Source: a virus (lineage: Duplodnaviria > Caudoviricetes). Taken from it: a DNA stretch of 64,000 nucleotides. Numbering within the stretch: the stretch's first letter is position 1; each line of letters begins with the position of its first letter. The translations under genes and the position numbers were made by a program. Under the pieces are notes generated by a model. The model was not told where the DNA came from and did no database searches. It saw nothing but the letters and a program-made list of their open reading frames with translations. Where the stretch lies: the IMG/VR virus record IMGVR_UViG_3300027805_000006; one strand, given 5' to 3'. Shown in pieces: positions 1-64,000 of the stretch.

Positions 1-603
1 ACTGATGCAGTTGCTCTAGGCGAGACAATGACCATCTCTGGTTCTGGTGCAATCACAACAGCCGTTGGAACAGCCAATGATATGACAGTAAGCGTTGCTA
101 CAGCAACAACATCTACACTAGGTGTTGCAAGCTTCAGCAGCGACTTCTTCTCAGTATCAGGTGGTGCAGTCAGCCTAGCCGCAACGCTAGATGACCTAAC
201 CAATGTTTCACTAGCCGATGCTGCTACGACAGATGACATTCTAACCAAGACAGCAAGTGACTGGCAGCCAGTATCACGTGCAGCACTGGTCGGTTCTACA
301 TCAATCGATGCACATAATGATGTCACAATCACATCAGCAACTGGTGGTCAGGCTCTGATTTACAATGGCTCACAGTGGGTAAATCGCAAGATCTATCACA
401 CAGAGACATTTGCTTCAGCATCAACTTGGGTTGTTACACACAGCCTAGGTCAGAAGTTCTGCAACGTCACTGTAGCAGACAGTGCTGATGAAGTTGTAAT
501 TCCACAGTCTATCACTTTCAATAGCACTACACAGCTAACCGTCACCTTCAACACAGCAATCGCTGGTCAGGTAATGGTAACTGGCGTAGCCGCTGGTGCA
601 TAA
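1..603 (+). CDS. tail fibre/collar-like virion protein, 5' partial
   Basis: Frame is open from base 1; Thr/Ala/Ser/Gly-rich, with a C-terminal 'STWVVTHSLG' beta domain shared with downstream genes. Confidence 0.6.
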   Translation, partial: TDAVALGETMTISGSGAITTAVGTANDMTVSVATATTSTLGVASFSSDFFSVSGGAVSLAATLDDLTNVSLADAATTDDILTKTASDWQPVSRAALVGSTSIDAHNDVTITSATGGQALIYNGSQWVNRKIYHTETFASASTWVVTHSLGQKFCNVTVADSADEVVIPQSITFNSTTQLTVTFNTAIAGQVMVTGVAAGA

Positions 604-627
604 ATCTTAGAACTTAAATTCTAAGTC

Positions 628-657
628 AAAAGGGTGGCATTTGCCACCCTTTTTTTA
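628..657 (+). terminator. intrinsic terminator
   Basis: AGGGTGGC-ATTT-GCCACCCT stem followed by a T-run, directly after the 603 stop. Confidence 0.85.
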
Positions 658-666
658 TTTCTTCAA

Positions 667-672
667 TAAATA
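667..672 (+). promoter_or_regulatory. T4-type late promoter core TAAATA
   Basis: ATAAATA 33 nt upstream of ATG 705; the same hexamer recurs upstream of other late-type genes. Confidence 0.55.
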
Positions 673-704
673 TTATGTACTCCTCTACTTAAGGAAGTTC
701 TGCT

Positions 705-1307
705 ATGAAATTCTATGGACATGCAAATCTTCAGACAAATGAACTGCAAAATGCTGTTCTATCAACTCTGACAACATTCCCAATTGACCCAAAAGTTGGT
801 CAAGTTGCATTCGTAAACAGTATTGTTTACATCTGCACCGCAGTTGACCCTCTGCCTGCAATTTGGGTTCCCCTAACAAGAGAAATTTCTTCTTATACAC
901 ATACTCAAGAATCAGCAGCAACTACTTGGAACATCACACATAGTCTCAACACTACAAGTGTTAACATTCAAGTTTATGACAACACAAATAAGGTTGTCAT
1001 TCCAGATTCTATCGAAACAACTGGTCCAAATACAGCAACAGTTACTGTAGGCACTTTGATGACAGGACGTGCAGTTGTAGTTACAGGACATATCGATGGT
1101 CTTCAGCGTCCTACATATGCTTATACGCACTACCAAAATTCTTCATCAACAACTTGGACAATTACACATAACCTTGGCTATAATCCAATCGTTCGTGTAT
1201 TCATTGGCACAAGTGAAGTTCAGCCAGCATCAATCTCTCATCCAAACACAAATACAACAGTTATTACTTTCACAACAGCCCAAGTTGGCTATGCACAACT
1301 TATCTAA
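705..1307 (+). CDS. virion structural protein with two YTHxQ..TWxIxHxL domains
   Basis: ORF track; internal repeats YTHTQESAATTWNITHSL and YTHYQNSSSTTWTITHNL. Confidence 0.6.
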   Translation: MKFYGHANLQTNELQNAVLSTLTTFPIDPKVGQVAFVNSIVYICTAVDPLPAIWVPLTREISSYTHTQESAATTWNITHSLNTTSVNIQVYDNTNKVVIPDSIETTGPNTATVTVGTLMTGRAVVVTGHIDGLQRPTYAYTHYQNSSSTTWTITHNLGYNPIVRVFIGTSEVQPASISHPNTNTTVITFTTAQVGYAQLI

Positions 1308-1319
1308 GAGGAGTCAAAA

Positions 1320-1547
1320 ATGCCTCTGACTAGAAGAGTCGCTACAAGTTACACGCATACGCAAGATTCTGCCGCCAGCACCTGGACAATTGTTCATGGT
1401 GTTGGAGGTTATCCAATTGTTGATGCATATACGACAAAGGACGGGGAACTTCTAAAGATTATTCCATCTGCAGTTACATATGTAGATGCAAATACCTGTA
1501 CCTTGACCTTTACTGTTCCATTTTCAGGCTTTGCTACGGTGACGTAA
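1320..1547 (+). CDS. small virion protein, single YTHxQ..TWxIxH domain
   Basis: YTHTQDSAASTWTIVHGVG; GAGGAG RBS upstream. Confidence 0.6.
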   Translation: MPLTRRVATSYTHTQDSAASTWTIVHGVGGYPIVDAYTTKDGELLKIIPSAVTYVDANTCTLTFTVPFSGFATVT

Positions 1548-1760
1548 ATGAAAACTTTGTCTTACATTCAAACCACTCCTGCAACCACCTGGACAATCAC
1601 CCATAACTTTGGGATGAAGCCGGCGTGGGACCTGCTACTTGATACTAATGGTTCTCGCACTAAGGGGTACCCCCAAAAAGCAGAACACGTTGATGATAAT
1701 ACGCTTAGATTGACTTTTACAACTAACAAAACTGGAGCAGTAAGATTGATTGGTGTGTAA
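1548..1760 (+). CDS. small virion protein, same domain family
   Basis: YIQTTPATTWTITHNFG; abuts the previous stop codon. Confidence 0.55.
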   Translation: MKTLSYIQTTPATTWTITHNFGMKPAWDLLLDTNGSRTKGYPQKAEHVDDNTLRLTFTTNKTGAVRLIGV

Positions 1761-1789
1761 AAGTTATATGAATAACAAGGAATACCCAT

Positions 1790-2254
1790 ATGAATTTTCT
1801 AACACTAAAAATATACGCCATTATTGCGGCTATAGTTCTTTCTGCTCTAGGAGGTTGGGCATATTCAAAGCATTTGCAAATTGAAAAATTAAAAGACCAA
1901 GTTGTAGAAGAAAAAAATCTAAAGGATGCTGCAATTAATCAGCGAAATGAGGCTGCTGGACAACGCGATAAAGTTATTGAACTAAACAAGTTGAGTGAGA
2001 GAACTATCGCGTTGATGCTGCAGGAAAAGGAAGATATTGAGAGAGCCTTATCATTGCTTGAAGATGATAAGAAGAAAAATCAACAAACAATTTCTTCACT
2101 TAGTGCCAAGATAAGAAATCAATCAAACAATCCTGCAAACAAAGTTGAATTGAGCCCAGTGCTTAAAATGACTGTAGATGAAATTCAGAAGCAACGGCTT
2201 ATACGCTCAGGCGTAATGCCTGCTGCTTCCGCACCAGCAGGAGGTAAAAAATGA
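1790..2254 (+). CDS. i-spanin (Rz-like)
   Basis: N-terminal TM helix followed by a coiled-coil; ATGA overlap with the lipoprotein gene. Confidence 0.7.
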   Translation: MNFLTLKIYAIIAAIVLSALGGWAYSKHLQIEKLKDQVVEEKNLKDAAINQRNEAAGQRDKVIELNKLSERTIALMLQEKEDIERALSLLEDDKKKNQQTISSLSAKIRNQSNNPANKVELSPVLKMTVDEIQKQRLIRSGVMPAASAPAGGKK

Positions 2255-2610
2255 AGAACATACTTATTGCATTTTTACTTATATTTTTAGGTGGCTGTGC
2301 CACTACAAAACCGGGAGATGGTTTTGTTCAGAAAGAGATAGTAGTTGAAACACAGTATGTTGTTAGAAAGGCATCTTTAGCCCAAAAGAAAATTCCTGAC
2401 TATCCTGCACCAATAAATGTTGCTGCTGCAACTCAACTTGACCTAGCAGACTGGATTGCACGGTCTGAAGAGAGAATGCTGAACCTAGAGTCAATTATTA
2501 AGAGGCTGATTGAGTTTTATGAGAAGCCAATAACAGATGAAGAGAAGAAAGATGCTGCATCTAAGAAGACAGTCAGCACAACGACCACTCCTATTCCATC
2601 TGGTAAATGA
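2251..2610 (+). CDS. o-spanin (Rz1-like lipoprotein)
   Basis: Signal peptide with lipobox FLGG|C; Pro-rich segment. Confidence 0.7.
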   Translation: MKNILIAFLLIFLGGCATTKPGDGFVQKEIVVETQYVVRKASLAQKKIPDYPAPINVAAATQLDLADWIARSEERMLNLESIIKRLIEFYEKPITDEEKKDAASKKTVSTTTTPIPSGK

Positions 2611-2620
2611 GGTATGTTGA

Positions 2621-4267
2621 ATGACATGTTCATGCGCGCAACCAAAGATTTTAGAGGCAAATAGTACTGAGAATTCTGCACTTGGCAAAGAAAATCAAGG
2701 CATGCTGCCTGGTGAAAATATTGACTGCTACATGAAGAGGGCAGAGAGCCCTACAGGCTTAAAGGATGATGCTACAGAGTGGCAGAAAAACAAGATTAAA
2801 AATACTGGCATTCCAGTGAATGCCGATGGAAGCATAAACGTTACCTTCACTCTTACTCCCGACAGTGACCGAACACCAACAAATTGGGTGTATACAGGAC
2901 TACCGTCATGGCTGACTGCTGGTGGTACAAACAACGCAACTATTTCAGGAACGTGTCCACCTGCTGAGCGTGGAAAAGTAATTCAGATATTGGTTAAGGC
3001 AGTCGATGGTACAGGCGATATTGATAGTATCTCATATAAAGTTGCACCTGATGAAGCGAACAATGACAACTCCATTCAACTCATTAATCCTCTTCCGGGT
3101 GGTACGGTAACCTCTCCATTTTCGCATGCACGTGTTGGACCGGTTGATGGTGTTGTAAGACCACATAAGGGAATTGACCTCTCAACTCCCGGTCCTCGTC
3201 ACCTGGTGACTGATATTGTTGCTGCAGCGGATGGGGTAGTAGTTGGTATTTCAACAGCAGGTCCTGGTGGTAATGGTGTAACTATAAATCATTTTACTGC
3301 TTCAGGAAAGTTGCTGTGTCAAACCTTTTACTGTCACCTTCAAAAGATTTATGTTGAGAAAAATCAGAGGGTTGCGGCAAGTCAAAAGATAGGTTTAGAA
3401 GGATCTACCGGTCGCTCGACAGGAAATCACCTCCACTTTGAGTGTAGGCTGCTGAATGAAAACGGTTCTATAAAGACATGGATTGACCCTCTACCGCTAA
3501 TAAGGGGTCAGACAAATGTTGCTGGAAAAACAAACCCAGACAACACACCAGTTGAAGGAACAGTTCAGCCTCAAACTTCTGATGCACGTCTAACTACCTC
3601 TAATGCTGACTCAAGAGGTGGGTGCCCACCATTTGGTCCCAACTATCCTTCAGGAAGTGGGTCAGTTGCTCCTGCTCCCGCGCCTGGTACTCCTCCAGTA
3701 CCACCTCCTTCGGCTGGTCCATTTGAGCAGGCTTGGTTTTTTACCTTGAAGCATGAAGTGGGTCCTCACTGGATGTCAACACCACAAAATAGCCCAGGCG
3801 ACCCTGAAGTAGATGCCGGCGCAAAGGATACAAAGCAGCAAAAATTTAAAGTTGGATATGTTAAACTGCAAGGTGACACCGGCGGTCTAACAAAATTCGG
3901 TGTGGCACAGAATCCAAACCCAAGAGTAGATGTTGAAAATTTAGATTATGCGGGGGCAAAACAATTTGGCTACAATGTGTTTTGGCTGGGTGGGGCGGCG
4001 GCGCTATTTGAGTCGTCAAAGCCAAAACTTGCAGTGATGCTGTTCGACATGAGTTACCTGCATGGACCCGTAAGTGTTAAGAAATACATCCTTGAGCCAG
4101 CAAATATTGGTTCTCTAAGTGATGCAGATGCGTGTAAGGCGCTGCATGATGCGCAAAAACAATATCTAGAAAAAATTATAGCAAGAAGACCAACAAACGA
4201 AAGATTTAGAAATGGCTGGTTTAAGCGAAGCAAGGAACTTTTAGACTATGCCCTTTCACTTCCATAA
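2621..4267 (+). CDS. multidomain peptidoglycan hydrolase: Ig-like + M23 peptidase + GH108-like lysozyme
   Basis: M23 motifs HKGIDL and HLHFE; GH108-like GY..GDTGGLTKFG; C-terminal FRNGWFKR; Pro-rich linker. Confidence 0.75.
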   Translation: MTCSCAQPKILEANSTENSALGKENQGMLPGENIDCYMKRAESPTGLKDDATEWQKNKIKNTGIPVNADGSINVTFTLTPDSDRTPTNWVYTGLPSWLTAGGTNNATISGTCPPAERGKVIQILVKAVDGTGDIDSISYKVAPDEANNDNSIQLINPLPGGTVTSPFSHARVGPVDGVVRPHKGIDLSTPGPRHLVTDIVAAADGVVVGISTAGPGGNGVTINHFTASGKLLCQTFYCHLQKIYVEKNQRVAASQKIGLEGSTGRSTGNHLHFECRLLNENGSIKTWIDPLPLIRGQTNVAGKTNPDNTPVEGTVQPQTSDARLTTSNADSRGGCPPFGPNYPSGSGSVAPAPAPGTPPVPPPSAGPFEQAWFFTLKHEVGPHWMSTPQNSPGDPEVDAGAKDTKQQKFKVGYVKLQGDTGGLTKFGVAQNPNPRVDVENLDYAGAKQFGYNVFWLGGAAALFESSKPKLAVMLFDMSYLHGPVSVKKYILEPANIGSLSDADACKALHDAQKQYLEKIIARRPTNERFRNGWFKRSKELLDYALSLP

Positions 4268-4281
4268 TTTAGGAGATTAAA

Positions 4282-4830
4282 ATGGAAACCTTAACATATG
4301 ATGAAGCACGTCTTCAAATTAAAAACGGTGACATTATAAACATGTATAAGCACCGCGACACAATTAACTACGTGTTTCACGCCTTCGTGGAGTTTTTTAC
4401 TGGTTCTCCCATCTATCACACTGCTGTTGCAGTGTGGATGAAGTCACCTAACGGTGCAGAGCGTCTGATGGTTGTTGAAACAAATCTGCTAGGTGGCAAG
4501 AGAATCGTACCTCTCAGCATCTTCGTTAATGGCAAGCATAAACTAGAGGTCATTCACCTCCCTGAAGAGTATAAATTCTCTGATATGGAAGAAAAAATGA
4601 TGGAACGTGTAGGCACACAGAAGTACAGCCCAATTGATCTCCTAACAATTGGTATTAGAGAGTTCTTTGGTCTTCCAAAGAAAGATTTAAATGGCGATGT
4701 TTGCAGCGAGCTTGTTGCAAAGATGTGGGCTTTTGCGGGTGTTCCTATCAAAGATACTCACATAAGTCCTGGAAAGCTACGCTCTGTGCTATTAAATATG
4801 GGTATTAAATCAGGATTTTATTTTAAGTAA
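4282..4830 (+). CDS. permuted papain-like NlpC/P60 (YiiX/YebB-like) protein
   Basis: GDII..., HTAV (His) precedes CSELVA (Cys). Confidence 0.65.
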   Translation: METLTYDEARLQIKNGDIINMYKHRDTINYVFHAFVEFFTGSPIYHTAVAVWMKSPNGAERLMVVETNLLGGKRIVPLSIFVNGKHKLEVIHLPEEYKFSDMEEKMMERVGTQKYSPIDLLTIGIREFFGLPKKDLNGDVCSELVAKMWAFAGVPIKDTHISPGKLRSVLLNMGIKSGFYFK

Positions 4831-5129
4831 TGTCTGGCAACGTTGTACGAATTGGTGATAAGGTATCTTGTGGCGACAACTCGGCCTCAGGGTCAGGTAA
4901 TGTGTTTGCCAATGGGATGCCTATTACCCATAATGCGCTAAAGAAAACAACTGGTCATGGATGCTTCCATCCAACAGTTTTTATTGGACCTTGGACACGT
5001 ACAGTTTTTGTGAATAATGAGCCAGTTGCACTAAAGGGCAAGACGCGTATTCAACCACATAAGTGTAGAAAATCAGTACATGATGGCATTGCTTCAACAG
5101 GTGCTCCAACAGTTTATTTTGAAGAGTAA
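4830..5129 (+). CDS. PAAR-type baseplate spike tip (T4 gp5.4-like)
   Basis: RIGD..CGD, GSGNVFANG, GHGCFHP, TVFVN, TGAPTVY repeats. Confidence 0.8.
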   Translation: MSGNVVRIGDKVSCGDNSASGSGNVFANGMPITHNALKKTTGHGCFHPTVFIGPWTRTVFVNNEPVALKGKTRIQPHKCRKSVHDGIASTGAPTVYFEE

Positions 5130-5135
5130 GTGCGT

Positions 5136-5672
5136 ATGAAAACACGGGAACTATTTGAGGTAAAAGAAAAAGTAGAGTGGGTCGCTGATGAAGATGCTGC
5201 TTTTCATTTACTTCTAAAGCGCTTAAGTTTAAGATATCGAAAGAAGCCATTTATGTACAAGGATAGATGGTCATTTGGCGGAGAAATTTTTGATACTGAA
5301 AAACAAGAAATCACGCTGCCTCTAGAAAAGAGACTTGTAGGCGCTCAGAAGGCAGTAGCAAAGCATCTCTTTGACCTGCACAAATCTGGAAGAGAGGTTG
5401 TAGTTTATCAACCTGCGCGTTATGACTACATGCGTGGAAAGGCAGGTGTTTGGGCACTGTCACCATCTGAATTTACAAGCCGCTTAATTTATGCTGATGA
5501 CACGCTGCCAGCAGTTGAATCACTTGTAAAGGACAGGATGCAGAAGAATACGACAGTAGATGGCAAATATTCAATTGTGTTCCAATACGGTGTGTCAGAC
5601 CCAAAGCCCCTTGAAGATAAAAAAGAGTCAGCGAAGAAAGCGTATCGAGTCGTAAAAGGCCCGGCTAAATAA
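5136..5672 (+). CDS. hypothetical protein (MKTRELFE N-terminus)
   Basis: ORF track; ATG at 5136 preferred over GTG at 5130. Confidence 0.55.
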   Translation: MKTRELFEVKEKVEWVADEDAAFHLLLKRLSLRYRKKPFMYKDRWSFGGEIFDTEKQEITLPLEKRLVGAQKAVAKHLFDLHKSGREVVVYQPARYDYMRGKAGVWALSPSEFTSRLIYADDTLPAVESLVKDRMQKNTTVDGKYSIVFQYGVSDPKPLEDKKESAKKAYRVVKGPAK

Positions 5673-5680
5673 AGAGCATA

Positions 5681-6538
5681 ATGACATATGTGCCACCATT
5701 CAAACCTGGTACAGAGGCTCAGTTAAGGTCAGTCTCTGCGCGCCGAGGCCGCCTTTTTTCTGGAGGGACGTACTTTAGATCAAAAGATATTGGTCAAGCA
5801 GCAAATAAAATTTCAGTACAAGTGGTAGAATTTTCAGGATCAGATGCAGTCTTCGTGGTACAGAATAACAACTTAATTTCTTCCGAAATAATTTCTGGTC
5901 CAGTACAAATAAATGTTCTATCTCTATCTCTCGACTACAATGAGACAATTGAGGTAACATCTCTCTCCTCACCCCTCGCAGCGGCGGCGAAATATAGCAT
6001 TAGCGCACAAATAGCGCCGCCACCCCCAACAGTCACCCCACTTGGAAATTTCAAACTTTCTAACTTTTTCAATATACCCAGTCACTTTTCAGGAATTATC
6101 ACCCCGGGCTCATCAGTTTTCACACCAACTGATAAGATAGTCATCACTCCGCGCACTCGGGTGTATCGTTTGGAGCCACTTTCTGCGACCGACCCGGAGA
6201 CTGGTAGCGCAGTGAATGGTTGGGATATATCTAACCTGCGAGCACAGGTAAATGCAAATGACCCATGGATTGAGATGCCTGAGAGAGGGACAGACGCGCA
6301 AGATCTGCCACCTGCGGCTGATAGTATGGTCTTATCTGCATTTGTAAAAACTAACCTATCTGGCGGTGATGGCCCGCCAGCCACCCCAAGCAACGAAAAC
6401 ACAGGTCCAACAAAAGCACTTATATTTGTTGCTTATGCTGAAGGACCAGATGGTGCAATGAGAGATATTGCAGAAGTTCGTGAATGGGTAGGAGAAAGTG
6501 CCTCTTCAGGAGAGTGGAGATCCTATCAAGCAGCGTAA
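5681..6538 (+). CDS. hypothetical, probably virion protein
   Basis: 285-aa ORF; TAAATA at 5666-5671 just upstream. Confidence 0.55.
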   Translation: MTYVPPFKPGTEAQLRSVSARRGRLFSGGTYFRSKDIGQAANKISVQVVEFSGSDAVFVVQNNNLISSEIISGPVQINVLSLSLDYNETIEVTSLSSPLAAAAKYSISAQIAPPPPTVTPLGNFKLSNFFNIPSHFSGIITPGSSVFTPTDKIVITPRTRVYRLEPLSATDPETGSAVNGWDISNLRAQVNANDPWIEMPERGTDAQDLPPAADSMVLSAFVKTNLSGGDGPPATPSNENTGPTKALIFVAYAEGPDGAMRDIAEVREWVGESASSGEWRSYQAA

Positions 6539-6541
6539 GGA

Positions 6542-7180
6542 TTAGTTAATAAACCAATCTGTATAGGATCCTGGGAAATTCTCGGGATTATACAACCAAG
6601 GACTATCATCACTAGTATGAAGTTTAATGGTAATTTTAATCTGCTCTAAACTACCAACAAGAATAGGCGAGCAAGCAGTAATAAAGTGAGGACCGCCCGG
6701 AAAAAATACGATTGTTCCGCGCGTTGGTACAAGACTGAAGTTGTATGCTGGGAATTCTAATTTTCCGCCATATACTTCAAACCTTGGGTCAAGTGGTACT
6801 CCACTGTTAAAGTCTTTTAGCCATAGATAACCAACAAGGTCTGTGTCTTTTGTCTTTATCCATTTCTTTCTAAGAAACTTTGAGTTATCACACCCATGTG
6901 TTTCACAAGGTACCTCTGGATTTTCAAAATACTGCTGAAAAAGCGGTGTTTCAAAGTTTTTAATTCCGCCATTATAACGCTCTTCCATTTCAGACACATT
7001 AGGCTGAACGGCTTCTTGCAGATAATTTACTAATTCAGCGTCAATTACAAAGCGCTCATGCTTTAATGGCTTCCCCTTCTCGTTTAAGGAGGGAGTACTA
7101 ATACCTAATTGGCTAATAATTAAGTCACACTTAGCAGGTGAGACTGCGTCTTCTATTACGAAGAAAGGACTTCTAATCAT
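6542..7180 (-). CDS. 2OG-Fe(II) oxygenase-like protein
   Basis: GGKLEFP, PTRGTIVFFP..H pattern; THGCD as first metal motif. Confidence 0.6.
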   Translation of the reverse strand: MIRSPFFVIEDAVSPAKCDLIISQLGISTPSLNEKGKPLKHERFVIDAELVNYLQEAVQPNVSEMEERYNGGIKNFETPLFQQYFENPEVPCETHGCDNSKFLRKKWIKTKDTDLVGYLWLKDFNSGVPLDPRFEVYGGKLEFPAYNFSLVPTRGTIVFFPGGPHFITACSPILVGSLEQIKITIKLHTSDDSPWLYNPENFPGSYTDWFIN

Positions 7181-7189
7181 ATGATATGG

Positions 7190-7738
7190 TTATAAAAAAT
7201 ACTGATGCAGTTCTGGTCCAGCCACTAGATAGGTTTCTCCAAATTTAGACTTTTGAACCTTAGCAGTTGCACCAGCAACTTTGCCAGTTGATGTTGAAAG
7301 CATAAAACGGTGTGTATCTTCCCAGAGTGAAATGGTACTTTCAGTAAGGGCAAATGTAATTTTATCGCCTCTCTGAATTTCCTTCACATACAAAACTGTG
7401 TGCTTGCCCCTGCGCACAACAACCTTATCGCCGTCAATTGCACATACACCCAGACTTTCCAACTTAGCAGGCTCTTCTTCATCCATTCCTGCCAGTTCGT
7501 CTTCAGGTGCTACAGTTTCTTCTGGTGCAGTACCAGCCATTTCATCAGCATCACCTTCTCCAGTTGTTGTCTCATCAGTAGTCTCTTCTTCACTGGTATC
7601 CAGCATGCCAATTGCAATGTGTAGAAGATTTTCTGGTTTTGCTTCTACAACTTCAACGTCGTGACCAGCACCTTTTAGTGCTTCTTCGCCGGCAGAAGCA
7701 TCTACTCCAGGAGGTGCAAAAATTACGATCTGTGCCAT
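7190..7738 (-). CDS. hypothetical acidic protein
   Basis: ORF track; Glu-rich linker. Confidence 0.55.
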   Translation of the reverse strand: MAQIVIFAPPGVDASAGEEALKGAGHDVEVVEAKPENLLHIAIGMLDTSEEETTDETTTGEGDADEMAGTAPEETVAPEDELAGMDEEEPAKLESLGVCAIDGDKVVVRRGKHTVLYVKEIQRGDKITFALTESTISLWEDTHRFMLSTSTGKVAGATAKVQKSKFGETYLVAGPELHQYFL

Positions 7739-7743
7739 TTCAT

Positions 7744-8172
7744 TTACTCCAAGCCAGCCAGAATCCTAAAGCGCTTTGCCACCGAAGCCGCCTCAGCCTT
7801 CTTTTCTTCTGCCTTTGTTTCTACCACAGTTATGGGTGAAGAGCACTCAGCCTCACAGGCAATCTTGCACTTATCAATACCAATTCGCTTGACAACGCGG
7901 TAGGTCTTGGAGGTGTTGCCTTCAAGAATACCGACGCTGAATACAACGTCAAATGAAACAACATCGCACGCTGGGTCAAATGCACCTGATGAAGAAATAG
8001 ATTCAGCATAAACTGAAACACAGGCAGGGTCGTGCTGATGATGTGGAGAGCCAATCACAACTGAATCTACAGCATCTGACGCATAGGAAGACTGGGTTCC
8101 AATTGTGGGAACAGAAATAACTGGTAGATTCATTTCATTGATTTGTTCTGACATAGCAAACTCCATTATCAT
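7744..8172 (-). CDS. hypothetical protein
   Basis: ORF track; TAAATA (RC at 8180-8185) upstream; start uncertain. Confidence 0.5.
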   Translation of the reverse strand: MIMEFAMSEQINEMNLPVISVPTIGTQSSYASDAVDSVVIGSPHHQHDPACVSVYAESISSSGAFDPACDVVSFDVVFSVGILEGNTSKTYRVVKRIGIDKCKIACEAECSSPITVVETKAEEKKAEAASVAKRFRILAGLE

Positions 8173-8849
8173 TCAAGTCTATTTATCGCGGTCTGCCAGA
8201 ATAAAGCCGCTCTTTCTTTCAATTCTTGCTTTAATTCTTGATTAAACTCAACTAAAAACTCCATTGGGAAGCCTGTTTCTGCTACCATTAAAATTACACC
8301 GCTGTTTATTTGTGTATCAAACATCTCATTGTGTGCTTCGGCATAGAAGCAAATTTGGAGTTTATAATCGTGAATGTCTGTATTATTTTTAACTCTATTT
8401 GATGTCTTAAAGTCAATAATTGCGGGTCTTCCCTTATACACACCAACAAGGTCACATCGCCCACCGATTTCATATGTTGAGCAGTAAAGGGGAACTTCTT
8501 GACCCCAGACTTCATCAATTTTAGAAAGTTTTAACTTAAGAGAATTGAATGACTGCATATCAGCATATGGCACTGACTTACCGTCAATAGGCTGATTTAC
8601 GTCTTCACCTTTAAGATAGCGCTCTATTAGCAAATGAACATTAGTACCGCGCGTCGTAGCAGCATGACTTACAGCCGCTGCCTTAGCAGCGCCAAGACTT
8701 TCCTGCCACTTCTTCAGTGAAGCCTTCTTTTCTTCAGCCTCAGTCTTTCCTAAAACAGTGGTAATGGAAGGATAATAACCAAAGGGAGTGTCATACCACC
8801 TTTGGTTATTATGAGGAACAGTTGAAAGTTCGGTGTAGTTAAATTTCAC
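8169..8849 (-). CDS. PD-(D/E)XK exonuclease
   Basis: YPSITTVL, RGTNVH, GRCDL..IIDFKTS, LQ..FY. Confidence 0.8.
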   Translation of the reverse strand: MKFNYTELSTVPHNNQRWYDTPFGYYPSITTVLGKTEAEEKKASLKKWQESLGAAKAAAVSHAATTRGTNVHLLIERYLKGEDVNQPIDGKSVPYADMQSFNSLKLKLSKIDEVWGQEVPLYCSTYEIGGRCDLVGVYKGRPAIIDFKTSNRVKNNTDIHDYKLQICFYAEAHNEMFDTQINSGVILMVAETGFPMEFLVEFNQELKQELKERAALFWQTAINRLE

Positions 8850-9517
8850 TTTAGTCGTCTATTCATACGAACGAGACGTCTAGAAGTAGGTTTCCTGCGA
8901 GTGCGTTTAGATTTCAAAATTCTGATAATCTTCTTTTTTCTGGATGCTAATTTGAGTTTCATTCTAGTTCGCGCTTTAGCGCGAGGTTTAAATGCAGCAC
9001 GTGCACTTGACACAACTCTACCTTTTCTAAACCCCGATGTTACTCTAAAACCGCGCTTTATCTTCTTTCCTTGACGTCTAAAAGCACGCTTGATTCCTTC
9101 TTCTAACTCCTCTTCATTGGAAGATTTGATTATATCATCATCTTCATCCTCAGCATCTTCTTCAGAAGGTTGCTCTTCTTCATATGTTTCAATGCCAAGT
9201 TCTTTTAGAGTTTTTTCATCAAGCACTATACCCTGTGGATAAATTTTGTCATTATCTCTAGACAGAACTATACTGTCATCTAAAACTTCTACATACACCG
9301 ACTTGCCAGAATGGTCCTCAATCTCACCACTCTCACCGTCTTCAGCAAGGTCAAACAGATCATTCAGTTGATTAATATCTAACTTTATGATAAATCCTTC
9401 TGCTGATAAGATGACGCCGTGATTTGCTAAGTGCCCAACGTTCCATCCTCCTTTAGGGAGGATAGGCTCATCAGATACCGTCTCCTTAGACGTAAGTTCC
9501 TGTAGAAGTTTCAACAT
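8846..9517 (-). CDS. putative prohead core protein
   Basis: Acidic N-half, LEE|G, then very basic C-tail (KRGFRVTSGFRKGRVV), resembling prohead-core proteins of T4-like phages. Confidence 0.5.
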   Translation of the reverse strand: MLKLLQELTSKETVSDEPILPKGGWNVGHLANHGVILSAEGFIIKLDINQLNDLFDLAEDGESGEIEDHSGKSVYVEVLDDSIVLSRDNDKIYPQGIVLDEKTLKELGIETYEEEQPSEEDAEDEDDDIIKSSNEEELEEGIKRAFRRQGKKIKRGFRVTSGFRKGRVVSSARAAFKPRAKARTRMKLKLASRKKKIIRILKSKRTRRKPTSRRLVRMNRRLK

Positions 9518-9521
9518 TGGA

Positions 9522-10373
9522 TTACAGGGCTCTACCTTGCTTGCTTAGTTTAGCAACCAACGTATTCATTAAACGAAGCATTGATGATTGGCTTCCAATA
9601 GCCTTATCACCCATTTCAATCTGTTTCATCTTCATCTTAACTGTTGATGGAAGCTTTGCAACATCTACACCGAGAGCAGCAAGTAGCTGCTGAGCAGCCA
9701 TTTCAAACTCAGATAGTTTTTGTCCTTGAGCAGGAGCTTCATTCATTTCTTCTTCTTTAACGGTAACTTCAGAGCCAACATTTGCAAGATCTACTCCAAG
9801 TTGGTCAGCCAGCATCATAAACTTAGAGCGAACTACGCCACGTTGAACTAGTGATGCAGTGTCCATTAGTGATGCAGCATCGCGTCTCATTGCACGTGTG
9901 AGGAGACCAGATGGGAAGTTTAGGGCTGCTAAAACTTCCTCAATCTGCCTGACTATTTTTGAACCAATTAGGTCAATTTCCTTATCGCTTGCCATTGGCT
10001 TCTTAGTAATCTTATCAACAACTGGTGCTTCTTCTGCTTCTTTAACCTCTTGACGAGCAAAGCCCTTTGCAGTTGCAAGCGCAGCAAATAAACGTTGCGC
10101 AGCAATGCGTAGAGGTCTGTTGGTTCTCATTTCATCTGCAACTTCAAGAGCAGCGCTTTTTACTGCCTTTGGGCGGCTTTCAAGCGTCTCAAGCGAAATG
10201 CCTAGCAGGTGATATAGTTGGACGATTTGACGTGCCATAGGCATGGTCAAATTTGCAACTGCTGGGCTTGTTGATGGAATGCTTGTGATGTCAAAGTTAT
10301 CCTTAAAGCCATCAACGTCTTTTTCTTTTGCCTCGTTTAGAACGCGGCTTAGGAATTTTTTACCGATAGACAT
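9522..10373 (-). CDS. putative internal head protein
   Basis: Helical; LNE|A and MNE|A motifs; located in the late cluster. Confidence 0.4.
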   Translation of the reverse strand: MSIGKKFLSRVLNEAKEKDVDGFKDNFDITSIPSTSPAVANLTMPMARQIVQLYHLLGISLETLESRPKAVKSAALEVADEMRTNRPLRIAAQRLFAALATAKGFARQEVKEAEEAPVVDKITKKPMASDKEIDLIGSKIVRQIEEVLAALNFPSGLLTRAMRRDAASLMDTASLVQRGVVRSKFMMLADQLGVDLANVGSEVTVKEEEMNEAPAQGQKLSEFEMAAQQLLAALGVDVAKLPSTVKMKMKQIEMGDKAIGSQSSMLRLMNTLVAKLSKQGRAL

Positions 10374-12859
10374 AAAATCTCCTTTAGTGTATGAAAGTTA
10401 TTCTCAGCCGCTTTGTTAGCGAGAATTTGTGTTTCTTCAACAGGGGACTTTCCCGTAAGTCCTCTGCCTAATTTCTTTAGAGCAGACTTTTTCTTTTCTG
10501 CTGGTTTTTCTTCTTCAGACTCTTCTTCAGACTCTTCTTCAGACTCTTCTTCAGACTCTTCTGATTTTTCTTCCTCAGGTTCAGCCTCTTCAGATGGCTC
10601 TTCTTCAGATGGCTCTTCTTCAGATGGCTCTTCTTCAGATGGCTCTTCTTCAGATGGCTCTTCAGGAGGAGGTGGTAGGTCATCCTCAGTCTCTTCGTCT
10701 TCCTCAGAATTATCTACTGAAGCAACTACCTCTACATCATCCTCTGATCCTAAGTCAGCAGCATCATCAATAGAGATTTCATCTTCACCCTTTTCCTGAC
10801 CCTCTGCCCTTGGCCAAATTACATCTAGAATATCAAACTTAGGTGCAAGAGCATTAATCGCATCTTCAATATCATCTTCCATGCCAAGCATCTTCTTCAT
10901 TTCTGTTTCAAATGCTTCAGCCTGTGTGGCATTTACATAAACCTTTACAATTTGCCCATCACTTGTCTCTAACCCATAGAGTACAGCATCGACTTCATCA
11001 TTTAAATCTGAAGCACGCTCTAGGTAATTTGCAACATCTGCTGACTTTACTTTTCCATCGGAGTTGATTGTGTTTCGCATTAAATTAAAGCCAATATCAT
11101 TCTGTGTCTTATTGTTAATATCACCCTCGCCAGCACTAGAACCATCAACTGTTTTTAATTTTGACTGATCAACTTCTTTTAGCAATGGCACATTTAGAGG
11201 TGCAACACTATCAGCTAACTTATACTTCGCAGGATTAAGTTGAACAGCAATATCAGCAATGTGTTTTGGTTTTACACCTTGTGCCATTAGTGCAGTATTC
11301 ACTCTTGTCCATGTCGTATGTTTCTCTTCACCGGGCTTAAGATGCATCATAAATGTAACTGCAGGCTTAACCCCTAGAACAAACTCAACAGCCTTAGAAA
11401 CTTTCTGCACTGGAATCTTTTTAGAATCGATGTCATTGTGTTTAGACTCTTCAATAGGACCAAATTGGCGCTCAACGAATTCTTCTGCTTCTTGTGCAGT
11501 GTAGAATGGACCTTCTATTTCAACACCGTGAGAGTAGTCCTTACGAATCCAAGTCATAACCTGCTCGGGCTCGAGATATCCCATATACGAAGTGCCCCAT
11601 CTATAATCTGGCTTACCTTTGTATGGTCGCTCTCTCCACTTTGTGCTATCTCTTGTTGATACTTCTCCAATCCAGGATGCATTCTCATCTTCATCATAGA
11701 AAGCAACATAGAAGGTATCTATCTCATCTTCATCTTCTTCATCTTCTTCATGCTCAAGGTCTGCTAAACTCAAATCTGAACTATGAAATGAATGTTTGCC
11801 ACCACTGTATAGATTTACTACAACAAACTTTTTGTCTTGACCAAATGAAGCAATTTCACCGGTTTTACCATGTTGCTGTACATTTCCTGTAACTTCAACA
11901 ACATCGCCTATTTCAAAATCTTGCATATCGCCATTCATCTGTGAGGGGCCGCCTTCCGCCACATCTTGCCCCTGAGCAATCATCATCATTTTCTCTTTGT
12001 TGCTGGTGATAACTTCTTTACCGTCTTGTCCTTTAACACGATATATAGGTTGTTCGTTTGGTCCCCAACCATGTATTTGTGCTTGTCCCGGTTTCAAATC
12101 TATAGGCATTTTGGTATAGTTATGAACAACAACATCTCCTACCAAGCCTTCCGCCACATCTTGTTTATAATGATTCTTGAATAGACTATTACATTTTAGG
12201 CAACGATCTTGTTCTGGAGTTTGTGCGAATGTTCTTAAGCCTACACCAGTATCTCTACCTGGATGATCAGCAAGTCCATGTTTTGGTGTTTTTAGATGAA
12301 CTTTGTCTCCAGAGCCTTCCGCCACATCTTGCTGCTTCACTAATCTAAATGCTTCTGCTGGAAGATTATCTGCCTGACCGCCATCCTCTAGATCGATGTA
12401 GAATTTTTTTGGCGCACCCTTGAATAGACCCATCTTTATTTCACGTATCCACCCCGTTTTACCAGCATGCGGCCCTTTGACAATCATAACCAGCTTCTTT
12501 AATGTTTTTGCTTCCGTGACGCCTAATGGTGTCATCCAAACCCTATAGACATCCTCGCGACCAGGCCTACGTACCACTGATTTTTCAATTGACTTTTTCA
12601 CATAAGCTGGATCATTGTATCTTGCTTCCATTGTATCTATTTCATCTTTGCTATACTCGGCTTTTTCAGCAGATTTTCTAAATTCGTCTGAATACTTAAA
12701 GGATTTTCCAGAAGCTTTACTTCCAATTTCACCTTCATGATTTAGTAACTTGAAGCCTTTATTGAATAATTCAGGACTAAATGTATTTTCGGCACGATCA
12801 CCACCATTTGCTGCTTCTGCAACATTATCTACACCAACAATAGTTTTCAGTAAATTCAT
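10349..12859 (-). CDS. putative internal-head polyprotein with QDVAEG linkers and KOW/SH3-like modules
   Basis: 836-aa ORF; three QDVAEG linkers; GPHAGKTG and GDVVEVTG..HGKTG KOW-like motifs; EEPSE/EESE tail. Confidence 0.55.
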   Translation of the reverse strand: MNLLKTIVGVDNVAEAANGGDRAENTFSPELFNKGFKLLNHEGEIGSKASGKSFKYSDEFRKSAEKAEYSKDEIDTMEARYNDPAYVKKSIEKSVVRRPGREDVYRVWMTPLGVTEAKTLKKLVMIVKGPHAGKTGWIREIKMGLFKGAPKKFYIDLEDGGQADNLPAEAFRLVKQQDVAEGSGDKVHLKTPKHGLADHPGRDTGVGLRTFAQTPEQDRCLKCNSLFKNHYKQDVAEGLVGDVVVHNYTKMPIDLKPGQAQIHGWGPNEQPIYRVKGQDGKEVITSNKEKMMMIAQGQDVAEGGPSQMNGDMQDFEIGDVVEVTGNVQQHGKTGEIASFGQDKKFVVVNLYSGGKHSFHSSDLSLADLEHEEDEEDEDEIDTFYVAFYDEDENASWIGEVSTRDSTKWRERPYKGKPDYRWGTSYMGYLEPEQVMTWIRKDYSHGVEIEGPFYTAQEAEEFVERQFGPIEESKHNDIDSKKIPVQKVSKAVEFVLGVKPAVTFMMHLKPGEEKHTTWTRVNTALMAQGVKPKHIADIAVQLNPAKYKLADSVAPLNVPLLKEVDQSKLKTVDGSSAGEGDINNKTQNDIGFNLMRNTINSDGKVKSADVANYLERASDLNDEVDAVLYGLETSDGQIVKVYVNATQAEAFETEMKKMLGMEDDIEDAINALAPKFDILDVIWPRAEGQEKGEDEISIDDAADLGSEDDVEVVASVDNSEEDEETEDDLPPPPEEPSEEEPSEEEPSEEEPSEEEPSEEAEPEEEKSEESEEESEEESEEESEEEKPAEKKKSALKKLGRGLTGKSPVEETQILANKAAENNFHTLKEILCLSVKNS
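10510..10664. repeat. coding tandem repeats (12-bp EESE and 15-bp EEPSE units)
   Basis: TTCTTCAGACTC and CTCTTCTTCAGATGG tandem arrays visible in the sequence. Confidence 0.9.
11951..12331. repeat. three identical 18-bp dispersed repeats GCCTTCCGCCACATCTTG (QDVAEG)
   Basis: Exact copies at 11951-11968, 12146-12163 and 12314-12331. Confidence 0.95.
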
Positions 12860-15174
12860 TTTTTGGCATCCTTGTTTGGATTTTGGAATTTAGGCGCTTG
12901 CCATGTTTTTCTTGCAACACGGCGAATAAGTTTTCCAGTCCCAATACGTGTTTCAATTGGAGCAATAGCAGAGGCAGTTGTTGCAGTTGTTGTCGCACTA
13001 CCAGATGTTGCCACTGCCCCCTCACCTTCTTCAGACAAAGCAATTACACTCTTAAGAAGTTTCATTTCTTGCACCATTTGATAGTTTTCACCACTCGCAT
13101 TAAAAAGAAGTTTATTCATTACTGCTCTTATTCTTGTCAGCAACGGGGTAGTTGGAATAAACTGATTGACGTAGTAATAAAGTTTATTCAAAAACTTTAT
13201 TTTTTCATCAAACGTAAGTTCCTCATACTTAAAAGTGCCATCAAGCAGTATATTTATTCTATCTACATTCATCGCTGGGAAATGCTGTAGAACCTTCAGT
13301 GTCTTTAGGTGGTCATTCCAATCAATTTTGGTATCCTTACCATAACTCAGGTCGATGTGCAGCCAGCGCCACCAATTTGCTGGTACTTTCCTTACATGCC
13401 TGAATAACTCTGCCGAAACCTTCTTCCCAATCAATTTCTTTACTGCTGGAGAACTAACTCTCCAGATTACATAGCCCCAGAAGTTCAGGGCAGACATCTC
13501 CTTTGACCATGAAGAAAGACGACTATGTGTCTTATCTTTCAGCATGCGTATTCCAATTTTATCATCTGCCTTATAGATTACAGATGACATCATTACAGTT
13601 GCAAAGTAGATATTAAGAAGCGTCCAACCGTCCTTATTCTGGTATTGTGCTTTATCTGTGAATAGGCGTGTTTCCTGCAGCATCGCCTCAGCAAGTTGCT
13701 CATCAGTATCTTGATGAACGGCTTTAGCCTGCTTTCCATAAAGAACTGCAGCAAGTTGTCCCTTTGACTTTGCTTTCTTTACTTTTTCTGCAAGTTCTAG
13801 TAGATCTCTACGGCTCTCAGCAAAAACAACAAGAGTTCTTCGGATTATTTCTGGGGAAAGCCCTATCTGTTTTCCTGACTTCAACTTCAACTTAAAGTTG
13901 TCCTTGCTGGTCTTAAAGTCCTTCAGACTTGCTGCTAGTTTGCTGAGCGTCTCTTCAATAAGCGCATTTATCTTCTTCTGAAGTGCTCTAAAATCATCAC
14001 CCCCGCCCAGTTCCTTTGCAAGATTTTTTACTGTTTCTTCTGGTGTGGCTCCCTTGACAGATGATAGAACTCTCTTTGCGCCCTGCGTACGAGCAAGGTC
14101 CTTGTTTCCAAGGAGATCGCCTATCATAATCTTCAATTGTCCAATTAGCCCTCCACGACTTTCGGGTGATGCATCACTGTCAGTGGTCTTTACCATTCCT
14201 GAAATACTGGCTCTTACAGCGTGGTTAAACTGATTAATTGTCGTAAAGGCGTCCTTATCTACAAGTTTGATTTGGTCACCAGTAGTTGGCTCTCTCAGCA
14301 CAACACCTTCAATACCAATATCTTCATCTGGAGATACATCACTTGCAGCAAGAGGTGACTTAATTTGATTTACAAACTTTGTGAGTAGTTCTTTCTTTAT
14401 AGGCAACTTGAATTCTGTCATCAACTTTGCCTGTAACTTTGCACGCAATTCTTTTACTTGTGGTCGAATATCCTTATCAAATGAAGTAACAGCACGAGAG
14501 ATAATATCAAAGTTTGTTGCACCTTCGATATCAGAAGCATCATTTAAAAAATTATCTAACTGCTTCAGTTCTTTTGAAAGATTAACTTCTTTCAACTTGC
14601 TGCTGTCAATCTTCTGTACGCCAACAAATTGAAATGATAAATCTGCTGGCTGTACTACCAAATTTTCACCATCTGCAGTATCGACAACCTTTACATGCAC
14701 ATTCACAACCTGATTTGCCAGTGCAGCAGAAAGTTTATCTACCACCACATCAGAGGTCTTACCAATACCGCGGATAAAAGCAATGTAGTTTTTTCCACCA
14801 GCGCCATAAGTAACGGCATTAGGTTGGCGCCCAAACAAAATTTCTATCTCTACAGCATCACCTGGTTCTAAGATGCTCTTAATGTCGGCTTCTTTTTCAG
14901 CCAATGCAGCATGCGCTGACCTAAACCCATTGTTGGCAGAAAGGTAGGGGTATGAAGCCTCTGAATACACGTTCTCAGCACTTTTTGTTTTGCCAGCGCG
15001 TGAGGTATACAGGCGTCCCTTGCCATCAAGTCCAAACTGCAAATTTGCTCCATCAAGTTTTTCGGACGCAATGAAATTTGCAATATTCTTGACCGCAGCG
15101 ATAAAAGCCTGGATGTCCAGATCTTCTAAATGTGTAATTGCCTCAGAAATAACCATATAACTAGCAGATTTCAT
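12856..15174 (-). CDS. ATP-dependent ligase-fold (RNA ligase-like) nucleotidyltransferase, late
   Basis: Motif I SEKLDG, motif IV EGVVLR, motif V IKLV; CATAAATA directly upstream. Confidence 0.6.
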   Translation of the reverse strand: MKSASYMVISEAITHLEDLDIQAFIAAVKNIANFIASEKLDGANLQFGLDGKGRLYTSRAGKTKSAENVYSEASYPYLSANNGFRSAHAALAEKEADIKSILEPGDAVEIEILFGRQPNAVTYGAGGKNYIAFIRGIGKTSDVVVDKLSAALANQVVNVHVKVVDTADGENLVVQPADLSFQFVGVQKIDSSKLKEVNLSKELKQLDNFLNDASDIEGATNFDIISRAVTSFDKDIRPQVKELRAKLQAKLMTEFKLPIKKELLTKFVNQIKSPLAASDVSPDEDIGIEGVVLREPTTGDQIKLVDKDAFTTINQFNHAVRASISGMVKTTDSDASPESRGGLIGQLKIMIGDLLGNKDLARTQGAKRVLSSVKGATPEETVKNLAKELGGGDDFRALQKKINALIEETLSKLAASLKDFKTSKDNFKLKLKSGKQIGLSPEIIRRTLVVFAESRRDLLELAEKVKKAKSKGQLAAVLYGKQAKAVHQDTDEQLAEAMLQETRLFTDKAQYQNKDGWTLLNIYFATVMMSSVIYKADDKIGIRMLKDKTHSRLSSWSKEMSALNFWGYVIWRVSSPAVKKLIGKKVSAELFRHVRKVPANWWRWLHIDLSYGKDTKIDWNDHLKTLKVLQHFPAMNVDRINILLDGTFKYEELTFDEKIKFLNKLYYYVNQFIPTTPLLTRIRAVMNKLLFNASGENYQMVQEMKLLKSVIALSEEGEGAVATSGSATTTATTASAIAPIETRIGTGKLIRRVARKTWQAPKFQNPNKDAKK

Positions 15175-15178
15175 TTAA

Positions 15179-15210
15179 TATTTATGACAAAGGGGGCAAA
15201 TTTGCCCCCT
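15179..15210 (-). promoter_or_regulatory. GC hairpin (probable terminator) followed by late promoter CATAAATA
   Basis: AGGGGGCAAATTTGCCCCCT at 15191-15210, then CATAAATA (RC 15179-15186), then ATG at 15174. Confidence 0.7.
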
Positions 15211-15232
15211 TATTGTCTTTGTTTTAGCAGAA

Positions 15233-15508
15233 TTAGATGCCCTGCTTCACAACCTCATTTGCTGCCTCAGTCTCTGCTGAAGGAGCGGAAGCTGCTGCAG
15301 CCTTCTTTTCCTCTAGTTCTTTACGAACAGCAGCAGCAATCTGCGCCCCCAAACCTTGCATTGCAGATTGGGTCTTAACTACTGCTAGTTGTTCCTTTTG
15401 CAGATCAGCAGCAAATGCATTATAAACATCTACTGCCTGGCGTACTGCATCACTGAACTGAGCGACATCATAACTAATGCCATCAAGGGTAATAGTCTTT
15501 GGATCCAT
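15233..15508 (-). CDS. hypothetical coiled-coil protein
   Basis: ORF with AGGAG RBS; TAAATA (RC 15564-15569) upstream. Confidence 0.65.
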   Translation of the reverse strand: MDPKTITLDGISYDVAQFSDAVRQAVDVYNAFAADLQKEQLAVVKTQSAMQGLGAQIAAAVRKELEEKKAAAASAPSAETEAANEVVKQGI

Positions 15509-15570
15509 TGTTAAATTCTCCTATCATGTATGGAATTTGAAGATTGATAGACAATCATATGTCTATTTAT

Positions 15571-16941
15571 TCATTCTGGAACTGATAATTTTTCCATCAG
15601 GTCAGAAATTGATTTTGGCTTTGAAACGGTAGGAATAGGCATAAGCATTGTTTTCTTCTTGAACTCAAGTTCCTTCTCTTGAAGGTCAGAAATTCTTAGG
15701 CTTACCTTACTCCAATTCATCATAATCTTTTTACCGTTTGCATCTGAGTTTCTGGACTTCACAAACTCAAAGCGATATTCTCCGGCCTCGTGCATTGCTT
15801 CTGTCTTTACTGTAGCGATCATTAGGTCAGATGTATTAGTCTTTGATGAACCACCCTGCACATCTCCTTGGTGCATCTGACGCCCTTCATTGATTGCATC
15901 TGTTGCATGCTTTCCAAGTTGAGAAGCACTGATCATAATGCAGTCATAGTCAAAACCAATTGCACGAACTTCTTCTGAAACATACTTATCTTTCAGGAAC
16001 ATACTTTCACCAGCGCCACGCCTAACAGGCTCCATGAGGTCAAGGTAATCTACGATGATCCAATCTGGCTTAAAGGCGTGTCTGGCTTCTAGTTCGCGAA
16101 GGTACGCTAGAATGTGATTAGCATTGGTAGTACCTTCGCGCATTCGCTTAATGAAGAAGCGCGCGCCAGTCTTTTCATGAAACTTCTCAATCTCTGCTGC
16201 TACTACAGTTCTATTTGTTTGAATGAGATTGCTTGCAAAGCGTGCAATCATTTGGTCAGTACGACGAGCAACCTTTTTATCCCTCATTTCAAGTGAGATA
16301 TATACGCCATGAAGCCCTTGCGCCATCAGATTGAAGCCTAGATTAAGCATCGACACTGACTTACCACCACCAGAGGGAGCAAGAAAGGTAACAAGTTCCT
16401 GCCGCCCAATTCCACCGCCAATTAGTTCATCTACGGACTTCCACCCGGTAGAAATTACCGCATCCTCGGTTTCATCATCTTCAAGCCGTGTCATCGGGCT
16501 ATCAAAGTAGTCAATACCTAGGTCTGTAACAACGTCAATCTCAGTTGCTTCTTTGAGTTTAGCAACCATAGTTCCGATGTCACCATTTTCCAAGTAGCCA
16601 CCATTTCCAATGGACTTCTGCACTTCCTTGATGACTGCCTTGAAGCGACAGAACTTTGCGATTTCCTTTAGAAGATAGTCAATGTCACCACGCCCAAGTT
16701 GAACGCTGTCGCCATCAAACTTTGTGGCTGCCTTCACGACAGCAATCGCAGGCACAGAGCGGTGCTCTTGGAAATAGTCCTGCATGAATTCAACCGTCTT
16801 CGCGTAACCTGGGTCAAAGAACTCAGGCTTTAGAATGCCATTCAGCCGTGCAAAAAGGTCAGGCATAGAAAGCATTGAATTTACATATAGCCGCTGTGCA
16901 TCTTCATCCATCAGCGGTGGGTTTTCAATTTTCTTTGTCAT
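15571..16941 (-). CDS. gp41: replicative DnaB-like helicase (T4 gp41-like)
   Basis: Walker A APSGGGKS, YISLEM, IIVDYLDL, SASQL, KSRN. Confidence 0.92.
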   Translation of the reverse strand: MTKKIENPPLMDEDAQRLYVNSMLSMPDLFARLNGILKPEFFDPGYAKTVEFMQDYFQEHRSVPAIAVVKAATKFDGDSVQLGRGDIDYLLKEIAKFCRFKAVIKEVQKSIGNGGYLENGDIGTMVAKLKEATEIDVVTDLGIDYFDSPMTRLEDDETEDAVISTGWKSVDELIGGGIGRQELVTFLAPSGGGKSVSMLNLGFNLMAQGLHGVYISLEMRDKKVARRTDQMIARFASNLIQTNRTVVAAEIEKFHEKTGARFFIKRMREGTTNANHILAYLRELEARHAFKPDWIIVDYLDLMEPVRRGAGESMFLKDKYVSEEVRAIGFDYDCIMISASQLGKHATDAINEGRQMHQGDVQGGSSKTNTSDLMIATVKTEAMHEAGEYRFEFVKSRNSDANGKKIMMNWSKVSLRISDLQEKELEFKKKTMLMPIPTVSKPKSISDLMEKLSVPE

Positions 16942-17954
16942 TTAGTTCTCCTCAATTTTCCAAGCAGCAGGCCAAGAGAAAGTTTAAGTTGGCTTTGGTC
17001 TGAAAACGCTGGCTTGGAAGTTGCGTTTTTCAAAAGGCAGTATATGGTATAAGGCAGTCCAAACTGCTGTACGCTGTCGTTTGCATCCTTCGCTCTTTCA
17101 TCAACAAAGGTTATTTCCCATCCGTTCTCAATTGCTACCTTACCCAATTCACCACCAGTTTTATCGCGGTCAATTATAAAAATTAGTCTCCTTCTACTCT
17201 TTTTTAGAACTTCGATTTTTGTCTCATTAAGGCTCGAGCCATTTAGACAGATACCATTTACAGAAATTGCGTCAAAAACACCCTCAGTCACAAACAGCGG
17301 TGTTTCTTTCCATGAGTACAGTTGGTCATATCCATAGATTACTGCATCTCTCGAGATTGAAGAATTCAAGTAGCGCGGCTTGACATCATCAATCGTTCTT
17401 GCCTGCCAGTAAATTATCCGCCCATCACGGTAAAATGGAATTATAACACGCCTTGCGTACCTTTTGTCAAGACTGAAGTGAGCCTTAATTTTTAGTGGGT
17501 CAATCTTTCGGCCAAGTAGGTATTCAATAAGCGGTGCCTGTAGTTCATCATTCCCATCAGAACCAAGTGGAAAACTGTTGTCAGGGAGAGCCACCTCAGG
17601 CGTGAATATCTTTACCTTTTTGATTGTAGTCAGACTTATTTCCGGCTCATCTTCTTTCTTGGTTACTGAGAAAACTCTCGACTGTATATTGACGAGGTCT
17701 TCGTTTGTAATACCAAATGCTGAAAGAATACTTCGGGCGTTCTTTGAAAGCCTTCCGCTTCCTTCTTCATATTTGAATTTAGAACTGCAGTTCCAACAGG
17801 AAAATCCCGTCGATGAAGCATCAAACTTAAACGCACCACGTTCCTGGTAGTCGTTGCATACTTGGCACTTGACCCCATGAAACCCTCTAGGGTTTAGAGG
17901 ACCAAGATGAACCTTCGATTGAATTATCTCCGCGAGGGAGTGCTGTCTAATCAT
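16938..17954 (-). CDS. DNA primase (T4 gp61-like)
   Basis: Zn finger CQVC..CWNC; IIPFY..YWQAR; TOPRIM VTEGVFDA, DRD, KDAND. Confidence 0.88.
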   Translation of the reverse strand: MIRQHSLAEIIQSKVHLGPLNPRGFHGVKCQVCNDYQERGAFKFDASSTGFSCWNCSSKFKYEEGSGRLSKNARSILSAFGITNEDLVNIQSRVFSVTKKEDEPEISLTTIKKVKIFTPEVALPDNSFPLGSDGNDELQAPLIEYLLGRKIDPLKIKAHFSLDKRYARRVIIPFYRDGRIIYWQARTIDDVKPRYLNSSISRDAVIYGYDQLYSWKETPLFVTEGVFDAISVNGICLNGSSLNETKIEVLKKSRRRLIFIIDRDKTGGELGKVAIENGWEITFVDERAKDANDSVQQFGLPYTIYCLLKNATSKPAFSDQSQLKLSLGLLLGKLRRTK

Positions 17955-18001
17955 CTATGTATTTTAACACGCTGTTGATTAGACAGCACACTTCGTTTTG
18001 G

Positions 18002-18688
18002 TTAATAGCGCTGCTTGAAGGCAGCGAGTTTTTGCTCTGCGCCAACTGCATAGTGGAAGTTGTTATCAACCTGCTTCACACCTGCTGGACCACGATTGTA
18101 TGCATTTAGCAGTTCTCTGCCAGAGTAGCCGTATGTCTGCATCAATATCAGAAGATACTTGGCACCAATTTCTAGATTGAAAAGTTCATTTAGAATTAGA
18201 TTTGCCTTTACCTCATCATCGCTCCTGGTATGAAACCCATACTTCGAGTAAAGCGATGGCCAGCGGCTCAAAACATCTCTTGCTGCAGAAAGTTTAATCT
18301 GCATTGGCCCGAAGTATGCCTCAGGACCTTCATTGGCCACGCGGTATCTCTGCACACCCCCGGCGAGGGTCTCCTGCAGAAGAACGGCTTGCACAACTTC
18401 AGGATTTTGAAAGTTATGGGTCTTGCCCATTTCATAGGCAAGATTCAGCAGCCTGTGCTGCTTCTCAGATAAGTTGTTTGGCAGGACATGAACAGCCTGC
18501 CCTCCTAGTGTTTTTACCGCCTTTTCTCCAATAACAGAATTTGAGATTGGCGTTGGAACATATTGGAACAAATTTGCCGCAACAAAGATAATCGCAACTA
18601 ACGCTCCAATCCAGATAGCAATTACGCTTCGCATTTTCTCTCCTTTATAGAGTGTTTGCGCCAAATAAATGGCTGGGTTAAAGTACAT
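18002..18688 (-). CDS. membrane-anchored soluble lytic transglycosylase (SLT family)
   Basis: TM segment, LLQET (catalytic Glu), GPMQIK, AYNRG; start may be the downstream Met (MRSVI). Confidence 0.8.
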   Translation of the reverse strand: MYFNPAIYLAQTLYKGEKMRSVIAIWIGALVAIIFVAANLFQYVPTPISNSVIGEKAVKTLGGQAVHVLPNNLSEKQHRLLNLAYEMGKTHNFQNPEVVQAVLLQETLAGGVQRYRVANEGPEAYFGPMQIKLSAARDVLSRWPSLYSKYGFHTRSDDEVKANLILNELFNLEIGAKYLLILMQTYGYSGRELLNAYNRGPAGVKQVDNNFHYAVGAEQKLAAFKQRY

Positions 18689-18919
18689 TATAGACTGTTA
18701 TTTTGCGCCGGCGCCTCCAAAAAATGATTAAACGTACCTAGATTTCATCTAGGAAAGAAGGTATAGTTATATAGCAGTTTCGGCGGTAAGAGAGAAATCT
18801 CTACTCGACACCGCCAGTCTTTAATTAATGGACACTATCTTAAGAACTTATTCTTTATAAGGCACGGCTGTTTTAAGAGCCGCGCCTCTATGCTTGATAG
18901 TTCCATCAGCAGTTTTGCT

Positions 18920-19345
18920 TTAGAACTTAGGAACCTCTCCAGACACAGTTCCCTGATCCCCGCGTGTGAATTCTGAGCCGATTTGTGCATCTGAGCCATA
19001 TACCTCAACAGATGCCAGACCACCACCAAGTACAGCACCGCGAGGACGCTTAACCTTGACGTAATTCATGTGGAAGAAATCGAGAGCATTGGAACCGTTG
19101 TTCAGCGTTCCCTGTGATAGTAGTTCCCAAAGCGGGTACTTGTCAGCGTGAACACTTACCAGAAACTTCTTCATGCGGGCCTTATCGATTGGGTGAAGTT
19201 TGTCAACTTCAATTCCATAGATAGTGCCATCAGGTGTTTCAGATACAACGGCAATTTCCTTTAGAATACCATCATCATTCCAGTCTATGAGGAACACATG
19301 ACGAAGGTCAGTCTTGCGCTTTTCAATTGTGCTTACGGTAGCCAT
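18920..19345 (-). CDS. hypothetical protein
   Basis: ORF with AAGGAGA RBS. Confidence 0.7.
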   Translation of the reverse strand: MATVSTIEKRKTDLRHVFLIDWNDDGILKEIAVVSETPDGTIYGIEVDKLHPIDKARMKKFLVSVHADKYPLWELLSQGTLNNGSNALDFFHMNYVKVKRPRGAVLGGGLASVEVYGSDAQIGSEFTRGDQGTVSGEVPKF

Positions 19346-19446
19346 ACATTTCTCCTTGTAGGTTGCAGGTCAACGTTATACGTTTTACTAGACATATTGT
19401 CTAAACCTATTGTATGTCTAGAAAAATACTTCTAGACACATTCTAT

Positions 19447-19713
19447 TTATTGCAGAGAAATGTGTTTTCTTGGAAAATGGTAATACCAAGCAATAACTAT
19501 CCACACCATCAAAGTAACAGAATTGTTTATGACTGCTGGAATTTTGTCTTCTGCTATGAAATAAAAGAGCGAGAAAAACATGCCCAGCCCCCACAACCAA
19601 ATCATTCCCGCAGATAGTCCTTTAGAATGTCCATTTTTGAAACTCATATAGGCCTGTGGAATAGCACAGAAAAGCAACAGCGTTTGGCCTATCCAGCCGA
19701 AAGCATCAGACAT
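19447..19713 (-). CDS. PQ-loop (SemiSWEET-like) small membrane protein
   Basis: Three TM helices; FCAIPQAY..GHSKGLS. Confidence 0.7.
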   Translation of the reverse strand: MSDAFGWIGQTLLLFCAIPQAYMSFKNGHSKGLSAGMIWLWGLGMFFSLFYFIAEDKIPAVINNSVTLMVWIVIAWYYHFPRKHISLQ

Positions 19714-19718
19714 AAATT

Positions 19719-20741
19719 TCAAAAAACTAAAGTTGAACGCTTTGACTTATTTCTAAGAGCGGTAATTCCGTCTGAAGCAGTTTGAGTTGGTTGGGCAGAA
19801 GATGTTTTCCCGTTCAGTGAAAAGAGTTCAATGAAGTGTGTAATGTCTTCACTGATTTTCTTTAAACCAAATTTACCACAAAACTTCTGCATTTCAAATA
19901 GTGAAAAGTGGCCATGATTATTTGCAGCGTGTTCAATAGTCTGACTAATCAAATGCCTAATTTCTTCGGGCTGCTTTTCCAAATTCATTAGCAACATGTT
20001 CTCTTCAAACAGATCACCTACTCGGAAGGTACGTTGCTCTCCACTGCTTGGATCGCTGAAGACCCACGTTTCATTGAAGAGGTTTGTACGATCATATTCA
20101 TTATTGAATGCTTTCTCAATTCGCGTCGAACGAACTCTTGGGAATGCAGACATTACGTTATCGCCTGCATCGCCCCGAAGAGCCTTTTCGAACATAAAGA
20201 AGTGGGGATCAATCTTATTTCCGGTTTTCTTATCAATTCCTCGTAGTGCGCCATCATCGGGGTTCATTAGAGAAACACCAGGAAGCTTCAAGAGTTGAAT
20301 GAAGTCCTTATCACCAGAAAGAATAACAACCTCATCACCCTTTGATGAATGGTGCTGAGCAAAACCTGCGATTAAGTCATCGCCTTCAAGACGCGGGTGA
20401 GAAAGACACACTAGCGAGGTATGTTGCCTAACCAGTTGTTCAAATGATCGAATTAATTCAAAGAACGGGATCATGCTGTCATCACGCACTCGATTTGCCT
20501 TATAGATGCGCTTTGACTGACATGTTTGCGACTTTGTGTATTCCTTGCGCCAGTTATCTGCACCTTCAAATGCAACTGCAATTTGATCTGGCTTTACCTT
20601 TCTATAAAAAGATTTAATCGAGTTTAATGCAGAATGCATACAGAGCCCAGCCAAATCTTCTGGATTACCAGTGTTGTACTTGGTATTTGCCGCCGCCACC
20701 CTGAAAAGGAGATTTGACGTATCAATAACTAGTCGTTTCAT
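19719..20741 (-). CDS. rnh: 5'-3' exonuclease / RNase H (T4 rnh-like)
   Basis: VIDTSN, EGDDLIA, ILSGDKDFIQL, GDAGDNV. Confidence 0.88.
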   Translation of the reverse strand: MKRLVIDTSNLLFRVAAANTKYNTGNPEDLAGLCMHSALNSIKSFYRKVKPDQIAVAFEGADNWRKEYTKSQTCQSKRIYKANRVRDDSMIPFFELIRSFEQLVRQHTSLVCLSHPRLEGDDLIAGFAQHHSSKGDEVVILSGDKDFIQLLKLPGVSLMNPDDGALRGIDKKTGNKIDPHFFMFEKALRGDAGDNVMSAFPRVRSTRIEKAFNNEYDRTNLFNETWVFSDPSSGEQRTFRVGDLFEENMLLMNLEKQPEEIRHLISQTIEHAANNHGHFSLFEMQKFCGKFGLKKISEDITHFIELFSLNGKTSSAQPTQTASDGITALRNKSKRSTLVF

Positions 20742-21046
20742 TATTTTGTGTTCCTAGAAGGTGCTTTTGCATTAGGCATTATACCATAAAATATGTGTTC
20801 AGCTATTTCTCCATGCTGTCTAGCAACAAATATTGCTTGATTTAGAAGGGGCTGCCAAGTAGGTAAGAGTGATGAATGCGCCCTGGTTACAGCGAGCACT
20901 TTTGCAAGTTCTTCTGGTTCATACCGAAAACATGCCGCAAGAAGTTCGCGAAGTTTAAGTTCTACCGCGCTGAAATCACTTTGAAGCAGAAGTTCGGTAA
21001 TTTCATCAACTGCCTGCTTAGTTTCAGATTTACACTGTTGCATCAC
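20741..21046 (-). CDS. hypothetical protein
   Basis: ORF track; coupled to its neighbours. Confidence 0.5.
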   Translation of the reverse strand: MMQQCKSETKQAVDEITELLLQSDFSAVELKLRELLAACFRYEPEELAKVLAVTRAHSSLLPTWQPLLNQAIFVARQHGEIAEHIFYGIMPNAKAPSRNTK

Positions 21047-21345
21047 TGCTTTAGCATATTTTGCGGTGCTGTCAAAGATGGGTGTGCATCTGATTGAACT
21101 GCTTCATCACCACCTAATGTCATCGGGCGAAGAGCAGAGGCGGTAAAGAACAGTTGAACCACATCCTCATCAGTTTCTGCTTGAAAACCCATCGCCTTGA
21201 TTTTGGTAATAAATGCTTCATTGTAATCAAACGCCATCTTAATTTTGCCATCAGCCTCAATAGCAGCAACTTCTAGCATTGCCCATGGCTCTTTTTGCTT
21301 TTGCTGGGACCTTGCAAAAAGCCGCCTTATTAGAGATTTTACCAC
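21043..21345 (-). CDS. hypothetical protein
   Basis: ORF track; overlapping start and stop. Confidence 0.6.
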   Translation of the reverse strand: MVKSLIRRLFARSQQKQKEPWAMLEVAAIEADGKIKMAFDYNEAFITKIKAMGFQAETDEDVVQLFFTASALRPMTLGGDEAVQSDAHPSLTAPQNMLKQ

Positions 21346-21701
21346 TTACCAACTCCAGATAGACTTTGAACTCCTGCCTTTAGGCGCTGAATTTCTGGCT
21401 CAATGACTTCACGAATGCGATCAACTAGGAGACTTTCAGCGAGAGTATTTGACACGCTGAATGTGATATCATTGGGGCTGTTGTTCGCAAATGACTGTGT
21501 TGAAACTGTAGCGGTGGTTCTCTTTCCGCCAAAAGCCAGTGTAACACGCACCTGCGATCCATCGCTTGAGATTTCTCCATTAACTACAGGCTTCCACTTT
21601 TCCACAAGCGGCTTCAGTTCAGAAACTTGTGACTGAAGGTATTGAATCTTCTCTTCTAAACGAGAAACATACTCAACTCGATTCTTTTCCATATCATCCA
21701 T
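21339..21701 (-). CDS. hypothetical protein
   Basis: ORF track; coiled-coil N-terminus. Confidence 0.6.
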   Translation of the reverse strand: MDDMEKNRVEYVSRLEEKIQYLQSQVSELKPLVEKWKPVVNGEISSDGSQVRVTLAFGGKRTTATVSTQSFANNSPNDITFSVSNTLAESLLVDRIREVIEPEIQRLKAGVQSLSGVGKW

Positions 21702-21702
21702 T

Positions 21703-22422
21703 TTATTCTCCGGTTGCTTGTGGCATAATAATGAGCAGGTGACCCCTTACATCTGCAGTTAGAGATCCACCCTCACCAATAACTAAACTAATTTCTTCAT
21801 TATCTCTTGCAATTGCATCAATTACTGATGTAAATCGATCAGCACTGTAGATGAATACAACTGATTCTTCCTGCTCGACAAATGATGCTTCTTTTTCAAG
21901 CACCACAACAAACTGATCATTGTTGCTGTCAGAACATTCAATTCTTACTTCTTTGTTTTTACCGACCTTGACGATAACATTTTCAGCAGAAAGCCCCTTC
22001 GCAGCCTTCACGAGTTGGCTTACTTCCTGTTTAGAAAGTTCAACTACTACATGAGGTACATCTGCATTTGCCTGTGGATACTTTTTATCAAGCAGGCTCA
22101 TTGCGGTGCATCTGAACTGCATCTTACTTTTTCCAGAAGAAAGAGTAATTAGCGTTACCTCATTGTCAGCATTTACCTTTAGGTCTGCTTCCATGTTTTC
22201 TGGAAAAAGATTTAAGCGCTTTTCAAACTCCATCAGCCTCCCAATACCAATCTTCAGGTCTTGTGCTACTGATAACTTGAGGTCGCTGATGATTGCTGCG
22301 TCTTTTTTGTCATTAACCCCCATGATCTTCTGGTTGGTCATGACCGCAAGTTCAATCCCCACTACCTTACAGGCACTTAGAGCAGAACGAATGTTTTGGA
22401 TATCAAGAGATGTAAGTTTCAT
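21703..22422 (-). CDS. DNA sliding clamp (T4 gp45-like)
   Basis: 239 aa, alternating alpha/beta pattern, immediately downstream of the polymerase; assignment by size and context. Confidence 0.6.
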   Translation of the reverse strand: MKLTSLDIQNIRSALSACKVVGIELAVMTNQKIMGVNDKKDAAIISDLKLSVAQDLKIGIGRLMEFEKRLNLFPENMEADLKVNADNEVTLITLSSGKSKMQFRCTAMSLLDKKYPQANADVPHVVVELSKQEVSQLVKAAKGLSAENVIVKVGKNKEVRIECSDSNNDQFVVVLEKEASFVEQEESVVFIYSADRFTSVIDAIARDNEEISLVIGEGGSLTADVRGHLLIIMPQATGE

Positions 22423-22481
22423 AATGTAATTATAACATAGTTGTTGATGTTTTGGATCATTGACCTGAGATTACACGGCGT

Positions 22482-23447
22482 TTAGAACTGTAAAAGCCGG
22501 TTAACGATTGCTTTCTGGGGTGTTGGAATTTCCCAGTTTAGCGCAGCAAAAATGCCTTCGAGTTTTGCATCGATCATTTTTTGTTCAGTCAGTTTTATAT
22601 CAACTGCAAAGTTTTCATTGAACCATTTAGGAAATTCGTACGTGTCGGCAGGAAATCCAAGTGCCTTTAAACCTTCTTGATTTGACTTTAGATAGAAGAT
22701 AATAACCTTATCTCCCGATTTAATAAGTTTAGCACCTTCTTCAAAGCGTTGTACCAAGTCATTGTAGTTCATTGCTGCACGAATATGACCGGGAACTGCT
22801 TGCGGATCTCCAGTGATTGCGATCTTTCCACCAATAGGTCGACCTGCTCTCCGCCAAGCAGCATAAAATGCATCGAGGTTGTTCGCTTGCTTAGCAATTC
22901 CCATGGAGAAAATGTCTCCATTCGGGTTAAGTAACTGCTTGCGCTTTTCGTTCACAAACTTTTCAACTTCTGCATACGTCTTACCATCAAGCAGCAGTCC
23001 CATTAGGTCCTTCAAAAATTGTTGAATGGCCTTGGGTGTATCTGCTTTCTTAATTTCGGATCCTTGGGTTTTTAGTTTATCGACTGACATTCCCTCTAGA
23101 TCAATGACGCGGAGTACGTACTTCTTCTTTGCTTGAAATATGCCACGAACTGCAACAACTTCCCGCCCCGCCTTGATCAGTTCATCAAAAGATGGCTGGC
23201 AATTAAAAGTTTTACGCATAAAATCTGGAAAACTTTCATTTGCAATCCGTGCAGTTTCATCTGCAACTGCAATGGCCTCTTCCTTATTAGATGCGTGTGT
23301 CTTGAAATAACAACTATTGTGAACGAGAATATCGTTTGCAAAAAAGTACGGTGTATTTGCATCCTCCATGATAACGTCATAGACGTATTCGTCATCGAAG
23401 TCATCAAGTTGCTCTACACTTTTTATTTTTTGTCTTTTAATTTCCAT
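22482..23447 (-). CDS. gp43: family B DNA polymerase C-terminal part, preceded by 44-aa C-intein
   Basis: YVYDV...FFANDILVHN|SCYF, then KKKY, KTQGSEIKK. Confidence 0.92.
   Translation of the reverse strand: MEIKRQKIKSVEQLDDFDDEYVYDVIMEDANTPYFFANDILVHNSCYFKTHASNKEEAIAVADETARIANESFPDFMRKTFNCQPSFDELIKAGREVVAVRGIFQAKKKYVLRVIDLEGMSVDKLKTQGSEIKKADTPKAIQQFLKDLMGLLLDGKTYAEVEKFVNEKRKQLLNPNGDIFSMGIAKQANNLDAFYAAWRRAGRPIGGKIAITGDPQAVPGHIRAAMNYNDLVQRFEEGAKLIKSGDKVIIFYLKSNQEGLKALGFPADTYEFPKWFNENFAVDIKLTEQKMIDAKLEGIFAALNWEIPTPQKAIVNRLLQF
23316..23447 (-). mobile_element. split intein C-half (IntC, 44 aa)
   Basis: Block F YVYDV and block G ILVHN followed by Ser+1. Confidence 0.92.
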
Positions 23448-24429
23448 TTAGCCACCTAATAGTATTTTTAATTACATTATTTTTATCACATTTCCATTCA
23501 TTTTCCCAAATAACCATAACATCATATCCAGCCTTTTTTGCGCTCAGATGTTTTTTACAATCGCTTTCCCAAATTTGTAATGCAGTTTTTTGTTTTACCG
23601 CATGAAAAAAATCAGGTTTATATTTTAAAGGATTACAATGCCAATAATCTCCATTAAATTCTATCACTTTTTTGTCTCTACCAAAATCAAAACACCCGGG
23701 TATTCCTGAAATATGAAATTGATAGGATAATTTATCAACGAGATGCAAGTTCAACTCTGTTAATACTTCTTTTTCTAAACCATTTTTGAATTCAAGACAA
23801 TTTCTACCTCTACAAAAATCAGAAAATCTTCTTAATCCATCGTCAATTCCATATTTTTCGATGAAGTATTCTTTGCTAGTAGTGTATTTTTGTCTTTCAC
23901 AATATTCTTTCCATTTGATCAATCCAGCAGTTTCGCCGTGTCTTAATACGAAATTTTCAAGTGTGCAGGCTCTACTTTCATTAAATTTATTAAAGTCATT
24001 TTTAGACCAACCATATTTTTCTACTTTATACTCGAATGTGTTTGTTTCTGCTTGCCTATTTTTATACTTTTGCCATCTCAATGCACCATCATCTTCTCCA
24101 TATTTGTCAATCATTTTTTCACGTGTTATGGCAGTATTCTTTGCGAGATTTGGCGCAACTGTTGGAAAACCTGGAAATTTTTCTACATATTCAGTAATGC
24201 TTTTGATAGTGCATTTATATCTAAAATGGGTGTGTTGCAGCCGTGTTGTGATAGCGCCACACTGCTGACACTTAATAGCATTACCATTAAGCACTTCATT
24301 TTCTAAATCACCTTGATTCAGAGTTACTCGTTTTCGTGTTGAAATATTTTGCCACTTTTTTAGTCCTATTTCTTCTCCATATCTTTGGATGTAATCAGCC
24401 TTCGATAATATCTGACCTTTGCGCGGCAT
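23437..24429 (-). CDS. free-standing homing endonuclease, Vsr-like/EDxHD type
   Basis: Repeated EKYG/RYGEE..G..KW N-terminal units; VIEFNGDYWH..D..K..GYDVMVIWE. Confidence 0.75.
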   Translation of the reverse strand: MPRKGQILSKADYIQRYGEEIGLKKWQNISTRKRVTLNQGDLENEVLNGNAIKCQQCGAITTRLQHTHFRYKCTIKSITEYVEKFPGFPTVAPNLAKNTAITREKMIDKYGEDDGALRWQKYKNRQAETNTFEYKVEKYGWSKNDFNKFNESRACTLENFVLRHGETAGLIKWKEYCERQKYTTSKEYFIEKYGIDDGLRRFSDFCRGRNCLEFKNGLEKEVLTELNLHLVDKLSYQFHISGIPGCFDFGRDKKVIEFNGDYWHCNPLKYKPDFFHAVKQKTALQIWESDCKKHLSAKKAGYDVMVIWENEWKCDKNNVIKNTIRWLNGN

Positions 24430-24450
24430 TTTTATTCCCCATAAAACTAT

Positions 24451-24458
24451 TATTTATA
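24451..24458 (-). promoter_or_regulatory. T4-type late promoter TATAAATA for the endonuclease
   Basis: Perfect TATAAATA in the 45-nt gap between the PolN stop and the endonuclease start. Confidence 0.75.
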
Positions 24459-24474
24459 GAGATATCAGCATAGA

Positions 24475-26721
24475 TTAGATTATAGATATAAAATCATCCG
24501 ATTTCAAAATTTCTGAAGGTTTAACCTCTACCAATTTGCCATCTCGCTCAACCATAATAGAGTGGTCATTTGTTACTTCCACAGTCTTTCCATCTTCAAG
24601 AGTAACTCGCCACCGTGCTTTAGACACTTTGTGTCTGTATACGGCTTTCACATTCATGTATTCGATATTATTTTTTGAGAACGACAGCGCTTTCAAGTTG
24701 GTTAATCCTTCACCAAATTGCTTACCATTTTCTCTTTCGGTTTTAATTGGACACGCATGGAAGAGCGCCTCGAGCGCCAGCGTACCATAATTAGTTTTGA
24801 CTTCTGATTGACCAATAAGAGAGTCAGTATCACCATAAATTACGGTGTTGCTGTCTGCAATATACGTATGCACGAATTTACCGTCAGCATCAACTTCAGA
24901 GTGCTTTTCCATTTTCATTGGAGCATCTGGTTCAAGCAGCGAGTGGATAGTTTCCATCATGTGGGTAGTAATCGCTCTACCGCAGGCAGTAACTGATGCG
25001 CCTAGTTCTTTTCTACCAAACCTGAAATGCGGAGATAGAAGAGCGCCGTATGTTGAGTTCAACTGAATTTTTTTCGTAAGTTGCAAAAGGTCGTAATGCT
25101 CCACCTGTCTCTCAGCGTGAGAGAGGGCGGCTGCATCGCTACCTTCTTCCTTCAACTTCTTTGCCTTCTTCGCCCACTTCTTTTTCTCAGCCTGAAGTCT
25201 CTTACGCTCGGCAAACCAGAAGGTGAGGGTATCCGGAACAATTCCTAGACCATTTCCTTGATCGAACACGCTGCCATACGCAGAGACTGCCCACTTCTTT
25301 TCTGCAAACAGTTTACGCCAATCATCTCCAGATGCTTCAAACACTTCACCGTCATCGAAGCGAAGAGAGTGTGGAAGACTATCTAGGTCAACCATAATTC
25401 CACGCCAATCAACTTCACCGTTCATAAACTGTCCCACAAACTTTTCAGGTGAGATGTTTATGGAGCGAATAACCGACGGGTACAGTGAAGTGATGTCAAC
25501 CGATCCAATCCACTCGTGCATTCCGATGTGTGGGTTTAGAACGAGAGCACCCTCAACTTTGTCTTCTTCAACAGCAGGTCGCTTGTCAGGAACAATCAGG
25601 TTATGGACGTTATGTGTGCGAACCGCAATTCCAGTTTCAACGTAGCGCACAGTGCCAAGTAGGTCTGCAAAAAGCACGCAGTTTTCGTGCGCCATCTGAT
25701 TTACTAGTTGAATAAATTTGAACTTCTGATCAAGGTCAACTAGTCCGCTGACGTCACGTATGTTATAGACGGTAAACCTTCTAAAATCATTTTTATAGAG
25801 TTGCTCTAGTGTGCCCTCATAGTGAATTTTAGATAGCCCTATTTCTTCTTGCAGAATATTTCCAAGTGAATATGACGTTCTTCCCTCGAAGGTAAACTTC
25901 TTGAATAGGTCAAGATAGTCAAGGTGGGTTCGCCCACTGAGCACGTAGATCTGTTCCTGTGCACCAAATCTTTCAACTTGCTTTGGCTTTGGAGGAGGGC
26001 ACCCCATGAAACACAACCTGTTAAGAAGATGTGGTGCCTGAAGTTCAATGCGCTTCACAATATAGGGTAAATCATAGAACTCGGAGTTCCATCCACTAAT
26101 AATATCAGCGTCTTGAATATCTGCAATTAGACACTCAAGCAGTTCAACTTCGTGCTTACAAATTTTGATTGTCAGATTTTCTACGGGTTTTAATTCGCCC
26201 TTCTTAGTTAACTCTTCAATTTCAGCATAGAGATCTTCCTCAGTTCCTGCCCAAACTGTTTTATCATCCTTAATGGGGCGCAGCACATATGTGTTGTAGC
26301 GCTTCGACCAGGATTGGAAGATAGTTACTGCATTGATGCGCGCATATGCATTAGCAGGACCAGCAAATCCTATCTTTGACGAATAATCAACCTCAATATC
26401 GATAAAGGCATAATTGACGACTGGAGTTGGAACGTCGTAGTATTCATTCATCAACACTTTGAAAAGTGGAGGAATGTCACTTTCATACTTCTTCGCATAT
26501 TGTCTTGATGCCTGCTTAAACTCATCTTCAGTATCAAAATCAAGACGCTCAAGTATCTGCCCATCGATACCTGCATACTTCCCCTTTTCACTCGGGGCAT
26601 AGAAGTAGTATGGGATATCAAAGAAACGACGCTGGCGCCCATGCTCGTTTCTTTCCCAGACAACAATCTTGTTGTTGTCCCAGTCGCGAACTGCGCCTAC
26701 ATATGACATTTTATTGGTCAC
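24475..26721 (-). CDS. gp43: family B DNA polymerase N-terminal part ending in 115-aa N-intein
   Basis: Exo motifs DIEVD, NSEFYDLPY, YNIRD; region II DITSLYPS; KIQLNSTYG; YGDTD|SLIG. Confidence 0.93.
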   Translation of the reverse strand: MTNKMSYVGAVRDWDNNKIVVWERNEHGRQRRFFDIPYYFYAPSEKGKYAGIDGQILERLDFDTEDEFKQASRQYAKKYESDIPPLFKVLMNEYYDVPTPVVNYAFIDIEVDYSSKIGFAGPANAYARINAVTIFQSWSKRYNTYVLRPIKDDKTVWAGTEEDLYAEIEELTKKGELKPVENLTIKICKHEVELLECLIADIQDADIISGWNSEFYDLPYIVKRIELQAPHLLNRLCFMGCPPPKPKQVERFGAQEQIYVLSGRTHLDYLDLFKKFTFEGRTSYSLGNILQEEIGLSKIHYEGTLEQLYKNDFRRFTVYNIRDVSGLVDLDQKFKFIQLVNQMAHENCVLFADLLGTVRYVETGIAVRTHNVHNLIVPDKRPAVEEDKVEGALVLNPHIGMHEWIGSVDITSLYPSVIRSINISPEKFVGQFMNGEVDWRGIMVDLDSLPHSLRFDDGEVFEASGDDWRKLFAEKKWAVSAYGSVFDQGNGLGIVPDTLTFWFAERKRLQAEKKKWAKKAKKLKEEGSDAAALSHAERQVEHYDLLQLTKKIQLNSTYGALLSPHFRFGRKELGASVTACGRAITTHMMETIHSLLEPDAPMKMEKHSEVDADGKFVHTYIADSNTVIYGDTDSLIGQSEVKTNYGTLALEALFHACPIKTERENGKQFGEGLTNLKALSFSKNNIEYMNVKAVYRHKVSKARWRVTLEDGKTVEVTNDHSIMVERDGKLVEVKPSEILKSDDFISII
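24478..24822 (-). mobile_element. split intein N-half (IntN, 115 aa, Ser1)
   Basis: Starts SLIGQSEV directly after YGDTD; block B VTNDHS. Confidence 0.9.
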
Positions 26722-27043
26722 TGTTATATTCTAGTTGAGCATCGCCCATAATTAGTTCAACCATGGATAGTTGTTGCTCGAGCCCTTCACGACGCTGCTG
26801 ATAGTCATTATTGAAAACACAAGAAACATAACTATTGAACAGTTGTGGCTTGAGAGAAAGATCTTCAAGAGCTGCCTCGCGCAGCGCCTTAATTGTCTGC
26901 TGCTCACCTGCAATCTTTGCCTTGCACTGTACTGCCTCATCTACTAGATTTGACAACTTTGACTTCATTACGGGGTCTCGCATAATCTCTTCAATAGTAC
27001 GAAACTTCTTCTGCTTTACTTCTACCAATTGACGCTTTGTCAT
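26711..27043 (-). CDS. dsDNA-binding protein (T4 DsbA-like)
   Basis: Helical 110-aa ORF with AGGAG RBS; pattern and position next to the polymerase resemble DsbA. Confidence 0.5.
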   Translation of the reverse strand: MTKRQLVEVKQKKFRTIEEIMRDPVMKSKLSNLVDEAVQCKAKIAGEQQTIKALREAALEDLSLKPQLFNSYVSCVFNNDYQQRREGLEQQLSMVELIMGDAQLEYNSDQ

Positions 27044-27074
27044 GATTTTCTCCTGTGAAAATGACAGTATAGGT

Positions 27075-27103
27075 ATTATATCAAAATACCAGAAAAAGAA
27101 CAC
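27075..27103 (-). promoter_or_regulatory. early-type promoter GTGTTC-N17-TATAAT
   Basis: Variant of the GT(G/T)TAC motif with correct spacing. Confidence 0.45.
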
Positions 27104-27116
27104 CTTGCGATAAAGG

Positions 27117-27572
27117 TTAGTTAAGTGATATCTCTTTTGCTTCTTCCGACGAAGCAAACAAGCGCGCCTGACCCACGGCACTTATGTGACCTGTTTTTTC
27201 CATATTTTTGCGGTATATCCAAAGCCTTGATATTTCTCCAAGCTCCCAATCCTTAGATAAAGTTGGAGTTCCAGAGTGCTGTGGGTTTACCTCTGATCCA
27301 ACTTTAAAATCTTCCTGCTGCAGATTGTATTTCTTTACTACTTCTTCCATAAGTGATCTGCAAGAAGAAGCGCATTCATCAAATGATGAAAATTTCCTTG
27401 AGCCGCAAGAAAAGGTATGGATGCCAGGATATTTCTCCTGGAAAATGTCAATACCTAATTCTTCCGATTTTAACTTAATAACGGCAGTATAGGTGAATGA
27501 CCTTGCAAATCGTTCAGTTTGGGAGAAATTGTTCATATGATGATATGATTTCGCTGTATGCTGGTAATTCAA
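27117..27572 (-). CDS. hypothetical protein
   Basis: ORF track; start uncertain. Confidence 0.5.
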   Translation of the reverse strand: MNYQHTAKSYHHMNNFSQTERFARSFTYTAVIKLKSEELGIDIFQEKYPGIHTFSCGSRKFSSFDECASSCRSLMEEVVKKYNLQQEDFKVGSEVNPQHSGTPTLSKDWELGEISRLWIYRKNMEKTGHISAVGQARLFASSEEAKEISLN

Positions 27573-27972
27573 ATGGATGGAACTGTGCTAAAAACACACC
27601 AATTGGCTTATCATCCTTTTTCATCTCAATATGCTTGACTGTAAATGGATTTCCATTGAAACCAACAAATCTAAGATTATCAGACTTCATCTGTGCGTCA
27701 AGTACTGCATCAACTTCATCAAGGCTCTGTGGAATAAAAATAGGATTAAATTTTTCCGAAAATGAAATTTCTTCCGGCAGAACTGCTCTTACCTTCCCAG
27801 CAGTATCATCTAGGTTATTAAGGGCTTCTATGTCAGTGCTAAAATCGTTTGACATAATGGTCAATTCAACAACATCAGCAGCAATGGAAGGAAATAATTC
27901 CTGCATCACACTCTGTGCTGCTTCATCTCGAAAAAAGCCAGTAAAGAAGCAGGGTGTTGGCGCTTCAATCAT
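27514..27972 (-). CDS. hypothetical protein
   Basis: ORF track; ATGA-type overlap at 27969-27972. Confidence 0.55.
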   Translation of the reverse strand: MIEAPTPCFFTGFFRDEAAQSVMQELFPSIAADVVELTIMSNDFSTDIEALNNLDDTAGKVRAVLPEEISFSEKFNPIFIPQSLDEVDAVLDAQMKSDNLRFVGFNGNPFTVKHIEMKKDDKPIGVFLAQFHPFELPAYSEIISSYEQFLPN

Positions 27973-29141
27973 ACGTCAGGGCCTACTACTATTTTTCCTT
28001 CTACAAGAATCTGTTCATCGACGCCGGCTATACGTGTTTTTATGGTTGGCTCTAAATTAAATTTCATAATGCGTGCTGCTGGGAAGAATGTTTCTAGCGA
28101 GGTCTGCGTAACTTCAAGCCGCAACTGACCTTCAACATTATGGTATTTTAGATAGTCTTTATTTGAGTCAAGGGAAGAAAGTGGGATGAAGATATTTGAA
28201 TATCTATCAAGTTTTGTATATGGGCTTCGTGCGAGCAAAAAAGCCGTATCTGCATATGGAGCAGTAGGACCACTTCCAATCGTAATAACTGGTGTTGAAG
28301 CAGATGGGAAAAGAATAGTGTCTTTGTTCAACTGAACATTATTCTCAACATCAAAAGTAAATAAGTAGTAGTTTTCCCAGGCACTTGAAGTTGAAGAAAA
28401 TATCTGAATATGAGATACGTTTTCCCAAGCGCCAGTGTTTATGCGATTTGGGTCATCCTTGTTGCGGTTAAAGATAAGCGACTCAACAATTGATGGTTGC
28501 ATCTTTGAAACAATAACATCAACTTGATATGTTCCAACAGGAAGGACAGGAGTATTGAACTTAACGGTATTTGATGGAACAGAAGAGGTAGGAGTTCCAT
28601 CATCTAGTTGATAGTCCTGTGGCCCAAGCCCCTGTTCAAGTTTTACACCATTCAAATAGACTTCTACAACATCTGGGTCTGATCCCCAAGCAGTAAATTT
28701 TAGTGTCTTTTGCGTAACTGCGTCCTCAACCCCCGCAAGTGTTGAAAATTCACTTGCTCTTCGGAAGATATATTGCTTGTACTCCTTGGGAGTATCGTTC
28801 TTAGTCTCAAGCACCAGCATTGCTGTGTCAGTCACGAGAGGTGCTGTAGCAAGTTTTACTGCCAGCACCAATTGCTGCTTAGTTCCTGTTGATGTATCAA
28901 CAAGCACTTCTGCCTCTAATTCATACACCGTGTCTTTACTTTGCCCGCGCGGGTACCAATCAACAACTCCTACTTCAGGTGTAGAGGTAATTTCACGGTT
29001 ACTGCGGTATTCTACTGGAGAAAGTTTGCCTCGGCAATTTAGAGTAATTACGCACCTGTCTGGAGTAAATCTGGAGTTATCAACTAATCTGTCAATTGTT
29101 CTCCTGCAGGTATCACATTCAAGTCTAATGTATTTTTTCAT
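27969..29141 (-). CDS. hypothetical beta-rich protein with N-terminal CxxC
   Basis: 390-aa ORF; ECDTC; EVYLNGV segment. Confidence 0.6.
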   Translation of the reverse strand: MKKYIRLECDTCRRTIDRLVDNSRFTPDRCVITLNCRGKLSPVEYRSNREITSTPEVGVVDWYPRGQSKDTVYELEAEVLVDTSTGTKQQLVLAVKLATAPLVTDTAMLVLETKNDTPKEYKQYIFRRASEFSTLAGVEDAVTQKTLKFTAWGSDPDVVEVYLNGVKLEQGLGPQDYQLDDGTPTSSVPSNTVKFNTPVLPVGTYQVDVIVSKMQPSIVESLIFNRNKDDPNRINTGAWENVSHIQIFSSTSSAWENYYLFTFDVENNVQLNKDTILFPSASTPVITIGSGPTAPYADTAFLLARSPYTKLDRYSNIFIPLSSLDSNKDYLKYHNVEGQLRLEVTQTSLETFFPAARIMKFNLEPTIKTRIAGVDEQILVEGKIVVGPDV

Positions 29142-29377
29142 TTTAGCGTTACTGTTCTGTACCGCCTAAGAATTACATTGACGTCATTGCAGTTGAAGGC
29201 ATGTCCATTTTCAAAATTTACAACCTTCACACACTGCCCTGCATCGTCTTGATGAACTTCAGGCAATAGTCTAGTGTCAAGATACCAGGTATTTATGGAT
29301 ACTAGTACTGATGTAACGGCTGCCATCGCCAGTGTAAGAATCAACAACTGAAGTGTGTTTATTGTTACGAAGCGCAT
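29138..29377 (-). CDS. small membrane protein
   Basis: TM helix; AAGGAG RBS. Confidence 0.55.
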   Translation of the reverse strand: MRFVTINTLQLLILTLAMAAVTSVLVSINTWYLDTRLLPEVHQDDAGQCVKVVNFENGHAFNCNDVNVILRRYRTVTLK

Positions 29378-29396
29378 GTTTATCTCCTTCTTTTAT

Positions 29397-29630
29397 TTAC
29401 TTCAATGATAGGAGAGAATTGCTATTAGATGGACTTGCATTTTCCATAACCTTGAACAAAGAACTTAGAGGTACCCATCGCTTCCACGACCCGTCATCTA
29501 CACTTGCAGGTGTAATTTCTACAAGTTCCTGTTTTTTATTTCCCACCGCCCTTACTGCAATTCTTCCAGTAAGTTTAACTTCGCCGTCCTGATAAACATA
29601 ATGTTCTTCTAAATTAGGTGCTGAGTTCAT
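29397..29630 (-). CDS. hypothetical protein
   Basis: ORF track (EVKLTGR..VEITP..WKRWV). Confidence 0.6.
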   Translation of the reverse strand: MNSAPNLEEHYVYQDGEVKLTGRIAVRAVGNKKQELVEITPASVDDGSWKRWVPLSSLFKVMENASPSNSNSLLSLK

Positions 29631-30228
29631 TGAGCGCCATATTCATTAGTTGTCTAACAGATCGGGCGACTGTGAGTGTCATCCGGGCATCATCCAGCGC
29701 ATTGTGCTTCTCAGCACGACCACCAATAAACATCTCAAAAAGTTCAGTTGATTTGAACTTTCCAACAGTGATAAAGCCAAGCGCGGAAGTATCAAGAACA
29801 ACATGATGCAACTGAGGCATTACGTTAAAGGGCTTTAAAAGTTGCTCCATGGCAGCGATATCAAACCATGGGTTGTGACCAAGGAAGGCAACTTTCCCAG
29901 TGCCAAAGTGTTCTAGGATGAACTCGGCCAATTCGACAGCAGCATCTTCTGGGCTTAGTCCATTTTTCTCTAAATCGTCTTGAGTGATACCATGAATTTT
30001 TTCTGCTTCTTCTGTCCATGCATACTTTGAAGCATCAAACTTTACCTTGAAATAAAGTTCCTTAATTGGTTCAAACGTATCAGATGTCGCTATAATTGCG
30101 CCAAATGAAATTGCCTGGTACTTTGAAAAAGTATCTTCGTATGAACCAAAGGTTGAACCTGTTGTCTCTGTGTCTAAACATAGCACTAGAGAACCAATGC
30201 TGTTTTTACTATATGACGGCTTATTCAT
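29614..30228 (-). CDS. DEDDh 3'-5' exonuclease (DnaQ/RNase T family)
   Basis: LDTETTG, HNPWFD, HNALDDA. Confidence 0.85.
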   Translation of the reverse strand: MNKPSYSKNSIGSLVLCLDTETTGSTFGSYEDTFSKYQAISFGAIIATSDTFEPIKELYFKVKFDASKYAWTEEAEKIHGITQDDLEKNGLSPEDAAVELAEFILEHFGTGKVAFLGHNPWFDIAAMEQLLKPFNVMPQLHHVVLDTSALGFITVGKFKSTELFEMFIGGRAEKHNALDDARMTLTVARSVRQLMNMALNELST

Positions 30229-30836
30229 ACCTTCTCCAGGAAAGAAATAATTTCATTCTTTCTACCTTCAACCGTTTGTTCGGTAAGCGTCATCTTTTTA
30301 AGAAGTAGAAGTTCTCGCTGTTCTCCAAACCGCTGAATATCCTCAAAGATACCTTCAACAGTTGACTTGCTTGCACGTGCCGGGTCATTTTGCCACTTCA
30401 TATGCGGCATAAAAGGGAGAAGAACAACACCAGAATACACCAATTTCTGTGCCTCGATGCATTTCTTGCAATACTGTGCTAACCAAACTATGGCATCTTC
30501 AACTTCCCAATTGTTTCTATCTACATGTTTCCATGCCCAATGGGTAGCATAAGCAGCAATATCCGCGAAGGTTCTTTCGGTAAAGATAAATTTATTATCT
30601 ACAACGAATCTTAAGTTACTGTCCTGCTTTAGTTTCTGAATCAGAACTTCTTCTTGAAATGCGCACATAGATGCAACGTCATCCATAACGCTGTCAAGGT
30701 TCTCCCAAGAGAGTTGCTTCTGCACCTCACGAGAGACTTTGAAGTCATCAACGAGGTACCCATCGCGCCTAAGAGCCTCAAGCACTGTGCTCTTGCCACC
30801 ACCATGCGCACCAGAAATACCAATTACCCTAGCCAT
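30225..30836 (-). CDS. P-loop nucleotide kinase-like protein
   Basis: ISGAHGGGKST, FTERTFAD. Confidence 0.7.
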   Translation of the reverse strand: MARVIGISGAHGGGKSTVLEALRRDGYLVDDFKVSREVQKQLSWENLDSVMDDVASMCAFQEEVLIQKLKQDSNLRFVVDNKFIFTERTFADIAAYATHWAWKHVDRNNWEVEDAIVWLAQYCKKCIEAQKLVYSGVVLLPFMPHMKWQNDPARASKSTVEGIFEDIQRFGEQRELLLLKKMTLTEQTVEGRKNEIISFLEKV

Positions 30837-30837
30837 T

Positions 30838-31197
30838 TCAGACCTTACTAATTAGTTTTTGCAGAGGCTTGAGATCACGTTCGAGTTCCTTAGACGTAAG
30901 GTCTTTTGCTTGAAAACCTAATTCGTCAAAGTTAAACTGTAGAAAATGAAACGTCAGGACCCGCTTTGGTTCTTGATTTAGAAACATCATAGGCGCAGTC
31001 GCCCATGAACCATCTCCACGTTCGTTGAGAGAATATGTGGTGATGTTTCTCTCGTATAGAAAATCTTTGACAAAATCTAGGAGGTTATGCCCTCGCTTTA
31101 GGAGAATAATACCACGTGATGTAATGGATTCCATTCGCCCACCATCCATTCCTGTGATACTTGTCCCTACAACTTTTATCAACTGACGTTGTTTCAT
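30838..31197 (-). CDS. hypothetical protein
   Basis: ORF track. Confidence 0.55.
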   Translation of the reverse strand: MKQRQLIKVVGTSITGMDGGRMESITSRGIILLKRGHNLLDFVKDFLYERNITTYSLNERGDGSWATAPMMFLNQEPKRVLTFHFLQFNFDELGFQAKDLTSKELERDLKPLQKLISKV

Positions 31198-31285
31198 AAT
31201 TATATGTGCATTTAAAAATAGACTAGTTAATTATATCTGTTTCTTAACCTGTGTGTGACAAAAACAAGGTTGTTTTATGCAATGT

Positions 31286-31293
31286 TATAAATA
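31286..31293 (+). promoter_or_regulatory. late promoter TATAAATA
   Basis: Perfect T4 late consensus upstream of ATG 31327. Confidence 0.7.
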
Positions 31294-31326
31294 AATGGTA
31301 TGCATTTATACTCAAGGCTACCTGAA

Positions 31327-31740
31327 ATGTCACACATTACTTTCAAGGAATTTAATCAATTCCTTTCTGAATCAGAAAAATCAGATACAGAATTTGCAGA
31401 TTATCTGGAAGAAGGTTTCTTCTCTGATCTATTTGCGAGTAAAGAAAGCAAAGACCAGAAACGCGTTGAGAATTACAAGCACCTTTTAGCACACACGGAC
31501 CCAAAAGTACGTCGTGAGGCTGAAAGAGGTCTAAATCTGATGGTCCAAAAAGGCAACTTGCAAGCAAAGGCCCTCGCAGCCTCAGCTGAAAAAGCGCAAA
31601 GGGCAAAAAAGACACTAGATAAGGCTAAATGGGATCTTGCTAGAGCAGAGGTTGAAGCCGGAGAGCAAGGCGAATCTTCTGCATGGAGAAGAGAAGCAGG
31701 TTCCATTAAGAGAGCTCCCATTAACAGAGCCCGCGCGTAA
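31327..31740 (+). CDS. putative internal head protein
   Basis: ITFKEFNQFLSE|S and YLEE|G motifs; late promoter. Confidence 0.5.
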   Translation: MSHITFKEFNQFLSESEKSDTEFADYLEEGFFSDLFASKESKDQKRVENYKHLLAHTDPKVRREAERGLNLMVQKGNLQAKALAASAEKAQRAKKTLDKAKWDLARAEVEAGEQGESSAWRREAGSIKRAPINRARA

Positions 31741-31741
31741 G

Positions 31742-31894
31742 TTACTTTCTGGTCAGCCAGAACAAGCGGATATCAACCATAATGAGTTGAAGTTCAGTCT
31801 TCAAAAGATTAAACTTGCTGGAAATCGCCGAGGCAGCATATTCAACATTGGTCTTCACGGTATCTACCAGCCAGGTTGCAAATGCTCTTTCCAT
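31742..31894 (-). CDS. 50-aa early ORF, not in track (MERAFATW...)
   Basis: GAGGA RBS; upstream promoter; translated by hand. Confidence 0.55.
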   Translation of the reverse strand: MERAFATWLVDTVKTNVEYAASAISSKFNLLKTELQLIMVDIRLFWLTRK

Positions 31895-31931
31895 TTTAGT
31901 TCCTCTTTGTTAGTTCTGTTTCGATGGTATT

Positions 31932-31961
31932 ATTGTAGTCAATCTAGCCAAAAAAGTACAC
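31932..31961 (-). promoter_or_regulatory. early promoter GTGTAC-N18-TACAAT
   Basis: Motif read directly from the sequence. Confidence 0.6.
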
Positions 31962-32019
31962 ATCTTTTTGTGTAAAAGTGTTACTTTTTGTACACAACTA
32001 AAGTGATAAATTTAATACT

Positions 32020-32430
32020 TTACAGAATTCTATTCGCCCGAACCATAACCTTTATGGCTTCTATGGTTTTTCTTCCATCAAATTCTTCTAGGTCAATTTC
32101 ATGAGATGACAAGAAATACAAAAGTGCTTGAATATTTGCCCACAATTCATTAAGAATATTTACTTCTATGTTCAGTCTTGACATTGATGCTTTTTCACCA
32201 GCCTTCCAACGAGAGATGTGCTCAGCCAATTGAGAACACAGCGTAGCAATATTTTCACTCGTAATATCTAACTCGCGTCGTTTAAATGCGGTCGAGTGAC
32301 TACTATCAGTGTATCTCTGGACCCAAAACTCCGTGCAGTTAAAAAGGAAATCAAGTTGCTGCATCAAGTCTAAAAATACTGCTTCGGCATTTAGAATAAT
32401 TTCTTCTCTTAGCCCCTGATTATCAGACAT
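32020..32430 (-). CDS. hypothetical protein
   Basis: ORF track. Confidence 0.55.
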   Translation of the reverse strand: MSDNQGLREEIILNAEAVFLDLMQQLDFLFNCTEFWVQRYTDSSHSTAFKRRELDITSENIATLCSQLAEHISRWKAGEKASMSRLNIEVNILNELWANIQALLYFLSSHEIDLEEFDGRKTIEAIKVMVRANRIL

Positions 32431-32527
32431 TTTGCCCTTTCAGAAGTGACTGTTTATTTAGTTAAAACACGCTGACTTCTCAGCCATCAAACATAAATAG
32501 AAAGGATTACTTTACCGTGGAAAACCT

Positions 32528-32761
32528 ATGAAACTTCACGATTTTATCGCTAAACAAGAAACACAAAAAGCCGAAAGACTACACTCTCTCGGTAAGGCTA
32601 TCTCTCAATATGAGATTGCTCCAGTAGAAGAAGCAAAGGCACCTACTGCCCCGTCGGAAGACCTAAATGGCGACGGACATATTGATGGAATGGACGCTGC
32701 AATTATGATACTTACACAGGGGAATAAGGCAGCCCACAAAAAGATTAGACATCACGATTGA
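32528..32761 (+). CDS. small late protein with dockerin/EF-hand-like loop
   Basis: DLNGDGHIDGMDA; CATAAATA at 32492-32499. Confidence 0.55.
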   Translation: MKLHDFIAKQETQKAERLHSLGKAISQYEIAPVEEAKAPTAPSEDLNGDGHIDGMDAAIMILTQGNKAAHKKIRHHD

Positions 32762-32772
32762 GAGACATAGTA

Positions 32773-35334
32773 ATGAAAAAATTAAATGTTGCTTCACTCA
32801 ATCTCCAGGGAAAAATTCAAACCCTAGAGCACATCTTTGACAATATGCACGCCAAATCTGCCGGTCTCGGACAGGCAGGTTTTATGCTTGGCGGAGATAC
32901 TGGTGTTGGCAAGACCTCGTTCATTCGTGACCTTGCCGCTCTTTTAGGTCTAAAACTAATCATGATTGAAACTCCTCATATTGTTGAGGAGCACATTATT
33001 GATATTCCATTCATTGTAGTAAATCCAAATGGAACATCTAAAACAGAACAAATGGTTGTTGATACTAAAGCAAGTCAGCAACAATTTGACATAAAGTTTG
33101 CAAAGTCAAACTTGCACACAGCACTAGTTGCTGCAAAGAAAGAAGCAGATGCTGCTCTTCTGTCTAATATTACGAAGAGAGCAGATTTAGCAATGATTTG
33201 GGAAAAGATAGGTGGGTCACCTAAAAAAATTCCAAGTGAAATTGCAGACCTACGCGCAAAGTATGATGTCATTTTATTCCTAGACGAATATTTCCGCCAA
33301 ACATCAACAACAATCCGCAACATGCTGCGTTCCATTCTAAATGGTAGAATTGGTGCAAATGAAATTGCCGACAACGTCTATATCATTTTTGCGTCAAACC
33401 TAGTTGACCAAGGCGTTGGTGATATTCTTGAGAATGAAGATTTCCGGCTTCTTAACTTTGACAAGCCAAGTGTTGATGATTGGTTTGCATACATGCTATC
33501 AAAGTACAAGGATAACAAGAAGGTAAAACTTGATGAAGACCTTGTTAGTGAAATGTATGAACTCCTAAAGGATAAGAAGGCCCTCTCACACGATGACCAG
33601 GAAGCGGATGTCAGAGTTTCTCCGCGTCGTTGGGAACAGTTGATGGTGTATATCAGCGCTGCTTTACCTGAGGCTGCTACAGATCAGAAGAAAGCAGACC
33701 TGCTGTTAAAGAACGTCGAGATAAACTTTAAGAACTACCAGACTGGAGAGAATGCTGCTCTGGCAAAAGATGTAATTGAGGTAGTTAAGAAGATTATCGA
33801 GAAGCAATCTGGAAAGAAAATAAAAGCAAGTGCTGAGAACGTTGATGATAGCGATTGGAGAGAGACACTTAAGCACCAAGTCGAAATGAAGATGAAGATT
33901 GGTGAAAATAGAAAGTACATTCCTGTTATTGGTGGTATGCCAGGCGCTGGAAAAACTAAGCACATTTCAACTCTTGCCCTTGAACTTAATCTTGTTCCAG
34001 TATTTGTCGATGTCCAAAACCTTTCTGCTGAAGAAGTTATTGGAACTCCTCTAGCAAAGACAGGTGATAAGGAAGAAATTGAAGTTACCTTCTCACGTCC
34101 TCCACTATACGACAATATCTTACAGCAAATTGCAAAGGGCGAAAATAACCTACCAGCAGCAATGGAACGCGCCTTCGGTAAAGAAGAAGGTGTAAATAGA
34201 ATGGCGCTGCACAAGAAGCAGGACGTAAAGACGCTCATCTTCTTTGACGAATTGAACCGTACAAATACCAAAGTATTCAATGCAATTCGTAAGGTGCTGC
34301 TTGAGAAGGAATTTAACGAAGAATACAAACTGCCAGAGAATTCAGTTGTTGTTGCGGCAATCAACCCAACTGGAAAGGGAACACAAGAACTAACAAAGCA
34401 TGTTCGCGATGTGTTTGATGTTATTCCAGTTGGCATTAGTTGGCAAAAGTTTAACGCGCATCTAGATAGCATTGATCTTAAGGTTGACACAGAGATAGCC
34501 TCAATTGCTCGAGACGCACTAAAGGCTTTTGTTGATAACTTTAGGGTGAAGAGTGCAAATAAGATTCAAGGTGCAGATCCACACTTCTATCTTCAGGTAG
34601 GACCAACCCCTCTGTATATGTCAGCACGTGAGTATACTGATGCTCTAGTGAATGCAGCATTTGCAACACAGCGGGCGTATAATAAGGAAATGGATCTTTT
34701 AGCAGACCCCGAGCACGATGCAGGTGAAAGTGAATTGCGTATAAGGGAAGCAATTGCACGGTCATTCAAGCATTCAGTTGAGTATGTTGTGAATATTAAG
34801 CACGCGGTTGAGGCACCTGAATTTGCGAAGGATCTTGAAGAATGGTTCCTCTACACAGATAAGTTTAGCCTCGGCGCAATCTTCAAGAAAAAGGTCGAGT
34901 CCGTAAAATCACTTGAATCACTGCTTTCAAAGTCATTTGAGACGATGGATGATGACTTGTTCAATGACCTTGAATTCGTTAACTACATCACATCGGTTGA
35001 TCCTGTTGTGTTCAAGGAAGACCTTGCAGAATTCCTTGCTAAATATGTAGTAAACGATGCTAAGACTGCATTTGATAAAACTCACAAACTCAAGAAGTTG
35101 GATGCAAAGAAGAAGATGACACAAGTAATGGACCAAGAAATTAGTAAGATTGAGTTCATCACACGCGAAATTCTTCATGCAATCAAACTTCATGACATCT
35201 CAAACAAGATGGTGGAGATGGTAAAGGAAGCAGTGCGCGAAATGCTTGAGAAGGTAGCAGATGAAAATATCGATGCTATCGAAGACATCATGGACTTCGC
35301 CCACGAAATCACCGCGTTTATCAAGAAACTGTGA
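32773..35334 (+). CDS. tandem double AAA+ ATPase (MoxR/dynein-related)
   Basis: GDTGVGKT..FLDEYFR..SPRRW; GMPGAGKT..FFDELNR..AAINP. Confidence 0.85.
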   Translation: MKKLNVASLNLQGKIQTLEHIFDNMHAKSAGLGQAGFMLGGDTGVGKTSFIRDLAALLGLKLIMIETPHIVEEHIIDIPFIVVNPNGTSKTEQMVVDTKASQQQFDIKFAKSNLHTALVAAKKEADAALLSNITKRADLAMIWEKIGGSPKKIPSEIADLRAKYDVILFLDEYFRQTSTTIRNMLRSILNGRIGANEIADNVYIIFASNLVDQGVGDILENEDFRLLNFDKPSVDDWFAYMLSKYKDNKKVKLDEDLVSEMYELLKDKKALSHDDQEADVRVSPRRWEQLMVYISAALPEAATDQKKADLLLKNVEINFKNYQTGENAALAKDVIEVVKKIIEKQSGKKIKASAENVDDSDWRETLKHQVEMKMKIGENRKYIPVIGGMPGAGKTKHISTLALELNLVPVFVDVQNLSAEEVIGTPLAKTGDKEEIEVTFSRPPLYDNILQQIAKGENNLPAAMERAFGKEEGVNRMALHKKQDVKTLIFFDELNRTNTKVFNAIRKVLLEKEFNEEYKLPENSVVVAAINPTGKGTQELTKHVRDVFDVIPVGISWQKFNAHLDSIDLKVDTEIASIARDALKAFVDNFRVKSANKIQGADPHFYLQVGPTPLYMSAREYTDALVNAAFATQRAYNKEMDLLADPEHDAGESELRIREAIARSFKHSVEYVVNIKHAVEAPEFAKDLEEWFLYTDKFSLGAIFKKKVESVKSLESLLSKSFETMDDDLFNDLEFVNYITSVDPVVFKEDLAEFLAKYVVNDAKTAFDKTHKLKKLDAKKKMTQVMDQEISKIEFITREILHAIKLHDISNKMVEMVKEAVREMLEKVADENIDAIEDIMDFAHEITAFIKKL

Positions 35335-35341
35335 TAAAAAT

Positions 35342-37270
35342 ATGCTGATAGATGAAAGCAACCAGAAAAAGGCGGTAGGCACGGTATCGCCTACCTCTGA
35401 ATTAAATGACCCACACGTTCAGCGACTTATAAAATATCTTGCTACCAGCATGAAGAAAACGGTGTCAGATATTGAGGACCACCTCAATGACAAGGTAAAT
35501 CAAATGCAGGACCTTGAGAAGAAGGCGCCTATTCTCTATCACTCAATGGTCAAAAATGCAATTGAAGCAGAACTTAATAAGTTATTTGAGGAGGCTCCTA
35601 AGCCCACTAAGGCGCCCGAGTTTGACCCAATTACCTTTTCTGCTCTCGTGCGCAGAGTGAAGGCTGAGAACCCATCTATCTTCCCACTCAGAAACTTCGT
35701 CGACAGAAAGCCAATCGCTTCTCCACGAATTGTTTTGGTTCCATCTAAGGACCCAGCCGATAAGCACTTCAATGATATAGCAACTGCCGCTGCAACCCCA
35801 TCGGGTGAATTCATTTTCTGTGTTCCATTTATGCAGCAACTTTTGAACTTTGCACACATCAAGGGCGTGGTGCCAAAGAGCAAGAAGTACAAGAACAATG
35901 GTGGAGACTTTGACCCAGAGTGGAGCGTTGTAGAGTTCCTAATCCTTCACGAATTTTTCCACTATACACATGCCGACTTTCACTATCAAAAAATTCTAAA
36001 GGCTGACCCAACTATCATCAACTGGGTAGGCGACTTTAGATCAAATTACGATCTCATAAAGGCGGGTCACGAGCCTATCCCAATGGGTCTGTACAATGAC
36101 CTCATCAACTACGACAGACAAAAGACATACAAGGAAATGTATGACCTAGTTAAGTCAGAGTTTGAGAAACTTTCTCCTAAGGACAAGAAGCGTGTTCAAC
36201 AGGCGATGGATGAACTTGGTGACCAGCACCAAGAAGGAGATGGGCAAGGTAGTTCTGGTAGCCAAGAGGGTGAAGGAAAACAAAGTAAGAAAGGCAAAGG
36301 CAGTAGTGAAGAAGAAGGAGAGGGAGAAGGAGAGGGAGAAGGAGAGGGAGAAGGAGAGGGAGAGGGAGAGGGAGAAGGAGAAGATAAAGGCGCTGGTGGA
36401 AAAGAAGTTCCTTCAGAGGAGGAACTGGAAGAACACTCAAAGCGCGTGAGTGAAAAATCAAAGTCTCGCCAAGACGGTGCAGAATCAAAACCGCAAGGAG
36501 ACTCTGGAAAGCAGTCATCAAGTGGGCGTGGTGGTAGAGGCGCTGGCAGCCCAACATCTCCTACAGCAGTTGATTATGCATCTATTAGACCCCGCTACGA
36601 CTGGAAAACTCTTCTAGCACGTCTGGTTAAAGGCGCAGATTCGGCAGAAATAACCTATCAAAAAGTCCATCGTCGAAACATAACAAGCATTCACGTTGCA
36701 ACTCAAACGGGTGCGGGTGTAATTAGACCTGGTGAAAAAGAAGTTCCATCGCACCTTATTAAACTTTGTATTGTAGTTGATAGTTCAGGCTCAATGTCAA
36801 ATAGTATTTCTACTGTATTATCAAACGTTCAAAAACTTCTTACCGATGGAGCATCAGGTATAGCAAGAACTTTTGCTTTTATTGAATTCTCATCAACGCA
36901 TAAGATGTATTCTTGCACAATGACAGGAAAAACAGGAACTGCTCGCGAAATACAGAAGGCTGCTGATATGAAGAATGTCGGTGGTGGTGCAGCGCCAGAA
37001 ACAATTTCAGCAATTCTAGGAAGACATCAAGGCGGTGCAACTAATTTTTCAGCAGACCTTGTATCCCAACTATCAGATTTTGCAAATCAAAACTACAATA
37101 TTCTTATTCTAACAGACACCGATATTGTTGGCGCTGGAAATAAAGAAGCATTTCTTGAACTTTACGGTAAGTATCATTCAAAGGTTTATTTAATTCTTGA
37201 TAGTAAGCAATCTTTTACTGAAGTTGCCCGCTCGCTCAAGTCCGCATCTGGCAACATTAGCCATCTGTAA
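35342..37270 (+). CDS. zincin metallopeptidase + vWA domain protein (DUF2201-like)
   Basis: TAAAT..GEFIF, HEFFH (HExxH), GE-rich linker, MIDAS-like VVDSSGSM. Confidence 0.8.
   Translation: MLIDESNQKKAVGTVSPTSELNDPHVQRLIKYLATSMKKTVSDIEDHLNDKVNQMQDLEKKAPILYHSMVKNAIEAELNKLFEEAPKPTKAPEFDPITFSALVRRVKAENPSIFPLRNFVDRKPIASPRIVLVPSKDPADKHFNDIATAAATPSGEFIFCVPFMQQLLNFAHIKGVVPKSKKYKNNGGDFDPEWSVVEFLILHEFFHYTHADFHYQKILKADPTIINWVGDFRSNYDLIKAGHEPIPMGLYNDLINYDRQKTYKEMYDLVKSEFEKLSPKDKKRVQQAMDELGDQHQEGDGQGSSGSQEGEGKQSKKGKGSSEEEGEGEGEGEGEGEGEGEGEGEGEDKGAGGKEVPSEEELEEHSKRVSEKSKSRQDGAESKPQGDSGKQSSSGRGGRGAGSPTSPTAVDYASIRPRYDWKTLLARLVKGADSAEITYQKVHRRNITSIHVATQTGAGVIRPGEKEVPSHLIKLCIVVDSSGSMSNSISTVLSNVQKLLTDGASGIARTFAFIEFSSTHKMYSCTMTGKTGTAREIQKAADMKNVGGGAAPETISAILGRHQGGATNFSADLVSQLSDFANQNYNILILTDTDIVGAGNKEAFLELYGKYHSKVYLILDSKQSFTEVARSLKSASGNISHL
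36314..36383. repeat. coding (GE)n purine repeat
   Basis: GAAGGAGAGGGA tandem units. Confidence 0.9.
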
Positions 37271-37277
37271 ATGAAAA

Positions 37278-37928
37278 ATGAAAAACGATATTAAGCCGCC
37301 ACTAGTTATTTTACTTTTAAAAAAATTGTTAAGCGCCGGCAAAAATGTTTATTTTGCGCAATATCATACTGGCAAAGTTCCAGGAATGAATCTAGAGAAA
37401 ATTAAAAATGTCACTTTTGAGTTTGATCCAACATATGAATCCGACGATCTTATAGAGGGAGAAATATCAATAAGCACACAATATGACGATAAGTATAAAA
37501 CGCAAAAATACAGACAGTTTCTATTGTCCACAAGTCAAGATATACAAAAGTTTGACAGTGAATATACCCTAAAAAATAGTGATGGTGATTGGTGGTTTGT
37601 TAAAAAACACAATATCAATGAAGAACATATTAGTAGTTCCACTGACTTTCCATTATGGGCAACAATCATAGAGAACGGCTTAAAGCGCGGCGTAATATTT
37701 TATACACAATCTAAAATGCCAATTAGCGCAATTTTAAAAAATACAGTAGATGTAAAATCAAAAACCTCTTCAACATTAAAGAAAATAATTATTTCATCAC
37801 AACTAGGAATGCGCTTTGAGGATGTAATTTTGGAGCCTGCTTTTGAAGATTATACTCTTAAGAAATATAAAGATGGGTTTATGCTAATTGATATACACTT
37901 TGTACCAAAAGATATAGATAATAATTAA
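37278..37928 (+). CDS. hypothetical protein with internal duplication
   Basis: Two similar halves joined by NINE|E. Confidence 0.55.
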   Translation: MKNDIKPPLVILLLKKLLSAGKNVYFAQYHTGKVPGMNLEKIKNVTFEFDPTYESDDLIEGEISISTQYDDKYKTQKYRQFLLSTSQDIQKFDSEYTLKNSDGDWWFVKKHNINEEHISSSTDFPLWATIIENGLKRGVIFYTQSKMPISAILKNTVDVKSKTSSTLKKIIISSQLGMRFEDVILEPAFEDYTLKKYKDGFMLIDIHFVPKDIDNN

Positions 37929-37950
37929 TCAACTGCTAAAGATGAAATCA

Positions 37951-37980
37951 AAAAGGGGACCTTAGGTCCCCTTTCTCTTT
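37951..37980. terminator. bidirectional intrinsic terminator
   Basis: AAAAGGGGACC-TTA-GGTCCCCTTT between convergent genes. Confidence 0.85.
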
Positions 37981-37993
37981 TGCAAAAATGTTA

Positions 37994-38959
37994 TTAGGCA
38001 GCCAGCATTGCGTACAGCGCAAGACGCTTCCAGTGATCAGGCTTGGTAGCACGTGCCTTGGTCACGTTGATGAGCGTGCGCAGATTGATGGACTTGACCT
38101 CAGGGCGATTAGAATTCTCAGAGATGAAGGCAAGGGCTTCCATCTTGTGAGACATTTGGTACTCGTTGAGGAACTCGCCTTCCTTCACGATTGCTTGCAT
38201 ACGCTCGATGATCTCAGGGCGGGTCATAGAAACATCGGCAGGCAGAGAGCGGGAGATCAAAGCCTGAGGGATCTTGAACATCGGCATATTGCTGATAAAC
38301 ACCACGCCACCGTTGAAGATGAAGGAACGCGGCAGATCATCGTCACCACCCAGGCTCTCTGCATTCCAGGTGATCACACGCTTGTCGTAACTGTCAAGGG
38401 CAGCCTTCAGCAGGTTGGCGGCGACGGGATCCTTCAGAACGCTATCGCAGTCGTCGAAGATCACAATCTTGTTGCGGTTCTCATACAGCGTGCGGTAGAG
38501 ACCCTTGGCTGTAGAGAAACCCTTAACAACCACGTATGCCTTGCGGCTCAGACCTTCGTCAAAACGAGCACCGATTTCAGCATCGTCGATGTTGAACAAA
38601 CCAGCCTTAGCCAGCGCCTTCATCACCGTGTGCGACTTGCCGAGACCGCCTTCACCCGTCACAATCGCGGAAGGGATGGTGCGGGTAGCAACCATATCCA
38701 CGAAATCTTCCAGGATCTGGAAACGCTCGTTGATGTTGAAAACCAGGGCAGGGTCGGTGGGCTTGGCAGCAACCGAGCGGGTCTCGCCGATTTCTTCAAC
38801 ACCAGTAACACCCATTGCCTTCGCCTTGGCACTGATTTGGTTCACGATCTTGTCGACCACGTAGTCCTTAGACGTAGACTTCAGAAAAACGTGACCGCCG
38901 TAGGAGGCTTCCCACTTGCCGGTCTTTTCATTCTTCTGGAGGAGAGCAGTCTTTGCCAT
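37994..38959 (-). CDS. AAA-family P-loop ATPase, early
   Basis: GEGGLGKS, IVIFDDCD, FISN, SRS. Confidence 0.8.
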   Translation of the reverse strand: MAKTALLQKNEKTGKWEASYGGHVFLKSTSKDYVVDKIVNQISAKAKAMGVTGVEEIGETRSVAAKPTDPALVFNINERFQILEDFVDMVATRTIPSAIVTGEGGLGKSHTVMKALAKAGLFNIDDAEIGARFDEGLSRKAYVVVKGFSTAKGLYRTLYENRNKIVIFDDCDSVLKDPVAANLLKAALDSYDKRVITWNAESLGGDDDLPRSFIFNGGVVFISNMPMFKIPQALISRSLPADVSMTRPEIIERMQAIVKEGEFLNEYQMSHKMEALAFISENSNRPEVKSINLRTLINVTKARATKPDHWKRLALYAMLAA

Positions 38960-38992
38960 TTGGAGATACCCTGTTTGTTAATCGATAGGTGT

Positions 38993-39021
38993 ATTGTACA
39001 CCAACTGGGTATCTTGTACAC
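38993..39021 (-). promoter_or_regulatory. early promoter GTGTAC-N17-TACAAT (TG-extended)
   Basis: Resembles the T4 early -35 GTTTAC; motif recurs. Confidence 0.75.
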
Positions 39022-39054
39022 ATCTTTATTGTAACAAACTGGCAAATTGTAACA

Positions 39055-39074
39055 GTGTATCATTTTTGATACAC
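39055..39074. promoter_or_regulatory. palindrome GTGTATCA-TTTT-TGATACAC (operator-like)
   Basis: Same motif at 59827-59844; degenerate copy at 39125-39142. Confidence 0.6.
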
Positions 39075-39143
39075 CTTTGGGATGCTGCCCGACAACCTCG
39101 GATCATCAGAGGAACCCAGAAAAAGTGTCAAAAATGATACACT

Positions 39144-39314
39144 TTACAGGTTTTGGGCGATTTTTTCAACTAAAGAACTTACAGCCTCAATTCCATCTCC
39201 TGAAATATCGTACTCGCTGAATGAACAGATTACTTCTCCATCCATCCAAACCTCAAGAATATCAGGGTCATTCTCAGAAATCTCTGCGAATAGCCGTTGT
39301 TCGGGGTCTTTCAT
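39144..39314 (-). CDS. hypothetical protein
   Basis: ORF with GAGGA RBS. Confidence 0.5.
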   Translation of the reverse strand: MKDPEQRLFAEISENDPDILEVWMDGEVICSFSEYDISGDGIEAVSSLVEKIAQNL

Positions 39315-39568
39315 TTTCTTCCTCTTTCTGTTCAATCACAAACTGCTGATAATCTTTTCTCAGCGTAAGGTCATCTTCAATGATTGTTGGTAGTGGTGAA
39401 ACGGGTATCTTATCTAGTCTATACCAGCCATCTCTTAGACGGACGAGTTGATAACGTGAGAAGCGGCGATACCACCTAAACCTGTAAAGTGCGCGCAGTA
39501 GAAACACGTTATTCTCACCAAATATTTTATAACATCTGTTTCTATGTATAGAAAAATGGGATATCTAT

Positions 39569-40009
39569 TCAATAATCTTCTTCGTCATCATCATAATTGT
39601 TATCTTCACTGTCAGCATCAGTATCAATCTTGACGTTTCCAAAAATAATTTTTCCGTTCTTGTAGTAGCAAAAAACAGGGCCAGTGAATTCAACTAGATT
39701 TGTTCCCATCATATTGCTAATTCCATTTCCGAACGGGATAATGCCTATCAGCCCAGCATCAACGCCATAATTCCTTCCTTCCTCATCCTGATATGAGCCA
39801 TCTCCCCAAGCCGTGGAAAATGCAACAACATAGCAATCATGCCCGATTTCTGTTTTGAACTTTGCCCAACACTGACCATCAAAACAATCGCTTTCGTCTA
39901 GAACGTGGTCCCATTCTTCATCGGGAACTGTATAGCATGGATCACCAATAATATACTTCCCTGGTGGAAGCATAATTGATTTTTCACCCCTAATGAAATT
40001 AATTTCCAC
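39569..40009 (-). CDS. hypothetical protein (IGDPCY..GDG.Y..VDAGLIG family)
   Basis: ORF track; motif pattern typical of DUF4241-like proteins. Confidence 0.6.
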   Translation of the reverse strand: MEINFIRGEKSIMLPPGKYIIGDPCYTVPDEEWDHVLDESDCFDGQCWAKFKTEIGHDCYVVAFSTAWGDGSYQDEEGRNYGVDAGLIGIIPFGNGISNMMGTNLVEFTGPVFCYYKNGKIIFGNVKIDTDADSEDNNYDDDEEDY

Positions 40010-40043
40010 TGCTTTTCTCCAAATGAAGGTAAAAGATAATACT

Positions 40044-40073
40044 ATTTTACCACTGTTTTGGTAGTTTGTAAAC
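40044..40073 (-). promoter_or_regulatory. early promoter GTTTAC-N18-TAAAAT
   Basis: Exact T4 early -35 hexamer. Confidence 0.65.
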
Positions 40074-40095
40074 TACTTTTTGGAAAAAATTTAGG

Positions 40096-41118
40096 TTAAA
40101 GGTCTAGAAGATTAGCAAGTTCCTTAGACTTATTTGACAGCGTGTTCTTGGTTTCATCAGCCTTCTTTTTGGCAATATCTGTCTGAGCCTTGTCAAACTT
40201 TGTTGCTACTGCTCCAGCGCTGGCTTTTTCAAGATATACAGTCTTTATTGCTGCAACAACATCCTTTGCCGTCTTGAATGCTGCAAGGTGACCTTTACCA
40301 AGAACATTGCTCTTCTCAAGAGAAAGAGCAATTCCCTTCACAACGTCTGCAAGATCAGCGAAGCGCACCTCCTGCTTTCTCATTCCAGGTCTCTTTTGGA
40401 GTAGCGGGTGTGCAACGAATTTTTCAGCACCGAGGTGCTTTGTTGTCCATTCGGCAATGTGATGACCGAAATTCTCAAAGTCCTTGCTAATCGTAACAAC
40501 TTCATCTGGCTTCAGCGTCTTGAACTTTACAAGTTGTCCAGCCTTCTTCTTCGCTTGAACGCCAAGTTGATTGATGGAAAGGTGGAGAACGTCAGCGAGG
40601 GAAGAATACAGATAACCTATAAGGGCACCCTTCAATTTGTACTCAGGAGTTGTTCTGTACTGCGCCCATTCTGCGGAGTCTGAAAAGGTCTTGATAAGAT
40701 CCACCTGAACATATTGACCATCTCCAATCTTGAAGATAACTTCCTTACCAGCAGGATCTTTCGGTCTGTAGATAAAATCTAAGTCCTGCGTCTTGATGAA
40801 CTCAGCAACTGCTTTTTGGTACGCAGAAGAAACCTTACTTTCAGACTTATTCTCTACCTGAGGTAATACCATTAGAACATCTGCATCGCCATACTCGTGT
40901 TCGGGTCTCTCAACTTCATCTTTATCAACGTAGGCTGTTGATCCAACTGGAATTGAAATAGAAACAGGCTCAAGATCTTGCTTCTTGAGGAAGACGTTTA
41001 GCGCTTTTTCAAATTTTGGAAGAAGAGCAAGTGCCTTCTTAACATTTTTCGGCGTAAGAGAAACTGTCTGCGTTATAGCATCTGACCAACCGCCCTCGAA
41101 CAACTCCTGAATCTTCAT
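40096..41118 (-). CDS. Pol-beta-superfamily nucleotidyltransferase, late
   Basis: VGS...YGDADVL, later VQVDL; GTAAATA (RC 41141-41147) upstream; ELFE|G N-terminus. Confidence 0.65.
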   Translation of the reverse strand: MKIQELFEGGWSDAITQTVSLTPKNVKKALALLPKFEKALNVFLKKQDLEPVSISIPVGSTAYVDKDEVERPEHEYGDADVLMVLPQVENKSESKVSSAYQKAVAEFIKTQDLDFIYRPKDPAGKEVIFKIGDGQYVQVDLIKTFSDSAEWAQYRTTPEYKLKGALIGYLYSSLADVLHLSINQLGVQAKKKAGQLVKFKTLKPDEVVTISKDFENFGHHIAEWTTKHLGAEKFVAHPLLQKRPGMRKQEVRFADLADVVKGIALSLEKSNVLGKGHLAAFKTAKDVVAAIKTVYLEKASAGAVATKFDKAQTDIAKKKADETKNTLSNKSKELANLLDL

Positions 41119-41151
41119 ACCACCTCCATTTGCATGGAGATATTTACTGGT

Positions 41152-41544
41152 TTAGAAGCATTCCTTTAGTTCATCAAACGCAATTTCTGCCTCAACTCCC
41201 TTAACTGGGCGGGGAAAGTCAATGTAGCCGGGCAAGTACTCACCGCGCTCCCTTAAAACCTGCCTAAGGTTGTCGATGATGTCCTTAGACTCCTTCAAAG
41301 GAAGCCCGTAGTGCAGTCGAACCTTCTTGATCGCATCGATCTGTTGTTGCTGGATAATCATTTCCTTAATTTGCAGGCTTAGTGCCTCAGGCGTTTCGCT
41401 TACCTGAGCCTTAACTAGGCGAATGTAGATTTCAGGGTACTCAGCGACGAGCGTGGATGCAAGGCGCACGTAGTTGATTTCGTACTCCATCGAAAGAGCG
41501 ATCGCCTTCTTGATCAGCGAAGGATCAACAGGAGGATTTTGCAT
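41152..41544 (-). CDS. protein with ribosomal bL12 C-terminal-like motif
   Basis: IDAIKKVRLHYGLPLKESKDIID. Confidence 0.55.
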   Translation of the reverse strand: MQNPPVDPSLIKKAIALSMEYEINYVRLASTLVAEYPEIYIRLVKAQVSETPEALSLQIKEMIIQQQQIDAIKKVRLHYGLPLKESKDIIDNLRQVLRERGEYLPGYIDFPRPVKGVEAEIAFDELKECF

Positions 41545-41559
41545 AACAGTGTGAGTTGA

Positions 41560-41769
41560 TTAGCGGTTAGCCTTGACCTTGCGGGCTTCAGAAGATAGAA
41601 ATATTGCCCATTCGTTGAGCCGTTGTGTCTTATCAAGGGCTCTTGTCAGTTTTTCTACGTGGCGCACAAGAGTTTGATTTTCGGGAGTTACTTGTTGATC
41701 AGCCGCAGAGATGATGCTTAAGATCTCTTCGTCTGAGAGTTCATTAACGTACTGTTCAACTACGCCCAT
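41560..41769 (-). CDS. hypothetical protein
   Basis: ORF track, start trimmed to ATG. Confidence 0.45.
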   Translation of the reverse strand: MGVVEQYVNELSDEEILSIISAADQQVTPENQTLVRHVEKLTRALDKTQRLNEWAIFLSSEARKVKANR

Positions 41770-41770
41770 T

Positions 41771-42208
41771 TTAGTTACCTGCAAATCGCGCAATTTCCTT
41801 ATCGTCGTCGATATAAGAAAAGTTACTTCTATTTACTTCAATTAGGTTTTTACGTGATAATTGCTCTAATGCAACGAACATAATTGTGGCACTTAAACCT
41901 GATGCAAAATCTTCAGTATTAAAGATTGATTTTCCTTCACCCAATTGAAGAACTACAGAAAGAGCACCAAGGTCATGCATCGCGGCTTGAGCATCCTCTG
42001 ATAACTGGTCCGAGTATTTGTTGGACGCAACAATGGCATCACACAGTGTTGAAAGATATTTCAGGTCGGAATCTGGTAGATTTTCAAAGAACTCACCGGG
42101 AAGAAGGTACGTTTTGCTCTTTACAGTAAAGGCAGCCATCTTCACCACTGATGATATGTTACTATCACCCACGATATTATCAAGATTGACATACATGACT
42201 TCATCCAT
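41771..42208 (-). CDS. hypothetical protein
   Basis: ORF with AAGGAG RBS. Confidence 0.6.
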   Translation of the reverse strand: MDEVMYVNLDNIVGDSNISSVVKMAAFTVKSKTYLLPGEFFENLPDSDLKYLSTLCDAIVASNKYSDQLSEDAQAAMHDLGALSVVLQLGEGKSIFNTEDFASGLSATIMFVALEQLSRKNLIEVNRSNFSYIDDDKEIARFAGN

Positions 42209-42219
42209 TTGCTGCTCCT

Positions 42220-42684
42220 TCAATCGTGCGAACATTCTTCTGTCTGAATACCATTCTTCGTAACTATCACCTTGCAGTGGTCACCAAAGGTAGTTTTCAG
42301 AATCGGGAGCAGCCCTTCATTTTCAATGATTTGTTTCAATTCATCGCACAGCGCAGTATTGAAAATGAAGTCCTTGCTTTCATAGCCAGTATAAACCTGT
42401 GCATCTTCGTATTTACCTTCATATTCACCCCAACGAATATTTTCCGGGTCAGGAACGTTGGTAAAGCAAACAGATTCTCCAACCTGAAAGACACATTCGC
42501 TTCCATCATTAAAGTACGGGGTATATTGAGACCACACGATTGCTCGAACCTTTGGATTTTGTCCAAAGAACTCCTTGAACATATCTTTCAGATTTTCACT
42601 GGCTTCTTTTTCAAACTTTGCATAAAATTCTTGATACTCCTGTAGGAGTACGTTATACCGATTAATAAATTTATTCATTATCAT
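42220..42684 (-). CDS. conserved phage protein (WSQYTPYFNDG..C.F)
   Basis: ORF track; recognisable motif. Confidence 0.65.
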   Translation of the reverse strand: MIMNKFINRYNVLLQEYQEFYAKFEKEASENLKDMFKEFFGQNPKVRAIVWSQYTPYFNDGSECVFQVGESVCFTNVPDPENIRWGEYEGKYEDAQVYTGYESKDFIFNTALCDELKQIIENEGLLPILKTTFGDHCKVIVTKNGIQTEECSHD

Positions 42685-42919
42685 TCTCCATTAGGTATTC
42701 GCCTTCTGCCAATTCACAAATCTCAAAGAAGGGAGTTCTCCTAATTGCTGGACTATCTGGTAGGTCAGACCATACGTTGTTCCAAAAAGTGCAGACATCC
42801 TCAGGAGTTTTAATGCTTCGCTTAAACATCTCAAGATTGTATGCAACAATATCAACGTAGTAATCTTCTTTTTCTACCGTGCAAAGAAGACCTTGGTGGC
42901 GTGAAAGAATATCATTCAT
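42671..42919 (-). CDS. hypothetical protein
   Basis: ORF track; coupled. Confidence 0.55.
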   Translation of the reverse strand: MNDILSRHQGLLCTVEKEDYYVDIVAYNLEMFKRSIKTPEDVCTFWNNVWSDLPDSPAIRRTPFFEICELAEGEYLMENDNE

Positions 42920-43098
42920 ACCACATCACCTTTCATCTCATCTGGAACTAGAGAAACCTTTTCTGCGGGAAGTGCAAGACAGGAAGTATCAATGATAGGA
43001 ACATCTTCCCATGTTTCACCATGAAAAAATTGAAGAACTTTTTCTGGACCATCCCACCCGGGTCGGACAATCCAGCGCAGCTTAATAATTCCTTGCAT
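42916..43098 (-). CDS. hypothetical protein
   Basis: ORF track; coupled. Confidence 0.55.
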   Translation of the reverse strand: MQGIIKLRWIVRPGWDGPEKVLQFFHGETWEDVPIIDTSCLALPAEKVSLVPDEMKGDVV

Positions 43099-43099
43099 G

Positions 43100-43954
43100 T
43101 CAAATCTCCACGATTTTTGGATAGAAAGGGTCTATCTCTTGACCTCCTCTTTCGTAACCAACATATCCGCGCGGGTTACACACAACCCTGCACTCGCCAA
43201 TTTCATAGTCTGAATCGTTGTGCATGTGGCCATGAACCCAAAGTTTAATCTGTGGTCGGTCAAGAATGAATTCACTTAGGTCAGAGAAGTACGCGCCATT
43301 CACAAGATGCTCGTGCTTGTACTTTTCATGTACGCTCAGCGAACTAGGAGCCATATGACTAATCACTGCTATCTTGTGGTCTTTACGATCGTCAATTATT
43401 GCTTTGAAGTAATCCAAAGTTTCTTTGTGCCGTTGCATAGTATGAGCAGGTCTAAGTTTTGTGTATCCCTGCCCATCATGTCTAATCATACGATAATCGT
43501 TCATCATATCAGCAACTGCGTGGAGAGTAAGAGGGTCTCCACGATTCATGTCTGTCCATAGTGTCCCTCCTACGAACGTAACATCAGCAAAAGTGAAGAT
43601 GTCACGTTCTAGAAAATGGACATTTGGATACGCAGCATATTCTTCACGAAGAGTTTCAATGCTTTGTAGCCACTTACCATGATACAACTCATGGTTACCT
43701 GCAACGACAATTACATGTGGAAATTGAAAACTCACTCGACTGATAAAGTGGCGGTATTCAATAGCCTTTCGCTGCCTTGACCCCATTGCGTTTAGGACGT
43801 CGAGCGAATATGAAATGTCTGTTCTCGCGTGACGGTGGAGTTCATCAGCAACAAGAATATCACCTGCAAGCACAAGCACATCTGCACCCTCAGCATTAAT
43901 AATGCTTAAGTCACCTATCTCTAGGTGCAGGTCAGAACAGATTGCTAGTTTCAC
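43100..43954 (-). CDS. calcineurin-like metallophosphoesterase
   Basis: SDLH, LAGDI, AGNHE, SHMAP, HGHMH. Confidence 0.88.
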   Translation of the reverse strand: MKLAICSDLHLEIGDLSIINAEGADVLVLAGDILVADELHRHARTDISYSLDVLNAMGSRQRKAIEYRHFISRVSFQFPHVIVVAGNHELYHGKWLQSIETLREEYAAYPNVHFLERDIFTFADVTFVGGTLWTDMNRGDPLTLHAVADMMNDYRMIRHDGQGYTKLRPAHTMQRHKETLDYFKAIIDDRKDHKIAVISHMAPSSLSVHEKYKHEHLVNGAYFSDLSEFILDRPQIKLWVHGHMHNDSDYEIGECRVVCNPRGYVGYERGGQEIDPFYPKIVEI

Positions 43955-44014
43955 GTATGTTTATAAAAAGTTAATAAAGTATATACTGGGTGTAACTTAT
44001 AGTGATTTTTTTAA

Positions 44015-44227
44015 TCACTCCACCTCGTCAGTACGCTCGCTACGGACAATATCGAGATTCATACGGAATAGATTGATGATGAGATATACAAGAACACTGG
44101 TTGCAGAACCGACCATTAGGATGTTTGTTGGAATAAAAAAGACTGCTGCGCTGACGGCTAGAGCGGCCAGCACTGCAATAAGTAGAGGAGCAGCAGTGCG
44201 AATAGCGGCTTCCTTGATATCAGACAT
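44015..44227 (-). CDS. small two-TM membrane protein
   Basis: Hydrophobic segments; AAGGA RBS. Confidence 0.55.
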   Translation of the reverse strand: MSDIKEAAIRTAAPLLIAVLAALAVSAAVFFIPTNILMVGSATSVLVYLIINLFRMNLDIVRSERTDEVE

Positions 44228-44418
44228 TTTCAGTTCCTTTCAGAAGTTTGCTTTGATAAGATGCATTATAACATAAAAAGGTGTGCTGGATACATTAATT
44301 TGTAACTAAATGTAATTTACTGATGAGTTAAAACTCTTTAGGAGACCAGACCTTTGTACAAGTGTTTAGAAATCATTCAATATCGCAAAACGAATAACTT
44401 AATCTAATGATATAGACT

Positions 44419-44562
44419 TCAACCCGGTCCCGTAAAGATAGCAGCAGCCCCGTATTGACCTTCTAGTATCATACGGGCTTGAACAACATTCTCGGCTTGA
44501 ACGGTAACTTTAAAAGTACCTCCCGTGCGGGGGTCTCTAATCCACGCGGTATATGTGTTCAT
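44419..44562 (-). CDS. 47-aa ORF, not in track (MNTYTAWIR...)
   Basis: AGGAG RBS; translated by hand. Confidence 0.55.
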   Translation of the reverse strand: MNTYTAWIRDPRTGGTFKVTVQAENVVQARMILEGQYGAAAIFTGPG

Positions 44563-44563
44563 T

Positions 44564-44725
44564 TCAACTCCTATTCAGCACAGCCTGTAGAGCATACACG
44601 GCGTCATGTGTAGTAAAGAGTATAACATCATTTTCAATTACTGTATAGAGATTAGGTTGAATCTCATTGAGTTCATTCACGGTTTTTTCAACTTTGAGAA
44701 CTACGGTTTCGGTTTGTGTTTTCAT
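44564..44725 (-). CDS. 53-aa ORF, not in track (MKTQTET...)
   Basis: ATGA-coupled to a GVEE junction. Confidence 0.5.
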   Translation of the reverse strand: MKTQTETVVLKVEKTVNELNEIQPNLYTVIENDVILFTTHDAVYALQAVLNRS

Positions 44726-44958
44726 TCTTCAACTCCGAAATGTTCTCTTATAATCTCTGCACCAGAAATACCGTAGTCATTAACACGCAGGTTTTTAACT
44801 TGTTCAGCACATTTCCTGATCAACAACTCGGCGAACTTTTGGTTATACAGTTGAAACCACGCTTGGTTAAATGTATGGCGATCGGCTATACCCTCCGAAG
44901 CAATATCGTTGATAGGTTGAAATGCCTCTAGAGCAAGTTCTTTAATTCGTTCGTTCAT
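44722..44958 (-). CDS. MNERI-family paralog 1
   Basis: MNERIKEL..KFAELLIRKC..EHFGVEE. Confidence 0.75.
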   Translation of the reverse strand: MNERIKELALEAFQPINDIASEGIADRHTFNQAWFQLYNQKFAELLIRKCAEQVKNLRVNDYGISGAEIIREHFGVEE

Positions 44959-45197
44959 TTGCATTCTTCTTCATAAATTCTTGTCAGGTTTTTGAATACG
45001 TCCATAGCAGAATCGTTAGTCAAAACGTGAGCAGCCACCACGGTAATGATATCTTTGTAAATCAATCCGGCGAATCGTTGGGCACTGGCTTCACCTTGCC
45101 AATATACGGTAGGAGGATTGCCATCAAGTGCAGGATCACCATCGTAGTGGCGAGTTCCGTGTGCTTGGCGATATAGTTCTTTCAATCGTTCGTTCAT
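44955..45197 (-). CDS. MNERI-family paralog 2
   Basis: MNERLKELY..RFAGLI; non-canonical C-half. Confidence 0.7.
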   Translation of the reverse strand: MNERLKELYRQAHGTRHYDGDPALDGNPPTVYWQGEASAQRFAGLIYKDIITVVAAHVLTNDSAMDVFKNLTRIYEEECK

Positions 45198-45454
45198 ACT
45201 AAGTTATCCTTTAACCACCCGATAACGGTCCATTGTTTTACAACAAAAGTTCCATCACCGAATACCGGATTAGCAAAATCGTTCAGAATTTCAAATGGAT
45301 TTTCCGGATCATCTAACCTAACACCATGCTGTTTACAGAAACCAATTAATTCATCTCTATCATAAAATATCTTGCTGGGACCATGGACACCAGGCATTTC
45401 AAAGTTGAATGATTTCCTCCATAATCCTATGTCTCTGGGATAAAAGGTAATCAT
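45194..45454 (-). CDS. hypothetical protein
   Basis: ATGA-coupled at both ends. Confidence 0.6.
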   Translation of the reverse strand: MITFYPRDIGLWRKSFNFEMPGVHGPSKIFYDRDELIGFCKQHGVRLDDPENPFEILNDFANPVFGDGTFVVKQWTVIGWLKDNLV

Positions 45455-45681
45455 TCTTCAACTCCGAAATGTTCTTTAATCTTTGAACCAATCACCAACC
45501 CAGGACCTGACATTTTCGGTAGGTCATATGTAGAGGCAACATCGACACAATCCTTGATGATCAACTCTGCGAACTTGTCCATAAAGTTAACCTGTGTTTC
45601 CCAAGAATTGTTTTGCCCGCTTGGATAGGCGGCGGAGGCAGTAGCAGCCTTGTCCCAAAGTTCTTTAATTCGTTCGTTCAT
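45451..45681 (-). CDS. MNERI-family paralog 3
   Basis: MNERIKEL..KFAELIIKDC..EHFGVEE. Confidence 0.75.
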   Translation of the reverse strand: MNERIKELWDKAATASAAYPSGQNNSWETQVNFMDKFAELIIKDCVDVASTYDLPKMSGPGLVIGSKIKEHFGVEE

Positions 45682-45866
45682 TCTACCACCTCGAATGTAA
45701 TTTTGACCCTAGAACCCACTGGCAATTTGTCGCTGAACCAAAAGTAATCTTCGGGCAAATTGTTTTTAGAGTGATCAAACAATGCTTCAAGACGATTCAG
45801 GATTGGCAAGTTCCTTGCCGTTTCCTCATCATCGAACAAGGTCATTTCAAATTCTGCTTTCATCAT
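45678..45866 (-). CDS. hypothetical protein
   Basis: ORF track; coupled. Confidence 0.55.
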   Translation of the reverse strand: MMKAEFEMTLFDDEETARNLPILNRLEALFDHSKNNLPEDYFWFSDKLPVGSRVKITFEVVE

Positions 45867-46018
45867 TCACTCCCTACCGTCTTCCCAAGTTCGATGGTAA
45901 CTTCTTGGCACTTGCCGTAATTGATGAAACTGCGCCGAACTTCATGCGCTTCTTCCAGTGTAGCGCAGGGCAAACGAGCAGTCTCGTCGTCCTGCAGGAT
46001 AACTACGGTGTAAGTCAT
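45863..46018 (-). CDS. 51-aa ORF, not in track (MTYTVVIL...)
   Basis: Coupled at both ends; translated by hand. Confidence 0.5.
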   Translation of the reverse strand: MTYTVVILQDDETARLPCATLEEAHEVRRSFINYGKCQEVTIELGKTVGSE

Positions 46019-46215
46019 CACCGATCTCCAATAATGTCCACTGACTTGACCAGTTGATCTCGGGAATCAACATATTCGCATTCTTCCTTGGAAACTGATC
46101 GAACAGCAATTCCCAAATCCAATTGCTTTTTGATAAATGCCGAGGCATCAGAGTAGTTGCGGAATGCTCGTTGTTGGTAGGGAACCGCACCATAGTTAAC
46201 TGTATATTGCTTCAT
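46018..46215 (-). CDS. hypothetical protein
   Basis: Starts at a GVEE junction. Confidence 0.55.
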   Translation of the reverse strand: MKQYTVNYGAVPYQQRAFRNYSDASAFIKKQLDLGIAVRSVSKEECEYVDSRDQLVKSVDIIGDR

Positions 46216-46457
46216 TCTTCAACTCCGAAAATTCTACGGATCTTGCCGCTGATTGCACTAGCGGTATCATCGCAGCCTTGCTCGTATGGCTCCATCTCCC
46301 CGTATTCAGCAGGACTGGTGCTATGATGTTCGGTCATAGCCAAAATCGCACATTCCTTCGCAATCAACTCGGCGAACTTTAACTTGTCTTCATTAGTCCA
46401 ATGAACTCCAACCTTTTCATTGAGGTTGTAGATCATTTGTTGAATTCGTTCGTTCAC
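46212..46457 (-). CDS. MNERI-family paralog 4
   Basis: MNERIQQM..KFAELIAKEC..IFGVEE. Confidence 0.75.
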   Translation of the reverse strand: MNERIQQMIYNLNEKVGVHWTNEDKLKFAELIAKECAILAMTEHHSTSPAEYGEMEPYEQGCDDTASAISGKIRRIFGVEE

Positions 46458-46466
46458 AGCAGCTCC

Positions 46467-46727
46467 TTACATCGGGCGGAGGAGCGAGCCAGACACGTTC
46501 CAGTTGCCGTCAAGACCGCAGTTCACCGAGACCATCTTGATCTTGACCTTAGTGACAGTACCCGTAACGTCCTTGCCGAATCGCGAGCAGAAGAACTTGA
46601 CCTTCTGGCCGGCTTGGAACGATTGAGCTGCTTGCACGCTGCGAACCTTCATGATCTTGGCGATCTGAGCGTTCAGGCTGCGGAGTTCGGTAGAGGACAT
46701 TGCGTTGAGGGTTTTCATGTCGATCAT
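46467..46727 (-). CDS. early protein with SH3/KOW-like C-half
   Basis: FQAGQKVKF..VTGTVTKV; AAGGA RBS; directly behind a promoter. Confidence 0.65.
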   Translation of the reverse strand: MIDMKTLNAMSSTELRSLNAQIAKIMKVRSVQAAQSFQAGQKVKFFCSRFGKDVTGTVTKVKIKMVSVNCGLDGNWNVSGSLLRPM

Positions 46728-46756
46728 TTTGTTTCCTTGCTTGATTTGATAGAACA

Positions 46757-46786
46757 ATTATATCAAGAAGTCAAATTGTTGTACAC
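46757..46786 (-). promoter_or_regulatory. early promoter GTGTAC-N18-TATAAT
   Basis: Duplicated cassette; see 47008. Confidence 0.7.
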
Positions 46787-46805
46787 CAGTAGTTGACTAA
46801 AACAG

Positions 46806-46976
46806 TCACCTATACGAGCTGCTGTATTCCACAATAAAGCAAGAGGGAAAGATTGTGTAGAACATATCAGCCGCGTCAAAAAGATCCTTAGCAAAGATCG
46901 TGTAGTCGAACTTCACGACAGACTCAGGAACCATAGGATCGACCAACTCGCCGCCAACAAACTTGTACTCATTCAT
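46806..46976 (-). CDS. 56-aa ORF, not in track (MNEYKFVGG...)
   Basis: AAGGA RBS; behind a promoter. Confidence 0.55.
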   Translation of the reverse strand: MNEYKFVGGELVDPMVPESVVKFDYTIFAKDLFDAADMFYTIFPSCFIVEYSSSYR

Positions 46977-47007
46977 TTCGTGTTCCTTTGCTTGATTTGT
47001 TAGAACT

Positions 47008-47037
47008 ATTCTATCAAGAAAGTCAATTGTTGTACAC
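47008..47037 (-). promoter_or_regulatory. early promoter GTGTAC-N18-TAGAAT
   Basis: Near-copy of the 46757 cassette. Confidence 0.65.
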
Positions 47038-47070
47038 CGCGCAGAACAATAGTTGACTAAAACAGTACAC

Positions 47071-47241
47071 TTAGCCTAAGTTGTTGATTCTAAACGCTTT
47101 TTTCAGAATCGACGCATCCTGCAGAGCGGTGGACAAACGGTCCATGGTAGCGTATTCCAAACCATTACCTACATAAACAGCCGGCTTACCCATTTGCTTT
47201 ACAGCAAGACTTTGAATTTCATGCCACGGACAAACTTTCAT
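47071..47241 (-). CDS. 56-aa ORF, not in track (MKVCPWHEIQ...)
   Basis: Starts at a GVEE junction. Confidence 0.5.
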   Translation of the reverse strand: MKVCPWHEIQSLAVKQMGKPAVYVGNGLEYATMDRLSTALQDASILKKAFRINNLG

Positions 47242-47477
47242 TCTTCAACTCCGAAATGTTCTTTCAAATCTGACACACAATGCATCCTGCCTGTATTGTA
47301 ATCGCTATTACCTACTCTGCTATTACAAACTTGAATACATTCCCTGACAATCAACTCGGCGTACTTTTCCATTTGTTCAGAACTGACCACATAGTCTCCT
47401 TCGTTCCAATCACTGGGTAATCCAAGAGGTTTCCACCAATCAGCCTGTTCAGCAAGTTCTCTAATTCGTTCGTTCAT
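47238..47477 (-). CDS. MNERI-family paralog 5
   Basis: C-half identical to that of the 50026 gene. Confidence 0.78.
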   Translation of the reverse strand: MNERIRELAEQADWWKPLGLPSDWNEGDYVVSSEQMEKYAELIVRECIQVCNSRVGNSDYNTGRMHCVSDLKEHFGVEE

Positions 47478-47719
47478 TCTTCAACTCCGAAATATTTCTT
47501 AATACGAAGGGCACATTCCATCTCTACAGTATCCCGAGGATCTGCTTTTTCCATGACACAAGCATGGACACATTCTTCAATCAACAGCTTGGCGAATCTT
47601 TGGGCACTGACCTCATCTTGCCAATATACGGTAGGAGGATTGCCATCAAGTGCAGGATCACCATCGTAGTGGCGAATGCTGTGGGATTGACGGTATAGTT
47701 CTTGAATTCGTTCGTTCAT
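47474..47719 (-). CDS. MNERI-family paralog 6
   Basis: N-half shares a 59-bp block with the 44955 gene; start trimmed to MNERIQ. Confidence 0.75.
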   Translation of the reverse strand: MNERIQELYRQSHSIRHYDGDPALDGNPPTVYWQDEVSAQRFAKLLIEECVHACVMEKADPRDTVEMECALRIKKYFGVEE

Positions 47720-47895
47720 AAGAGCAACGATCCTTTCTTTTCGAGACTGACTTGATGTTCTTCCATAGTACGATTGACACATAAACCACCGTCGTACAGA
47801 AGTGGTTGCCCAATCCAGCCCAACCATTCACAAGAATTTGGAGTGAATTTGCGACCGGTTGTGTTCCAGGCTTGCTTGAATTCTTCGTTCATCAT
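47716..47895 (-). CDS. 59-aa ORF, not in track (MMNEEFK...)
   Basis: Coupled at both ends. Confidence 0.45.
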   Translation of the reverse strand: MMNEEFKQAWNTTGRKFTPNSCEWLGWIGQPLLYDGGLCVNRTMEEHQVSLEKKGSLLL

Positions 47896-48065
47896 TCAAC
47901 TCCGAAATGTTCAAGAATGCTACTTGCCTCTGACCTTCGGGAAACTTGATCGGCACATTCCCTGACAATCAACTCAGCGAACTTCTCAAGTTTAGTAGGA
48001 ACTCCGTTAGGATTATGTACTAACAAGCCAGCTTCATTGGCAAGTTCTCTAATTCGTTCGTTCAT
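47892..48065 (-). CDS. MNERI-family paralog 7 (57 aa, not in track)
   Basis: MNERIRELANEAG..EKFAELIVREC..EHFGVE. Confidence 0.72.
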   Translation of the reverse strand: MNERIRELANEAGLLVHNPNGVPTKLEKFAELIVRECADQVSRRSEASSILEHFGVE

Positions 48066-48430
48066 TCTTTAACCCCATCAGTGAACATTTGTTCTTCTAG
48101 TTGTGCTAAAAGTGTTCTAACTCTTTGCGTGTCTTCATCATATAGAGCGCTGCGCATTTCGATGATTAGTGGTCTAAACTCGCCAAACACTTCCTCAACC
48201 ATCGCTCGCTTAACTGAAAAAATCATTTCATGATATGCATCTGCGACCAACCCCTCTTCTAGCCAGCAGCTTGTCTCTAATTTAACGCCTATTTTATATT
48301 TTTTTGCTAGTCGGAGATGATCTGCTTCTGAAACAGTTCTGGATACATCAAGATAATTTAGTTTCAGATTGCGCGCCGCCTTAACATCACCAGTTAAAGT
48401 CGCGTTAATTACTTTTGCTAATTTACTCAT
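48062..48430 (-). CDS. hypothetical protein ending GVKE
   Basis: ORF track. Confidence 0.65.
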   Translation of the reverse strand: MSKLAKVINATLTGDVKAARNLKLNYLDVSRTVSEADHLRLAKKYKIGVKLETSCWLEEGLVADAYHEMIFSVKRAMVEEVFGEFRPLIIEMRSALYDEDTQRVRTLLAQLEEQMFTDGVKE

Positions 48431-48572
48431 GAAATTTTCACCTTTTTAGAGTTCTGAATTATACAAATAGACACAGATTTTTTTGCAGTATTAGAATGCT
48501 TACAGCACCAATCTGCATACTTAGTGCCTACTGCACCTACATTGTGGTGCAAACACCCTTTACAGTGTTTAT

Positions 48573-49421
48573 TCATTTAATGACCTCAATATTAGTAAAG
48601 CCGCGACACTTCTTGCCGTGATACTTGTACGAATCAATAGTAGAGCCGTATCGCTTGAAGGCTTCTAGAGGATCTTCTCCGTATGCTATTTCAACAGAGT
48701 GACCCATAGTTCCGCCTTTCCACGATCCTTTATTATAACCTGTTTCTTTTGAGAATTCAAGGTCTAATGTGTACTTGATCAAGGGCTTCCTGATATAGCC
48801 TAGCCACTTGCACCATCCAATGCCATGACGCCACATTCGTTTTGAGATGTAGCATGTTGCAATAATCTCTTCGCCGTCATAGTCATTGAAACGGAACCTG
48901 ATCTTGTTTACGGCTTGTCTGATTTTACGTTGTTCTTCCCAGTCAGTCCTGCCATTCTTGTCGGCAAGGATAGCATATGATGACCACTCGGGTGTGAAGA
49001 ATTCTTCGTGTTGAAATGTCATGTTCTTCCAAGGGATCCAGACAACCTTCGTGTGGTCAGAGTTCTTCTTATCTCTTGAAGACCAAGATCCGGGTTGAAT
49101 ACCGTAATTGATGTGAACAGAGTCTTCTGTAATAGAGATTCCATACTGGCGTTGGGTGTAGTCCCAATAACCACCTGATGGACTCTTTGACCACGATTCC
49201 TTTGACGTGTCTATCCACTTCTTGCGAGGCTTGAACAACTCGGGAATCCGAAACCACCAAGAGTGCCCAAAGATTGCAACGTGGAGATTACAGTAATTTG
49301 TTCTGGAATGACCGCTTTCATAGTACTCATGGGGATTGGATATAGTCAGTGCGAATGACCAAAAGTCATTCTTTGCATACTCTTTCAACTTAAACAACAT
49401 AAAAGTTCCAGTCAATCTCAA
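48573..49421 (-). CDS. hypothetical Trp/aromatic-rich protein
   Basis: 282-aa ORF; start uncertain. Confidence 0.65.
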   Translation of the reverse strand: MRLTGTFMLFKLKEYAKNDFWSFALTISNPHEYYESGHSRTNYCNLHVAIFGHSWWFRIPELFKPRKKWIDTSKESWSKSPSGGYWDYTQRQYGISITEDSVHINYGIQPGSWSSRDKKNSDHTKVVWIPWKNMTFQHEEFFTPEWSSYAILADKNGRTDWEEQRKIRQAVNKIRFRFNDYDGEEIIATCYISKRMWRHGIGWCKWLGYIRKPLIKYTLDLEFSKETGYNKGSWKGGTMGHSVEIAYGEDPLEAFKRYGSTIDSYKYHGKKCRGFTNIEVIK

Positions 49422-49686
49422 TGAAATTATTAGCAGATTCTATAATTTTTAATTGCTGCTCAATCTCAAATATGTCAGACCTTTCTTGCCATGTCCCAAC
49501 CTTATACCCGTGAATGTTTCGAAGTCCTCGCAGTCTTTCAGCTGTACTAATATAGACAATTTCCTGACTATAAACTGTAAGACCTGCGTCAATCATCTTC
49601 TGCGCAAGAGTTGCTCTAAACTGGTTAAACTGTTCATTATTTCCAGCAATCACATAAATCTTTTCTGAGTTAAACATCCTTGTCAT
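49390..49686 (-). CDS. hypothetical protein
   Basis: ORF track. Confidence 0.55.
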   Translation of the reverse strand: MTRMFNSEKIYVIAGNNEQFNQFRATLAQKMIDAGLTVYSQEIVYISTAERLRGLRNIHGYKVGTWQERSDIFEIEQQLKIIESANNFIEIDWNFYVV

Positions 49687-49700
49687 CTCCCGTATCTAAT

Positions 49701-50042
49701 TTAGCAAGTCACTTTTGTGGGGCAATTATGCCGTGGGCAAACATATCCCATAACTTCTCCATTTGTCCCAATGCCGCATACTGAGCAACCTCTAGAATAT
49801 TGTGGGTGAAGAACAATATTCGGCTTGCCCTTGGGAAGCAGCATATTAATTGTGAGCATATATTCTTCTAGTCGCTGCTTAAGAAATTCAATTTCATCTC
49901 GGTACATTCTTCCTGCTTCATTATGACCACATTGATATACTCTTTCTAACAATGGCGCTAGTAAAGCTGCTCCGGGATACCCGCCATCCTCTAATCCCTT
50001 GATAGCTTGATCTACAATATCTTGCTTATGACTCATCTTCAA
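49701..50042 (-). CDS. protein with C-terminal CxxC..CxxxxC motif
   Basis: GCSVCGIG..GYVCPRHNCP; likely start at MSHKQ. Confidence 0.6.
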   Translation of the reverse strand: MKMSHKQDIVDQAIKGLEDGGYPGAALLAPLLERVYQCGHNEAGRMYRDEIEFLKQRLEEYMLTINMLLPKGKPNIVLHPQYSRGCSVCGIGTNGEVMGYVCPRHNCPTKVTC

Positions 50043-50244
50043 CTCCGAAATGTTCTTTCAAATCTGACACACAATGCATCCTGCCTGTATTGTAATCGCT
50101 ATTACCTACTCTGCTATTACAAACTTGAATACATTCCCTGACAATCAACTCGGCGTACTTTTCCAACACTAACTCCAAAAGGATACCTTCTTGTTCAAAG
50201 GCATGTTTGGCACCTTTAGCCAGTTCTTGTATTCGTTCGTTCAT
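50026..50244 (-). CDS. MNERI-family paralog 8 (chimera)
   Basis: N-half equals the 50832 gene; C-half equals the 47238 gene. Confidence 0.78.
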   Translation of the reverse strand: MNERIQELAKGAKHAFEQEGILLELVLEKYAELIVRECIQVCNSRVGNSDYNTGRMHCVSDLKEHFGVEDES

Positions 50245-50423
50245 TTTTCAACTCCAAAATGTTCTTTAATCATGTCACCAGTGCCAGCACAATTACCTGT
50301 TGCAATAATACATTCCCGCACGATCAATTCGGCAAACTCATCAGCAACATCTTGCCAGTTCATTGGTGTTTTTGTGTGCTTAACAACACACTGGGCCCAA
50401 AGTTCTCGGATAGGATCGTTCAT
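50241..50423 (-). CDS. MNERI-family paralog 9
   Basis: MNDPIREL..EFAELIVREC..EHFGVEK. Confidence 0.72.
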   Translation of the reverse strand: MNDPIRELWAQCVVKHTKTPMNWQDVADEFAELIVRECIIATGNCAGTGDMIKEHFGVEK

Positions 50424-50656
50424 TCTTCAACTCCGAAATGTCGTTTGATCTTATTTCCGACATATACCAATGCCTCGTTGAAGCCTTCATAATATTCGCT
50501 TTTGGTGTTGGTATATTGACTATTAACAGACAACTCAGCACATTCTTTCACAATTAGTTCGGCGAACTTTTCTAAATCTTGCTCAATACCAAATCGTACC
50601 ATTGATACCGCATCAAAACCAGCCTGTAGAGCAAGGTCTTTAATTCGTTCGTTCAT
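50420..50656 (-). CDS. MNERI-family paralog 10
   Basis: MNERIKDL..EKFAELIVKEC..HFGVEE. Confidence 0.75.
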   Translation of the reverse strand: MNERIKDLALQAGFDAVSMVRFGIEQDLEKFAELIVKECAELSVNSQYTNTKSEYYEGFNEALVYVGNKIKRHFGVEE

Positions 50657-50835
50657 TCTTCATCTCCGAAATAACTATCAAAACATTTTTCGCACGTTCC
50701 GGAGATTGCTACTTCTGCATGTCCCTCTTTTGTGAAGATATTCACACCAAACTTGAACGGCTGCTTACAATCAATACACCTAGCGGTGTCCTTGTCAACC
50801 CATTCTCTACCTACTAGGCGTTGTTCAGTTGTCAT
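50653..50835 (-). CDS. small CxxC..CxxC protein ending FGDEE
   Basis: ORF track; coupled. Confidence 0.6.
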   Translation of the reverse strand: MTTEQRLVGREWVDKDTARCIDCKQPFKFGVNIFTKEGHAEVAISGTCEKCFDSYFGDEE

Positions 50836-51071
50836 TGTTTAACTCCAAAATGTTTTTTAATCACTGTTGAACCTGTTAGTAATGCTTTGTTATATCCGTT
50901 GTCAAAATCTTCAACTGATTCAAATACAGGGACAGTAATACTTTCTAAAGTCAATGCACATTCTCTAACAATCAACTCGGCGTACTTTTCCAACACTAAC
51001 TCCAAAAGGATACCTTCTTGTTCAAAGGCATGTTTGGCACCTTTAGCCAGTTCTTGTATTCGTTCGTTCAT
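50832..51071 (-). CDS. MNERI-family paralog 11
   Basis: N-half identical to the 50026 gene. Confidence 0.75.
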   Translation of the reverse strand: MNERIQELAKGAKHAFEQEGILLELVLEKYAELIVRECALTLESITVPVFESVEDFDNGYNKALLTGSTVIKKHFGVKQ

Positions 51072-51237
51072 TTTCTATTCATCCATCCGATAATGAAAAA
51101 TATTGGCATCGCTGGCAACATAATAGGATAGTCATACCATTTGCTCTTTCGGAATTTATATCCCATAATATTCAGGAAAAACACAACTCCTGCGATAGTC
51201 CACAGAATGTAAATTGCTATACAAATCAGAAATGTCG

Positions 51238-51468
51238 TCATTCTTCAACTCCGAAATGTTTGCGGATGTTTTCAATGGACTTATCTACAGCCCAGACAAC
51301 ATCGTCGTTTTCACAATTGCTCACACCGATCATGGCAATTTGACTAACACATTCCCGAATCAACAACTCGGCAAACTTCTCTAATTCTAGTCTACTAAAA
51401 GTCCAAGAATCGATTACTGGATAATCTCTCAGTACCTCGAGTGCGATATCATATACGCGTTCATTCAT
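51238..51468 (-). CDS. MNERI-family paralog 12
   Basis: MNERVY..EKFAELLIREC..HFGVEE. Confidence 0.75.
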   Translation of the reverse strand: MNERVYDIALEVLRDYPVIDSWTFSRLELEKFAELLIRECVSQIAMIGVSNCENDDVVWAVDKSIENIRKHFGVEE

Positions 51469-51617
51469 CTAGATGCTCCTCAATTAAAAACCGTCACCAG
51501 CACCAAAAGAAGTACAGACATAGGCACATAGAGAATGTAGCACATCCAGAATAAACCTTCAATTAATGCATCAAACATATCACGCATCATGCGCTCCTAT
51601 TTTGTTATAACTATTGG

Positions 51618-51884
51618 TCAAGCAAAGTCTTTACGATTGTGACGCTCGCGAGCAGAACTAGCGAAATTGCTGATGTTGCCACACTTGTCTTCCCAACGAA
51701 GCAGACTACGAGCAGTCCAACCAATGTCTATCTTGCTTTCGCAGACAGCCTCTTGGTTCACAACACCATTGAGAAAGATACGCACATGATATCGACCGTT
51801 GATGCAGCGAACAGTAACTTCATGCTCGCACTCGCCTACGATGCAACGCTGGATTTGGATAAGTTGAGTATAGCGGTCTTTCAT
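51618..51884 (-). CDS. hypothetical protein
   Basis: GAGGAG RBS. Confidence 0.65.
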   Translation of the reverse strand: MKDRYTQLIQIQRCIVGECEHEVTVRCINGRYHVRIFLNGVVNQEAVCESKIDIGWTARSLLRWEDKCGNISNFASSARERHNRKDFA

Positions 51885-52132
51885 CTAGATGCTCCTCAAA
51901 TAGTACGTTCGTGTGCTGGGTTATTGAAACAAGTACAGTATTCCATAGAGCACCAGCAAGGGTCCATAGAGTGTAGCACACACAATGCCCAGTAGCAGAA
52001 GAAAGGAAGCAAAGAACTCAACAAACTCGCCAAGTTCGCTCATGCTATTCTCCTCACTTACCCAGGTAGTGAACAATTACGGTGGGACCCACTAGGCATA
52101 GCATTGCTACGATACCAATCAGAATATCCATG

Positions 52133-52330
52133 TTAACCCTCAATTCGTTGTTCAACCAGCTGCGCCATGTACAGAGTGTCCCGGTACCGAGCAACCCACG
52201 ACTCTGAACTCATCGCATTTTCAAAGCTTTTTATCGCTTCTTGCTTAGTGCGATAAGAACCGAGCAGGAAGGGACCCTGCTCGTCTCTGCCACCTACCAC
52301 ATAGCCATGATCCCAGTTCTTCATGTTCAA
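52133..52330 (-). CDS. hypothetical protein
   Basis: ORF track. Confidence 0.55.
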   Translation of the reverse strand: MNMKNWDHGYVVGGRDEQGPFLLGSYRTKQEAIKSFENAMSSESWVARYRDTLYMAQLVEQRIEG

Positions 52331-52650
52331 GCCTCCACAGTCAGCACCGGAGCTGGATCAGTAATACGGCCTTCGTACTCCAGCTGGCTCTTCTCGTACC
52401 AGGTCAGGAAGTCGTCTGCCACAACCTTGTAGGAAACGATGTACTCGCGATACCCCTCGTTGTTGCACTCAATTTGGCCACGCACACGGTCCACGATCAC
52501 CTCGATCATGTCGCACTCGTCCACGTTCTTGACCACGTAGTCGCTGCCGCCCTTGGCCTTCCAGTAGGCATCAGCACCAGTACCCAGCGAACCATCTTCG
52601 CGCCAGGCGTAGTTTTCGAAACATTGAGTAGTGATCAGAAGTTTGGTCAT
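52327..52650 (-). CDS. conserved early phage protein (ENYAW..YWKAKGG)
   Basis: AGGAGG RBS; behind a promoter; start trimmed. Confidence 0.7.
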   Translation of the reverse strand: MTKLLITTQCFENYAWREDGSLGTGADAYWKAKGGSDYVVKNVDECDMIEVIVDRVRGQIECNNEGYREYIVSYKVVADDFLTWYEKSQLEYEGRITDPAPVLTVEA

Positions 52651-52693
52651 CGTTTCCTCCTTATCCCTAAGTGTTAATTTAAACAATGAGACT

Positions 52694-52722
52694 ATTATAC
52701 ATCAACCAATAATCTTGTACAC
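52694..52722 (-). promoter_or_regulatory. early promoter GTGTAC-N17-TATAAT (TG-extended)
   Basis: Spacer nearly identical to the 59764 promoter. Confidence 0.8.
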
Positions 52723-52740
52723 TACTATTTTGTAACAAGC

Positions 52741-52770
52741 AAAAACCTGTAACTAAAGTTACAGGTTTTT
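52741..52770 (-). terminator. perfect hairpin, probable terminator
   Basis: AAAAACCTGTAACT-AA-AGTTACAGGTTTTT. Confidence 0.65.
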
Positions 52771-52796
52771 TGAAACTATTTTACAGGTTACTAACT

Positions 52797-52982
52797 TTAA
52801 TCGTCAATCCATTCGTGCTTATATTTCTTCCAGCACTGAATAGCCTTTTTTAGATTATCCATCTGTTCTAGACGAATATGATCCATGATTCCCCATTCAT
52901 GATATGTGTTTGTCATCTTCCAAAGACGATCATGTCTCTCTTGTAGAGTTGCAATAACAACATCGTATTTTTCTTCAGTCAT
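52797..52982 (-). CDS. hypothetical protein
   Basis: ORF track. Confidence 0.6.
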   Translation of the reverse strand: MTEEKYDVVIATLQERHDRLWKMTNTYHEWGIMDHIRLEQMDNLKKAIQCWKKYKHEWIDD

Positions 52983-53257
52983 TGTTTACACCTTGCGCGG
53001 ATAGCGGCTGCGCAGACGGAGATCTGCCATGCAGCACTGCGCAGACTGATTGTTTCATCCGTATCTGCGCCGTCACATGCCTGTTCATTTTTCATTGCTT
53101 TGGCATCGCACACCTTCGCACACGCCTCACGCTCGGCAGCGGCAACAAGTTCAGCAAAGCGCGCGAACACGGGGTAGAGATCGCGCTCTACCCACGCGAC
53201 GTGTTCAAACATGGCCCCAGCCTCCTGCGCCATATGCATGATGTCGTCTCTGGTCAT
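52979..53257 (-). CDS. MTRDDI..RFAELVAAAEREACA family protein (distantly MNERI-like)
   Basis: ORF track; GAGGAG RBS. Confidence 0.7.
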   Translation of the reverse strand: MTRDDIMHMAQEAGAMFEHVAWVERDLYPVFARFAELVAAAEREACAKVCDAKAMKNEQACDGADTDETISLRSAAWQISVCAAAIRARCKQ

Positions 53258-53799
53258 GCTAACTCCTCATTTGGAAATTCTTTAGTTGGTCGAAACATAT
53301 ACTCCGACTTCTCAGGAATAACATATGGAAAAGTTACAGGAACTCTGGACTCATATGATGTGAAATGGGATTTAAACGGCTTACCGTCATTAATACTTGG
53401 AACTGATACCCATTCCCAGAACACTTTGCCATCGATATTGTATGCACCATTGTTATCTTTGAAGACACTGCCGCAACGCTTGTTCTGAAACAGAGGACCT
53501 CCATCAGTGCCATAGGATCTGCTAATATCAACCCACTCCTGGTCTTCACCAGTTAATGGTGTAACTGGCTTGAATCTTGCAAGCGTATCAAACAAATTAA
53601 GCGTATATGGCGCAGTAGTTCCAGAGTGCCCTTCATCACTGAATGTCTCTAGCAACTTTAGAACGTGATTGCAAATTTGTTCTTGCATTTCGTCGGAGAA
53701 CTTGCCGTTCTCATCCATCCAGCCAGCGGCCCTAAACTCATTCTTTGCGTAAAATTCGTAGTTGCTCATTCTAATCCCTCGTAAAACATTATGCGCCAC
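53254..53799 (-). CDS. conserved phage protein (EGHSG..APY)
   Basis: ORF track; likely start at MSNYE. Confidence 0.65.
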   Translation of the reverse strand: MAHNVLRGIRMSNYEFYAKNEFRAAGWMDENGKFSDEMQEQICNHVLKLLETFSDEGHSGTTAPYTLNLFDTLARFKPVTPLTGEDQEWVDISRSYGTDGGPLFQNKRCGSVFKDNNGAYNIDGKVFWEWVSVPSINDGKPFKSHFTSYESRVPVTFPYVIPEKSEYMFRPTKEFPNEELA

Positions 53800-53838
53800 A
53801 TTTCTTTTACAATTTTAATCAAAAATCAACCTGCGCAA

Positions 53839-54177
53839 TTAATATTTTAAATGTAACCAACCAATATCCTTTTCCATTGGAGTTATAGTAACTTCTTTCT
53901 TTGAAGACTCAATCAAATTTGATAGAACACCCATTCCATAGACTGAGCATCCATACGCATTTTTGCTACACCCGTATGTTGAGCCTGACGCTCCACGAAA
54001 GTAGAAGCAATTTTCATCTTCAGAGACTGAAACAATTCCACTGTTCATCTTCCAACTATCGCCTCCCGCAAACCCACCGACCCAAGTTGCAAAAACACGG
54101 TAGTGCTGTGGAAGCTCCTCTTTGATCGGTGTAATCTTTAAAACCATCCACCTGTCTGGCATATAATCTTTGCTCAT
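53839..54177 (-). CDS. conserved phage protein (GDSWKMNSGI)
   Basis: ORF track. Confidence 0.65.
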   Translation of the reverse strand: MSKDYMPDRWMVLKITPIKEELPQHYRVFATWVGGFAGGDSWKMNSGIVSVSEDENCFYFRGASGSTYGCSKNAYGCSVYGMGVLSNLIESSKKEVTITPMEKDIGWLHLKY

Positions 54178-54458
54178 GTACGTGCTCCAAATTGTTTTCT
54201 GATGATAGTGATCTGTTCATCAAGAATAGCATTTTTCTGATATAATGAAGTTTGCCCTGAATATGTTCCACCGCTGTACGGATCATCTTTCTTACTTGTG
54301 TCTAAAACATTTATGCATTCATTCACAATTGATGTTGCAAAATCTTCAAGTGTCAACAGGGATTGGCCATGTCCTGAGAAAGATACAAATTCTCCATGCA
54401 CGTCTTTTCCGAAGTAAAGCCCTGCTTGCTCTGCTAGACTTCTAATTCGCTGATTCAT
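54174..54458 (-). CDS. MNERI-family paralog 13 (divergent)
   Basis: MNQRIRSLAEQAG..FATSIVNEC..KQFGAR. Confidence 0.68.
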   Translation of the reverse strand: MNQRIRSLAEQAGLYFGKDVHGEFVSFSGHGQSLLTLEDFATSIVNECINVLDTSKKDDPYSGGTYSGQTSLYQKNAILDEQITIIRKQFGART

Positions 54459-54461
54459 TAT

Positions 54462-54818
54462 TTAATCCTCTAATTTTATAAATCGCTTAGTATTTGTTTT
54501 ACGAGTTCCGCTCATCCACGGTTGAATAGACATGTTGTTCAAATACATCTCCATTGTAGGAATGAAACCAAGATCCTGCTGAATATGATCCTCTGCAATG
54601 TCTCTAGGAGAATATTCTCTACCATCTGAATTTATGCGCGTACGACCAAAAACTTTTTCTACTAAAAAGCACCCAAATGCGGAGTGTAAAATAGCGCGGT
54701 GGCGGACATCAGCAACTGCTTGCTTCGTCGAATCGATAAAGTCGTCAATGTCGGCATAGTCATCTGGCTTTCCACCATACTTCTTAACATGAATCTTACT
54801 GTGTAGAAATGGCTTCAA
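54462..54818 (-). CDS. DUF6915-like protein
   Basis: HS..KKYGG..DY..I..F.D.TK..D.RHRAILH. Confidence 0.6.
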   Translation of the reverse strand: MKPFLHSKIHVKKYGGKPDDYADIDDFIDSTKQAVADVRHRAILHSAFGCFLVEKVFGRTRINSDGREYSPRDIAEDHIQQDLGFIPTMEMYLNNMSIQPWMSGTRKTNTKRFIKLED

Positions 54819-55087
54819 GGAAGCCTCTTGACTATTGATACGACTTCACCGCTGTTGGCTTCATAACTCATGCACCCTCGCTCAAGACACGAATGGTCAA
54901 TCATGAATTTATTTTCAATCGATGTCGCGCTCATTGACGCTCGAAGATGTTCAATTTCTATAGCAGCCTCTTCAAGGAGGTCAGCAATTCGGTCAGGCTT
55001 ACCCTCCTGCACGCTCTTCCTCGATGGGATTTGGCGCCTAATCTCAGCACGCTTTCTTAGCCGATAAACAACATCATTCTCATCCAT
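54815..55087 (-). CDS. conserved phage protein (RLRKRAEIRRQI..DRIADLLEEAA)
   Basis: ORF track. Confidence 0.65.
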   Translation of the reverse strand: MDENDVVYRLRKRAEIRRQIPSRKSVQEGKPDRIADLLEEAAIEIEHLRASMSATSIENKFMIDHSCLERGCMSYEANSGEVVSIVKRLP

Positions 55088-55088
55088 C

Positions 55089-55325
55089 TTATTCCTTTGA
55101 CTCCATTGCCCAATGCACTACCTTCCAATCATCTAGACAGTCCTCAAAGCAGTAAATTGCATCAACATGGGTCTGACCATACTTTTCACACATCTTGCTA
55201 TACCAGTAGGGCCAGTATTCTTTCCTCACATCTTCTTCAGACATTGTAACATATTCTGGGTCACCTGCATCATTTTTTGGTTGGACGAAGGTAAAGTATC
55301 TCATCACCATTCTCCCTCTGCGCAA
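55089..55325 (-). CDS. hypothetical protein
   Basis: ORF track; start uncertain. Confidence 0.55.
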   Translation of the reverse strand: MRRGRMVMRYFTFVQPKNDAGDPEYVTMSEEDVRKEYWPYWYSKMCEKYGQTHVDAIYCFEDCLDDWKVVHWAMESKE

Positions 55326-55492
55326 GACATCAGGTACCTATAAACCGCCTCTGGATCTTTCTCAAATACTTCTTCTGGCGTGCAGCCAAAAAATTTATTA
55401 TGTCTATTCCACCAATCCACAGCAAGGTCAAGTCCTAGCATACCAACTAGAAGAGCGTGGCACCTCCTATGAAGATTATCAGAGGATAGCAT
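55304..55492 (-). CDS. hypothetical protein
   Basis: ORF track. Confidence 0.55.
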   Translation of the reverse strand: MLSSDNLHRRCHALLVGMLGLDLAVDWWNRHNKFFGCTPEEVFEKDPEAVYRYLMSCAEGEW

Positions 55493-55769
55493 CTTTAACT
55501 ATTATCTTAGTTGGACAATCATCGCGTGGGCACACATAACCAATCACCTCACCATTTGCGCCAATACCACAGACCGAGCACCCCTTATTCGCCCCAGGGA
55601 CGTAAGGAGCACTTCGGTTTTCTCGTCCATTGTTCATTGCCTCAAGGTATCCACAATCATAGACGTTCGATAGCATCTGTGAAAATAAATCTGCAAAGTT
55701 TCTTGGCATACCTGCAGAGACAAGAGTGTCTACAGTATTTTCAATAATTTGTTGCTTATATGTTTTCAA
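55479..55769 (-). CDS. paralog of the 49701 gene (Cys4 C-terminus)
   Basis: GCSVCGIGANGEVIGYVCPRDDCP. Confidence 0.62.
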   Translation of the reverse strand: MKTYKQQIIENTVDTLVSAGMPRNFADLFSQMLSNVYDCGYLEAMNNGRENRSAPYVPGANKGCSVCGIGANGEVIGYVCPRDDCPTKIIVKDAIL

Positions 55770-55990
55770 GAGACATACTCCTTGACATTCTGCAATTTAA
55801 AATGAGATGCAATTTTATTTGAAACCGAAGTATCATGTGTATCGGTAATTTTTATACATTCCTGAATAATTAGCCGTGCAAACTTGTCGCGGTCAAATCG
55901 GTGATGCGTGCTAGGAAAACCACCGAAGCCAAAGTCACTCGGTTCTTCAACCCAGCATTTTGAGGAAATTTGATAAATTAAATCGCTCAT
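55766..55990 (-). CDS. MNERI-family paralog 14 (divergent)
   Basis: DKFARLIIQEC..IASHFK. Confidence 0.6.
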   Translation of the reverse strand: MSDLIYQISSKCWVEEPSDFGFGGFPSTHHRFDRDKFARLIIQECIKITDTHDTSVSNKIASHFKLQNVKEYVS

Positions 55991-55993
55991 TTA

Positions 55994-56191
55994 TTACTCA
56001 CTTTTAAAATGGTCTTTTAGACGTTGGGAATACTCACTTGCAGGTACGCGCCGATCAACAAGGTCTTGAACAACTGCAGCACATTCTTTAACAGAAAGTG
56101 CAAACAGCCTATCGAATTTTTCTTCATGAAACCACACGTCATAGTCACCAAATTCAGCCTCATCTAAAATGCTCTTAAGTCTGTGATTCAT
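55994..56191 (-). CDS. MNERI-family paralog 15 (divergent)
   Basis: MNHRLKSI..FALSVKEC..LKDHFKSE. Confidence 0.62.
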   Translation of the reverse strand: MNHRLKSILDEAEFGDYDVWFHEEKFDRLFALSVKECAAVVQDLVDRRVPASEYSQRLKDHFKSE

Positions 56192-56394
56192 CGCTTAACT
56201 CCGAATTTTTCTGCCATATACCAGCCAACGCTAATATCCCGATCGTAATCGGGATATCCCTGCTCCTTCAACTCTGCAATTTTAGCACATTCCTGAACAA
56301 TCAACTCGGCGAACTTTTCTGGATTAAGGTAGGCAGGACCAACACCGTCTTCTTCCCAGCATTGATCAACTAGTTCTTTAATTCGTTCGTTCAT
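56188..56394 (-). CDS. MNERI-family paralog 16
   Basis: MNERIKEL..EKFAELIVQEC..KFGVKR. Confidence 0.75.
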   Translation of the reverse strand: MNERIKELVDQCWEEDGVGPAYLNPEKFAELIVQECAKIAELKEQGYPDYDRDISVGWYMAEKFGVKR

Positions 56395-56609
56395 TCCGAA
56401 ACTCCGAAATGTTGTTCAATATAAGCACCAGCCATTAGTTGACCAGCATATAGTTCATTATTCGTACCGCGATTATAACATTGGTTCAAGCATTCTTTAA
56501 TAATCAACTCAGCAAACTTTTCCGCAAACGAAACAGGATGTCCAAAGTCTGGACTTACCGCAGTTACTTCCCAAGCCTGTTCGGCAAGTTCTTTAACTCT
56601 CTCATTCAT
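56391..56609 (-). CDS. MNERI-family paralog 17
   Basis: MNERVKEL..EKFAELIIKEC..HFGVSE. Confidence 0.75.
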   Translation of the reverse strand: MNERVKELAEQAWEVTAVSPDFGHPVSFAEKFAELIIKECLNQCYNRGTNNELYAGQLMAGAYIEQHFGVSE

Positions 56610-56857
56610 TTTCCTGCTCCTTCAACTAGTGCCTGGAACTCATGCCAGTATTGAGGCATGCCCCAGGTTTCCTCTGTAGAGTTAGCCCACCTGTCAAATG
56701 TTCCATATCGCTCACTTACCTGGAATTGTCCATGCATATTCACCCGCCAATGTCGTCCATGACCCTTCCAGTTCAGACGACAGTTACGAAGCTTACGTCC
56801 TTCAGCGCGCAGCCCTGCCTTAGAAGCCCAATGGTGAATCTGCTTAGGCACTTTCAC
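56606..56857 (-). CDS. hypothetical protein
   Basis: ORF track; coupled. Confidence 0.55.
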   Translation of the reverse strand: MKVPKQIHHWASKAGLRAEGRKLRNCRLNWKGHGRHWRVNMHGQFQVSERYGTFDRWANSTEETWGMPQYWHEFQALVEGAGK

Positions 56858-57230
56858 GGTTTAACCTTTTATAGTAGGGTTTTTCAAGCGAGTGCCAAAA
56901 TAGATCAAAGTAGTCTTCAACTTGGTTGATATTATTAAACGAATTCATGTCAATATTAAAGAATGGCTTGTCACTGCCAAGATTAAAATTTACTGTAGCC
57001 ATAAACCCAAATTCTGGAAGGTTTAAGCGATAATCACTTGGATAATTTTTACGATCATAGCAATATACAGTAATAAAATACCGAATACCAGCCTCATCAT
57101 AAACTTCGCGCTGCACAATAAAATCAGCGTATTTATTTATCTCTTTGTTTGTCGATGAAAGAGGAAACTTTCGATACCCTCGGCTCAACCAATTTTCAAC
57201 AGTTAGTTTATTCATTTTTGATGCTATCAT
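56844..57230 (-). CDS. hypothetical protein
   Basis: ORF track. Confidence 0.6.
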   Translation of the reverse strand: MIASKMNKLTVENWLSRGYRKFPLSSTNKEINKYADFIVQREVYDEAGIRYFITVYCYDRKNYPSDYRLNLPEFGFMATVNFNLGSDKPFFNIDMNSFNNINQVEDYFDLFWHSLEKPYYKRLNRESA

Positions 57231-57627
57231 ATGATAGTCCGAGAGTCTTTAACATCTTCAGTTTAATAAGAAGGTTGGGCGATCTGAATTTTTCAGTATC
57301 GTAAAAACCTAGAATCGTTCCAATTTCGCATACTGCACCACTTCTGCAAACTCCAACCACGCAATGAACAACAACATTCATTCCAGAAGATAAAGCATGC
57401 GTCAGCAGTGAGCACAACTTCTCTATGTCCTCATCCTTCACCGAGTGCTTGCTAATTGGATCTTCTATGTCTAGAAATTTGAAGCCATGAATTTCTTTGA
57501 ATGACTTAAGAGGCTTTGGAAATTCCATGTCAGGATCAACAATTTGAATAAGCATCGAATTTTCTCCAGCATCAAAGTGTTGACCCCTTTCTATGTCAGT
57601 CAGAGAAACATTTTCAATCCAAGGCAT
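57208..57627 (-). CDS. protein-tyrosine/dual-specificity phosphatase-like protein
   Basis: VVHCVVGVCRSGAV (CX5R). Confidence 0.8.
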   Translation of the reverse strand: MPWIENVSLTDIERGQHFDAGENSMLIQIVDPDMEFPKPLKSFKEIHGFKFLDIEDPISKHSVKDEDIEKLCSLLTHALSSGMNVVVHCVVGVCRSGAVCEIGTILGFYDTEKFRSPNLLIKLKMLKTLGLSYDSIKNE

Positions 57628-57684
57628 TTTAAATCTTCTTAGTATTTGTTACCACTCCAGAACACGTTACTTAGCAATAATCTT

Positions 57685-58077
57685 TCAGTCTTCTGGCTTT
57701 GTGTGCTCATCACAAGCAGTATATAACCATCCTTTTCCACGCATTTTTCCCGGATTACCACAGGTTTCACATATTCTTCCACTCAAGTCTTCTGCAAAAG
57801 AAATATAAGCATCAGTTATTTCATCACCACCGTCGACATAAAAGCGAAGAGTGCCAAACTTTTCCTTCACCTGTGCGCAGATAACTGGCTCAATCTTTTT
57901 CCATTCTACCCTGCGTTGAATCTTTTCACAGAGCATGTCAATTAGGTCAAACCACCCATCATTGCACTCAATGTAAAACATAGCGAGTGGTGTTTTGTCA
58001 TTACTATCAGGATCTGCAATTCGCATGAAGATAGTTGGATACTTTTCTACGAGCAGTTTTGTTTTTTCTGGAGACAT
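57685..58077 (-). CDS. conserved phage protein (QVKEKFGTLRFY, CETCG)
   Basis: ORF track. Confidence 0.7.
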   Translation of the reverse strand: MSPEKTKLLVEKYPTIFMRIADPDSNDKTPLAMFYIECNDGWFDLIDMLCEKIQRRVEWKKIEPVICAQVKEKFGTLRFYVDGGDEITDAYISFAEDLSGRICETCGNPGKMRGKGWLYTACDEHTKPED

Positions 58078-58087
58078 ACTATTTCAC

Positions 58088-58399
58088 TTATTGAATTTTT
58101 TGCCAACCTACAGGCATACATAGAAAAAGTTCCTCATCAACCTTTACAATATCGCCAACACAAATCGATCGCTGGAAACCAAACAAGCGGTTACGCTCAG
58201 TTGAACGGCTAGGGTTGTTTGAAATGTCAAATACTTCTTCTGCTGCATCAACCCCGTGCTTTTCAGTTTGTGCTGCGCAAACACTTTTATATTTACCTTC
58301 TCCCCACACTTTATCTACGTAAGTAATGAATTTGCTTTGCCATAGAAACTGAGAAATATCCACTGATTTATCAAAAAAAAAGATATTTACTGAAGACAT
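58088..58399 (-). CDS. hypothetical protein
   Basis: GGGGG RBS; start trimmed to MSSVN. Confidence 0.55.
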   Translation of the reverse strand: MSSVNIFFFDKSVDISQFLWQSKFITYVDKVWGEGKYKSVCAAQTEKHGVDAAEEVFDISNNPSRSTERNRLFGFQRSICVGDIVKVDEELFLCMPVGWQKIQ

Positions 58400-58418
58400 A
58401 TCACCCCCTAACGTTGAC

Positions 58419-58658
58419 TTACTCTTCTTCTGTATCGTTTGGCGACTCTTTGAAATGCCCCTTTGCAATAAGTTGCTCAAAGGTGCTAAACAACTTTTCA
58501 AACTTCATTTGATACAGAGTTTTCATTCCAAGAAGGACATTTGCCAATTCATCCTCGGACATACGACGCTCGCAGGAGGTCTCAAACAACATGTCGATGT
58601 CATCAACAACGCCCCAGCACTTCATGATTTCCTGCTCAAGATCAAATCGGTTAGCCAT
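58419..58658 (-). CDS. conserved phage protein (RFDLEQEIMKCW)
   Basis: AGGAG RBS. Confidence 0.7.
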   Translation of the reverse strand: MANRFDLEQEIMKCWGVVDDIDMLFETSCERRMSEDELANVLLGMKTLYQMKFEKLFSTFEQLIAKGHFKESPNDTEEE

Positions 58659-58660
58659 TT

Positions 58661-59068
58661 TTATACTCCTTTTTCTGTGATTAAATTATAACCAGAGAAG
58701 TCATCCACTTCAAAGACTTTTTTGGTTGTGTATTCCTTAATTTTCTCAAGCACTTCCTCGTGCATCACATCTTCAAACTCAACTTTGTCAAAGGCGATTC
58801 TACCGTTAACACCTCGCTCGAATGCTTCTTTAAAGTAGTTCTCTCGCTTTTCCTTGTTTACCCAGCGGAAAGCCTTTCCGTTAATGATGTCAATAACTTC
58901 CATTTCATACACTTTGTGCGTCTGCGTGTCGATAATAATTGAAGCAGACAGTCCTTCCTTCAGGTCACTGTCAATATAATACGCATTTGGACCATAGCAT
59001 GACCAACAGAACTCACTTCCACCAGTAATCCGATAGTTGATAGCATCCAAGAATTTCTGTATTAACAT
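58661..59068 (-). CDS. conserved phage protein (YRITGGSEFCWSCYG)
   Basis: GGAG RBS. Confidence 0.7.
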   Translation of the reverse strand: MLIQKFLDAINYRITGGSEFCWSCYGPNAYYIDSDLKEGLSASIIIDTQTHKVYEMEVIDIINGKAFRWVNKEKRENYFKEAFERGVNGRIAFDKVEFEDVMHEEVLEKIKEYTTKKVFEVDDFSGYNLITEKGV

Positions 59069-59070
59069 TT

Positions 59071-59280
59071 TTACTCCAATGTCAAAACTTCAAAGTCAAC
59101 ATATTCATATGTGCCTTGCTTGCTCAAAGTATGAACGAGGGCCCGCGCCTTTTCTTTACTGTCAACAGCGTGCAAAATATGGCGATCAACGGCGCATCCT
59201 GGCAAACCAGGAAATGGCTTTTGATCGCCAAACACAATAAAGACTTCCATCGTTGCAACTTCCTGCATAGTATTTCCCAT
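59071..59280 (-). CDS. hypothetical protein
   Basis: ORF track; start uncertain. Confidence 0.5.
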   Translation of the reverse strand: MGNTMQEVATMEVFIVFGDQKPFPGLPGCAVDRHILHAVDSKEKARALVHTLSKQGTYEYVDFEVLTLE

Positions 59281-59308
59281 GCTTGAATACGGTGGTCTTA
59301 GAGAGAAT

Positions 59309-59368
59309 GGGGAGGTGCTACTGGACCAGTCGTTTCACCGCCGAGATCACTCAACGGAGCACCTCCCC
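59309..59368. other. 11-bp GC stem closing a 38-nt loop (intergenic)
   Basis: GGGGAGGTGCT...AGCACCTCCCC. Confidence 0.6.
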
Positions 59369-59379
59369 AACTCAATACT

Positions 59380-59700
59380 TCAAGAAGCCTGCACAGGAGC
59401 GACTTCCGCCGGCTGCTCAACCACGGGAGTGGTTTGAGCCTGCAGCCGAGCAGCGACCTTCGTGCGCAGCGTGGCAACCTTCAACTTCTTGAGGTCAGCA
59501 CGTTGGCCAACCTTGAGCGTCACAGCCTGCTCGAGCAACTTGGCAAAGTCAGCAGCCTTGCCTTCAATCACAGCGTGGTTCCAAACCGGTCCAAAGGAGA
59601 AGCGCTTGCGCGCAGCACGCTGAGCAACCGACTTCGGCACCACGGGGGTGACGGCAACTTCCACTTGGGCAACTTCAACAGTTTGAGTGACTTCATTCAT
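59380..59700 (-). CDS. Ala/Val/Lys-rich early protein
   Basis: AGGAG RBS; behind a promoter. Confidence 0.65.
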   Translation of the reverse strand: MNEVTQTVEVAQVEVAVTPVVPKSVAQRAARKRFSFGPVWNHAVIEGKAADFAKLLEQAVTLKVGQRADLKKLKVATLRTKVAARLQAQTTPVVEQPAEVAPVQAS

Positions 59701-59763
59701 TTTCAAAACTCCTTAATGATTGACGTTTCAGAGAATTCGGTTATTTGTTTAACCGATGAAGCC

Positions 59764-59792
59764 ATTATACATCAACCAGAAGTCTTGTAAAC
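59764..59792 (-). promoter_or_regulatory. early promoter GTTTAC-N17-TATAAT (TG-extended)
   Basis: Exact T4 early-type match. Confidence 0.82.
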
Positions 59793-59826
59793 AACTTTTT
59801 CGTAACAAGAAATAAGATTGTAACAA

Positions 59827-59844
59827 TGTATCAAAAATGATACA
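59827..59844. promoter_or_regulatory. palindrome TGTATCA-AAAA-TGATACA (operator-like)
   Basis: Reverse complement of the 39056-39073 motif. Confidence 0.6.
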
Positions 59845-59845
59845 T

Positions 59846-60328
59846 TTAGGAGCCCAGCCGCTGCTCAATCCACCGGACAATTGCCTGCTGCAGCATGGGC
59901 TTGAGGTCTTCTTTGTTGAGGACCAGTCGCTCGTCAAAAGCCAATTCACCATCGGCAGTTACATCGGCGGCCCCGCTGCTGCAGAAGCAGTCCATAAGGT
60001 CAAGCGTGGCGTGCTCAAGTGCCTCATCAAAATCAACTATGCCAACAAGATTTTCAAGCGTGCTTTCAAGTTCATCAACCCGCTGAAGTAGTTGATTTCT
60101 TTCTGACCTAGCAATTGCTAGGTCAATCGCCATTGTCTTCAGCGTCTGGTTCATGCTTGATAAAACATCTGACGCCTGCTGGATAAGACTTGGCAAATCT
60201 TCAGCAATTACGGCTATACCATTACCGCCAGGGGCAGTAATGGCTCCCATGCTTCCGTCGATGATGACCTGCTGTAGGCTTTGAAGGTTTGACTGCTCTT
60301 CATTTTTTCGGCTTACAATCGTTGGCAT
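59846..60328 (-). CDS. hypothetical coiled-coil protein
   Basis: AGGAG RBS. Confidence 0.65.
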   Translation of the reverse strand: MPTIVSRKNEEQSNLQSLQQVIIDGSMGAITAPGGNGIAVIAEDLPSLIQQASDVLSSMNQTLKTMAIDLAIARSERNQLLQRVDELESTLENLVGIVDFDEALEHATLDLMDCFCSSGAADVTADGELAFDERLVLNKEDLKPMLQQAIVRWIEQRLGS

Positions 60329-60330
60329 TT

Positions 60331-60654
60331 TTACTCCTTGATATAACCGACCTTTGCTTCAGTGCCTGGAGGACATAAAGAAATTAGATAATCTAGTTCC
60401 TCTTGAGATACATCCACTGGATCAACTGGGGGAAACCGATTTAGAAACTTCTCTTCGTCCATCTGCCCCCTAAAGCCCGGTCCAGCGTACTGTACCTGAT
60501 CAGGCCGCCGACGGATAACTGTCACATATGTATTCTTTTCTTCGTCTAGATAAATTTGACCCGCTGAAACACCAAAGTTTGCTTGAAAGTTCATTTTTAC
60601 CTCAAGGTAGTGGAAGGATAAAATATTGTAGTCTATCCTTCCACCCTTGTACAC
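60331..60654 (-). CDS. hypothetical protein
   Basis: ORF track; likely start at MNFQAN. Confidence 0.6.
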   Translation of the reverse strand: MYKGGRIDYNILSFHYLEVKMNFQANFGVSAGQIYLDEEKNTYVTVIRRRPDQVQYAGPGFRGQMDEEKFLNRFPPVDPVDVSQEELDYLISLCPPGTEAKVGYIKE

Positions 60655-60667
60655 CTGCGAATTTAGG

Positions 60668-63436
60668 TTATGTAACTGTAATAGTTATTGTACCTGTTGT
60701 TGCACTTCCAGGAACGTTTAGATTTCTGTCTGTTACGTTCAGAGTAAATGTATAGATTCCAGGAGTAGATGGAGTTCCTAGAATAATTACATCCCCATTG
60801 CTTCCTTGATTTGCTATTAGGCTTGTGCCTGGAGGTATTGCTCCAGAAGCAATCGTATAACTTGAAATTCCATTACCAAAGCCAGAAGTAACATATGCTA
60901 CTGTCTTTCTTGGAGAGGTATACGTTGCTATTGGGCTACCAGATGCAAATGTCCAGTTGGTTGTTGCAACTGTAAATGCTGAAGAATTAACAACAAGATT
61001 TGTTGACCCAGATGCACTTCCACCGGAGTTTGTAACTGTCATCGACAATAAACCGGCTGAACCTAGAGTTATCTCACCGCTATAAGAAATATTGCCACCG
61101 CTAAAATTGTATGTACCATAACCGGTAAATGCAATTCCACCGCTAACAGTATATGTTCCAGGAGCAGTTGGTCCACCACTTACTGTAATTGAAGTTACAG
61201 TACCTGTGTATGTTCCAAGTGCAAATGTTCCAGCACCATCTAGGCGTGCAGTTGCTGAGGTAGTTGCTAGCATACTTAAAGTAGGTGCTGGCGCAGGTGC
61301 AGGTGCTGGCGCAGGTGCTGGCGCACTTGCAATAACAGTTACTGAACGAGTAGCAACTGAATATCCCACTGCATTCGTGGCTCTCATCCAAACATTATGG
61401 ACACCAGGAGGTAGAGATGCAACAACTGATGCACCTGCCGCACTTGTCTGATCAACACTACCATTTCCTGTAAAGTCCCATTCAATTGTTGTTGGAGAAT
61501 TTGCAGAAGTATCAGTAAACGTAATAGACGCTGGGTTTCCTATTGCAGGGTTTGGACTTACTGCGAAACTTGCTATTGGCAATCCTGCGGGAACTGTTCC
61601 ACTAGCTACAGTAATATACGCAATTTTTGTAAGAACGTCTGAACCACCAGAGTTGGATGCACGTACTCTAACGCTATATTTTCCTGCTGTATAGTATTTG
61701 TAAGTTGGTATTGTCACAAATGGATAAACAAACGGAGTGAAATTACCATTTCCTTCAAAATCAAATTCTATAAGAGATGGTGAACCAGTTCCTGTCCATG
61801 AAAATGTAACTAGACCACCAGATGCAGGGGAAACAGTATTTGCGGTAAAATCAACTATTGGTGCTGGTGTAAATGCCACATTAGCAAATGGAGCAGAAGT
61901 TCCTGCAGCATCAGTACCGGCAACATATGTCAATGGGGCTGGAAACAGATCTATGTTGGATATACCATACGCTGTTCTATCTCTAATTACCTGCACGTTC
62001 ACAGTAGAAGAACCAGTAAGACCTACATCTGATTGTAGCCGAACATCTACGTTGAAACTACTCCCACTTGCAGAACCAGTAATCATTATGCCATTTGCCC
62101 CCGATGTTTTATTCACCAGTGTTGATAAAGACGAGATTGCATTTATTAGACCTACAGCACTTGGTACTGCAGACATTACTAAAGGAATAATATTACCAAA
62201 TGACCGTGTTTTATCTGCTGTAACTCTAAAATACGCGTTTGCGTCATCGATAAATGCCTTGAATGCAGTATCAGCAGCTGTTGGTGATGGGCCATGTGTA
62301 TATACAATTTGAATTTGAATTGCATTTCCGCCATAGATGAATGCATCACGATCAGCAACTGAAGTAAAGTTAAATTTTGTGTTTACATATGCAGTTCCAC
62401 CAGTCCAACTTCCTGAGCGAATGCAATGTAACTGTGATACTACTTCAGGAGAAAATGATGTTACAGTGCTTGAATTGCCAGCAATTCCTCTTAGAGAATA
62501 TCGATTTTCTTCTGCAAGTTGAAGTGTGTTTGCTGTTTCTGTATATGCACCAAACATTGTAATTGAACCAAACTTACGACTCATTCTTCTTTCTAGAGAA
62601 GGATACCGTACATCATTTGCTGGGAGTGCTAACAGGTCAGCAGGTGCTTGTCTGCCGTCCTGAACAAATGGGATTGAACTGATGCTTTCAACAGCGGCAG
62701 TAGGTAAATCTAGTCTGCTTACTGCCCATTTTGCAGCAGCAAGCAACTTATCCCAATCCTGTGAATATGGTTGAGCCTCAAGTTGGGGTACTGTTATAGG
62801 AATCGCAATATTAGCATCGCTATTAAAAGCGGTATTTAGGTCAGAATCTAGTGCAGTAAAATCTGTTAGATTGTTAATGAACTTTCCTACTGCACCATTA
62901 CCCCCAGTTATTGCTGGGTCATCAATTAACTGACCTACAACTTCACGTATTGCATTATATTCATATCTTACACCATCTGCTTCCACCTGTGGCCAAATTT
63001 GATTCCAGCCCCCATTTCCTGTACCAACAGGAAAACGTCCTAGACCGGTATAAACATAAAGAACAGCGCTGTTGTTTCCTGTGCGCTCGAGCCATAGGTC
63101 ACCAGTGGTTGGAGATCCAGGTGCTGGATCTCCAGGTGAAGTAAAACTTATCGTTCCCATTGTTCTCCACGTGATGGGAACTGTTGATGTACATAATTTT
63201 AGAACCTCAGCAGCAGAGTCATACCAAAGTTGCCCTGCAGTGGGGTATAAAGGAGCAGTTGAATCTGCAAAGTTCTCAAGCAGCCTCAACAGGTTTTCTT
63301 GCTGTGCTTTACCGTAGTTTGCAGCGCCTTTGCCAGTTAGCACGAGTGATGTTGCAGTTGTTACAGTAGAAGCAACAGGCACTGAAATAGAAGTCTTTCC
63401 TACAATGGTAGGATTTTTCCAGACTAGAGTATACAT
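60668..63436 (-). CDS. virion structural protein with two PKD domains and C-terminal Ig-like domain
   Basis: ENLLRLLENFA N-terminus; DF..G..YSVRVRASN and WDFTGNG..VWMRATN; LPPG-like PPGTSL..GTP..PGIYTFTL; GTAAATA upstream. Confidence 0.72.
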   Translation of the reverse strand: MYTLVWKNPTIVGKTSISVPVASTVTTATSLVLTGKGAANYGKAQQENLLRLLENFADSTAPLYPTAGQLWYDSAAEVLKLCTSTVPITWRTMGTISFTSPGDPAPGSPTTGDLWLERTGNNSAVLYVYTGLGRFPVGTGNGGWNQIWPQVEADGVRYEYNAIREVVGQLIDDPAITGGNGAVGKFINNLTDFTALDSDLNTAFNSDANIAIPITVPQLEAQPYSQDWDKLLAAAKWAVSRLDLPTAAVESISSIPFVQDGRQAPADLLALPANDVRYPSLERRMSRKFGSITMFGAYTETANTLQLAEENRYSLRGIAGNSSTVTSFSPEVVSQLHCIRSGSWTGGTAYVNTKFNFTSVADRDAFIYGGNAIQIQIVYTHGPSPTAADTAFKAFIDDANAYFRVTADKTRSFGNIIPLVMSAVPSAVGLINAISSLSTLVNKTSGANGIMITGSASGSSFNVDVRLQSDVGLTGSSTVNVQVIRDRTAYGISNIDLFPAPLTYVAGTDAAGTSAPFANVAFTPAPIVDFTANTVSPASGGLVTFSWTGTGSPSLIEFDFEGNGNFTPFVYPFVTIPTYKYYTAGKYSVRVRASNSGGSDVLTKIAYITVASGTVPAGLPIASFAVSPNPAIGNPASITFTDTSANSPTTIEWDFTGNGSVDQTSAAGASVVASLPPGVHNVWMRATNAVGYSVATRSVTVIASAPAPAPAPAPAPAPTLSMLATTSATARLDGAGTFALGTYTGTVTSITVSGGPTAPGTYTVSGGIAFTGYGTYNFSGGNISYSGEITLGSAGLLSMTVTNSGGSASGSTNLVVNSSAFTVATTNWTFASGSPIATYTSPRKTVAYVTSGFGNGISSYTIASGAIPPGTSLIANQGSNGDVIILGTPSTPGIYTFTLNVTDRNLNVPGSATTGTITITVT

Positions 63437-63520
63437 TCATCTTCCTTTCACCGGCTTGAAAATATGGCGTGGTGCAACCGGTTTTAAGCATCCACTGCTT
63501 ATTTACGCGGAAAAGACAAA

Positions 63521-63538
63521 GGGGGTCTTAAGACCCCC
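63521..63538 (-). terminator. intrinsic terminator after phoH
   Basis: GGGGGTCTTAAGACCCCC followed by TTTGTCTTTT on the minus strand. Confidence 0.75.
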
Positions 63539-63559
63539 ATTATTGCTAAAGTTTCCTCC

Positions 63560-64000
63560 TTATGCTCGTAGGATAGATGGTTCTTGAGAAGACCTCTGTG
63601 TTTTGGTCTCAGGAGAATCAAGGTATGTTAGGAGTTCCCTAACTATCTCTGAGCGCACGCAGTCCTGATTTGTAAAGCGAATAACATTTATATTGCGGCT
63701 GACGCCTGCCAATTTTCTGCTTATCCACCTTAGTCCATTCTCACTGCCACCACGTAAATCACTTTGAGTATCATCTCCATTAATGGCAAACTGACTGTAT
63801 TCACCAATCCGTGTCACAAACAACTTCATTTGCTCTACAGTTGTGTTTTGCGCCTCATCTAGAATGACATAACAGTTGTTGAAGGTACGACCCCTCATAT
63901 AGGCAAGAGGCGCAAATTCAATTTTGCCACTGTCAAGAAGTTTCTTTGACATAGTTGGACCAACTAGGTCATTCAAAGCATCTAGTAATGGGAGAAGATA
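63560..64000 (-). CDS. phoH: PhoH-family ATPase, 5' partial
   Basis: PLAYMRGRTF..ILDEAQN..TRIG..GD..QSD..RS. Confidence 0.92.
   Translation of the reverse strand, partial: YLLPLLDALNDLVGPTMSKKLLDSGKIEFAPLAYMRGRTFNNCYVILDEAQNTTVEQMKLFVTRIGEYSQFAINGDDTQSDLRGGSENGLRWISRKLAGVSRNINVIRFTNQDCVRSEIVRELLTYLDSPETKTQRSSQEPSILRA

Follow-up and report, generated by a model that had tools for sequence, protein, structure and literature searches.

Organization of the locus

The window, i.e. the whole 64-kb stretch of viral DNA that was analysed, carries on its minus strand a modular ORF of 836 amino acids, the features of which are listed in Table 1. The start of this ORF overlaps the stop codon of an upstream 772-aa ORF (ATGA), and a match to the T4 late box at seven of eight positions, CATAAATA (15179-15186, minus strand; a sequence match only), follows a terminator hairpin and lies just before that upstream ORF. 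The neighbouring genes are replication genes (a helicase and a ligase-like ORF), and no head genes were found among the ORFs of the window.

Table 1. Features of the 836-aa ORF (↓, predicted cut position)
Feature	Position	Strand	Remarks
Modular 'beads on a string' ORF, 836 aa	10349..12859	minus	Carries all three linkers
N-terminal leader, 15 residues	12815..12859	minus	Ends N-V-A-E↓A; T4 capsid-targeting-like; ordinary codons
Degenerate linker L-G-V-T-E-A	12509..12526	minus	Precedes the KOW module; peptide motif kept, DNA non-canonical
KOW-like module, residues 118-176	12332..12508	minus	Weak Pfam and PDB-profile matches
Linker copy 1, QDVAEG	12314..12331	minus	Exact 18-mer
Module M1, 50 aa	12164..12313	minus	His/Cys-rich
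Linker copy 2, QDVAEG	12146..12163	minus	Exact 18-mer
Module M2, 59 aa	11969..12145	minus	
Linker copy 3, QDVAEG	11951..11968	minus	Exact 18-mer
Conserved family core, residues 304-473	11441..11950	minus	Ends I-E-E↓S
C-terminal part, residues 474-836	10349..11440	minus	More shuffled segments and acidic Ser/Glu/Pro repeat tail

Modules and their distribution

The preliminary description had proposed that unrelated modules of 50-60 aa are separated by the linkers, with KOW/SH3-like modules on either side, and both proposals are supported. M1 and M2 share no similarity (BLASTP E = 2.3). The matches of the module before the first linker are weak, but every one of them is to a KOW domain (Pfam E = 0.0077; profile against PDB sequences), and the domain after the third linker was modelled as a KOW/SH3-like barrel (pLDDT 79), which aligns with the KOW domains of Spt5 and NusG with an rmsd of 1.2-2.2 Å. 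In the family core this barrel is accompanied by an acidic loop and by an alpha/beta domain without assigned function, and the repeats of the long Ser/Glu/Pro tail lie at about 10496-10705. In the PDB sequence profile search M2 gave no match and residues 304-473 gave noise only, while the Atlas structure search returned nothing above 0.77. The AlphaFold model made from the single sequence of residues 101-375 was of no use (pLDDT 32), and a combined alignment of all modules was discarded since it stacked them on one another. No Pfam family reached the cut-off in the 836-aa ORF, and in eight homologues only DUF6321 and one cytidylyltransferase-like domain were seen. Tail-fibre similarity was absent from the ORF; its modules are KOW/SH3-like barrels and domains without assigned function.

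The fifty-three homologues (471-1306 aa) each match single modules of the query only. The KOW module occurs in eighteen other proteins at varied positions, always between linkers, and M1 is found elsewhere between QGVAEG-type linkers and, in other metagenomes, without an adjoining M2. All KOW, M1, and M2 copies are flanked by linkers of the Q-G-V-[AS]-E-[GA] type, and at the position of the degenerate linker relatives carry (Q)GV[SA]EA. Among cultured phages, a megablast search with the locus gave no match and tblastn gave a single one, of 76 residues, in Ralstonia phage RsoM2USA. A search of IMG/VR with the whole 836-aa protein found no relative, and a search for contigs encoding P0001 found none; the DNA of relatives was retrieved through alignment of M2 rather than by a whole-protein query. 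None of the public runs contained the whole 1.4-kb stretch, the best sharing 5-8% of it, and no joints were reported for the reads placed on it.

The linker and its spread

As the preliminary description had reported, the 18-bp sequence CAAGATGTGGCGGAAGGC is present in three exact copies, and the positions and frame were confirmed. Translated in frame, each gives QDVAEG; the three lie at residues 177, 233, and 298. No further copies occur in the 64-kb window, even at three mismatches, and three matches were reached in none of 100 shuffled controls. Based on the codon usage of the window, the chance that three independent QDVAEG peptides share all six codons is about 4e-5. A tandem duplication giving rise to the repeats was rejected, since the modules between the linkers are unrelated. 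Three further ideas, namely a translational bypass from one identical linker to another, initiation of translation inside the ORF at the linker, and the 5' end of a group II intron (GTGTG lies inside the linker), were considered as well and were dropped for want of a supporting feature. In the phage literature nothing was found for QDVAEG, QGVAEG, or shorter forms.

CAAGATGTGGCGGAAGGC is a one-base variant (GGT to GAT, Gly to Asp) of a consensus linker, CAAGGTGTGGCGGAAGGC, encoding QGVAEG. The consensus is present in at least 120 IMG/VR stretches and at least 144 distinct protein contexts, although several of the linker counts come from loci chosen for bearing the linker. Among the copies listed, 147 of 151 lie in an open frame, and the spacings are always multiples of three. 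The Asp variant was found in 39 stretches. The variant counts of two partly degenerate scans are samples among the matches listed, not totals. In cellular genomes there were only chance-level matches in GC-rich DNA, together with one phage-like MAG contig. Five records with an estimated completeness of 76-100% carry two to six linker copies each.

Conservation of the linker at the nucleotide level

Codon usage was compared between the linkers and the rest of the same genes at loci found by protein homology to the modules only. Valine is encoded by GTG in 20/22 linkers (12% in the same genes) and alanine by GCG in 21/24 (7%), and the glycine codons are GGC in 20/23 (25%) and GGT in 20/20 (45%). 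GTG and GCG make up approximately 90% of the linker Val and Ala codons, and the same bias was observed in 37 secondary linkers at other loci. Where residues are identical, the codon is also identical at 126/136 positions in linkers (93%) versus 404/656 inside M2 (62%). The preference reaches the preceding codon, which reads NAG, and linkers remain near-identical beside M2 copies with a DNA difference of 16-22%. The linker codons, the identity of which had been stressed in the preliminary description, hence do not vary freely: rare codons are used, and synonymous sites are kept about five times better than in the adjoining module. These comparisons show that the linker is conserved as DNA well beyond the requirement of the peptide.

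It could be argued that what counts is the peptide alone, whether as a flexible hinge or as a site for a protease, and that the identity of the DNA is passive, being carried along by recent cassettes, with breakpoints at linkers only because recombinants with a broken domain are lost. Some observations agree with this. The M2 cassette shared with another locus, L248, is very recent (99% identity); therefore, some linker identity is by descent. Within the linker, variation is lowest at the T of Val and the GA of Glu, Glu and Val being the most constrained positions, and at the DNVAEA and LGVTEA sites of the 836-aa ORF the peptide motif is retained and its codons are ordinary. However, passive carriage should not leave linker codons at 93% identity beside M2 copies that have diverged by 16-22%, the rare codons should erode under mutation and codon bias, and the preference takes in the preceding codon's third base as well. 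With two to six copies per genome, homogenisation among many copies within a genome cannot explain the conservation either. Overall, such a passive origin appears improbable.

About the same modest weight may be given to another nucleotide-level function of the 18-mer, such as an endonuclease or recombinase site, RNA processing, or a translational pause at domain boundaries. The codons are specific and not merely rare, with GGT at one Gly and GGC at the other, and the preference covers two preceding bases. Free-standing homing endonucleases are numerous in T4-like phages, which also counts in its favour. On the other hand, the motif is found in one reading frame of coding DNA only, dyad symmetry is absent from it, Rfam gave no match, and no associated enzyme was identified, no recombinase being seen among the window ORFs scanned. 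Every copy is a direct repeat on the same strand, and the flanks are unrelated; therefore, a conserved RNA structure is impossible.

Exchange of modules at the linker

The segment 11951-12163 (linker-M2-linker) is identical to L248 at 211 of 213 bases, and the block of identity runs from the first base of one linker to the last base of the next. The backbones of L248 and the window are 67-69% identical, and the immediate neighbours of the cassette are unrelated. Contigs from four studies share M1 or M2 only, at 90% identity or more, and diverge at 11951/11955, 12145, 12152-12165, and 12326-12333, which correspond to the three linkers. Between loci, 72 of the 306 internal ends of blocks with at least 90% identity fall at a linker, compared with 1.7 expected (about 40-fold). 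Linkers form the borders of two clean indels (L322 versus L353, and L365 versus L247). The set of modules is thus not fixed in relatives, in agreement with what the preliminary description had anticipated, and gains, losses, and exchanges occur exactly at the linker. As judged from these comparisons, the linker is a junction for the exchange, insertion, and deletion of modules between phage genomes. The preliminary description went further and regarded it as a recombination handle. The breakpoints at linkers and the synonymous conservation agree with that part of the proposal, and it is because of these two features that the 18-base homology itself may be thought to guide the crossovers.

The repeats and the mosaicism could in principle arise from chimeric metagenome assembly, since all of the data are metagenomic and, with an identical cassette of 213 bases, an assembler could jump from one co-occurring phage to another. 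The 18-base repeat, however, is shorter than the usual assembly k-mers and therefore cannot cause such a switch. Moreover, hundreds of contigs, drawn from many samples and built by several assemblers, carry the same linkers and cassettes, the frames are open, and the spacings keep to multiples of three. An artefact is extremely improbable.

Counting against guidance of the crossovers by homology, selection for intact domains alone would also leave surviving breakpoints between modules.

Predicted proteolysis and capsid targeting

In T4, gp21 cuts after L/I-X-E (PMC9026906), and cargo proteins carry a 10-residue capsid-targeting leader (PMC9026906, PMC5694885). The V-A-E↓G peptide conforms to the hydrophobic-x-Glu rule of the T4 head protease and is a predicted cut site, with Val or Met at P3 compared with Leu or Ile in T4. 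The leader of the 836-aa ORF is likewise a motif-level match only, with Val instead of Leu/Ile at P3. The motif [VILM]-x-E-[AGS] lies within the first 24 residues of 23/53 homologues and of 7/40 long ORFs of the window, three of the latter belonging to the gene cluster of the 836-aa ORF. Among five IMG/VR records that contain the 18-mer, exact or as a near variant, three encode a Peptidase_S77 above the cut-off, adjoining a Gp23 capsid gene, and the N-terminus of Gp23 in these three carries L-L-E↓S/G. The linker is considered a putative protease site because of the V-x-E↓G motif, the T4-like leader, and the S77 genes in the three related records. Cleavage at VAE↓G and packaging into the head may then follow.

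Alternatively, the linkers may never be cut, and the product may be one multidomain chain, for example of KOW/SH3-like binding modules, perhaps acting outside the capsid. The position of the gene beside replication genes and not head genes is in favour of this possibility. In addition, some linkers lie only one or two residues before the stop codon (the L012 family, L306, and L348), and a cut at the very C-terminus would therefore be purposeless. Against it, the pattern of constraint within the linker matches hydrophobic-x-Glu, a leader resembling the T4 targeting sequence is present here and in many homologues, the homologous gene comes after the large terminase gene in L259 and L262, and S77 protease genes are found in related records. 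An uncut chain is unlikely, although its probability is appreciable.

Proposed mechanism and significance

On balance, the 836-aa ORF is best read as coding for a bead-string polyprotein, its source being a jumbo phage from freshwater that is related to T4; linkers of the QGVAEG type would act in it as a homology patch and as a predicted prohead-protease site. This favoured scheme can be described as follows. Small, independently folding modules would be joined by Q-G-V-A-E-G linkers encoded by CAAGGTGTGGCGGAAGGC, and the 18-22 identical bases would provide a short patch of homology for recombination between co-infecting phages. A crossover at the linker would automatically be in frame and between domains. 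Cassettes with intact linkers would keep spreading while those with mutated linkers would become stuck, which would explain the conserved synonymous sites. The N-terminal leader may load the chain into the prohead, where V-A-E↓G may be the cut site for a T4-type S77, gp21-like prohead protease, and the modules would be released inside the capsid as separate small proteins.

Eighteen bases are short for efficient homologous recombination. A different scheme would make the linker (18-22 bases) the site of a dedicated trans-acting endonuclease or recombinase, cutting at linkers and driving the copying of neighbouring modules between co-infecting genomes. In-frame domain cassettes would then behave like those of integrons, with a translated site that doubles as a protease site. 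This scheme is regarded as quite doubtful.

The sequences directly show domain shuffling at one defined, DNA-conserved junction, and this in a large group of freshwater jumbo phages that are uncultured. Should that junction be a head-protease site as well, as in the polyprotein scheme, one short element would both add cargo in frame and release it as separate proteins inside the capsid. Cutting proteins at the linker may serve as a handle for finding phage cargo or effector modules without assigned function. The linker also offers a measure of natural rates of module exchange and a route to engineering T4-type phages with swappable cargo. An evolutionary question is posed as well, namely what fixes the synonymous sites of an 18-base coding element at two to six copies per genome.

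Comparison with known systems

Polyvalent proteins (PMC5512222) likewise carry many unrelated domains on one delivered polypeptide, which is thought to be cut into units. A peptidase domain is embedded in them, and a conserved linker has not been described for them (PMC5512222), whereas the 836-aa ORF has no peptidase or other Pfam domain and instead has a fixed linker and a putative trans-acting protease. The MPTase-type peptidase and conflict-related enzyme domains by which polyvalent proteins are recognised (Iyer et al. 2017) are absent from it. Integron attC and shufflon sfx sites are served by a dedicated recombinase and are symmetric or inverted; the 18-mer is without dyad symmetry and its copies are direct repeats, and among the ORFs scanned no recombinase was seen.

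The promoter-terminator cassettes known as PeSLs (PMC2839356, PMC4122927) are similar in that recombination in T4-type phages takes place at short conserved DNA where modules meet. PeSLs, however, are intergenic and regulatory and shuffle whole genes, while the QGVAEG linker is translated and shuffles protein domains. The glycine-rich motifs of T-even gp38 (PMC3157838) are conserved coding motifs that flank variable segments, mark mosaic breakpoints, and permit in-frame swaps; the two marks of such mosaicism, a conserved motif and coinciding breakpoints, are both present here. In gp38 they concern one adhesin and its host range, while here an 18-base inter-domain linker is used in at least 144 protein contexts and also resembles a protease site.

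T4 IPI-III and Alt (PMC9026906, PMC5694885) share with the 836-aa ORF a short leader ending in hydrophobic-x-Glu, the motif that in T4 is cut C-terminal to Glu, a setting of T4-related phages, and variable cargo genes; an S77 protease, as in T4, is encoded in three related records. In T4 one cargo protein stands behind one leader, whereas several unrelated modules are strung together here with the motif at every joint. The cut site is predicted from sequence here, and the joint is conserved as DNA across phages.

Linkers and modules of the polyprotein

Exactly three copies of the 18-mer CAAGATGTGGCGGAAGGC are present in the whole window, all on the minus strand; no further copy was found elsewhere in the window when up to three mismatches were permitted, and no shuffled sequence reached three matches. 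All three copies encode QDVAEG in frame in the 836-aa ORF at 10349-12859 (minus strand), and the two modules that they enclose, M1 (50 aa) and M2 (59 aa), are not related to each other. Based on the window's own codon usage, in which GTG (16%), GCG (15%), and GGC (21%) are minority codons, the probability that three independent QDVAEG peptides have all codons identical is approximately 4e-5. The preliminary description, in which nucleotide-identical linkers separate unrelated modules, is borne out.

Linkers (CAAGATGTGGCGGAAGGC) and modules of the 836-aa ORF, from the N-terminus
Feature	Residues	Window position	Strand	Basis
KOW-like module	119-176		minus	local alignment border
Linker, QDVAEG	from 177	12314-12331	minus	exact 18-mer match
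M1	183-232		minus	local alignment border
Linker, QDVAEG	from 233	12146-12163	minus	exact 18-mer match
M2	239-297		minus	local alignment border
Linker, QDVAEG	from 298	11951-11968	minus	exact 18-mer match
Conserved core	304-473		minus	local alignment border

No Pfam or PHROG family reached the cut-off for the ORF, and no close relative of the polyprotein or its locus was found among cultured phages. A protein search returned 53 homologues of 471-1306 aa, encoded on contigs as long as 368 kb; each aligns to only part of the query, with local alignments that start and stop at module borders. Each module reappears in other proteins at very different positions, flanked in every case by Q-G-V-[A/S]-E-[G/A]-type peptides. 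Therefore, the consensus linker is QGVAEG, of which the window has a Gly-to-Asp variant (GGT to GAT). This variant is found in all three window linkers but in one copy apiece in 39 of 39 IMG/VR stretches with CAAGATGTGGCGGAAGGC (L001-L039), whose other linkers have the GGT form, which suggests that neighbouring linkers in the window were copied locally from one another.

The first KOW-like module gave weak matches, all to KOW proteins. In the model of the core (pLDDT 79), a KOW/SH3-like barrel is combined with an acidic loop and an alpha/beta domain, and the predicted barrel superposes on the KOW domains of Spt5 and NusG at 1.2-2.2 A. In the C-terminal tail of the polyprotein (10496-10705, minus strand), long 12- and 15-base repeats encode Ser/Glu/Pro-rich acidic peptides. 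The shuffled modules also include recurrent small Cys-containing ones (D-E-K-C-W ... V-P-N-C motif), as well as a DUF6321 domain at the C-terminus (loci L247, L365, and L038; protein P0024, residues 717-793).

Module exchange at the linker

The contig L248, which carries the closest homologue, matches window 11951-12163 at 211 of 213 bases over the block linker-M2-linker, which marks a recent transfer; the identity runs from the first base of one linker to the last base of the next. Elsewhere in L248, identity in the homologous backbone is 67-69%, and the sequence adjoining the block is unrelated; the KOW module and M1 are absent, other modules follow M2, and the left and right M2 linkers have GAT and GGT, respectively. 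Contigs from four public runs of four studies (freshwater, aquaculture, and aquatic) carry M1 only or M2 only at 90% identity or more, and pass into unrelated sequence at 11951/11955, 12145, 12152-12165, and 12326-12333, that is, at the three linkers. An assembly artefact is a very unlikely source of the repeats or the mosaic structure. When 372 loci were compared all-against-all, blocks with at least 90% identity had 306 internal ends, of which 72 were no more than 6 bases from a linker (1.7 expected). Clean indels were also found: where L353 has one linker, L322 has KGVAEG and QGVAEG with a 301-base cassette between them, and at a linker of L247 the loci L365 and L290 are longer by 1109 bases (two cassettes). 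The tests that the preliminary description had set for its proposed recombination handle, linker-bounded indels in relatives and a search for the 18-mer, are thus positive on the DNA side.

Among the 39 IMG/VR stretches with CAAGATGTGGCGGAAGGC, whose flanks form about 25 unrelated groups, 33 have it in open frames as QDVAEG, and in four more it lies in the same frame at the extreme end of an ORF, with one residue between it and the stop codon. The consensus CAAGGTGTGGCGGAAGGC is present in at least 120 IMG/VR stretches. In the new loci among the matches listed, 147 of 151 copies lie in open frames, in 144 distinct contexts; the spacing of copies within one locus, among the matches listed, is always a multiple of three (150-1308 bases). 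In some loci (L012, L020, L022, L029, L306, and L348), an ORF stops one or two residues past a canonical linker (e.g. linker, Thr, stop), which resembles a scar left by a lost cassette or a docking point for one not yet added.

Across 596 Gb of cellular genomes, the 18-mer is no more frequent than chance predicts and its hits are limited to GC-rich DNA, with the exception of L426, a 39%-GC phage-like MAG contig of 8950 bases with three canonical linkers in frame. It was binned as uncultured Bacteroidetes, and is probably a phage fragment placed in a bacterial MAG.

Conservation of the linker at the DNA level

The key control consists of 24 linkers in seven loci that were retrieved by module protein homology only and were not nucleotide-selected. 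Their codons were GTG for Val in 20/22 (12% in the same genes), GCG for Ala in 21/24 (7%), GGC for the last Gly in 20/23 (25%), and GGT for the first Gly in 20/20 (45%), and 37 secondary linkers of other loci showed the same pattern. Among six M2 cassettes differing by 16-22% in DNA, codons at identical residues agree in 126/136 cases in linkers versus 404/656 in the M2 interior, or 94% versus 55% for Gly, Val, and Ala only. An explanation by passive DNA identity together with selection for intact domains is weakened by this contrast between the synonymous sites of linkers and modules, and by the rare codons of the linkers.

In loci L263-L380, the codon ahead of the linker is mostly NAG, with G as third base in 93 of 139, although A-ending codons dominate their genes, and T immediately follows the linker in 75 of 139. 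Together these preferences put the length of the conserved DNA unit at about 21 bases rather than 18. Five jumbo-phage records (262-374 kb, estimated completeness 76-100%) have only 2-6 linker copies per record, in one to three places, which rules out homogenisation among many copies in one genome.

The most likely reading is that the linker is a dual-use junction, a DNA patch for in-frame exchange and a predicted head-protease site. The 18-22 conserved bases would provide an identity patch for co-infecting phages, and any crossover within it would fall between domains and keep the frame; the head protease would then cut the encoded V-A-E↓G, freeing each module in the capsid. Under this dual-use reading, the synonymous conservation would arise because a cassette can go on spreading to new contexts only if its linkers are intact. 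Alternatively, the 18-mer may act at the nucleotide level in some other way, for example as a site for an endonuclease or recombinase.

Predicted processing and genomic setting

Among 591 distinct in-frame linker-like sites, a sample partly biased by locus retrieval, variation is lowest at the first two bases of the Glu codon and at the second base of the Val codon, and the variable positions are Q/E/K, G/D, and the final G/A. As read from sequence, the constraint follows hydrophobic-x-Glu, as does the T4 prohead protease gp21, whose rule is L/I-X-E with cutting after Glu (PMC9026906; PMC5694885). The polyprotein begins with a 15-residue leader ending in N-V-A-E↓A, and many homologues start with M-K/N-L-x-x-x-L-L-x-I/L-x-E-type leaders, which resemble the T4 capsid-targeting sequence. 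Peptidase_S77 lies beside a Gp23-type capsid gene in three of five IMG/VR records with the exact 18-mer or a near variant; the capsid protein N-terminus has L-L-E↓S and L-L-E↓G in these records, and the adjoining scaffold-like protein is full of L-L-E-type motifs. In two relatives, L259 and L262, the polyprotein gene is directly downstream of the large terminase gene. Cleavage, packaging, and timing of the polyprotein are what we infer; the multidomain protein may also stay uncut.

The upstream 772-aa ORF (12856-15174, minus strand) overlaps the polyprotein start (ATGA), has a weak RNA-ligase Pfam match below the cut-off (E = 0.003), and has a leader ending in I-S-E↓A; similar leaders are present on the next two ORFs that follow the polyprotein (9522-10373 and 8846-9517). 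Within 15179-15209, a terminator-like GC-rich hairpin (15192-15209, minus strand) is followed directly by CATAAATA, a 7/8 match to the T4 late box. Only 4 bases lie between the end of this match and the start codon (ATG) of the 772-aa ORF, so that almost no leader would remain.

Comparison with known systems

In its predicted protein logic, the polyprotein matches the T4 internal proteins and Alt. At the DNA level, the logic of the linker is similar to that of the gp38 adhesins, which recombine at conserved motifs (PMC3157838), and of the PeSL cassettes with their recombination points (PMC2839356, PMC4122927). Polyvalent proteins (PMC5512222), unlike the linker-joined polyprotein, carry their own peptidase and have no linker described. 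None of the papers searched mentions this linker. The novelty lies in one translated linker being conserved as DNA population-wide, and in the direct evidence that cassettes have been transferred at it.

Follow-up and report, generated by a model that had tools for sequence, protein, structure and literature searches.

Exact half-gene mosaicism within an array of small phage paralogs and reassortment of halves at conserved coding blocks

The paralog array and a mosaic gene

The stretch of DNA analysed here, termed the window, comprises 64,000 nt from an uncultured freshwater giant phage (IMG/VR record IMGVR_UViG_3300027805_000006). An array of 17 paralogs of one small protein family lies in this window among anti-defence genes (Table 1). 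All 17 copies were complete ORFs with a start codon, most had a coupled RBS, and the array genes were mostly chained through ATGA stop-start overlaps. Every family gene and motif copy was found on the minus strand, as direct repeats. Neither promoter-like sites (39 in the array versus 31.6 ± 6.3 in shuffles) nor terminator-like sites (11 versus 9.3 ± 3.3) were enriched. Relatives of the Acb3 gene in two other loci (L087 and L088; 83 to 85% identity) had the same accessory genes around them but ordered differently, and hence there was no orthologous position of gene B to compare. A megablast search of the 44- to 54-kb portion of the window against INPHARED phages gave no match, and the 111-aa gene downstream of B had no relative in IMG/VR or the JGI metagenomes.

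Table 1. Positions of the array, the mosaic genes and their shared tracts in the window
Feature	Position	Strand	Remarks
Array of 17 family paralogs (MNERI... / ...KFAELIVREC... / ...HFGVEE)	44722..56609	-	interleaved with unrelated small ORFs
Older shared N-half	45069..45198	-	89% over 130 nt with 47591-47720; two paralogs, C-halves unrelated
Gene A, family member, 79 aa	47238..47477	-	core, C-half and tail in common with B
130-nt tract, copy in A (core, C-half and tail)	47242..47371		identical to 50036-50165
Acb3 (CBASS inhibitor) homologue inside array	48573..49421	-	context
Gene B, mosaic family member, 72 aa	50026..50244	-	N-half in common with C, C-half in common with A
130-nt tract, copy in B	50036..50165		repeat finder
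25-nt crossover interval, encodes EKYAELIV	50141..50165	-	further identical copies at 47347-47371 and 50968-50992
B copy of the 107-nt exact tract, spanning start block, N-half and core	50141..50247		identical to 50968-51074
827-nt unit between the two 107-nt copies	50141..50967	-	C-half of C, zinc-ribbon ORF, g50420, g50241, N-half
Gene C, family member, 79 aa	50832..51071	-	start block, N-half and core in common with B
107-nt exact tract, copy in C	50968..51074		repeat finder and k-mer test
Start block of C (ATGAACGAACGAAT...)	51057..51074	-	point where the ENA strain variant departs
Tad3 (type I Thoeris inhibitor) homologue inside array	53257..53769	-	context

The family consists of phage proteins of approximately 60 to 90 residues, typically about 75, in which three constant blocks, a MNERI start, a KFAELIVREC core and a HFGVEE tail, are separated by two variable segments. 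Alignments A1, A4 and A5 together with an HMM placed these blocks at HMM positions 1-12, 32-44 and 66-74. One word-limited search detected at least 964 members at an E value of 0.001 among 4,988 candidates, and at least 349 IMG/VR loci encode the family. The nearest Atlas clusters (best 100 listed) were all unnamed and mostly viral. No family member reached a Pfam gathering score, the best match being weak and confined to a single member (E = 0.013); PHROGs gave no convincing match (one weak match of a single member, E = 0.0084), PADLOC had no family for these proteins, and a text search of a literature library with the motif strings returned no paper. Searches with Foldseek against the PDB, with VIA-align (wide) and of the AFDB clusters gave generic helical matches only, with Z scores of 5.5 or less, and structure matches in BFVD were to uncharacterised phage proteins only. 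The family is very large, undescribed and without a Pfam model.

Three members, A, B and C, shared long tracts of identical DNA. A repeat finder detected 100% identity over 130 nt between A and B and 98% identity over 117 nt between 50131-50247 (B) and 50958-51074 (C), with 2 mismatches (C/T and G/A on the minus strand); a k-mer test put the exact portion of the latter repeat at 107 nt. The 25-mer of the core was present in exactly three copies in the window, one per gene, and in none of 100 shuffles. In a three-way alignment, B matched C from 3 nt before the ATG through the end of the core and matched A from where the core begins as far as the final tail bases, GAAGA, while the flanks of B were unique on both sides and unlike those of either A or C. 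There were no substitutions in the shared halves, and the unlike halves were unalignable and of different lengths. All three breakpoints fell within the framework blocks, and the ORFs of A, B and C were all intact. Gene B is a mosaic that exactly reproduces parts of two sister genes, meeting within a common 25-nt block. A sequence-only reading of this DNA had claimed the 130-bp and 107-bp identities and a 25-bp core encoding EKYAELIV in all three genes, and gave as one simple reading a gene at 50026 made up of the N-half of the 50832 gene and the C-half of the 47238 gene; the repeat finder, the k-mer test, the count of core copies and the three-way alignment bore out the observation.

The possibility that B arose by simple unequal crossing-over of A with C was rejected, as B has neither the upstream flank of C nor the downstream flank of A. 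The difference between the flanks of B and those of A and C indicated that the exchange was a patch rather than a simple unequal crossover. The model of the B protein (pLDDT of 83) was a predicted three-helix bundle in which the crossover falls inside helix 2, the 25-nt interval corresponding to the first half of this central helix. The sequence-only reading had spoken of new loop combinations, whereas the variable parts are predicted to be helices of the bundle. The end of the B protein is atypical (GVEDES), and the ATG of the gene that follows B lies nearer by one base than ATGA overlaps usually place it.

A second assembly and recombinant junctions

The window is a metagenomic assembly, and collapsed or mis-threaded repeats of 107 to 130 nt could in principle have generated the mosaic. 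The region was polymorphic and fragmented in an ENA assembly, and no single read was seen across the B junction, as might be expected of such an artefact. Against this, the junction requires a 27-mer (the 25-nt core and one base on either side) that is present in neither A nor C, and the two flanks of B are unique. Furthermore, the ENA assembly, which was made with MEGAHIT, possibly from the same reads as the window, used a k of 141, longer than both repeats. Its contig k141_1451683 matched the window downward of 50276 (13 kb, 1 mismatch), starting 29 nt upstream of the 107-nt repeat and passing through B, the 111-aa gene and Acb3 to A, and held the chimeric B with the same flanks as in the window. 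At k = 141 all k-mers were locus specific. As this word length exceeds both repeats and the chimera and its flanks were the same, an assembly artefact, which the sequence-only reading had named as grounds for rejecting its proposal, is most unlikely. Among Logan contigs (k = 31), none bridged the B junction, and most were matched from other family genes at the conserved blocks. A contig from an RNA run (X1), matched at its ends only, had the spacing expected for the tail of g51238, TM57 and the start of C.

The ENA assembly also closed the 827-nt unit into a loop contig of 968 nt, including a 141-nt overlap. The junction in this contig, which runs from g50241 through the N-half into the C-half of C, was not present in the window: all k-mers up to k = 108 were found there, whereas 11 119-mers and 33 141-mers were absent. 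Owing to these absent k-mers, a pure graph artefact was judged unlikely. The junction was as expected for crossing-over between the two 107-nt copies, and the contig would be either a circle or a tandem duplication of the unit. A further ENA contig of 152 kb followed the window from 54241 down to the start block of C, beyond which it carried another family gene and then genes unrelated to those of the window. The sequence has here been replaced at the strain level, beginning at the start block. The loop contig and the strain variant suggested that half-swapping continues in lake populations today, where it could be followed by read mapping. The case for recombination made in the sequence-only reading is also supported by this recombinant junction in the ENA assembly, which the window lacks.

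Reassortment across the family and the nature of the blocks

Reassortment was examined in a sample of 332 genes from 81 phage contigs. Of 63 multi-member clusters of N-halves, 50 had two or more C-clusters as partners, and of 59 clusters of C-halves, 45 had two or more N-clusters as partners, these pairs not being phylogenetically independent. The C-half of g50420 was near-invariant in 50 database proteins with unrelated N-halves, and a relative of the C-half of A was joined in another locus (L016) to yet another N-half. An independent second three-gene chimera was found in L063, and independent pairs sharing halves within one contig were found in L012, L048 and L065; the tracts in these four loci ended at HMM positions 1, 32-44 or 72 to the end. 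For 143 in-register shared tracts, which are not phylogenetically independent, ∼90% of free ends fell either within one of the three blocks or beyond the gene, compared with variable segments that occupy ∼55% of the gene length. The breakpoints in relatives were thus concentrated at the core, as the sequence-only reading had anticipated, and also at the two terminal blocks. As the variable parts lack homology, breakpoints would be seen at the blocks in any case; the clustering of ends therefore indicates homologous exchange but not that the blocks exist for exchange. The recurrence of half-for-half swapping across the family points to ordinary homologous recombination, used repeatedly.

These data were also compared with a scenario of whole-gene duplication followed by rapid local divergence of the unlike halves, by diversifying selection or DGR-like hypermutation, with no recombination. 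The hypervariable segments on a constant frame resemble those of DGR targets. The scenario is barely credible: the shared halves carry no substitution beside halves that differ in length and cannot be aligned, there was no A-specific mismatch pattern, other phages carry the same half-types joined to different partners, and a scan of approximately 30 of the 47 ORFs of at least 150 aa against Pfam or PHROGs revealed no reverse transcriptase. Point mutation and DGR-type A-mutagenesis are ruled out by the adjacency of 100% identical halves and unalignable halves of other lengths.

We consider it probable, at roughly 85%, that homologous exchange of half-genes at short blocks made the A/B/C mosaic and reassorts the family. 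The constant blocks, being near-identical DNA in all copies, would serve as short homology patches for the general recombination machinery of the phage. Two recent non-reciprocal exchanges, either gene-conversion patches or double crossovers, would link the three genes, the one between A and B ending in the core and tail and the one between B and C ending in the start block and core. The outcome would be one gene with a new pairing of N-half and C-half, in frame, translationally coupled and encoding a predicted three-helix bundle. The same process would also have reassorted halves throughout the family and between phages, and the resulting 107-nt direct repeat could lead to further unequal exchange, with duplication or excision of the 827-nt unit. 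We infer that the enzymology is that of phage homologous recombination and that the role is probably to diversify small proteins that bind host targets and are encoded in an early region with many anti-defence genes. Recent recombination or gene conversion at the core with no reverse transcriptase, as first proposed, is supported by the identical halves beside unalignable halves, the second assembly and the family-wide reassortment.

The direction of the exchanges may differ from a transfer of both tracts into B. The rare Tyr core is present in only 8 of the 332 family genes, A, B and C included, and the 25-nt cores of the three are identical, whereas other pairs of paralogs in the window average 16 of 27 identities. 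Donation by both A and C would need the same rare core in both beforehand, while no such coincidence is needed if B donated at least once; the 50026 gene may therefore have been the donor of at least one tract and not the recipient of both. B as the source, with the start-to-core tract copied into C and the core-to-tail tract into A, or with one tract passing each way, is a quite possible though less favoured reading. Two observations, neither decisive, run counter to it. The gene just upstream of B, g50241, ends in a rare ...GVEK (AAA) that matches the bases upstream of the ATG of C, hinting that the N-tract passed from the context of C into that of B. A contig from a public run (X4) was ∼99% identical over the 111-aa gene and the tail of B but unlike the window from 50061, which indicated that the C-half at this position was swapped in one lineage.

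Codon usage in the framework is fixed as DNA. Arg4 was encoded by CGA in 85% of cases, whereas the share of CGA was 13% in long ORFs and 19% in these genes' own variable parts, and Ala36 by GCC in 75% (background of 19%), Glu37 by GAG in 84% (24 to 27%) and Leu38 by TTG in 77% (23 to 28%). This fixation raised the possibility that the blocks, and above all the core, are dedicated recombination sites kept as DNA by nuclease or hotspot action. The core codons are rare elsewhere in the same genes and have no evident translational reason, unlike those of the tail, which contains the GGAG of the next gene. Junction DNA was 90 to 98% identical over 50 to 59 nt between otherwise unrelated phage contigs, and the summed contig depth at motif positions was in the thousands in three DNA metagenome runs. 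However, frequent exchange alone would homogenise the blocks by concerted evolution with no need for a dedicated enzyme, the crossover intervals of 25 to 27 nt do not point to a fixed cut site, the core occurs in synonymous variants, and no nuclease or recombinase gene was tied to the arrays in the loci inspected. Purpose-built sites are for these reasons doubtful, and it is equally unlikely that the three DNA-fixed blocks are maintained for recombination, with the family dedicated to generating combinations of small binding proteins free of reverse transcriptase. Were this so, two helical specificity modules would be re-paired continually within and between co-infecting phages, selection on the new pairings would act against targets in host defence or takeover, and a phage nuclease or the strand-invasion machinery might preferentially enter at the core. 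The array surrounds the Acb3 and Tad3 genes.

Ordinary exchange at the blocks, the reading preferred here, provides a zero-divergence example of giant T4-like phages re-pairing ready-made halves while keeping the frame, the predicted fold and translational coupling. As a very large unnamed family among anti-defence genes, these proteins would form a tractable natural library of two-module mini-binders, and they could serve as a model in which to quantify how phage populations recombine at homologies of 25 nt.

Comparison with known systems

Shufflons and invertase systems (Rci and Gin/Cin), which have inverted recombination sites beside a site-specific recombinase, differ from this array, in which the repeats are direct and on the minus strand; no recombinase gene was identified in the window and no recombinase family among the neighbours scanned. 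DGRs require a reverse transcriptase and a template repeat and change adenine positions. They share with this family variation in defined segments on a constant scaffold, often in phages, but here whole pre-existing segments are exchanged, with 100% identity over 130 and 107 nt. In the pilE/pilS and vlsE systems, segmental gene conversion operates between one expression site and silent partial cassettes. Patches likewise pass non-reciprocally between paralogs and are bounded by conserved sequence; unlike the pilS cassettes, all copies here are complete, translationally coupled genes. Amplifications and duplications of the Hp17 type in T4 were reportedly described by Wu, Wu and Black in 1991 as arising at short homologies, under laboratory selection and at unrelated genes. 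Both cases involve a T4-type genome with direct repeats tens of bases long and tandem duplication by unequal exchange, which is one reading of the loop contig, whereas the repeat in the present case was made by an earlier half-gene exchange.

The PeSL (promoter-early stem-loop) cassettes of T4-type phages are short repeats in hyperplastic regions that act as preferred sites of homologous exchange, shuffling small accessory genes, and when adjacent copies recombine, mini-circles a few hundred bases long are formed (Arbiol et al. 2010, PMC2839356; PMC4122927). The 827-nt loop contig, which would be a circle or a tandem duplication, may parallel these mini-circles. PeSLs are intergenic elements of ∼100 bp with a sigma-70-type promoter and a stem-loop terminator, whereas the blocks described here are coding sequence plus an RBS and stop-start overlap within one operon, one exchange site lies in mid-gene, and the array has no promoter or terminator enrichment.

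The T-even gp38 tail-fibre adhesins provide a parallel in layout, in that glycine-rich motifs separate hypervariable segments (Tetart et al. 1998, cited in Trojet et al. 2011, PMC3157838). Both systems alternate conserved motifs with hypervariable segments in one protein and use general phage recombination with no reverse transcriptase, and chimeric members with exchange points in or beside the motifs were found here in the window triple and in L063, L012, L048 and L065. However, gp38 is a virion adhesin encoded by one gene, whereas the present protein is an unrelated predicted three-helix bundle of ∼75 residues from an early region, with many paralogs per genome (17 in this case) and only two variable modules. 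The terminal motifs of the family, unlike those of gp38, double as translational-coupling junctions, so that whole genes are also exchangeable. No sequence homology to gp38 was detected in the Pfam and PHROGs comparisons of the family, and the resemblance is one of mechanism, not ancestry. The mechanism is of a known kind, represented by gp38 motif shuffling and PeSL cassettes, but the protein family is undescribed.

Mosaic composition of gene B

The sequence-only reading had described gene B as sharing one half with each of its paralogs A and C. All three are members of a family of ~75-residue phage proteins with three constant blocks (an MNERI start, a KFAELIVREC core and an HFGVEE tail) and two variable segments. 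The two repeats behind this description were recovered. A repeat finder detected 100% identity between 47242-47371 and 50036-50165 (130 nt), while k-mer comparison of 50141-50247 with 50968-51074 gave an exact stretch of 107 nt, and the repeat finder aligned 50131-50247 with 50958-51074 at 98% identity over 117 nt. The 25-nt overlap of the repeats (50141-50165, encoding EKYAELIV), claimed to be present in all three genes, occurred in 3 copies within the window and in 0 of 100 shuffles. In a three-way alignment, B was identical to C from three bases 5' of the ATG through the end of the core and identical to A from the beginning of the core through the last bases of the tail, and its flanks beyond these limits were unlike those of either gene. 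The alignment thus placed all three limits of the mosaic in blocks common to the whole family.

Coordinates of the three paralogs and of two anti-defence homologues in the window
Feature	Position	Strand	Remarks
Gene A	47238-47477	minus	intact ORF
Gene B	50026-50244	minus	intact ORF
Gene C	50832-51071	minus	intact ORF
Acb3 homologue (CBASS inhibitor)	48573-49421	minus	E 7e-48; inside array
Tad3 homologue (type I Thoeris inhibitor)	53257-53769	minus	E 4e-35; inside array

Creation of the mosaic during assembly was considered; none of the k=31 contigs compared with the window spanned the B junction. An exact-protein look-up detected B in a second assembly, on the 38-kb ENA contig k141_1451683, the first 13 kb of which matched the window from 50276 downward with one mismatch and included both A and B. 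As the k of 141 exceeds the lengths of both repeats, every k-mer through B in this assembly is locus specific. Furthermore, the B junction requires a 27-mer that is absent from A and from C. This contig-level evidence makes an assembly artefact very improbable.

That one unequal crossover of A with C gave rise to B was excluded, since B has neither the upstream flank of C nor the downstream flank of A.

Probable exchange in the population and across the family

Two more contigs of the second (ENA) assembly showed other arrangements of this region. Contig k141_1883623 has 968 nt and carries the same 141 nt at both ends, indicating a closed loop with a period of 827 nt, the spacing of the two 107-nt copies. 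The order on this contig was g50420, g50241 (the former a family gene, the latter just upstream of B in the window), the shared N-half, the C-half of C and a zinc-ribbon ORF, returning to g50420. The window contained every k-mer of this contig up to a length of 108 nt and lacked 11 of its 119-mers and 33 of its 141-mers, indicating that the assembly graph had g50241 followed by C and not by B. As read from the contigs, the loop would be the expected product of unequal exchange between the N-half copies, by tandem duplication or by excision of a circle. The 152-kb contig k141_1445494 (L083) agreed with the window from 54241 as far as the first bases of C. Immediately beyond the start block, it carried a different family gene (80 aa) and three unrelated ORFs (106, 59 and 46+ aa; L083:3171-4306) in place of C and what follows C, and it ended within this replaced stretch. 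The contig represents a strain-level replacement starting at the start block, so that the hyperplastic spot is polymorphic within one sample. Contig X4 from a public run had ~99% identity over the 111-aa gene downstream of B and the B tail and was unlike the window from 50061 on, which suggests a relative with a different C-half at the B position.

When the family alignment was used to scan IMG/VR, at least 349 loci were detected, and 80 of these together with the window gave a data set of 332 family genes. A C-half was common to two genes in locus L012 (97% over 144 nt) and in L065 (100% over 98 nt), and an N-half was common to two genes in L048 (97% over 146 nt) and to window genes 44955 and 47474 (89% over 130 nt). 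Locus L063 contained a second three-gene chimera, gene 11906-12112, with an N-half 95% identical over 120 nt to that of the gene at 10007 and a C-half 90% identical over 105 nt to that of the gene at 10590. The tract ends in these loci and the window all fell at position 1, 32-44 or 72-end of the family HMM. Comparison of all pairs gave 143 in-register tracts with ≥85% identity over ≥60 nt. In raw counts, which ignore kinship, ~90% of the free ends of these tracts lay inside the three blocks or outside the gene (the variable segments form ~55% of the gene length), and, when the variable segments were clustered, 50 of 63 multi-member N-types were paired with two or more C-types and 45 of 59 C-types with two or more N-types. 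In 50 database proteins related to g50420 there was an almost invariant C-half next to unrelated N-halves of differing lengths, and in locus L016 a relative of the A C-half (81% identity) was found behind another N-half. Breakpoints in relatives, which the sequence-only reading had expected at the core, clustered in the core and in the terminal blocks, and this clustering and the reassortment of half-types among the 332 genes support its proposal that recombination at the central block makes new combinations. Even in these raw counts the qualitative result was clear: this family normally evolves through reassortment of half-genes at the core.

The direction of transfer was less certain. The sequence-only reading of B as an N-half of C joined to a C-half of A held for its composition; that B received both tracts is one possibility only. 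The Tyr form of the core was present in 8 of the 332 genes, A, B and C among them, and the 25-nt cores of these three were identical; other paralog pairs in the window averaged 16/27 identities. Movement of both tracts into B would have required the same rare core in A and C beforehand, so that donation of at least one tract by B is equally or more economical. A weak hint against B as donor of the N-tract was that g50241 ends with a rare Lys codon matching the bases upstream of C.

Constant blocks and genomic setting of the array

The codons of conserved residues were fixed far beyond codon bias. In the tail, fixation is due to a GGAG that serves the ATG of the next gene, an explanation that does not apply to the core.

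Codon fixation at conserved residues of the family
Residue	Codon	In family	Background
Arg4	CGA	85%	13% (long ORFs, same contigs); 19% (variable parts, same genes)
Ala36	GCC	75%	19%
Glu37	GAG	84%	24-27%
Leu38	TTG	77%	23-28%
Gly71	GGA	92%	23-24%
Val72	GTT	88%	37-38%

Contigs with no other relationship had junction DNA of 90-98% identity over 50-59 nt, and the summed contig depth at motif positions reached thousands in three DNA metagenome runs. In the simplest account, the blocks would supply homology for exchange, which in turn would homogenise the blocks; selection of the blocks as recombination sites is doubtful.

Both core and tail (e.g., 50141-50165 and 50036-50060) contain the heptamer GAGTTGA with GAATG a few bases further on. 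The tail copy provides the following gene with its SD and ATG; the ATG of the core copy lies out of frame and leads into an ORF of just five codons.

A profile from twelve paralogs detected 17 family members at 44.7-56.6 kb. Small ORFs unrelated to the family lie between them, and ATGA overlaps link most members in chains. With the Acb3 and Tad3 homologues inside it, the array may belong to an anti-defence island. One paralog (44955-45197, minus strand) had a family N-half and core and a C-half that lacked the HFGVEE tail and ended in ...EEECK, its last codons overlapping the start of the next gene (MQMNERI); this is either a member with an acquired non-family C-half or a decayed member. The ORF at 50653-50835 (minus strand), outside the family, encodes 60 aa with a four-cysteine, zinc-ribbon-like pattern, has ...FGDEE as its C-terminus and is coupled to the following gene via the same kind of junction, indicating that unrelated genes use the family's tail/RBS block. 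Two metagenome contigs of related phages (L087 and L088, from JGI and ENA) encoded Acb3 at 83-85% identity, with accessory homologues (Tad3-like, a 122-aa gene and several small ORFs) ordered differently around it, which indicates whole-gene reshuffling alongside half-gene exchange.

The window is phage DNA, encoding a DnaB-type helicase, a primase, a family-B polymerase with an intein-like piece, an M23 peptidase, and 5'-3' and PD-(D/E)XK nucleases. No close relative was found among the deposited phages searched; the largest contig encoding g50420 in a protein search had 329,993 bases. The polymerase region (22482-26721, minus strand) appeared split, with an ORF at 24475-26721 containing exonuclease and polymerase domains and an intein-splicing match at its end, one at 23437-24429 whose sole match was a PHROG of unknown function, and one at 22482-23447 matching the C-terminal region of phage DNA polymerases. 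The polymerase could be split or intein interrupted.

No model of the family was found in Pfam, PHROG or PADLOC, and its motif strings had no match in a text search of the literature. Members named by sources were nearly all "hypothetical protein", and the nearest 100 Atlas clusters returned were all unnamed, those listed being 98-100% viral. The predicted fold was a small helical bundle, with three helices in the B model (pLDDT 83; g50420 model, pLDDT 70), in which the crossover block would lie within the first half of the central helix. Fold searches with the family models returned nothing specific.

Comparison with known exchange systems

Overall, the mosaic of B was confirmed and its interpretation as recombination was supported. 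DGR, shufflon and silent-cassette models were rejected, as each lacks a defining feature here.

A scan of the array for promoters and terminators detected no enrichment. Two copies of a 58-nt intergenic element (46730-46787 and 46981-47038; 84% identical) with a promoter-like TGTACA-17-TATAAT on the minus strand flank a small ORF (46806-46976), the only PeSL-like cassette arrangement seen within the array.

The process is of a known kind in a new form, in a large, undescribed family. While such a process is itself expected, it can be tested directly here owing to its scale, to an example with zero divergence and to junctions seen at the population level. In the gp38 adhesins of T-even phages (PMC3157838), hypervariable segments lie between conserved motifs and exchange occurs in or near the motifs, and the mechanism in our family matches this motif-bounded exchange. 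There is also a parallel with PeSL cassettes, through which the accessory genes of hyperplastic regions are shuffled (PMC2839356), and the loop, if an excised circle, would be like the PeSL mini-circles of RB49. Unlike both systems, the exchange here involves a multi-copy family of mini-proteins with one exchange site in the middle of the gene, and the sites at the gene ends are a start block and a tail doubling as RBS, in place of the promoter-terminator cassettes of the PeSL type.
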